From: Candidatus Heimdallarchaeota archaeon
Lineage (GTDB): Archaea > Asgardarchaeota > Heimdallarchaeia > JABLTI01
Length of the DNA stretch: 19,424 nucleotides
Assembly: GCA_030614005.1 (NCBI GenBank)
Contig: JAUWKS010000059.1
Span: forward strand, 1 to 19,424
Direction: 5' to 3'
Part shown: piece after piece, positions 1 through 19,424 of the stretch
Layout: each line of letters opens with the position of its first letter
Position numbering within the stretch: position 1 is the stretch's first letter
Program-made: the position numbers and the translations under genes
Notes under the pieces: generated by a model
Seen by the model: only the letters and a program-made list of their open reading frames with translations
Told to the model about the DNA's origin: nothing
Databases searched by the model: none

Positions 1-1
1 A

Positions 2-322
2 ACCAAACTATGCACTTACTGTATGGCAAAGGAGAACAGAACTCTCTCTGAACGAACTATTAGTTGTGATTGTGGGCTAGTAATAGATCGAGACACAAGT
101 AGTGCAGGAACACAAATGCAGCGCTTCCTCGCTCTGCTAGCCCTATCACAGAAACGCCTTGTGGTCAGGCAACGACTCTTGAAAGATATTCGAGTCTTTC
201 GCGAGAAGTTTTTTAGCGACATACAGCCAAACGTCAAACGAAAGTTCCTCCAGAATGATTCTGGAGTTGGGCGGACTCGCAGAGAATCAAAAGTTAACAC
301 CAACTCTTTAAGAGAGCGTTAA
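2..322 (+). CDS. tnpB: TnpB-like RNA-guided nuclease (IS200/IS605-family OrfB), C-terminal fragment; the 5' part lies outside the window
   Basis: Frame 2 is open from base 2. The translation TKLCTYC...LSERTISCDCGLVIDRDTSS matches the TnpB C-terminal signature SKxCxxCG...LSxRxxxCxxCGxxxDRDxNAA (CxxC/CxC zinc finger, then the RuvC-III DRD aspartate). The NAAxNI part is divergent (SSAGTQM), and the ORF tail after the motif may not all be coding. Confidence 0.6.
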   Translation, partial: TKLCTYCMAKENRTLSERTISCDCGLVIDRDTSSAGTQMQRFLALLALSQKRLVVRQRLLKDIRVFREKFFSDIQPNVKRKFLQNDSGVGRTRRESKVNTNSLRER

Positions 323-334
323 CCAAGATAGACC
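100..334 (+). mobile_element. Right-end region of the IS200/IS605-type element; candidate omega-RNA (reRNA) scaffold overlapping the tnpB 3' end
   Basis: GC is locally elevated: my hand counts of the three 60-nt lines 121-300 give about 57%, 42% and 45%, versus roughly 20-40% in most of the window. There is a perfect 7-bp hairpin, ctccaga(248-254)/tctggag(260-266), with a 5-nt loop. The palindromic gttaac is duplicated at 293-298 and 318-323. The element must end between the tnpB stop (320-322) and the resumption of iorA homology (about 332-335). Confidence 0.4.
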
Positions 335-826
335 ATGGATAATGGTATAACAGCAATGACTGGCCATCAACCAAATCCCAACACAGGAACGAAATCTCGT
401 GGGGCACGCTTACCACCAAAGTACAAGGATACTGAAACAATTAGTATTGATGATACACTGAAAGCATGGGGTGTAAAATTCATTCGCAGGGTTCCGGCTT
501 ATAATGTTCCAGCTCTTGTCGAAGCTTTAGAAGAAGCGTTTGCACAAGATGAATTCGCGGTAGTTATACAAGAAGAACCGTGTGCATTGATGCGTTCTAA
601 AGCTGAACGCAAAGCAGGTAATTTAGCAAATCCATATTTCATCGATCATGATATTTGTCGTAATATCCAAAATTGCCTTGCAGATTTTGCTTGCCCGGCA
701 ATTGAAAAGAAAGGTGAAAAACCTGAAATCAATACTGATTTGTGTATCGGGTGTGGTTGCTGTGTTCAAACTTGTCCTTTAAAGAGCAAACCTATCAAAC
801 AATTGGAGGAATTCACACGAATTTAG
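335..826 (+). pseudogene. iorA: Indolepyruvate:ferredoxin oxidoreductase alpha subunit, C-terminal third only (5'-truncated by the upstream element)
   Basis: DNGITAMTGHQPNPNTG matches the conserved LDNxxTAMTGHQPxPGTG block that lies well inside full-length IorA (roughly 600 aa). The C-terminus carries two Cys clusters (CxxxxxCxxxxxCP and CIGCGCCVQTCP) typical of the IorA ferredoxin-like domain. The frame is closed by TAG at 329-331, so only 163 codons remain. Confidence 0.75.
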
Positions 827-838
827 GAGAGATGAGCT

Positions 839-1446
839 ATGGTTAACAAGAAATTGAAAGTTCACGTAACAGGAATGGGCGTCAAGGTATTGGTTCTACC
901 ACCAGAGTTTTAGCTACAGCAGCCCAAGTTGCTAATCTAACCGTAATGACAATGGAAACCCATGGATTAGCTCAAAGAGGTGGAGTAGTAGTTTCTGATT
1001 TAGCAATAGGGTATGATCCAACAGAGTCGCCTCAATGTGCAGAAGGAGAAGCAGATGTTCTCATTGCTCTTGAAGCTCTTGAATCACTACGCTCAATGCC
1101 CAAATTAAGAAAGAATGGAATAGTAGTTGTAAATACTACAACTTACCAACCATTAGCAGTGAGGCATTCAAAAGGGGAAATAAAATATCCCACACTAAAA
1201 GCAATTGAAGCAGAATTGAAACGTGTTACTCCAAATGTTCTTTTGGTACCCGCACAAATTGACGCCCGAGAGCTTGGTGTTAGTCAAACGATGAATATGA
1301 TCCTCATAGGAGCATTAGCAGCCAATACAGACATTTTGCCCTTTACCAAAGAGCAGATAATAGAGGGTATGACTTCTATTCTCCCTCCGAAATATCTTGA
1401 TGTAAATATTAAGGCATTTGAAAAAGGATTAAGCTACAAAATCTAA
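839..1446 (+). pseudogene. iorB: Indolepyruvate:ferredoxin oxidoreductase beta subunit carrying a 1-nt deletion frameshift near 881
   Basis: ATG 839 (frame 2) gives MVNKKLKVHVTGMG and then runs into a stop at 911-913. Frame 1 from 880 gives (G)RQGIGSTTRVLATAAQVANLTVMTMETHGLAQRGG... through to 1446. Joined, these recreate the canonical IorB N-terminus xxVTGMGGQGIGSTTRxLAxAA...E(T)HG(L)AQRGG. One base is missing in ggc-g_t-caa at 878-885. Confidence 0.7.
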
Positions 1447-1465
1447 AGAATAGCTTAGTGAATCC

Positions 1466-1484
1466 TTTTTTCTTCTTTTTATTT
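1466..1484 (+). terminator. Oligo-T tract (archaeal-type terminator) after iorB
   Basis: The tract ttttttcttctttttattt lies 20 nt after the iorB stop. Confidence 0.3.
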
Positions 1485-1533
1485 CTATTGCAAATTTTAA
1501 TATGTAAGCGCTATTAGTGATGTGTGATAGATT

Positions 1534-2025
1534 ATGAAGGGTATGCGAAGAAAAGAAAAAGCAATAACCGATATTGATGAAATGAAAAAAATCATTACAC
1601 AAGTTGAGCATATTACTTTTGCTCTGTGTAAAGATAATGAACCATATCTTGTTACAGTTAGTCATGGATATGATCCCGAAAAAAATTGCATTTATTTCCA
1701 CTGTGCAACTGAAGGAAAAAAGATTGATATCCTAAAAGAAAACAATGTTGTCTGGGGGCAAGCATTAATCGATAAGGGTTATATCCAAGGAAGTTGTGAT
1801 CACTTATTTGCTACTGTGCAATTTCGAGGTACGGTTACTTTTGTGGATAACTTTGATGAGAAGAAGGAAGCACTACTAAATATGGTACGTAAATTAGATA
1901 ATAATCCAGAAGAAGTTGCTGCAAAACAACTTACAGAGAAAGCAATATCTCGAGTAGCTATTGGCCGGATAGATATCAATTACCTTAGTGGAAAGGAAGC
2001 AAAAAAAGCAGTTATTAGCTTATAG
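1534..2025 (+). CDS. Pyridoxamine 5'-phosphate oxidase-like (split-barrel FMN-binding) family protein
   Basis: 163-aa ORF. The N-terminal MRRKEKAITDxxEMxxI, then PYLVTVSHGYD...IYFHCATEGKKIDILKENNVV, is the pattern of Pyridox_ox_2-type flavoproteins. A TATA-like ttttaatat at 1495-1503 lies about 30 nt upstream. Confidence 0.7.
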   Translation: MKGMRRKEKAITDIDEMKKIITQVEHITFALCKDNEPYLVTVSHGYDPEKNCIYFHCATEGKKIDILKENNVVWGQALIDKGYIQGSCDHLFATVQFRGTVTFVDNFDEKKEALLNMVRKLDNNPEEVAAKQLTEKAISRVAIGRIDINYLSGKEAKKAVISL

Positions 2026-2045
2026 TGAAATTAAGAAAAGAAGAA

Positions 2046-3134
2046 TTAGAATGGAAACTCATACTGAGTTAACCCTAATTCTTTCTGCATGAAAAGCAAG
2101 TCATTTTGTAAGCTTTTGTTGAGTGGGACACCAGTTTTCTTTATTTTCTTCTCTATCTCAAATTCTTTTTCACCAGCAGTATAAATGCGGTCTTGACCTG
2201 GTGCTTTTTTGGAATTTCTTAATGAGCGGCAAATATCACCAGCAATTTTCTTGAAAACATCTAATGAAATGATTTTTGAGATGTCGATTACGAAGAAGAA
2301 ATGACCAATTTTGTAACCCTTTTCAAGAGTCAGATCTTTCAGAAATGGTCCATTTGAAAACGCAGCTGAAAGTATTTCCACAAGAGCAGCATAACCGTAT
2401 CCTTTGTGCCCACCTAGAGTTTCTCCAGCGCCACCTAAAGGTAACAGTGCAGCTTTCCCTTCTTTCAAATCCTTCAGAATCTTCACAGTATCTGATGCCA
2501 AGCTTCCATCTTCATTTATTACCCAACCTTCAGGTGCAGGTGTTTCTGTTCTCGAGAGAACTTCTATCTTTCCTCTTTGTGTTATTGAAGTAGCACAATC
2601 AATTACGAATGGAAATTCTTCGTCAGTTGGTAAGCCGAATGTTAATGGATTTGTACCCATCATTGGTTCTATCCCAAAAGTTGGTGCAATAGATGGTCTT
2701 GCATTTGTTACTGCCATACCAAGCATGCCTTCCTTTATTGCCATCAATGGATAATAACCTGCTATTCCATAATGAGTTGAATTACCAACTGCAACTGCTG
2801 CAGAGCCTGTTTCTTTGGCTTTCTTAATGGCAATCTCCATTGCTTTGAATGCTGCAACGTGACCCATTCCATGACCACCATCAATTAGGGCAGTTGAAGG
2901 AGCTTCACTCAGAATTTTTATTTCAGTAATGGGTTTTTGAATGCCGGCTGTTACTCGATCATAATACATTTTTAATCGCTGAACACCATGAGAAGTTATA
3001 CCTCGAAGGTCAGAGATAATTAAAATTTCAGCACAAATCTTCGCATCATCTTCAGGAACACCTATTCCTTTGAATACATCAATCATAAAATCCTCTAATA
3101 TTTTGTAGTCCAAATAAGCGATATTATCAGTCAA
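2046..3134 (-). CDS. Ldh_2-family (malate / L-lactate / L-sulfolactate type) NAD(P)-dependent 2-hydroxyacid dehydrogenase
   Basis: 362-aa ORF. GVPEDDAKICAEILIISDLRGITSHGVQRLKMYYDRV, GHGMGHVAAFKAMEIAIKKAKETGSAAVAVGNSTHYGIAGYY and PLGGxxxxxGGHKGYG are hallmark blocks of the Ldh_2 family. TTG start at 3134-3132, with TAG immediately upstream in frame and GGAG 12 nt upstream. Confidence 0.8.
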   Translation of the reverse strand: MTDNIAYLDYKILEDFMIDVFKGIGVPEDDAKICAEILIISDLRGITSHGVQRLKMYYDRVTAGIQKPITEIKILSEAPSTALIDGGHGMGHVAAFKAMEIAIKKAKETGSAAVAVGNSTHYGIAGYYPLMAIKEGMLGMAVTNARPSIAPTFGIEPMMGTNPLTFGLPTDEEFPFVIDCATSITQRGKIEVLSRTETPAPEGWVINEDGSLASDTVKILKDLKEGKAALLPLGGAGETLGGHKGYGYAALVEILSAAFSNGPFLKDLTLEKGYKIGHFFFVIDISKIISLDVFKKIAGDICRSLRNSKKAPGQDRIYTAGEKEFEIEKKIKKTGVPLNKSLQNDLLFMQKELGLTQYEFPF

Positions 3135-3329
3135 CTAACATTTCTCCATTTAATGGTTAATGAGATACTTCTTCTACAAAAAAAACTTTCTTGTAGTCAA
3201 GCAATCCAACTGTTCTTCTATTTTTTGACTTTCAAGAGCAAATGGTTTATTACAGACTTCAATGTATGATTTTTATAATTCAAAAATGAATATCCATTAG
3301 AAAGATACTAGAAGAAAGTTTGATGGGAA

Positions 3330-5474
3330 TTGACAGATTATCTTTGTATTTCAGAGAAGCCAACTGCTGCAAAAAGAATAGCAACAGCTCTAGATGAAAA
3401 AGGCAAACCTAAGAAATTACCCGTTCCAAGAAATTTCGGAAAAATACCTGTTTGGGAAAGTATGAGAAAGGGTGATAGAATCGTTACTATCCCTGCTCTT
3501 GGTCATTTATATTCTACCGTTGAAGATTCTGCAGGTGGGTGGCATTATCCTGCTTTTAGTTACAAATGGACACCATCTTATCTTGCCAATGAGAAAAATA
3601 AAACTAGACCATTTATTCTTGCCTTCAAGAAATTTGGTAAAGAGATTTCAAATGTAATAATTGCTACAGATTATGATCTTGAGGGTGAGGTTATTGGTGC
3701 AACTATTGCTAAATTTGCTTGTGGTCAAGATTTAGCAAACGTTAAACGCATGAGATTTTCAACCTTAACGAAAAGCGATATAGTAAACTCATTCGAACAT
3801 CGTGATCCAACTGTAAACATCAATTTGGTTAATGCTGGTTTTGCCCGGCATGAAATCGATTGGCTTTTTGGTATAAACCTCACTCGAGCACTTACTTTGT
3901 CAATTAAGCATGCAACAGGTCGATACAAACTCATTACTACTGGCAGAGTACAAGGGCCTACTTTGCGCTTTGTTGCAGACAGAGAACGAGATATTCAAAC
4001 TTTTGTTCCAATCCCACGATGGGTTATTGATGCAAAAATAGACTTAGACGGTGATGAAATTTTTATTGAATATAACAAGAAATTTCTATCATCCCTAAAA
4101 GAAGCTGAAAAAGTGGTTGTTGAAACTGCAGGTCGTGATGGAATAGTTAAAGAAATTGGGTCCAGAAAAATAACTCAAAAACCCCCTTCTCCTTTCAATT
4201 TAGGAACTTTGCAATCTGAAGCTTACCGACATTTTGGTTACACTCCAAGTAGAACATTACGTGCTGCTGAAACATTGTATTTGAATGCGCTAATTTCTTA
4301 TCCTAGAACAAGTAGTCAACAATTTACTTCTGCAATCAATCACAGAGATATTCTAACTCAACTAACTAAAAGTGATCCATATAGAATCCGAGCAAACAAG
4401 CTCTTATCCAAAAGTAAAATACAACCAACTTTTGGCAAAAAGAAAGATCCAGCTCATCCCCCAATTCATCCAACAGGCAAAAAATTAGCCGGGAATTTAC
4501 GAAACGAAGAGAGAAATCTTTACAACTTAATTGTTTGTCGGTATTTGGCAATCTTTGGCGAACCATCAATCAAAAATGGCCTTCGATTAGATCTTGATAT
4601 TAATGGACATATTTTCTACTTTCGTGGTATGAAGGTACTCAAAAAAGGGTGGCTTGAATTTTATGCTCCTTTTGGAAGAGTTGATGAAGTTGAACTTCCA
4701 GATTTAGCTGTTGGAGATGTAGTGAAACTTGCATATATTAATCACAAACAAAGTTATACTCAACCACCAGCAAGATACAATCCTAACTCCCTTCTAAAGA
4801 AGATGGAAGAGCAAGAATTGGGAACAAAAGCTACTCGAGCAAGTACCATTGATATATTATACAATAGAGGATACATGGAAGATGAGAGCATCAATGCAAC
4901 GGATTTAGGATTCGCAGTGATAGATACTCTCGAGAAAAATTCACCTGATATTATTTCCATTGAATTAACCAGAAAACTTCAAAGGGAAATAGAAAACATT
5001 CAAACTGGAAAAAAAACTCGAGAAGCTGTTTTGATGGAATCCATAGTACAATTAAAGGATATTCTAGAAAAATTCCATAAAAGAGAGAAAATAATTGGCA
5101 TTACTTTACAAGAACAAGTTCAAAACTTGAAGCAAAGACAACGTATTCTTGGTAAATGTCCAAAGTGTAAACAGGGAGAATTAATAATTACCCGTTCAAT
5201 TCGAACGAAAAAGCGTTTTGTGGGTTGCACGGGGTTTTACAAAAAGCAATGTGATTGGAGTGCACCTATCCCACAGAAAGGTTACGCTGCACCTGCAAAG
5301 AAAAATTGTAAACATTGTGGATTCCCCATGCTTACTATTAGGAGAAAAGGAAAAAGACCATTTACTATTTGTCCAAATTGGCTAAATTGTCCAGGAACAC
5401 CTGATGAAGTCATTGATAATTACCGAAACAATAAAGCTGGAGCTTTAGATGTTTTTGTTGAGGAGGAGACATAA
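3330..5474 (+). CDS. topA: DNA topoisomerase, type IA (archaeal TopA/Topo III-like) with two C-terminal zinc ribbons
   Basis: Toprim motifs ISEKPTAAKRIA (Glu) and ATDYDLEGE (DxD). Active-site tyrosine context LISYPRTSSQ. C-terminal CPKCx(n)CTGFxxxxC and CKHCx(n)CPNWLNC zinc ribbons. TTG start is forced, since in-frame TGA at 3321-3323 lies two codons upstream. Confidence 0.9.
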   Translation: MTDYLCISEKPTAAKRIATALDEKGKPKKLPVPRNFGKIPVWESMRKGDRIVTIPALGHLYSTVEDSAGGWHYPAFSYKWTPSYLANEKNKTRPFILAFKKFGKEISNVIIATDYDLEGEVIGATIAKFACGQDLANVKRMRFSTLTKSDIVNSFEHRDPTVNINLVNAGFARHEIDWLFGINLTRALTLSIKHATGRYKLITTGRVQGPTLRFVADRERDIQTFVPIPRWVIDAKIDLDGDEIFIEYNKKFLSSLKEAEKVVVETAGRDGIVKEIGSRKITQKPPSPFNLGTLQSEAYRHFGYTPSRTLRAAETLYLNALISYPRTSSQQFTSAINHRDILTQLTKSDPYRIRANKLLSKSKIQPTFGKKKDPAHPPIHPTGKKLAGNLRNEERNLYNLIVCRYLAIFGEPSIKNGLRLDLDINGHIFYFRGMKVLKKGWLEFYAPFGRVDEVELPDLAVGDVVKLAYINHKQSYTQPPARYNPNSLLKKMEEQELGTKATRASTIDILYNRGYMEDESINATDLGFAVIDTLEKNSPDIISIELTRKLQREIENIQTGKKTREAVLMESIVQLKDILEKFHKREKIIGITLQEQVQNLKQRQRILGKCPKCKQGELIITRSIRTKKRFVGCTGFYKKQCDWSAPIPQKGYAAPAKKNCKHCGFPMLTIRRKGKRPFTICPNWLNCPGTPDEVIDNYRNNKAGALDVFVEEET

Positions 5475-5702
5475 ATGGTTAAATGCGTTGTTTGTCAATC
5501 GACCATCGAAAAAGGAGAATACTGCGATGCACATACTATAGCAAAAAATAATCTTGAGAAACGATTTAGCGATTGGCAAAAAGCGTATGAAAAAATGTCT
5601 TGGAAAGAATATCTCACTAGAATTAGTGATGATGCCGACATACCTGTTGGTGAGTGGGCAAAAGAAGTAGCAATCTATTTACTAGAACAAAATAAAAAAT
5701 AA
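5475..5702 (+). CDS. Small (75 aa) zinc-ribbon/knuckle protein, function unknown, translationally coupled to topA
   Basis: The ATG follows the topA TAA directly (5472-5477 taaatg), and GAGGAGGAG at 5461-5469 acts as an SD. N-terminal CVVCx9CDAH metal-binding pattern followed by a helical, W/E/K-rich tail. Confidence 0.55.
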   Translation: MVKCVVCQSTIEKGEYCDAHTIAKNNLEKRFSDWQKAYEKMSWKEYLTRISDDADIPVGEWAKEVAIYLLEQNKK

Positions 5703-5733
5703 TTTAAATATCATCAAAGGTTCGGGTTACAGT

Positions 5734-6693
5734 ATGAAGAAGACGACTCTTGGTTTTGGGCAAGTTCTATGGGATTTGACAGTTGAAGTAGATTATCCAT
5801 TTTTACAAGATGTGGATATTGAAAAAGGTGGACATAAGAGGGTTGAATACGAGGTTATTATTGATATAATCAAACGATTGGAAAAAACACCAGATACGAC
5901 GATTTTTAAAAACCCCGGAGGATGTGCGGCCAATATTATGTCCAATTTAGCTAAATTGGGTTCAAATGCGTCCTTTTGTGGTAAACATGGAGATGATGAA
6001 GATGGTTGGCAGTATATGCAAATCTTAAAAGAAGAAGGAGTAAAACCTATCAGTATTTTAGATAAAGAAAAAGCAACCGGACAACTCTTTTCCCTTATCA
6101 CACCAGATAAGGATCGAACATTTATTGTTCATTGGGGAGCTTCCGAAACTTTGCTTGCAGATTCGGTTAGTGAAAAAATTATCAGCAATGCAGATATAAG
6201 CCATCTTGAAGGGTACCTAGTAATTAACTCACAAGATGTTTTATGGAAGATTTTCGAGAATGCTCAAAAAACAACCTTCGATCTTGCAGCACATTCCGTT
6301 ATTGAACAAACATTACCCACACTCCAAAAAATGATGAAGAAGTATCCCCCATACATCTTATTTGCTAATCAATTTGAAGGAAAAGCGTTCACAAAGCTAG
6401 AAGAGCCCGAAGAGGTTCTTGATAAGATGTTGGAATTTTCTGAAAATGCAGTATTAACACTCGGGGAGAATGGAACACTCGTGAAAACAGCTTCTGGTGA
6501 AGAACATTTCCAAGAAGCAATACCGACAACTGTTATTGATACAACAGGAGCAGGAGATGCATTTATTGCCGGATTCCTTCATGAGTTTTTGAAAGATGGA
6601 GATATTCAAAAAGCAGCTAAACTTGGAACACAGGCTGCTAGCTGCACTATCAAAGAAATGGGTGCACGATCATTTCAGAAAGAGAGACTATAA
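5734..6693 (+). CDS. PfkB-family carbohydrate/nucleoside kinase (ribokinase/adenosine-kinase-like)
   Basis: 319-aa ORF. N-terminal GGCAANIMSNLAKLGSNASFCGKHGDDEDG (first PfkB signature region) and C-terminal DTTGAGDAFIAGFL (second PfkB signature with the catalytic Asp). Confidence 0.8.
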   Translation: MKKTTLGFGQVLWDLTVEVDYPFLQDVDIEKGGHKRVEYEVIIDIIKRLEKTPDTTIFKNPGGCAANIMSNLAKLGSNASFCGKHGDDEDGWQYMQILKEEGVKPISILDKEKATGQLFSLITPDKDRTFIVHWGASETLLADSVSEKIISNADISHLEGYLVINSQDVLWKIFENAQKTTFDLAAHSVIEQTLPTLQKMMKKYPPYILFANQFEGKAFTKLEEPEEVLDKMLEFSENAVLTLGENGTLVKTASGEEHFQEAIPTTVIDTTGAGDAFIAGFLHEFLKDGDIQKAAKLGTQAASCTIKEMGARSFQKERL

Positions 6694-6873
6694 CGACGAT
6701 ACAAGTTTACTTATTAATGAATCAGGTTGGGCCGAAGATGAACACTTAATCCTACTTGTTGATGTGCCTTCTACAGGAGGTAAAGCTATTCGTTATGCCA
6801 TGTATGAAGTCAAAAGCTGTACAGGTGATAATTGGTATTTCTATGAAGATAGTTCCAGCAGTGTAGATCCAGT
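6687..6873 (+). pseudogene. Orphan partial copy (about 62 codons) of the mature N-terminal region of the 7026-7715 gene; lacks start codon and signal sequence
   Basis: 187-bp direct repeat of 7126-7312 (offset 439 nt) with 9 mismatches by my alignment, about 95% identity. It reads YNDDTSLLINESGWAEDEHLILLVDVPSTGGKAIRYAMYEVKSCTGDNWYFYEDSSSSVDPV. It begins 4 nt before the kinase stop codon and is in a different frame from the kinase. Confidence 0.8.
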
Positions 6874-6963
6874 AATAAACTAACATTAATTCTCTTCTTT
6901 TTGAATAAGAATATTTACCGAGGTTGAATAAATAAATCGACAATAATTCAAAACGGAGAAATG

Positions 6964-6971
6964 TTTAAATA
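6964..6971 (+). promoter_or_regulatory. TATA box candidate (tttaaata) for the 7026 gene
   Basis: Matches the archaeal TTTAWATA consensus with a purine-rich BRE-like ggagaaa just upstream. It lies about 55 nt before the ATG at 7026, which is itself preceded by the SD-like aaaagga. Confidence 0.4.
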
Positions 6972-7025
6972 TCTTTTTGAACTGTTTTTTTTTCAAGTAA
7001 TTATTTCTCGAAAAGGAATAATTTA

Positions 7026-7715
7026 ATGGAATGTTTTAATTTGAGAGAAAAGAAAAAAACAGCTAGTTTATTAGTTATTATTTCTATATTAGGAGCAGGA
7101 TTAATCATTAATTCTTCCAACGCTTACTATAACGACGATACAAGTTTACTTATTAATGGATCAGGTTGGGCTCAAGATGAACACTTAATCCTACTTGTTG
7201 ATGTGCCTTCTACTGGAGGTAAAGCTATTCGTTATGCCATGTATGAAGTCATAACTTGTACAGGCGATAATTGGTATTTCTATGAAGATAGTTCCAGTAG
7301 TGTAGATCCAGTTTATCTTCATCTTAATTGGTATGATTATATTATTATTGTAGGTTCAGATTCAAGCAACAATGGTAATATGGATGAATTTTCTTTAACT
7401 ATGACAGTATATGACAGTGGTTCTAGTTATTCTACATACAAGTCATATAATTTTGGAGACAGTGCAGGAAATGATTTCTACGTAGGAATATGGCAGTTTC
7501 AAGATTGTGGACAATTGAAATTTGGTAATAGTGGAAAAGTTGTTGCTAAATGGGAAGATGATGGAGATCATGGTGCAACTTGGCCAGGTGTATTTACAGA
7601 TTCGGATTGGTCAGGGATATGGGGTTATTTGGACGATTATTACAATAGTGCAAATGAACATAAAATTGAAGATTTACTTGCTTATTATACATTCCCAGAT
7701 CCATATCCAAACTAA
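7026..7715 (+). CDS. Exported or N-terminally anchored protein of unknown family (D/Y/W/G/S-rich)
   Basis: 229-aa ORF. N-terminal REKKKTASLLVIISILGAGLIINSSNA is a signal peptide or signal anchor. No cytoplasmic-enzyme motifs; composition is aromatic plus acidic. Confidence 0.7.
   Translation: MECFNLREKKKTASLLVIISILGAGLIINSSNAYYNDDTSLLINGSGWAQDEHLILLVDVPSTGGKAIRYAMYEVITCTGDNWYFYEDSSSSVDPVYLHLNWYDYIIIVGSDSSNNGNMDEFSLTMTVYDSGSSYSTYKSYNFGDSAGNDFYVGIWQFQDCGQLKFGNSGKVVAKWEDDGDHGATWPGVFTDSDWSGIWGYLDDYYNSANEHKIEDLLAYYTFPDPYPN
7126..7312 (+). repeat. Expressed-gene copy of the 187-bp repeat shared with 6687-6873
   Basis: See 6687-6873. This copy starts exactly at the predicted mature N-terminus (A|YYNDD) of the 229-aa protein. 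Confidence 0.8.
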
Positions 7716-7730
7716 GGAGAAAATCTCGAA

Positions 7731-7752
7731 TTTTTTCCTTTTCTATTTTTTT
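7731..7752 (+). terminator. Oligo-T tracts after the 7026-7715 gene
   Basis: The tract ttttttccttttctattttttt lies 16 nt after the stop codon. Confidence 0.35.
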
Positions 7753-7849
7753 AAAGAGATGGATAAAATATTGAAAAATTCCGAGTTCAACAAAAAAAAT
7801 ATATGAAAAGAAAATTAATATATTTAAAGATTGAGAGGGTAATTAATTA

Positions 7850-9307
7850 ATGAAAAAATTGAAGGTTTTTATTCTAATCCTTATGATTGTGAGTTCATTT
7901 TTTATTCCATTTCATTATACCTTGTTAGCAGAAGCTGAAATGGAAGATATTAAAGAAATCATTATTACTAGTGATGAAGATATTGGTTTCTACGGGAGTA
8001 TGATCATTGATGATGAGCTTCATTTTATCTATGCCACTAATTGTAGAGATAATACAAAACTTTGTCACTATTCTATTCAAAGTGGCAAAATAAAAAAGCG
8101 TGATATTATAGATGTAGCTTTCAGTATTGGAAATGATTTTAGCTTTTCAGCTACTTCAGATCAATCATTTTATTTTACCTATAAGGTTTCAACAAAGAAT
8201 GAAACTACAGACTTATACACTCATGAATATTATTGTTATTATTTTGATGCTCTAACGAATAAAGGAGAGAAAATCCATTTATTAGATGTTACTAAATATT
8301 TTTCCCTTGATAATTCTAATCCTGATGTCTTGGGTGTAGAATTAGTAAATAATAAAACGATCTTTTTAATAGATAGCATCACATACACTCAAAGTACCAC
8401 TGATATTATAGCAATAAATCTTGAACAAAATATTGAAACTACTCATACATATATTGAATCAGGAAGATTGGAACATATTTCATCATGTTATAATACTAAT
8501 AACGATTGTGCATATTTTATTTATTATGAATGCAATTCTGATGGTAATGATTTCCGGTTATACAAGTACAATTTCACCTCTTGTTCACTAACTTTTTCTG
8601 CTAATTGCTCCTTCTCACATCTAGATTTTCTCACACGAGCAGGTAAACTTCTTTATGATCAAGTAACTGACAGTAAATATTTTATTTGCCCTTTGGATTA
8701 TGCTGGATCTGATAGTACTACAGAGTTTGCTCTATTTGAGTATAATTCAACAGCATCAACCTTTAACTTATCAAGTATAACTGATGATGCATTCGCAACT
8801 TTTTCTACGAAAACAGGAGTTGGATTTGAAACTGAAAATGAATATTATAATGCTATTATCAATAATTCATTATTATCGATTATTTATCGCAAATCCGTAG
8901 CACATTCAGACTTAAATCAATTAGCACTTATTACCTACCCCTTAGACGATAGTGAAGATTGGAATTATGTTAATCTTAATCTTGGTGATAATATCAATCC
9001 TTTCCATTCGAGGTTTATTTATGATGCCACTTCTAAAACTTATTGTGATTCATATCTTATAGGCTATATCTATGAAGATTCCCCCTATCATCCAATTGCT
9101 GCAGAGGGAAAGATTATCACTTCATTTGGGATTTATGGTCCATATGCTAATGATATCAGTAAACCTTATTTTATTAGAGCGATCAATTCAACCTATTATT
9201 GGTTAATAATAACCAGTTCAATCATTGTCCCTATTACTTTAGGAGGAGTAGGTTACTATTACCTTCGTCGTTATAAGCAAAAACAAAAAAACAAAGAAGA
9301 GAATTAA
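7850..9307 (+). CDS. Type-I single-pass membrane protein with a large beta-rich (possibly propeller-like) ectodomain, glycoprotein-like, unknown family
   Basis: N-terminal signal peptide MKKLKVFILILMIVSSFFIPF. C-terminal TM YYWLIITSSIIVPITLGGVGYYY followed by the basic tail LRRYKQKQKNKEEN. By my count, 8 N-x-S/T sequons and 10 Cys in the ectodomain. Aromatic beta-strand-like motifs recur (HFIYAT, FYFTYKV, YYCYYFD, AYFIYYE, FRLYKYN, KYFICP, FALFEYN, LSIIYRK). Confidence 0.7.
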   Translation: MKKLKVFILILMIVSSFFIPFHYTLLAEAEMEDIKEIIITSDEDIGFYGSMIIDDELHFIYATNCRDNTKLCHYSIQSGKIKKRDIIDVAFSIGNDFSFSATSDQSFYFTYKVSTKNETTDLYTHEYYCYYFDALTNKGEKIHLLDVTKYFSLDNSNPDVLGVELVNNKTIFLIDSITYTQSTTDIIAINLEQNIETTHTYIESGRLEHISSCYNTNNDCAYFIYYECNSDGNDFRLYKYNFTSCSLTFSANCSFSHLDFLTRAGKLLYDQVTDSKYFICPLDYAGSDSTTEFALFEYNSTASTFNLSSITDDAFATFSTKTGVGFETENEYYNAIINNSLLSIIYRKSVAHSDLNQLALITYPLDDSEDWNYVNLNLGDNINPFHSRFIYDATSKTYCDSYLIGYIYEDSPYHPIAAEGKIITSFGIYGPYANDISKPYFIRAINSTYYWLIITSSIIVPITLGGVGYYYLRRYKQKQKNKEEN

Positions 9308-9309
9308 TA

Positions 9310-12246
9310 ATGGTTAATCAAAAAAACACTTTTACAATTAAATCATTATTATATTGTGCTTATTCTTTTACATTTAGTGATAAAAAGCACTTAATATTCT
9401 CTATTCTAAGTTTTATGCTACCTTTTCTTCTATTTTTCCCAATACTTTTCATTGGTTTAAGTGTACAATCTTCTTTTTTGTTGGAATACCAATCTTTACA
9501 TCCATTAGAAGGGGATGAACAACATTCTGTAGATTACTATTTCTCTGATTCTTATCGTATAAATACATCTAATATTCCTTCCAATCTTTTAGCAGAAATT
9601 AATAGAGATGTTGATGATATTATTTTTAACTCAAATTTAGGTAATTATATTAATGGTTATTTATCTAATTGTGATGCTCAATTACAATATTATTCAGAAG
9701 GTGAAATTTCGCCTTCAAATATCTTATTTATCCAAAATGAATCCTTGATGCAAATCTCAAAATATTTTGAGAAAATAAATGATATTCCAGATTCATTCAA
9801 TGAATGTATATTAGTACAAAAAACTGATTTATCTGAATATACTAACTTTGAATATTCATACTCAATCGGAGATAATATTTCTATTTTACCTTTTGCTCAT
9901 GAAGAATCTGAATTGATTGTTAATAATACGTTCATTATTGATCCTTTGAATGTTAGTGTTACAAATATTTTCAATACAAACGATTTCCTACTTGAAGGTG
10001 TTATTAAAGAGGAAGATCTCTTCCTTTTTAATATCCTAAATTATTATTGTTATTTTATATCTGATCAACCTTTACTATTACTTTCTATAGATTATTTGAC
10101 TGCTTTCTTTCATTCCTTCCCGAAGCTTTTATCATCAGAGATTCACATTAATATTCAATTTCTCTATGATTTCTCTTCATTTAAAATAACTGATTTGAAA
10201 GAAGTTTATGATTCAGCAGAGGATTTACCCAATTTATCCGGTTTTTCATATTATCATGATCTTTCCGCCAATGTCACTCCTGAATTAGCAGACTTCATGG
10301 TTCTCTTTAAAAGAGATATTCAACAGCAATGGTTCCGTCTTTTTGCTATTGGGTTAGCATCCTTAGTATTTTCCTTGTTTATTCTTTGGCTTAGTTTTTC
10401 ATCTAATACTCTCAAGCTATCAGACATTTACGCTAATTTCATAACTCGTGGTTTCCCTCGTAGTACTATTCTCAAGATATTCACTATTTCTCGTTTTATA
10501 GAAATTAGTTTTTCTTGTTTTTTAGCGCTTATTTTGGCTGTTCCATTAACATATTTGAACCTTGGAATTATTTCAGGTATAACAAAGGCAGGTTCTCTCA
10601 CACTAAATCTGATCTCTTTTAGAGCAGTATTTGTCCCTTCATTATTGTTCTATGTAATCTTGTTTGCCTTTTCATTTGGTAATTTAGTAATTCTTGTCAG
10701 AAAAGTAGAAAAATTCTTTCCGAATCGTCTTAGTTCTTTCACAGCTGTTACTATTGGTTCAACCAAAACTCAAATGTTAATAAGTGGATTATCCGGTTTG
10801 TTCTCTCTTTTGGGTATGTCATCATTATTAATTATTAAGAACTTTTTAAATTTACAAGATATCTTAGATTCTGAAATATTATTTATTTTTGATATCTTCT
10901 TGTACATTTTCATCTCAATAGCAATTTTCTGTTTACTCTTTATTTTAATCAATTCATTATTGAAACAGATAGTTAAGTTATCCCATTCTCTCTGGAAAAA
11001 AACGTCAAAAAAATTCTCGATTATCTTACATAATCTTTCTCTTGCTTTTCAACATCACAAAAAACAGTCCTTTTTCATTGCTCTTTCGTTTCTAATCTTT
11101 ATTCAATCATTTTTAATTCCAGCTTATTTATCACAACATGCCACTTATTCTGCAAAATTTGATCTGGGTTCTGATGTATCTATTCATTTAGAAAATCCTT
11201 CCAATACTGCATCTTTACTTTCAGATATTTCACTTATTCCTTCTGTTTATTCAGCTGCAAATTATTCTCTTATCCAGTTATCGATTTTTGACATAGATTA
11301 TCAAGTATTGGTTATTTCGCAAACCTTTGGATCTACAGTATCCTATTCCAGAGATTATAATCTGAGAATTACAAAAGACGACTTAGAGGAATTCAGCGAT
11401 GCTCCGAATTCCATTCTCACTCAATCAGAAGACATATTTCTTAATAGTAGGATTGTTTATGGTTCAGAAAGTAACAGCATTATTTTAGGTTTTAACAACA
11501 TTTCAGCTGATGGTGAGCAATTCATTGAAGAGGAGTTTAAGGTTTATGACAAATATAATCTTTTTCCAATACTATTAAATGACTATCAACTTTCGTCATT
11601 TCATTTTGAAAAAAATGCTATTCCTTTTCTAGTCATGACAGAATCAGCTTTCCAGACAATTCATCAGTATAATGAAGATATTTCTATTATTTCACTAGAA
11701 GAAGCTGTTATCGTTAAACTCAAAAAACAATCAGAAATGCAAGCATTTTTACTAGCATTACAATCAACACCTTATTCAATTGTTCATACAACTTGGATGG
11801 ATGTTTATCCAGATTACTTGCCATCTTTTGCTACTAGTATCATAGCATTATCCATTGTAACAGGTATTTTTGCAGCTATTTCATTTTTCATTGTAGGAAT
11901 TGTTTTAGTACAAGATATGATCAATGCTCAACGAGAGAAGATACTTGTCTTGCGTTATCGAGGATTTTCAATTAAGACTATTTCAAGAAATTTCCTTGTT
12001 GAGTACTTGTTTGTTTTACTTTTAATTATTCCAATAAGCATAGGTGCAGGGATTGGATCTCTTGTTTTTCTTCTAAGAGTTCTAATTAAAGCTGAAAATT
12101 GGATTCTGAACGTTCCTTATTATGGTCAGTTTTCACTTTATTTGGCAATCATATTATTGGGTTTATTAGGGGTAGACATCCTCATTAGACATTTTTATCA
12201 GAAGAAATTCTTTGAGTTTCAACCATCAATTATGGAGGGTACATGA
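9310..12246 (+). CDS. ABC transporter permease, tandem FtsX/MacB-type (about 10 TM, 4+2+4) with two large extracytoplasmic domains
   Basis: 978-aa ORF starting 2 nt after the previous stop. The C-terminal module carries the canonical FtsX loop motif QREKILVLRYRGFSIKTISRNFLVEYL (about aa 875-900) between TM helices. The N-terminal module has a degenerate counterpart, YANFITRGFPRSTILKIF (about aa 373-390). The non-hydrophobic stretches of about 285 aa and about 235 aa after TM1 and TM7 fit MacB-like periplasmic domains. Confidence 0.75.
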   Translation: MVNQKNTFTIKSLLYCAYSFTFSDKKHLIFSILSFMLPFLLFFPILFIGLSVQSSFLLEYQSLHPLEGDEQHSVDYYFSDSYRINTSNIPSNLLAEINRDVDDIIFNSNLGNYINGYLSNCDAQLQYYSEGEISPSNILFIQNESLMQISKYFEKINDIPDSFNECILVQKTDLSEYTNFEYSYSIGDNISILPFAHEESELIVNNTFIIDPLNVSVTNIFNTNDFLLEGVIKEEDLFLFNILNYYCYFISDQPLLLLSIDYLTAFFHSFPKLLSSEIHINIQFLYDFSSFKITDLKEVYDSAEDLPNLSGFSYYHDLSANVTPELADFMVLFKRDIQQQWFRLFAIGLASLVFSLFILWLSFSSNTLKLSDIYANFITRGFPRSTILKIFTISRFIEISFSCFLALILAVPLTYLNLGIISGITKAGSLTLNLISFRAVFVPSLLFYVILFAFSFGNLVILVRKVEKFFPNRLSSFTAVTIGSTKTQMLISGLSGLFSLLGMSSLLIIKNFLNLQDILDSEILFIFDIFLYIFISIAIFCLLFILINSLLKQIVKLSHSLWKKTSKKFSIILHNLSLAFQHHKKQSFFIALSFLIFIQSFLIPAYLSQHATYSAKFDLGSDVSIHLENPSNTASLLSDISLIPSVYSAANYSLIQLSIFDIDYQVLVISQTFGSTVSYSRDYNLRITKDDLEEFSDAPNSILTQSEDIFLNSRIVYGSESNSIILGFNNISADGEQFIEEEFKVYDKYNLFPILLNDYQLSSFHFEKNAIPFLVMTESAFQTIHQYNEDISIISLEEAVIVKLKKQSEMQAFLLALQSTPYSIVHTTWMDVYPDYLPSFATSIIALSIVTGIFAAISFFIVGIVLVQDMINAQREKILVLRYRGFSIKTISRNFLVEYLFVLLLIIPISIGAGIGSLVFLLRVLIKAENWILNVPYYGQFSLYLAIILLGLLGVDILIRHFYQKKFFEFQPSIMEGT

Positions 12247-13937
12247 TGATTAATCTTGAGGCAATAACTAAAATCTATCCTAATCCTGAACTAGGTCGTT
12301 CCATTGTAGCTTTAGGTGGTTGTGATTTAGATATCAAGAGTGGTAGTTTTGTTTCAATAATTGGCCCTAGTGGTGCTGGGAAATCTACTCTTATGAGAAT
12401 GATCTGTGGTTTAGAACAACCAACGAGTGGTAAAGTGAATATTTTATCGCAAGACATTGATTTAATGTCAAAGAAAGAATTATATGATTTCCGTTTGCAG
12501 AATATTGGATTTCTTAATCAAATACCACACTATAATCTCTTTCCGGAACTTACTGTTGAACGGAATTTAATGGTACCAACTAGGCTTTTAGGTAAGAGCT
12601 TAGAAGAATCAAAAAAACAAGTTGATGAAATGCTAGAGAAAATGGAAATCAAACATCTCGCTCTCAGAAGAGCAAAACAACTTTCAATGGGAGAAAGTAT
12701 GCGAGTTGGTTTAGCAATTTCTCTCATCAACTCTCCTCCAATACTATTAGCTGATGAGCCTACTGGTCAACTCGATAAAAAGAACACAAAAATCATCTTG
12801 GATCTACTTAGAAAAATAAATCAAGAGGAAAAAACTACCATTGTTGTTGTCAGCCATGACTCTAACTACTTTTCAGTGGTCTCTGAATCTTTTCTTATTT
12901 TCAATGGAAGATTAGGAGCTATTTATGCTCAAGAAGATTTTCCAGAGGAAAGTGAAGGTGAGGATAAACCTATTACTTCTGAGACTTTTGTTTCTCATAT
13001 TGATAGTTATTCTTACTTATTCCTACCAAACCAAATCAAAGAACTTTTATCATTAAACAAGAAAGTCAAATTTGTTGTAAATCACGAATCAAAGAAGATC
13101 TATCTTGAGAACCCCGAATCACCGGAAAGCTTTTCAGGAAAAGAAATTTCCCAACAGGTGGAAATTCCACGATATCAACCAAGAAAACGAGACAAAAAAG
13201 AGAGGAGTATTTTAGAATGCACAGATTTGACAAAATTCTATTATTCACCCAGAAAAGAACTTATCTTACAGAACTTAAATCTACAAATATATCCTGGAGA
13301 ATTAGTGTTTCTAATTGGTCCATCTGGCACAGGGAAAACAACATTATTGAATCTTGTATCAGGGATTGATAGGGATTTTACTGGTTCAATAAGAATTCTA
13401 GATAAAGAAATCCTCTCATCTAATTTTACAGCAATTGATAAACTGCGATCCCAATCAGTCTACTACTCCTCACAATATATCAACCTCTATCCCTCTATGA
13501 CCCTAATCGAAAACATAAATTATTTTATCGCAAATAAAAAAAGTGAACAGAGTTTTTATGATACAGAGTATCTATTGCAACATCTCTCGTTGGATAATAT
13601 TAAAAATCAGTTAGTAGAAAACTATTCACAAGGAGAAAAGAAAAGAGCAACAATACTTCTGGGATTATTATTATCACCGAGAATTATGCTTATTGATGAG
13701 CCTACTGCCAACTTGGATGAATTGAACAAGCGCAAAATAATCAGTCTTTTTGTAGAGTATGTTATGGGTACTAATGCTTCAGTTCTTGCAGTGACACATG
13801 ATTTACTCTCAATAGTTTCAAATAGCAGGATTCTTGAAATTGAGGATAATAAGATAAGCAGGGATATGATAGCAACAACAGAGTTCTGCAATAAATTGAA
13901 AGAACAATACCTTAGTAAGAAGGATGTTAAGGATTAA
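12243..13937 (+). CDS. ABC transporter ATPase with two fused nucleotide-binding domains (LolD/MacB/FtsE-like) joined by a linker of about 100 aa
   Basis: ATGA overlap with the permease stop; GGAGGG SD at 12235-12240. NBD1: Walker A GPSGAGKST (aa 41-49), Q-loop FLNQ, signature LSMGE (147-151), Walker B ILLADEPT, H-loop VSHD. NBD2: Walker A GPSGTGKTT (aa 359-367), signature YSQGE (461-465), Walker B IMLIDEPT, H-loop VTHD. Confidence 0.85.
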   Translation: MMINLEAITKIYPNPELGRSIVALGGCDLDIKSGSFVSIIGPSGAGKSTLMRMICGLEQPTSGKVNILSQDIDLMSKKELYDFRLQNIGFLNQIPHYNLFPELTVERNLMVPTRLLGKSLEESKKQVDEMLEKMEIKHLALRRAKQLSMGESMRVGLAISLINSPPILLADEPTGQLDKKNTKIILDLLRKINQEEKTTIVVVSHDSNYFSVVSESFLIFNGRLGAIYAQEDFPEESEGEDKPITSETFVSHIDSYSYLFLPNQIKELLSLNKKVKFVVNHESKKIYLENPESPESFSGKEISQQVEIPRYQPRKRDKKERSILECTDLTKFYYSPRKELILQNLNLQIYPGELVFLIGPSGTGKTTLLNLVSGIDRDFTGSIRILDKEILSSNFTAIDKLRSQSVYYSSQYINLYPSMTLIENINYFIANKKSEQSFYDTEYLLQHLSLDNIKNQLVENYSQGEKKRATILLGLLLSPRIMLIDEPTANLDELNKRKIISLFVEYVMGTNASVLAVTHDLLSIVSNSRILEIEDNKISRDMIATTEFCNKLKEQYLSKKDVKD

Positions 13938-14001
13938 TTCTCCTTTGGTTTATCAAAAGAAGAAAAATTTGAATCTTGTAATTGAGAAAGAAGAGAATAA
14001 G

Positions 14002-14078
14002 TGGTGGACCGGATGGAATTTGAATCCACAGCCTTCTGAATGCGAATCAGACGATCTACCAGGTTGATCTACCGGCCC
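14002..14078 (-). tRNA. tRNA-Ala (anticodon CGC) with genomically encoded 3' CCA
   Basis: The reverse complement folds as a cloverleaf: GGGCCGG-TA-GATC-AACCTGGTA-GATC-G-TCTGA-TTCGCAT-TCAGA-AGGCT-GTGGA-TTCAAAT-TCCAT-CCGGTCC-A-CCA. Stems are 7/4/5/5 bp. The G3:U70 wobble (alanine identity element) is present, and the anticodon loop TT-CGC-AT is clear. Confidence 0.9.
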
Positions 14079-14266
14079 AAATGAATATAATATGACTTGA
14101 AATCTTCTCTCTTTTGAATTTTTTCTTTTGATAGCTTTATCTAATGTTTGACAAGGACATAAATCATTTAAGCATTGCCCGTCATTTATCTACTATTAAT
14201 ATTGAACATTCGGTTAGAAATTACAGTGTTTCATCTATAACTGAAACATTGGAGTGGAGTAATAAG

Positions 14267-17200
14267 ATGTCTAAAAAAGAAGCAAAGGCTCTCAATTTAC
14301 TGCCTCGTTTATCTGCAAATGAAAAACGAGTTTTCCAAGCTTTGGTAAAGAATGGTGCTTTGACACCGATAGAAATTTCACAACGAGGTGGAGGTTCTAA
14401 AGGAAGAGTTGCCACGGCTTTAGAAACGATGGTTGAACGAGGGTTTGCTGTACCCGTGGGAAACGATGATGATCGTCGCTATATTGCGGTATTCCCTGTA
14501 ATGAAATTCACTGCTGTTTTAAGTATTTTAACTCGTTCTCTTGACGCACGCAAAAGCGAATTGGAAGCAACAACTGAAGTTGTCCACAATTTCACTGAAG
14601 GGGCAATTAAGAATGTACGAGAAGCAAGTTCGGAGGAACGTGAGAAACGAACTGAACGTTCCGAGGAAGATATTAAAGACCTCGAAATGGCTATGGATGC
14701 TTCTTTTAGTGGAATCCTTGCATCTATTGAAATGGATTTGAAAGATTTAAACCGAATATCAAAGACATCTAATGAATTTCTCGTAGAATCTTCAATCCGC
14801 ACAAAGGAAACAACGGATAACATTGAACGAGGATTAAAACCTTTAGCAAAAAATTTCTCAAAAATTCTAACTGCCGCATATGACAATGTAGAAGGTCAAC
14901 TTGAAGCTACTGTTGATGCACGAGTGAGTGACATCATTGATTTTGAAACTAAAGCCAATTCAGCATTTGATGCAGTCTTAGAAGCTTTCAATACTTCAAA
15001 GGATGAATTTGAGGACATTATTTTCACGGTACTTGATTCTGGTATTGATGATTTAGAGAGAGTTACTCGACCAATTAATGAGCAAATTGATGAAGCAATA
15101 AGCTCACTAACAGAAGCAATTGAAGAATCATCATTAAACTTCCAAACAGAGATGGTTCGTGTCTTGACTGAACAAAAACGACCAATGGTCACTGCAGTTG
15201 ATTCCATACAACCACGATTTGCTAAAGTTACTAATGCTGCTTTGGATGAGCATAAGGTAGTTATAGAACAGCAAAAACAATCTCTCTCAGGTTTAATGGA
15301 AAATCATTTTTCGATATTTAGTAAAGCCGCTGTAGAGCTGGCAAGTGATTTTGACAAAAAAATAGACATCTTAATTGAACAGTCTCTCGAAAACACTTCT
15401 TCTGCAAGTGATGAGATGAATGCTATCGAAGATGCATTTGTTAATTCGATTGAAAAAATAACAAATGAGAAAAACAAATTTATTCACAATACTTCAGAAC
15501 GGTCTCGAGATGTTCTTAACGAAATGATAGAACAATTCCTCATTATTCTGAATGGTGCTGTTGCAGAATATCAAATGGATCTCAGTGATATAATCGCAAA
15601 ACTTGAAGCTGACTTTCTAAATACTGTGGATAATAATGGTGTAAGTGTACAAAACCTCGTTAATTTCATCAATATGACCTTAACTGAACCTGTTAAGGAA
15701 CTTATGATTAACTTGGAAAAATTAAATGAACGCATCATTAAAGATGAGACAGCTTTTCTAACTAAATTTGACCAACGATTGCAGAATGAATTACAAGATA
15801 TTAATAAACAATTCAAAAAAGACACGATAAAGAAGGAAGAAAACTTTGAGAAAGATCTCAATCGTCTAAAAGAACGAATCGATAAGGATTTTTCATCAAA
15901 TCTCGATGCTCTCCAAAATAAGCTAGTAGAACAAGATAGAGCTTTCCAATCACTTTACAAAGAATTTTCCGCTAAACACCAGAAAGGATTAAGAGATACT
16001 TCAAAAGAAGTTTCCTCTTTAACTAAAAAACTTGAACGATGGAGAGGCGAAAGCACTAAAACAATTCAAGATAGAATTGAATCGAAGGTTGATAAGAACC
16101 TCGAAATATTAGAGAGTAAGATGGATAATCTAGTAGACCAAATAAAAAATAACGGTCAAGTTTCAAAAGAGGAATTAATTATACTTATTCGTGATTCATA
16201 CACACAAATTTCTAAAAATTTCAGAAGTTTTGGAGCTGAAACAAATACTAGCACCAGACGATCTCTTCAAGAAATAGCCAATATTCTCAAAAAAGATAGT
16301 CTATCAATTAACAATAGACTTGTTTCCTTTAAGAAAGAACAAGATAAATTAATTGAAGAAACAAAGTTTCCAGTTTCCAAATTACTAGTTGAACTTGGCA
16401 CTGAGTATAAGCAATTCTATAAGAAGACTGACAATAATCTTAATCGATTCTTTTCTAATGACATTGAAACCTTTAAACGTACTAGAAAAGAACTAAGCAA
16501 ATCTATCGATAGTATACTTAATCGTCAAGGCTCTCGAACTACTAAAGATAGTATAACACTGAAAGATAGTTTCATACGCGCACGAGAGAAATATGTTTCC
16601 AAAACGCAAGAGAGCTTCGAAAAAGTAGAGAAAACAATTGCTCGGGATGCATCTTCATTATTAGATCAAGAACGATCTTCTCGCTCAACTATAACAGATC
16701 TAACTGAAAAAACAATTAGTGAATTATCAAATGGTGTTAATTCAACTGCACAAACAATCCGATCCAATATTACTTCTGGAGCAGAGAGAATATTTAGGCA
16801 AGCAGCGGCTGAACTCAGTAAACAAGAAATTGAGCTTGGAGAATTAAACGAAAAACAACAAGATGAATCCATCGACATGTATAATGAAATTAACAAAATG
16901 CACAGGCAGCAACTCAAAATCCTAGATAAGAAAATCGATGCATTGCAAGAAAAACAAATAGGAAATGCCTTTGAATTTAGAGATCACTATACTCAATCAT
17001 TGAAAGAGGATTTAATAAAACAACAGGAAATCTTGAGTAATTCAAAAGAAATTATTTTCGAGCAATGTGAAAAATTGGCCGGCGATTTACAAGAGCAAAC
17101 CTCGTCAATAACTAACAGAACCATTCTGGAGCTAGAAGCCAAAACTTCTGGAATAGAAGGAGCAATATTTAGTACTGTAGGTAATATTACTGCGGAATCT

Positions 17201-17857
17201 TCTAGAAGAACAGAGGGTGTTGCGGTTATAGGTGAGCAAGCAGTTTTAGGTATTGAAGAACGATATACTGAAAACCTTGAACGAATTCGTCAGAAATTAA
17301 CTGATCAAGTAATTTCTCGTATTGAGAGAGAGGCTGCAAATATTGAGAAATACAAAGGTGGATTGCATCAAATAGGACGAGAACATCTTGCTTTATATGG
17401 CAAAACAATGAGTGATCTCAATGACAACTTGAAGAAAGATATGGAAAAAGTAGAGAAAGCATCGATGAAAACAATTACAGCCTGCGAAACTAAATCTAAC
17501 AGATTTTTAGAAGGTTTAGATATAGAGATCACTGCCATGGGTGAAAGGGTTAGTTTGAGTACAGATCGATTAATTTCTGATTTATTAGATGGTTTTGATC
17601 GAGTACTTCAGAAAGTTAAACGAGAAGCAACACTCTTTGCTCGAAAGCAGTTTGAGCTTTCAAATAGAAGTAACATGGAAATTGCTGAAGCTTTTCTCAA
17701 ATCGGTAGATGATTTAGAAGAAGTAATGCTAAAACAAATTTCCAGTTTTGCTAAGAGGACTATTATATCAATTGATAAAACAAATGATTTATCCGCAGTC
17801 ATTAATGACCATGTTAAAAATATGACTGGAGCATTCAAAGAATTGTCTGAGAATTAG
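14267..17857 (+). CDS. Giant (about 1196 aa) protein: N-terminal TrmB/MarR-like winged helix-turn-helix followed by more than 1000 aa of alpha-helical/coiled-coil sequence; unknown family
   Basis: ATG 14267 is preceded by GGAGTGGAG (14251-14259). The N-terminus LNLLPRLSANEKRVFQALVKNGALTPIEISQRGGGSKGRVATALETMVERGFAVPVGNDDDRRYIAVFPV fits the TrmB-type wHTH pattern. The remainder is E/K/D/S/L/I-rich with only 6 Pro and 2 Cys by my count, none of the Pro in the last ~500 aa. There is no TM segment and no Walker A. The ORF-track start at 14144 is an alternative. Confidence 0.75.
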   Translation: MSKKEAKALNLLPRLSANEKRVFQALVKNGALTPIEISQRGGGSKGRVATALETMVERGFAVPVGNDDDRRYIAVFPVMKFTAVLSILTRSLDARKSELEATTEVVHNFTEGAIKNVREASSEEREKRTERSEEDIKDLEMAMDASFSGILASIEMDLKDLNRISKTSNEFLVESSIRTKETTDNIERGLKPLAKNFSKILTAAYDNVEGQLEATVDARVSDIIDFETKANSAFDAVLEAFNTSKDEFEDIIFTVLDSGIDDLERVTRPINEQIDEAISSLTEAIEESSLNFQTEMVRVLTEQKRPMVTAVDSIQPRFAKVTNAALDEHKVVIEQQKQSLSGLMENHFSIFSKAAVELASDFDKKIDILIEQSLENTSSASDEMNAIEDAFVNSIEKITNEKNKFIHNTSERSRDVLNEMIEQFLIILNGAVAEYQMDLSDIIAKLEADFLNTVDNNGVSVQNLVNFINMTLTEPVKELMINLEKLNERIIKDETAFLTKFDQRLQNELQDINKQFKKDTIKKEENFEKDLNRLKERIDKDFSSNLDALQNKLVEQDRAFQSLYKEFSAKHQKGLRDTSKEVSSLTKKLERWRGESTKTIQDRIESKVDKNLEILESKMDNLVDQIKNNGQVSKEELIILIRDSYTQISKNFRSFGAETNTSTRRSLQEIANILKKDSLSINNRLVSFKKEQDKLIEETKFPVSKLLVELGTEYKQFYKKTDNNLNRFFSNDIETFKRTRKELSKSIDSILNRQGSRTTKDSITLKDSFIRAREKYVSKTQESFEKVEKTIARDASSLLDQERSSRSTITDLTEKTISELSNGVNSTAQTIRSNITSGAERIFRQAAAELSKQEIELGELNEKQQDESIDMYNEINKMHRQQLKILDKKIDALQEKQIGNAFEFRDHYTQSLKEDLIKQQEILSNSKEIIFEQCEKLAGDLQEQTSSITNRTILELEAKTSGIEGAIFSTVGNITAESSRRTEGVAVIGEQAVLGIEERYTENLERIRQKLTDQVISRIEREAANIEKYKGGLHQIGREHLALYGKTMSDLNDNLKKDMEKVEKASMKTITACETKSNRFLEGLDIEITAMGERVSLSTDRLISDLLDGFDRVLQKVKREATLFARKQFELSNRSNMEIAEAFLKSVDDLEEVMLKQISSFAKRTIISIDKTNDLSAVINDHVKNMTGAFKELSEN

Positions 17858-17869
17858 GTGAGAACCTAA

Positions 17870-17889
17870 TTTCTTTTTCTTCATTTTTT
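17870..17889 (+). terminator. Oligo-T tracts after the giant helical protein gene
   Basis: The tract tttctttttcttcatttttt lies 13 nt after the stop codon. Confidence 0.35.
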
Positions 17890-17895
17890 AATACT

Positions 17896-17905
17896 AAAAT
17901 ATAAA
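17896..17905 (+). promoter_or_regulatory. TATA-like box (aaaatataaa) upstream of the EamA gene
   Basis: Centred about 25 nt upstream of the GTG at 17925, which would imply a leaderless or near-leaderless transcript. Confidence 0.3.
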
Positions 17906-17924
17906 CAAGTTATTTAACATACAA

Positions 17925-19001
17925 GTGAATTTATTTCAGATTACTTTGTTGGATCAAGAGGAACATCCAGAACCTAATAGAGATTTGTCATCTAAACCGT
18001 TACAGATCGAAGCAGATAAGAAACAAATTCCCAAACATGTTTTCTTTCTTATAGCTTTGGCAGTTGTTATGACCTCTTTTGCTTCTATACTAATTCGCTA
18101 TGCGGGTATAGACATTGTTAGGATAGATGTAAATCTTGTACCGGCAGATGCATCAGTAATTGCTTTTTGGCGACTGCTTTTTGCTACCATAGGAATGTTT
18201 CTGGGGGCAGTTTTTACCCGAAATTTGAAGGAATTCAAAAAAGTAGAGTTAAAGAAAGATATGCCACTGTTAACTTTATCGGGACTTGCTTTAGCAATTC
18301 ATTTTGCAACCTGGAATCTTTCTTTGCAAATGACAAATGTGGCAAGTTCAATTACAATTGTGTATTTAATGCCTTTATTTGCACTCCTTCTGTCTGTAAT
18401 TTTCCTCAAAGATAAAGTATCTTGGAAACAAGCCCTTGTTGTCGTTCTGACCGTTGTAGGAGCTATTACTGTAGGATTATCTGATTTAATAACAGAAGGA
18501 CTAGGCAATCTTTACGGAGATTTATTTGCACTAGCAGGAGGAATTTCGGGCGCAGTTTATTTTGTTATCGGGAGAAAGAAAAGAGAGAGATTGGACATAT
18601 TCTCGTATGCAACAATTGTTTATGGTATTTGTACAATTTTCCTTCTAATATATGTACTATCGAATCCTGTAACAAGACCGCTTATCGTCTCAGGTCTCAG
18701 CTGGCACCATTTCCTTTTCTTTATACTGCTTGCTTTAGGACCTTCGTGTTTAGGTCACACTTTATACAATTACGGTCTAGGTTTTGTTAGAGCACCAGTA
18801 ATTGCTGTTACTTCTTTAGGTGAAATATTTGGTGCAACATTATTAGCTATACTGTTCTTCCTCGAAATCCCACATTGGTCTGCATTAATTGGTATGGCTT
18901 TTGTTGCAGCTGGTATTGTAGTTACAGTTATTTTAGAGAATAAATCTTCAAAAGAACATGCAAACAAACAAAAGAATCCATCTGAATTTGCTCAAAAATA
19001 A
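17925..19001 (+). CDS. EamA/DMT-superfamily transporter (about 10 TM)
   Basis: 358-aa ORF with two tandem 5-TM halves. Typical EamA features are present (FASILIRYA..., AFWRLLFA, ...HFATWNLSLQMTNVASSITIVYLMPLFALLLSVIFLKDK; second half GDLFALAGGISGAVYFVIGRK...LGEIFGATLLAILFFLE). GTG start; the first in-frame ATG lies inside TM1, so the true start is upstream of it. Confidence 0.8.
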   Translation: MNLFQITLLDQEEHPEPNRDLSSKPLQIEADKKQIPKHVFFLIALAVVMTSFASILIRYAGIDIVRIDVNLVPADASVIAFWRLLFATIGMFLGAVFTRNLKEFKKVELKKDMPLLTLSGLALAIHFATWNLSLQMTNVASSITIVYLMPLFALLLSVIFLKDKVSWKQALVVVLTVVGAITVGLSDLITEGLGNLYGDLFALAGGISGAVYFVIGRKKRERLDIFSYATIVYGICTIFLLIYVLSNPVTRPLIVSGLSWHHFLFFILLALGPSCLGHTLYNYGLGFVRAPVIAVTSLGEIFGATLLAILFFLEIPHWSALIGMAFVAAGIVVTVILENKSSKEHANKQKNPSEFAQK

Positions 19002-19066
19002 ATTTAGAAAAGTTGTTAACATTTATCTAGCTAAAAAGACAGTGTTGTACTTGAAGGAATTACTAA

Positions 19067-19423
19067 ATGTCAAAAACAAACCTAAATAGACTAATCTCCA
19101 AAATCGCTGCTGATAAAGAAAGTAAGAAACTCGGAAAAATTATTCGAATAGAAAGGTTACTAGGTAAGACTATTAAAAAATACAAACCATATGCTATGAT
19201 TCTAGTCATCAAGCGATTTAAGAAAAAACTCATTGTACCTATTGAAGTTGAGAAAATAATCAAAGTCGAAGGGACATATGTTTGGTTTGACATATCAAAT
19301 GAGGAATTCGAGAAAGAAGAAAAGAGATTACGAAAAATAAAAACAGAACAAGAAATCTATCAGGAAGATACAGGGATGTATCAGATAAAGGGTACTAGAC
19401 GTGCAATGGATCCATACAATTTA
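19067..19423 (+). CDS. PRC-barrel-like domain protein followed by a charged helical segment (3' end outside window)
   Basis: An open frame from ATG 19067 to the window end (119 codons, no stop) that is not listed in the ORF track. KKLGKIIRIERLLGKTIKKYKPYAMILVIKRFKKKLIVPIEVEKIIKVEGTYVWFDIS resembles the PRC-barrel pattern (GKxxxI...vPixxxxIxxVxxxxvxl.is). It is followed by EEFEKEEKRLRKIKTEQE. Confidence 0.5.
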   Translation, partial: MSKTNLNRLISKIAADKESKKLGKIIRIERLLGKTIKKYKPYAMILVIKRFKKKLIVPIEVEKIIKVEGTYVWFDISNEEFEKEEKRLRKIKTEQEIYQEDTGMYQIKGTRRAMDPYNL

Positions 19424-19424
19424 G

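Follow-up and report, generated by a model that had tools for sequence, protein, structure and literature searches.

Introduction

Which proteins does a type VII (MacB/FtsX-type) ABC system work with in an archaeon? To our knowledge, these systems are known almost entirely from bacteria. What sets each bacterial system apart is the envelope client that it serves (TolC pumps, lipoproteins, amidase activators, lipid II, or TesA). Heimdallarchaeia are the archaeal group closest to eukaryotes, and their cell-surface biology is almost unknown. A full-text literature search for Heimdallarchaeota with FtsX, and for archaea with MacB, FtsX, or mechanotransmission, found no description of such a system. 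In the window, which is the whole stretch of DNA that was analysed (19,424 nucleotides of a Heimdallarchaeota contig), a sequence-only reading had noted genes for two exported proteins, a tandem FtsX permease, and a fused ATPase. It proposed the exported proteins as candidate clients or partners of the ABC pair. In this study, we examined the four genes and their relatives in other loci. We give about even chances to a heimdallarchaeal type VII mechanotransmission complex with p485 as its dedicated extracytoplasmic partner.

Gene Arrangement of the Locus

All four genes described by the sequence-only reading were present on the + strand, with the same coordinates and lengths. They are listed below with the elements between and before them.

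7026..7715, + strand: p229 gene, 229 aa; secreted, signal-peptide-bearing orphan rich in D, Y, W, S, and G (open reading frame)
7850..9307, + strand: p485 gene, 485 aa; signal peptide, predicted propeller, stalk, and TM anchor (open reading frame)
9310..12246, + strand: p978 gene, 978 aa; predicted 10-TM pseudo-dimeric tandem FtsX permease with YbbP-like topology (open reading frame)
12243..13937, + strand: p564 gene, 564 aa; fused NBD-linker-NBD ATPase (open reading frame)
7716..7849, + strand: intergenic spacer between p229 and p485, 134 nt, with T-runs; possible archaeal terminator (sequence read)
7821-7828, + strand: TATA-like element TATTTAAA, 22-29 nt upstream of the p485 ATG (sequence read)
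6964..6971, + strand: TATA-box-like element TTTAAATA, candidate archaeal promoter, about 55-60 nt upstream of the p229 start codon (sequence read)

The p485 stop codon (TAA, 9305-9307) is followed by TA and then by the p978 ATG at 9310, and the p978 and p564 genes overlap by ATGA at 12243-12246. Both junctions were read directly in the sequence and bear out the translational coupling claimed for p485, p978, and p564. The junctions were equally tight in all related loci, where the genes either overlapped by 1-4 nt or were no more than 19 nt apart. The p229 gene is followed by a 134-nt spacer with T-runs and a TATA-like box, and it probably forms a transcription unit of its own, separate from p485. 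The p485-permease-ATPase genes may then be driven by their own promoter, and TTTAAATA may act as the promoter of p229. A scan for sigma-70 promoters and intrinsic terminators gave only the shuffled expectation; these models are not applicable to archaea.

Two other interpretations of the region were considered. An island integrated at the adjacent tRNA-Ala was set aside, since the tRNA and both flanks were conserved in the closest relative and no integrase was found. PADLOC gave no evidence of a defence system, as its matches consisted of generic ABC-ATPase and coiled-coil models only.

The Permease p978

The 978-aa permease had been described as a 4+2+4 TM protein with two large ectodomains, and hydropathy analysis agreed. 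Ten TM segments were found: TM1 at residues 32-50, TM2-4 at 344-463, TM5-6 at 491-547, TM7 at 589-607, and TM8-10 at 849-959. The two ectodomains are each about 250-290 aa; in size and position, they would suit the Porter/Sabre (MacB_PCD) fold.

9460..10338, + strand: permease ectodomain 1, between TM1 and TM2, residues 51-343 (hydropathy)
11131..11853, + strand: permease ectodomain 2, between TM7 and TM8, residues 608-848 (hydropathy)

The protein has 10 N-glycosylation sequons, seven of which lie within ectodomain 1.

The Pfam FtsX model (PF02687) matched p978 at residues 852-953 with 22.6 bits, below the gathering score of 25.5. The same model matched seven of the eight members of the permease family, and the orthologues P0005 (25.9) and P0006 (30.0) scored above the gathering score. 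Judged from sequence, the C-terminal half of p978 is an FtsX-type TM domain, with homology at the family level. The N-terminal half gave no direct Pfam FtsX match. Two FtsX stretches were found in P0006, in P0007, and in a 1006-aa paralogue from Ca. Heimdallarchaeum aukensis (CP084166; locus L012), whose best stretch (387-495) lies in the N-terminal half. When the two halves of p978 were aligned with each other using hhalign, they were colinear over 373 columns with an E-value of 8e-4, at a probability of only 24%, and the RGF(S/P) coupling-helix motif was aligned. The topology from hydropathy was also symmetric between the halves.

The L012 permease is homologous to p978, with 10 TM segments and an hhalign probability of 97.8% against the permease family. 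It matched FtsX in its N-terminal part and also MacB_PCD. The MacB_PCD match, in the region homologous to ectodomain 2, was weak, as its 24.3 bits did not reach the gathering score of 27. The similarity of the family to the 903-aa permease of another locus, L017, was weak (E 0.023). Only seven relatives of p978 were found, all from Asgard-type MAGs. The family profile had no match at E<=10 among all PDB sequences, and an exact-sequence look-up returned no record for the window permease or P0008. The AF2 model of p978, built on a 7-sequence alignment, reached a pLDDT of 38 and a pTM of 0.29, too low to be usable. The sequence-only reading had named recent transfer of a characterised bacterial subfamily as a ground for refutation. 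The seven Asgard-type relatives, the lack of a PDB match, and an hhalign E-value of 0.74 against YbbP speak against such an origin of the permease.

The Fused ATPase p564

Pfam identified two ABC_tran domains in p564, as expected for the NBD-linker-NBD arrangement proposed for this protein.

12243..12920, + strand: NBD1 of p564, residues about 1-226; LolD/FtsE/MJ0796 type (Pfam, NCBIfam, PDB, alignment)
12921..13217, + strand: inter-NBD linker of p564, residues about 227-325 (alignment)
13218..13937, + strand: NBD2 of p564, residues about 326-564 (Pfam, alignment)

NBD1 retains the Walker A, Q-loop, LSMGE signature, Walker B-DEPT, and H-loop motifs. NBD2 is 29% identical to NBD1 and retains the same set with a YSQGE signature. 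The catalytic motifs (Walker A, Q-loop, signature, Walker B-E, and H-loop) were found in both NBDs throughout the family, and both NBDs are apparently able to hydrolyse ATP. The top NCBIfam models for p564 were LolD, FtsE, DevA, and a bacteriocin-ABC family; the LolD score above cutoff is not equivalent to an equivalog call, as the whole-protein score adds two domains. The closest solved NBDs include MJ0796, LolD, PsdA, BceA, YtrE, and YbbA. By sequence comparison, the p564 NBDs are of the LolD/FtsE/MacB subfamily.

The inter-NBD linker contains a conserved element of about 45 aa (IDSxSYxxLPxxIK...V.F), in which D254 and P262 are invariant across the heimdallarchaeal double-NBD alignment. No Pfam model matched the linker. 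It had the appearance of an AbrB/SpoVT swapped-hairpin, an assignment without Pfam support that was kept as a lead only.

The design of two asymmetric polypeptides had been called unusual. It is not peculiar to this locus, since we found a large family in Heimdallarchaeia with the same design, in which double-NBD LolD-like ATPases are paired with permeases of about 950-1430 aa. The L012 ATPase is a homologous NBD-linker-NBD protein with 32-35% identity and the same linker motif, and the paralogue loci of the L012 type have the gene order and tight spacing of p978 and p564. In L017, two separate NBD genes stand in place of the fused ATPase. A tblastn search of L012 gave no match to p485 or p229, and no p485-sized gene was present upstream of the permease in L019 and L020. 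Some of the heimdallarchaeal paralogue loci have other exported or anchored neighbours. The paralogous systems without p485 or p229 (L012, L020) were counted against a partner role of these proteins.

The Anchored Protein p485

By hydropathy, p485 has a signal-like segment at residues 4-22, within a signal peptide of about residues 1-28, and its C-terminus consists of a short stalk, a TM segment at 450-468, and a basic cytoplasmic tail. The AF2 model was all-beta. The earlier description as a single-pass, beta-rich protein was therefore correct, with the qualification that p485 is single-pass only once the signal peptide is cleaved. The model (7-sequence alignment, pLDDT 64.6, pTM 0.69) contained 27 strands within residues 47-429, most of which formed sets of four. 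Together with Foldseek, it predicted a roughly seven-bladed beta-propeller for the ectodomain at about residues 45-430. All top Foldseek matches in the PDB were propellers, with E-values down to 2.5e-9; they included sialidases, carotenoid oxygenases, LGI1 EPTP, Kelch, and GH43 proteins, mostly at TM-scores of 0.3-0.5 and with 6-14% identity. We therefore assign the predicted propeller with moderate confidence and at the level of the fold only.

No Pfam or NCBIfam model matched p485 at E<=0.1, and the p485 profile had no match among PDB sequences. The same searches showed no recognisable catalytic motif or enzyme family. A sialidase/BNR protein or another specific propeller enzyme was not supported, as no family-specific Pfam, NCBIfam, or PDB sequence match was obtained. 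An exhaustive profile search of 1.84 billion representatives found only 10 relatives of p485. The best-conserved stretch is the C-terminal juxtamembrane and TM region, with a pairwise identity of 0.54-0.58 compared to about 0.44 elsewhere. The protein is probably N-glycosylated.

The Secreted Protein p229

The 229-aa protein has a single N-terminal hydrophobic segment at residues 12-30, followed by NSSNA, and contains 10% D, 8.7% Y, and 3.5% W. This agrees with its description as exported and D/Y/W-rich. Searches of Pfam, NCBIfam, PADLOC, and, by profile, the PDB found no relatives of p229. It had been claimed that neither exported protein belongs to a recognisable family; profile searches of Pfam, NCBIfam, and the PDB returned no family for either, and the generic propeller fold was the sole result.

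Homologues of p229 with 36-45% identity were found in L001, L008, L010, L014, L016, L017, and L018. They were present in three of the five sampled lineages in the same gene order, and p229 was absent from L002-4 and L011. In L017, the p229-like gene adjoins a different, unrelated-looking 10-TM ABC system; the 180-aa protein of that locus showed no relation to the p229 profile. These results indicate that p229 is a facultative member of the module.

Conservation and Divergence of the Module

A p485 homologue was found directly upstream of the permease gene in the window and in L014, L001/L008, L002-4, L010/L016/L018, and L011. This adjacency was kept in all five sampled lineages, even where identity fell to 26% for the permease and 42% for the ATPase. 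In L011, the permease was 26% and p485 23% identical. The order p229-p485-permease was repeated in the window and in L014, L008, L010, L016, and L018. The synteny proposed for both exported genes thus held for p485 in all five lineages, and for p229 in only three. Likewise, the proposed four-gene module was upheld for p485, p978, and p564, which are coupled and always linked, and only in part for p229, which is uncoupled and not universal. Of the three outcomes that the sequence-only reading had named as refuting it (no synteny, well-known families for the exported proteins, a recently transferred bacterial permease), none was obtained.

The p229-p485-permease-ATPase block occurred in two different genomic contexts, next to PfkB/TrmB-coil genes in the window and L014, and next to Zip/MFS/methyltransferase genes in L001, L002, and L010. 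The block therefore moved as a unit. Without a direct functional link, it would be difficult to account for the adjacency of p485 to the permease, kept despite divergence and relocation.

We compared the rates of divergence within the block. In the closest genome, the exported proteins were 38-50% identical to those of the window, compared to 85-92% for the motor. The permease, including its ectodomains, was 81-91% identical to its closest orthologue, and p485 about 50%. Such a large rate gap between the motor and the partner proteins points to diversifying pressure on the surface parts. In addition, p485 and p229 were duplicated in arrays with pseudogene remnants, and L001, L008, and L002 each have several p485 and p229 paralogues for a single permease/ATPase pair.

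With a large static interface, p485 (about 50%) and the permease (81-91%) would be expected to co-vary more. The gap is equally compatible with p485 as cargo or with contact over a small area, such as TM-TM.

Comparison with Known Systems

YbbP of the E. coli YbbAP-TesA system has 10 TM segments, with ectodomains between TM1 and TM2 and between TM7 and TM8 (PMC12646458; PDB 9GE6-9GE8), and its extracytoplasmic partner TesA is encoded beside ybbAP (PMC12646458). The tandem-FtsX 4+2+4 permease with two ectodomains, previously listed as part of a candidate novel module, is thus a known bacterial architecture (PMC12646458). Hydropathy of both proteins showed the same topology in YbbP and p978, a single 4+2+4 chain of 10 TM segments with large ectodomains after TM1 and TM7. 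In both systems, a TM5-6 linker joins two halves (duplicated FtsX-type halves in YbbP, and probably so in p978), the NBDs are LolD-like, and the gene of an extracytoplasmic partner (p485, if it is one) adjoins the transporter genes. However, no sequence similarity was detectable between YbbP and the p978 family, as hhalign gave an E-value of 0.74 for 37 columns, which lie at the equivalent coupling-helix position. YbbA is a stand-alone NBD that forms homodimers, whereas p564 has two different NBDs in one chain. TesA is a soluble SGNH hydrolase, whereas p485 is a C-terminally anchored orphan with a predicted beta-propeller. The E. coli system is bacterial and the host of p485-p978-p564 is archaeal.

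BceB of BceAB-BceS, the bacitracin-sensing system of Bacillus, is also a fused 10-TM permease with a 4+2+4 arrangement, and BceA was among the best PDB matches of the p564 NBDs. BceB has one large ectodomain, between TM7 and TM8, and the membrane-embedded partner BceS joins BceAB through TM helices, a mode that the anchored p485 may share. The partner of BceAB is a histidine kinase, whereas the p978 locus has no kinase or regulator; BceA is a separate homodimer, whereas p564 is a fused chain. Pfam and NCBIfam detected no SGNH hydrolase, kinase, or regulator domains in p229, p485, or the scanned neighbour genes.

FtsEX and LolCDE share with p978 and p564 the NBD subfamily, the FtsX-type TM domain, and, if p485 is a client, the principle of a dedicated extracytoplasmic client. 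Their permeases are 4-TM subunits that dimerise, whereas p978 is a fused 10-TM chain. The clients in FtsEX-EnvC/PcsB and LolCDE-LolA are coiled-coil amidase activators, peptidoglycan hydrolases, and lipoprotein carriers, which are tied to bacterial envelopes and absent in archaea.

Discussion

Gene linkage suggests a role of the exported proteins in mechanotransmission, as clients or as partners. The locus may represent a variant of the type VII ABC mechanotransmission systems in which an orphan propeller is the partner. The complex would consist of two polypeptides, a 10-TM pseudo-dimeric permease and a single-chain heterodimer of LolD-like NBDs. The permease would be built from an FtsX half, a 2-TM linker, and a second FtsX half, with a large ectodomain on each half. 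The membrane-anchored propeller p485 would be its dedicated partner, translated from the same tightly coupled message. As the NBD tandem closes and opens on ATP, the stalk helices (TM1/2 and TM7/8) would carry the motion to both ectodomains. These would then either reshape the docked propeller or modulate its activity, or else pass it a molecule pulled out of the outer leaflet. Such a system would parallel YbbAP-TesA and FtsEX-EnvC, with p229 as a variable secreted component of this surface machine, either an accessory or a ligand. We infer the physical complex of p485 and the permease, the direction of action (p485 as partner, not cargo), and any substrate.

If this reading is right, p485 is a concrete candidate client for an archaeal type VII system, genetically locked to its permease. 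The locus also points to a broader undescribed heimdallarchaeal family, in which the whole transporter is a pseudo-dimeric permease and a fused heterodimeric NBD protein. This two-chain design could help structural work, with a fixed stoichiometry and two ATP sites that can be mutated separately.

p485, and perhaps p229, could instead be substrates that the ABC machine extracts, releases, flips, or matures, which we regard as rather unlikely. For example, the C-terminal anchor of p485 might be pulled from the membrane, as LolCDE does with lipoproteins, with several paralogues as alternative cargos. The multiple p485 and p229 paralogues per permease/ATPase pair in L001, L008, and L002 would fit this, as would LolD as the top NBD family. 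The faster evolution of the exported proteins than of the permease ectodomains fits recognition through a small conserved element, and the conserved TM and juxtamembrane stretch of p485 could be that element. However, both proteins have ordinary Sec-type signals, so that translocation needs no dedicated exporter. Coupled translation at about 1:1 points more to subunits of a complex than to cargo, and no downstream acceptor or chaperone gene is encoded.

Unlikely, in our view, is an efflux or detoxification role, in which a pump or extractor like MacB, BceAB, or HrtBA acts on a small hydrophobic or peptide compound and the exported proteins are merely co-regulated. The core pair is widespread in Heimdallarchaeia without p485 or p229 (L012, L019, L020), the NBDs resemble BceA, PsdA, YtrE, and YbbA, and the 10-TM topology is common to BceB and YbbP. 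Against this, p485 stayed adjacent and coupled even where permease identity fell to 26% and where the block had been relocated, and Pfam and NCBIfam showed no sensor kinase, response regulator, or membrane-fusion-protein gene in the locus. A chance neighbourhood or mis-annotation of small ORFs without a functional tie to the ABC genes is very improbable; p229 is absent from L002-4 and L011 and is parted from p485 by terminator-like T-runs, but homologues of both ORFs are conserved, every lineage keeps the linkage of p485, five other loci share the p229-p485-permease order of the window, and a p229-like gene lies beside another 10-TM ABC system in L017.

A bolder reading can also be proposed, which we consider distinctly doubtful. 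The conserved ABC motor might power rapidly diversifying, cassette-like surface proteins (p485 and p229) as an Asgard-specific, ATP-driven machine for surface recognition or remodelling. Its roles could then include cell-cell or partner contact, virus evasion, or surface-ligand extraction. Diversifying selection would act on the exposed components, which segmental duplication and recombination would exchange, and the client would have no bacterial or eukaryotic counterpart.

A partial duplicate of p229 was also found in the window.

6687..6873, + strand: p229 gene remnant, partial duplicate of codons about 34-96, abutting the stop codon of the PfkB kinase gene

This remnant is a 187-nt direct repeat, 95% identical to positions 7126-7312, and it translates to the conserved LILLVDVPSTGGKA... 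segment of p229.

Organization of the four-gene locus

Four consecutive ORFs make up the module, and they lie on the forward strand where the sequence-only reading had placed them:

7026-7715, + strand: p229 gene, 229-aa ORF
7850-9307, + strand: p485 gene, 485-aa ORF
9310-12246, + strand: p978 (permease) gene, 978-aa ORF
12243-13937, + strand: p564 (ATPase) gene, 564-aa ORF

The tight junctions described earlier were found on reading the sequence: the TAA of p485 (9305-9307) is followed by two bases and the p978 ATG at 9310, and p978 and p564 share an ATGA overlap at 12243-12246. The p229-p485 spacer, 134 nt long, has T-runs and, 22-29 nt ahead of the p485 start codon, a TATTTAAA element; a TTTAAATA element lies ~55-60 nt upstream of p229. 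From these sequences we infer two transcription units, p229 by itself and p485-p978-p564 together. In the window, G+C is 27-31% over 7-12 kb versus 35-42% in the flanks, which may be a simple effect of membrane-protein composition.

The permease and ATPase resemble a type VII ABC motor

A tandem permease with two large extracytoplasmic domains had been proposed for p978, and hydropathy agrees with it. Ten TM segments were found, arranged as TM1, a 293-aa ectodomain, TM2-4, TM5-6, TM7, a 241-aa ectodomain and TM8-10. E. coli YbbP has large periplasmic domains between TM1-2 and TM7-8, and its TM5-6 join two duplicated FtsX-type halves; the p978 topology is exactly that published (PMC12646458). 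Direct comparison with YbbP gave no significant similarity, and a search of PDB sequences with the permease family profile gave no match. As for FtsX, p978 itself scored weakly, at 22.6 bits against a gathering score of 25.5. A match was found in 7 of the 8 permease family members, two of which (P0005 and P0006) exceed the gathering score, and several members have two FtsX stretches. A 1006-aa paralogue from Ca. H. aukensis is homologous to p978 across 797 columns (hhalign Prob 97.8%); its best-scoring FtsX stretch lies in the N-terminal half, and its ectodomain 2 matches MacB_PCD weakly. The two halves of p978 gave a colinear alignment (E 8e-4, low probability), in which the RGF(S/P) motif after TM2 and that after TM8 are in register. 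FtsX membership is weak from p978 alone, but family-level sequence evidence for it is adequate.

Two ABC_tran domains were found in p564. Its top NCBIfam models are LolD, FtsE, DevA and lactococcin-972-type ABC, and its best solved relatives include MJ0796, LolD, PsdA, BceA, YtrE and YbbA. Nucleotide-binding domains (NBDs) of the latter types serve FtsX-type permeases. NBD1 and NBD2 are 29% identical. Across an alignment whose members go as low as 32% identity (Ca. Heimdallarchaeum aukensis, Kariarchaeaceae), Walker A, the Q-loop glutamine, a signature of LSxGE type, Walker B including its catalytic Glu, and the H-loop His are retained in both NBDs; therefore, both ATP sites look competent. 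The inter-NBD linker (~100 residues, p564 ~227-325; 12921-13217) contains a conserved ~45-aa element, IDSxSYxxLPxxIK...V.F, with invariant D254 and P262, common to all Heimdall double-NBD ATPases sampled. The element has no Pfam match and may resemble an AbrB-like hairpin. The motor is very probably a type VII (MacB/FtsX-type) ABC system.

Two-polypeptide systems are widespread in Heimdall lineages

The ATPase search returned 705 matches at E<=1e-40. Beyond the close clade these are mainly 550-600-aa double-NBD proteins of about 33-35% identity from Heimdallarchaeaceae, Kariarchaeaceae and 'Asgard group' MAGs. In all three contexts viewed (L012, L019, L020), the double-NBD gene lies directly 3' of a gene for a 945-1434-aa multi-TM protein; one of these proteins has a clear 10-TM pattern and matches FtsX weakly. 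L012 (Ca. Heimdallarchaeum aukensis CP084166, 1905-11788) has two FtsX/MacB-like systems in tandem, the first pairing a 1426-aa permease and a 298-aa ATPase that has a single NBD, the second pairing the 1006-aa permease and a double-NBD ATPase of 595 aa. The two-polypeptide design had been called unusual; it is instead a lineage-wide theme, since double-NBD ATPases are abundant and, in the three contexts viewed, paired with multi-TM proteins. Within this wider family, p485 and p229 mark one small subfamily. No published description of these Heimdall systems was found in the literature searched.

The surface proteins p485 and p229

p485 combines a Sec-like signal sequence with a C-terminal TM helix and basic tail; of its 8 N-glycosylation sequons, several are conserved. 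Its AF2 model (pLDDT 64.6, pTM 0.69) is entirely beta: 27 strands, most of them grouped in fours, span residues 47-429. Foldseek against the PDB returned only beta-propellers, among them sialidases, carotenoid oxygenases, LGI1-EPTP, Kelch and GH43, at 6-14% identity and TM-scores mostly of 0.3-0.5. By this model, p485 is predicted to have a generic beta-propeller fold with no family attached. The family is tiny: 7 matches in a 5.8-billion-sequence index, 10 at E<=1e-3 when 1.84 billion representatives were searched exhaustively with an HMMER profile, and 3 loci among 185,579 GTDB species genomes. Its most conserved part is the TM helix/juxtamembrane region.

p229 has a signal peptide, a D/Y/W/S/G-rich composition and the conserved motifs LILLVDVPSTGGKA, IIIVxSDSN, NFGDSAG and FPxPY. 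Both exported proteins had been described as of unrecognisable family, and this held: p485 has no Pfam, NCBIfam or PDB sequence relative, and p229 no family or PDB relative. The window has a 187-nt direct repeat (6687-6873 and 7126-7312, 95% identity), whose unit at 6687-6873 is a truncated p229 gene copy (codons ~34-96) that starts where the PfkB kinase gene stops, at its stop codon. A tandem duplication probably left the 95-aa ORF at 6596-6883 as a pseudogene remnant.

Conserved gene order and rapid divergence

Conservation of the four-gene neighbourhood was borne out in part: p485 lies directly upstream of the permease in all lineages sampled, but p229 is not found in all of them.

Identity to the window and presence of p229 in related loci
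L014 (closest relative): permease 85%; p229 homologue yes
L001/L008: permease 81%; p229 homologue yes
L002-4: permease 72%; p229 homologue no
L010/L016/L018 and L005-7: permease 56%; p229 homologue in L010, L016 and L018, where upstream DNA is covered
L011: permease 26%, ATPase 42%, p485-like 23% (E 1.6e-14); p229 homologue no

Close gene junctions are kept in every lineage sampled, and the order p229-p485-permease recurs in L014, L008, L010, L016 and L018. L001 and L008 have an additional p229 copy 3' of the ATPase gene. The entire block occurs in two distinct neighbourhoods, PfkB / tRNA-Ala / TrmB-coiled-coil (window, L014) and nitroreductase / Zip / MFS / methyltransferase / RtcB (L001, L002, L010), and therefore acts as a unit. 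The L017 locus (2814-9751) has a p229-like gene (234 aa) beside a distinct 903-aa 10-TM permease, after which come two separate NBD genes, on the opposite strand; it also encodes two more small proteins (180 and 277 aa) that are exported or anchored. It may represent a relative, in unfused form, of this kind of system.

Between the window and L014, identity is 83% for PfkB, 89% for the 1237-aa protein downstream, 85% for the permease and 92% for the ATPase. Against these 83-92% for flanking and motor genes, p485 and p229 (7026-9307; L014 7224-9479) reach only 49% and 39%, an extreme contrast. The permease ectodomains are 81-83% identical to those of P0002, this same closest orthologue, and so are conserved like the rest of the protein. 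No p485 paralogue found was >54% identical to the window copy. L001 and L008 have three p485 copies and two to three p229 copies. Within these arrays lie chimeric remnants (L001 7151-8201, L008 11455-12493) of a permease 5' fragment (first 183-200 codons, 77% identity) fused to a p229-like fragment; together with the arrays, they indicate that a p229-p485-permease-5' unit was duplicated segmentally more than once. One L001 p229 fragment is 76% identical to the L010 copy, the permeases of these loci being far more divergent (the window permease is 81% identical to that of L001 and 56% to that of L010); this hints at cassette exchange. The identity contrast, duplicated copies, remnants and hint of exchange lead us to conclude that the surface proteins diversify much quicker than the motor.

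p485 as a candidate partner of the motor

Of the readings considered, the one with most support is a mechanotransmission complex of the type VII ABC class, YbbP-like, in which the NBDs would be fused and heterodimeric, the membrane-anchored propeller p485 would be a dedicated partner, and p229 would be a variable secreted accessory. That p485 would be a physical partner acted on by the permease ectodomains we hold at about even chances; the gene linkage is strong. The rate mismatch between motor and surface proteins suits a small interface, at the p485 TM helix/juxtamembrane region, and a cargo relationship equally well. Extraction or maturation of cargo by the ABC machine is a reading we consider rather doubtful. 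A conventional efflux or extractor pump whose neighbours are simply co-regulated is unlikely, and adjacency by chance highly improbable. For the mechanotransmission complex, the motor class and 10-TM topology are already known; what is new is the archaeal host, the fused asymmetric NBDs and the tie to an orphan, fast-evolving propeller family. For an archaeal type VII ABC system, in the lineage closest to eukaryotes, p485 would be a candidate client that can be tested directly.

Host and flanking genes

For all four proteins, the nearest relatives were found in MAGs that bear the labels Candidatus Heimdallarchaeota, Heimdallarchaeaceae or 'Asgard group', and in one labelled Bathyarchaeia. By these labels, the archaeal-looking context noted earlier is correct and can be refined to Heimdallarchaeia. 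The 'Candidatus Bathyarchaeia' MAG (L002-L004/L015; GCA_035528035.1, DATKZI010000058.1) has this otherwise Heimdall-restricted locus in a Heimdall-like neighbourhood, which could reflect mis-binning, mislabelling or transfer; there, a gene for an 828-aa reprolysin-like metallopeptidase is convergent with the ATPase. The module is flanked in the window by the following features:

2046-3134, minus strand: 362-aa ORF
3330-5474: topoisomerase IA with Zn ribbons
5734-6693: PfkB kinase
14002-14078, minus strand: tRNA-Ala(CGC), between the ATPase and the downstream gene
14144-17857: 1237-aa protein, N-terminal TrmB/MarR-type winged helix, then ~1100 aa coiled-coil-like
17925-19001: EamA transporter

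Regions 1-6693, which from its translations presumably also holds indolepyruvate-oxidoreductase-like fragments, and 17925-19001 are ordinary housekeeping surroundings. The coiled-coil part of the 1237-aa protein gave weak matches to apolipoprotein and ZorA coiled-coil. Its gene and that of PfkB are outside the module and conserved in L014 only. In the orthologous tRNA-Ala of L014 (~14175-14290), the anticodon loop carries 34 inserted nt, with no ARAGORN call there. The insertion looks like a canonical archaeal tRNA intron, and its presence appears to differ between the window and this close relative.

Follow-up and report, generated by a model that had tools for sequence, protein, structure and literature searches.

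A TrmB-type winged-helix head on a hendecad rod, probably folded back on itself, in a length-conserved protein of Heimdallarchaeota

Results

A length-conserved gene in a stable neighbourhood

The window studied here, a stretch of 19,424 nucleotides from a Candidatus Heimdallarchaeota archaeon, contains a gene whose features are collected in Table 1. Its open frame runs without interruption from 14144 to 17857 on the plus strand, and the ATG at 14267, which yields a product of 1196 aa, is the start in nearly all orthologues (their N-termini align, and their lengths are 1195-1200 aa). Upstream regions of the orthologues carry a purine-rich GAG/GGA block at the position matching the Shine-Dalgarno-like motif. 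The inverted repeat in the leader might perhaps be an operator or a leader hairpin; both of its arms are retained, with a changed spacer, in a relative of 89% identity, and it was not found upstream of more distant orthologues (56% identity or below).

Table 1. Positions in the window of the rod gene, its parts and its downstream neighbour
Feature	Coordinates	Strand	Basis
CDS, TrmB-type wHTH head with hendecad rod, predicted to fold back, 1196 aa + stop	14267..17857	+	ORF, translation, homologues
Inverted repeat TGTTTCA-N8-TGAAACA, 5′ leader/promoter	14227..14248	+	sequence
Shine-Dalgarno-like motif GGAGTGGAG	14251..14259	+	7 nt 5′ of ATG; read from sequence
wHTH head, TrmB family, putatively DNA-binding, net basic, aa 1-77	14267..14497	+	Pfam, profile vs PDB, AF2, Foldseek
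Base module after the wHTH, aa 78-168	14498..14770	+	conserved; hendecad phase shifted by ~100 degrees
Outgoing (N) strand of probable coiled-coil hairpin, aa 78-628	14498..16150	+	AF2 helices 78-259, 278-312, 314-471, 474-627; 11/3 phase
N-side "joint", aa 241-300	14987..15166	+	motif (D/E)IIFxVLDSGIxDLEKVTRPINEQIEEAI; helix break 260-277
Predicted apex loop, aa 629-634 (NGQVSK)	16151..16168	+	AF2 loop in both models; mirror centre i+j ~1265
Returning (C) strand of the probable hairpin, aa 635-1196	16169..17854	+	AF2 helices 634-699, 702-1195; C-terminus would pair with aa ~69 by the head
C-side "joint", aa 961-1020	17147..17326	+	motif RRTEGVxVIGEQAVLGIEERYTENLERIRQ; would face the N-side joint
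EamA-family transporter gene, immediate downstream neighbour	17925..19001	+	Pfam EamA 4.7e-28

All 35 homologue clusters are full-length (about 1196-1200 aa), so that the gene is intact in its relatives, as required by the reading in an earlier note that a model had made from the sequence alone, and an alignment of 27 sequences reaching down to 27% identity has indels at only four sites. The homologues are confined to Heimdallarchaeota MAGs, in which the gene always has pfkB on one side and an EamA transporter gene on the other. The neighbouring pfkB, tRNA-Ala, EamA and TyrRS-type genes are conserved across orthologues, and this order is kept even at the orthologue of 28% identity; judged by that synteny, the locus is a vertical, chromosomal one of housekeeping type. 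In every orthologue locus examined, the 28% one included, the EamA gene adjoins the rod gene, with which it is possibly co-transcribed, and a membrane transporter gene lies directly downstream of the rod gene in three Asgard lineages; any functional link is conjecture from neighbourhood. No chromatin-related partner was found in the genomic context.

Distant Asgard relatives retain both head and hendecad rod and have a further domain at the C-terminus; by sequence comparison, there is a wider Asgard superfamily that shares this head and rod. Aligned to this further domain by hhalign, the window protein gave a probability of 0.1%, and it has no PF11495 match. The family has not been described previously.

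The head is a TrmB-type winged helix

By profile and predicted fold, the N-terminal domain belongs to the TrmB family, as the earlier note had recognised from a peptide corresponding to aa 15-62. Pfam TrmB (PF01978) matches aa 15-64 with 27.0 bits, above its gathering score of 25.6, and is precomputed in 26 of the 35 homologue clusters. Compared with the PDB, the family profile retrieves TrmBL2 (5bpd, E=3.4e-4, spanning aa 14-99) and TrmB (3qph, E=6e-4), and Foldseek of the head returns MarR, TrmBL2 and Z-alpha, all with a probability of 1.0. AF2 models three helices (17-29, 34-41 and 45-57) and a beta-hairpin (61-64 and 71-74), and helix thereafter to the C-terminus. The head has a charge of +4 to +5 and the rod one of about -46 (family mean); we infer that the basic head binds DNA. 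By analogy with TrmB and MarR proteins, dimerisation may proceed through the head and the base of the rod.

The absence of a ligand-binding domain, ATPase and TM segment, noted before, was borne out. A search of the protein found no Walker A motif, the maximum KD19 of 1.44 marks no TM-like segment, and the N-terminus, checked for a secretion signal, is not hydrophobic. There is no C-terminal effector or sugar-binding domain, the AF2 model being helical to the last residue and Pfam hits falling only on head and rod. The count of two cysteines (934 and 1073) was likewise correct, and TRF gives only trivial rows of at most two copies, in line with the reported lack of nucleotide tandem repeats. 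The proline content had been put at six; it is ten, with four in the head and six in the rod (192, 269, 306, 316, 475 and 702), and the remark that the end of the protein is proline-free stands, since none follows residue 702.

The rod is a continuous hendecad helix

The rod comprises about 1,120 residues and is almost wholly helix in the AF2 model. The earlier note gave no repeat pattern for its protein sequence, but a hydrophobic periodicity of 11/3 runs in phase over about 93 repeats (aa ~170-1196). The spectral power of the single sequence at this period is 99, whereas 300 shuffles average 4.6 and never exceed 9.2, and the family profile has a power of 81.8 at period 3.66 versus 2.7 at 3.5. 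The phase is -160 +/- 20 degrees in each 44-aa window from 169 to 1137. LIVMFWY residues occur at frequencies of 0.62-0.68 at three register positions and reach 0.36 and 0.29 at two positions beside them, and K/R maxima fall at register positions 7 and 0, off the hydrophobic seam. This pattern is the a-d-e-h seam of the right-handed (hendecad) class of coiled coils, the handedness itself being a prediction.

The base module precedes the point, at about aa 170, from which the register of the N strand is constant, and has a phase of +94 to +126 degrees as opposed to -160 degrees elsewhere in the rod. Its column identity is 0.67-0.83, that of the mirrored block of the C strand (aa ~1097-1187), with which it would pair, is 0.65-0.87, and we regard it as a candidate dimerisation region. 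The two joints are near-invariant. On the N side column identity reaches 0.79-0.88, the motif is invariant even in the homologue of 27% identity, and AF2 places a loop with pLDDT below 50 at 260-277. The C-side joint has a column identity of 0.82-0.88, glycines at 962, 984 and 995 on an 11-residue spacing, and pLDDT below 50 over 979-1001. The apex, made of variable polar residues and rich in Gly/Asn, is the sole mid-rod indel site, and column identity at this tip (0.44-0.54) is the lowest in the protein. Neither a hinge domain nor a CxxC zinc hook was found at the apex, where the six-residue loop contains no Cys.

Conservation and covariation mirror about the centre of the rod

Conservation along the rod is symmetric about a centre near residue 632: at i+j=1265 the mirror correlation is r=0.84 over 547 pairs, whereas other centres average 0.03 (sd 0.28) and the second-highest peak is 0.46. 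Paired 33-aa blocks of the N and C strands are of near-equal identity, and the joints come into register in the same frame (1265-269=996). Hydrophobic matching has its maxima at i+j of 1263 and 1267, either side of 1265, and AF2 pLDDT mirrors around residue 630 with r=0.91. The APC-corrected MI is highest of all at i+j=1263 (z=4.4), with the top 13 values all within 1257-1269, although with 27 sequences this is a modest signal that mirrored entropy may in part inflate.

The AF2 model of aa 480-785 consists of two helices joined by a six-residue loop (pLDDT 85.3), whereas confidence in the full-length model is low (pLDDT 68.7, pTM 0.26). The best Foldseek matches of this fragment are hairpins of a chemoreceptor (2CH7, 305 aligned columns, probability 0.98) and of SMC, Rad50 and MukB arms (5NNV, 7ZR1 and 6H2X among them), all with E-values of at least 0.037. 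From mirrored conservation, AF2 confidence and covariation together, the rod is therefore probably an antiparallel fold-back coiled coil with its C-terminus back at the head, although mirror symmetry and covariation fit an extended antiparallel homodimer equally well. Thus, where the earlier note had a rod or filament running on for more than 1000 residues, we consider most likely a hairpin of ~553 residues per strand and ~82 nm in length.

Relation to known systems

The earlier statement that a DNA-binding head on such a body is not a described class was too strong, because heads on coiled coils are known on a small scale from Sso10a (PMC4941522), KfrA (PMC7821693) and the helix of TrmB/TrmBL2, and because of the Asgard superfamily itself. 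The protein shares with the TrmB/TrmBL2 family, which comprises archaeal wHTH regulators and a chromatin protein, the N-terminal PF01978 wHTH and an amphipathic helix directly after it, and the distant Asgard relatives with a globular C-terminal domain have the same three-part plan. However, the dimerisation helix of TrmB/TrmBL2 has ~30 residues, compared with a hendecad helix of about 1,120 residues here, and the C-terminal effector domain of the sugar-responsive TrmB proper is missing. The Sulfolobus protein Sso10a, for which a nucleoid-associated architectural role has been proposed, likewise combines winged-helix heads and an antiparallel coiled coil, but it is a dimer of ~10 kDa chains with a rod of a few nm between them, whereas the window protein spans ~82 nm and is probably intramolecular. 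No Sso10a occurs among the PDB profile matches at E<=1, and the likeness is architectural only. KfrA joins a globular N-terminal DNA-binding head to a long coiled-coil tail, and ZorA has a right-handed coiled-coil tail of ~70 nm whose length matters (PMC11946911). In neither does a wHTH carry a hendecad hairpin folded back on itself, as it probably does in the window protein. KfrA is a plasmid-borne protein of ~300-350 aa, whereas ZorA, a pentamer with TM domains, is a membrane motor. PADLOC matches to ZorA (Zorya) are confined to the tail part of the profile, and the MotA/ExbB-type transmembrane motor domain that precedes this tail in ZorA is missing here.

The arms of SMC, Rad50 and MukB offer a likeness of another kind, namely an intramolecular antiparallel coiled coil of great length that joins the N- and C-termini at the DNA-binding end and has conserved paired discontinuities ("joint" or "elbow"). 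By sequence and model the rod is probably such an SMC-like arm, although intermolecular pairing is also compatible. Those arms are mainly heptad, however, and carry an ABC ATPase head and a hinge or zinc hook, whereas the window protein has none of these and a longer, hendecad arm (~553 residues per strand). No SMC_N or AAA Pfam match was obtained, and membership in this group was rejected. The cytoplasmic hairpin of MCPs is also a long two-helix antiparallel structure of strictly conserved length and mirror-symmetric conservation, but it is heptad, membrane-anchored and most conserved at its tip, whereas the present rod is soluble and least conserved there; with no PF00015 match and little power at 3.5, an MCP signalling domain was discarded. 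A phage tape measure was also rejected, since the only match is phrog_167 (E=3e-4) and the neighbours are cellular with no tail module. The earlier note had likewise set the protein apart from SMC and Rad50.

Exchangeable apolipoproteins and perilipin-4 also keep an 11-residue periodicity without interruption for hundreds of residues, and by its period the rod resembles their 11/22-residue periodic amphipathic helices. The differences are that the window protein is not secreted, has neither Pro-punctuated 22-mers (only six Pro in 1,119 rod residues) nor the class-A charge pattern with K/R at the interface, and is fused to a putative DNA-binding head. The apolipoprotein-like character suggested before is present below threshold, at 28.9 bits for PF01442 (Apolipoprotein A1/A4/E), but the gathering score of 90 is not reached. 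Assignment to the class was rejected, although distant Asgard relatives do pass that score, at 93.8-133 bits.

Discussion

The arrangement of the rod can be read in more than one way. Two chains might pair head-to-tail as a giant Sso10a, an extended antiparallel homodimer whose rod of ~165 nm, with a wHTH at either end, would bridge two DNA segments and keep them a fixed distance apart. Such a dimer would show the same mirror symmetry and covariation as a hairpin, the hendecad phase is unbroken through the centre, and Sso10a, a winged-helix dimer through an antiparallel coiled-coil rod, bridges or stiffens DNA (PMC4941522). Among PDB sequences the best match is to ApoA-IV-type helices. Helices of that type domain-swap in the way that this reading requires. 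However, the symmetry centre looks like a loop and unlike a coiled-coil dyad, being polar, poorly conserved and indel-bearing, and AF2 sets a loop there with high confidence, albeit in a monomer run unable to model the alternative. It is only because of this loop-like apex and the monomer model that the hairpin is favoured, and we consider the dimer unlikely. A static hairpin does not require the phase to continue across its apex and joints, whereas apolipoprotein-type helices, which open on lipid, are built in this way. The rod might accordingly be a hairpin in its soluble form that, on meeting a membrane or lipid surface, opens into a continuous 11/3 amphipathic helix, acting as a DNA-membrane tether or a sequestered sensor of membrane state. 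The family profile matches ApoA-IV (E=5.8e-9) and, weakly, apolipophorin-III and ApoA-I, its further matches include insect perilipin-4 and an apoA-IV-like protein from bacteria, and both the relatives above the Pfam threshold and the downstream transporter gene fit this idea. Yet any 11-periodic helix would yield such matches, the window protein itself scores far below threshold and lacks Pro punctuation and interfacial K/R, its acidic rod disfavours anionic archaeal membranes, and mirrored, position-specific conservation with near-invariant joints points to specific folded pairing, not a generic lipid coat. We hold this reading, too, to be improbable.

A conventional TrmB-family regulator, probably autoregulatory, in which the coiled coil is a sensor of temperature or ions (TlpA-like) or forms filaments (KfrA-like), seems to us quite improbable. 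It would account for the TrmB head and for the palindrome 5′ of the start with arms kept in the closest relative, and KfrA provides a precedent of head, long tail and autoregulation (PMC7821693, PMC7783346). But a sensor would need far less than a rod that has conserved joints and runs for more than 1,100 residues free of indels, the palindrome is unseen in orthologues at 56% identity or below, the effector domain is absent, and the locus is chromosomal and not on a plasmid. Very improbable indeed is membership in a known system of long coiled coils, some parts having escaped detection, be it SMC/Rad50, MCP, phage tape measure or ZorA-type tail. The Foldseek list for the apex fragment and the matches to the ZorA tail (PADLOC, E=3.6e-13) and to phrog_167 could suggest one, but the structural E-values are poor, the period is not heptad, the tip is conserved in the opposite sense to that of MCPs, the ZorA matches are limited to the right-handed coiled-coil tail (PMC11946911), Walker A, SMC_N, MCPsignal and TM segments are missing, and the conserved cellular locus is free of phage genes.

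We favour a DNA-anchored architectural scaffold or tether made of a TrmB head and an acidic fold-back rod, a proposal whose structural part is well supported and which as a whole we put at about even chances. The basic head would bind DNA, and the helix would run out for ~553 residues, turn at the apex loop and return antiparallel, with residue i opposite ~1265-i, to give a nearly straight acidic two-helix rod of a length fixed across the family. It would bear the conserved base module and, ~28 nm from the head, the near-invariant paired joint. Head and base may dimerise as in other TrmB/MarR proteins, so that the dimer sits on DNA and the acidic rod points away from the nucleoid, serving as a rigid spacer or as an arm for docking, with the joint as a partner site or hinge. 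Such a role would be architectural, not that of a ligand-switched regulator; the tether, ruler and scaffold functions listed in the earlier note are likewise ones that we infer.

More speculatively, and with low confidence, the protein may represent the Heimdallarchaeota branch of an undescribed, Asgard-wide group of DNA-anchored rods, each with a TrmB head and a length-fixed, folded-back hendecad arm of 50-130 nm, that space or tether the chromosome to membrane, cytoskeleton or other DNA, the joint docking a partner. If this were true, the archaea most closely related to eukaryotes would possess, in these proteins, a prokaryotic equivalent of the rod-shaped tethers or rulers of chromatin.

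The rod gene and its predicted DNA-binding head

The open frame of the rod gene extends from 14144 to 17857 on the forward strand of the window. The ATG at 14267, from which the earlier note had read the protein, lies 7 nt 3′ of a GGAGTGGAG motif and yields 1196 residues, and the same start is used in nearly all orthologues (1195–1200 residues, with aligned N-termini). Some gene callers choose the ATG at 14144 instead (additional stretch 14144–14266), as for the homologues P0001 and P0004, both of 1237 residues. We rejected this start, which is probably over-called, because its 41 additional residues are missing from almost all orthologues.

The proposal that the protein begins with a TrmB/MarR-type winged helix-turn-helix (wHTH) is borne out. 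Pfam TrmB (PF01978) scores 27.0 against a gathering score of 25.6, the family profile matches TrmBL2 and TrmB structures across residues 14–99, and the AF2 model has the topology helix-helix-helix-strand-strand, for which Foldseek returns MarR, IclR, ArsR, Z-alpha and TrmBL2 winged helices at probability 1.0. The head is basic. When the full-length model was submitted to Foldseek only the head found matches; alignments of the rod to MukB, with an rmsd of ~100 Å, are meaningless.

A fixed-length hendecad rod

The composition described in the earlier note holds for the protein, which is rich in E, L, K, S and I, has 2 cysteines, and carries neither a Walker A motif nor a TM-like stretch. There are 10 prolines rather than the 6 counted there, six of them in the rod, and none beyond residue 702, so that the C-terminal part is proline-free as claimed. 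TRF likewise found no real tandem repeats in the nucleotide sequence. Searches of the protein against NCBIfam, and with phmmer against the PDB, gave no match. Sequence repeats within the rod were rejected, since hhalign comparisons among 110-residue segments gave probabilities of at most 57%; the regularity of the rod is confined to its hydrophobic pattern.

This pattern is strong. In the spectrum of the family hydrophobicity profile there is one peak only, at 3.66 residues (11/3); its power is 81.8, compared with 2.7 at the heptad value of 3.5. The window protein alone reaches a power of 99, while 300 shuffles reach at most 9.2. Between residues 169 and 1137 no 44-residue window departs from an 11/3 phase of −160 ± 20 degrees, which corresponds to ~93 successive hendecads without a stutter; residues 81–168 have a different phase. 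With the rod written in rows of 11, L/I/V/M/F/W/Y make up 62–68% of three columns and 29–36% of two neighbours, which is the classical a-d-e-h hendecad core. Large hydrophobics account for ~30% of rod residues, in our reading the share expected for a two-stranded seam. The rod is all-helical and fixed in length, with indels at only four sites (13, 66/67, 630 and 877) in 27 sequences down to 27% identity, and it is acidic: its net charge averages −46 across the family, only the apex-proximal third being near neutral.

Mirror symmetry of the rod

Smoothed conservation along the rod is mirror-symmetric. When position i is compared with position S−i, the correlation peaks at S=1265 (r=0.84, 547 pairs), whereas all other centres have a mean of 0.03 (sd 0.28) and the next-best peak is 0.46; paired 33-residue blocks are nearly equal in column identity (for example 0.87/0.89, 0.47/0.44 and 0.74/0.74). 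The pLDDT of the full-length AF2 model is mirrored around residue ~630 (r=0.91). Antidiagonal means of APC-corrected mutual information are highest at S=1263 (z=4.4), with the top 13 values within S=1257–1269. Core-to-core hydrophobic matching is maximal at S=1263 and S=1267, each half a turn from 1265, as expected for interdigitating knobs-into-holes packing. This symmetry implies that the rod is paired in antiparallel fashion.

An AF2 model of residues 480–785, built from a 16-sequence alignment, consists of helices 481–628 and 635–784 joined by a 6-residue loop (mean pLDDT 85.3). The corresponding apex, residues 629–634, is polar, is the least conserved part and is the sole site of mid-rod indels. 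The best PDB matches of this fragment are long antiparallel hairpins, namely the Thermotoga chemoreceptor 2CH7 (305 columns, probability 0.98) and further the Bacillus SMC arm 5NNV, Rad50 and the MukB elbow, and since every E value is at least 0.037 we regard these as analogies rather than homologies. Folded back in this way, each strand of ~553 residues would, with a rise of 0.148 nm per residue, measure ~82 nm, and the C-terminus would lie beside the head because residue 1196 would pair with approximately residue 69.

The most conserved parts of the rod are two facing segments, here called joints, at a distance from the head of ~190 residues (~28 nm). Even the 27%-identical homologue retains both almost unchanged, and AF2 confidence is low at each. 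The base of the rod (residues 78–168 with ~1097–1187) is also conserved, and lies outside the main hendecad phase.

Features of the rod protein, the window and related loci
Feature	Location	Strand	Remarks
N-side joint	aa 250–280		(D/E)IIFxVLDSGIxDLEKVTRPINEQIEEAI; helix break
C-side joint	aa 980–1009		RRTEGVxVIGEQAVLGIEERYTENLERIRQ; Gly every 11 residues
Other paired irregular regions	aa 121–140/1123–1142; 461–480/783–802; 553–572/691–710		
Oxidoreductase gene (pyruvate/2-oxoacid:ferredoxin)	window 335–826		C-terminal 163 aa only, from position 80 of TPP_enzyme_C profile
187-nt direct repeat	window 6687–6873 and 7126–7312		95% identity
95-aa ORF	window 6596–6883		contains repeat copy near pfkB
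Low-GC block	window 7026–13937		GC 0.27–0.32, ~7 kb; fills GNAT position of orthologous loci; secreted 229-aa protein, 485-aa protein with signal and TM segments, 978-aa FtsX-like permease, double ABC ATPase
tRNA-Ala(CGC)	window 14002–14078	minus	just after low-GC block
Perfect inverted repeat	window 14227–14248		TGTTTCA-N8-TGAAACA; 19 nt 5′ of rod gene's ATG
EamA transporter, Heimdall	window 17925–19001		follows rod gene
ArsB/CitMHS transporter, Baldr	L007 11724–13022		follows rod gene
MFS transporter, Frey	L011 13659–14834		follows rod gene
Cys-rich ~280-aa protein	L007 7132–7995		Baldrarchaeia MAG; directly upstream of rod relative
Cys-rich ~280-aa protein	L010 7137–7952		NCBI MAG assembly; directly upstream of rod relative
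770-aa ORF	L011 5687–7999		Freyarchaeota locus; unrelated-looking; 1 nt upstream

Orthologues and genomic context

A word-indexed search of ~5.8 billion proteins returned 35 homologue clusters, from 99% down to 28% identity and nearly all with full-length coverage, assigned by their source names to Heimdallarchaeota or "Asgard group" MAGs. When the GTDB species genomes were scanned, the gene turned up at 10 loci; each belongs to a Heimdallarchaeota MAG, one of these MAGs being labelled Bathyarchaeia. Synteny is kept even at the 28% orthologue (Ldh_2, topoisomerase IA, a small ORF, PfkB, in some cases GNAT, the rod gene, an EamA transporter and a Tyr/Trp-tRNA synthetase), and the rod gene is vertically inherited within one archaeal clade.

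The low-GC block of the window looks like an insertion beside a tRNA gene, because orthologous loci have only a GNAT acetyltransferase gene at this position. The 187-nt repeat corresponds to the 5′ part of the gene for the 229-aa secreted protein, with the second copy just past the pfkB stop, where the 95-aa ORF encodes the same peptide as the secreted protein; the repeat may mark an edge of the inserted block. At the left end of the window (1–826) the oxidoreductase gene may have been disrupted or rearranged: the enzyme has 640 aa at orthologous loci, and the first 334 nt here are in a different frame (ORF 23–322, with no Pfam match).

The inverted repeat upstream of the rod gene is, judged from its sequence, a candidate operator or leader hairpin. 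Both arms are kept in the 89% relative (L013), where the spacer differs, and alignment of upstream regions did not find it in orthologues of at most 56% identity, nor any operator kept past the closest relative. A sigma-70 promoter and terminator scan, which uses a model not applicable to archaea, gave hits at the level of shuffle expectation. In three lineages of Asgard archaea the gene directly 3′ of the rod gene encodes a membrane transporter, a recurrence that may be due to chance or may point to a connection with the membrane.

Distant relatives

When 1.84 billion representatives were scanned in full by HMMER with the family profile, 515 matches reached E≤1e-3. Of the best 150 of the 515, 130 are long (600 aa or more); apart from the orthologues, 46 of these long matches share a matching N-terminal wHTH and a C-terminal globular domain of ~140 aa (alignment A2). 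This domain has only weak matches in the PDB, the best being a FAM83B chain (E=0.032), which we take to be PLD-like, and it was not assigned. Proteins with head, rod and C-domain occur in Odin-, Baldr-, Frey-, Loki/Promethe-, Hod- and Heimdall-archaeal MAGs, and their rods show strong 11/3 periodicity and score above the Pfam Apolipoprotein threshold. One large group is fixed in length (~1293–1309 aa) at 13–16% identity; a default MAFFT alignment of this group was too gappy to be used, and one with stiffer gaps gives a merely suggestive mirror peak (r=0.71, z ~2), located where a hairpin would return the C-domain to the head. The window protein lacks this domain. The general picture is that of the TrmB plan of head, helix and C-domain, with the linking helix enlarged into a giant hairpin and the C-domain lost in the Heimdall orthologue group.

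Directly upstream of the rod relative, two loci encode homologous Cys-rich proteins (26% identity, E=3e-15), and the Freyarchaeota locus has the 770-aa ORF, as well as Arf-like GTPases and a STAND NTPase. These neighbours are possible partners; none of them is adjacent to the rod gene in the window.

Other HMMER matches include insect perilipin-4 and a bacterial "apoA-IV repeat-like" protein, and PADLOC matches the rod to the ZorA tail, a right-handed coiled coil of ~70 nm (PMC11946911). As all of these are 11-periodic helices, we read the matches as a shared periodic design and not as common ancestry or function. Defence-system and phage readings were rejected, the matches being driven by periodicity and the locus being housekeeping.

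Possible functions

We give an even chance to an architectural role, in which the head would bind DNA as a dimer in the manner of TrmB/MarR proteins, with the base module contributing to dimerisation, and the acidic rod would extend outwards from the DNA, serving as a rigid spacer or as an arm for docking; the joint would bind a partner or act as a hinge. The same symmetry and covariation would be produced by an extended antiparallel homodimer, such as a bridging dimer resembling Sso10a; the hairpin is favored over it only by the loop-like apex and the monomer AF2 model, and we consider the bridging dimer unlikely. It is similarly doubtful that the rod is an apolipoprotein-like helix that opens from the hairpin to bind lipid or membrane. 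That the protein is a regulator whose coiled coil acts as a sensor or forms filaments, as in TlpA or KfrA, seems distinctly unlikely, and membership of the SMC, MCP, tape measure or ZorA families is highly improbable, as the defining features of these proteins were looked for and are absent.

A literature search, the coverage of which is incomplete so that its silence is absence of evidence only, found no paper on this family. TrmB heads, hendecad coiled coils and fold-back arms are already known separately; their combination, scale and regularity are not described. That the protein represents a new class of DNA-anchored rods in Asgard archaea is improbable on our estimate. The current labels "helix-turn-helix domain-containing", "sugar-specific regulator TrmB" and "apolipoprotein" are all misleading for rod proteins.

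If the structure holds, it would rank among the longest intramolecular coiled coils predicted for any prokaryote, and among the most regular, with ~93 unbroken hendecads and a length of ~82 nm that is constant across >70% sequence divergence, carried on a DNA-binding head defined by its sequence family. Protein science would gain a naturally occurring test case for antiparallel coiled coils of the right-handed (11/3) kind and for rods that measure length. For Asgard cell biology, with head-plus-rod relatives known from Loki-, Odin-, Baldr-, Frey-, Hod- and Heimdall-archaea, it provides a testable candidate for nucleoid organisation or for the connection of the nucleoid to other structures.
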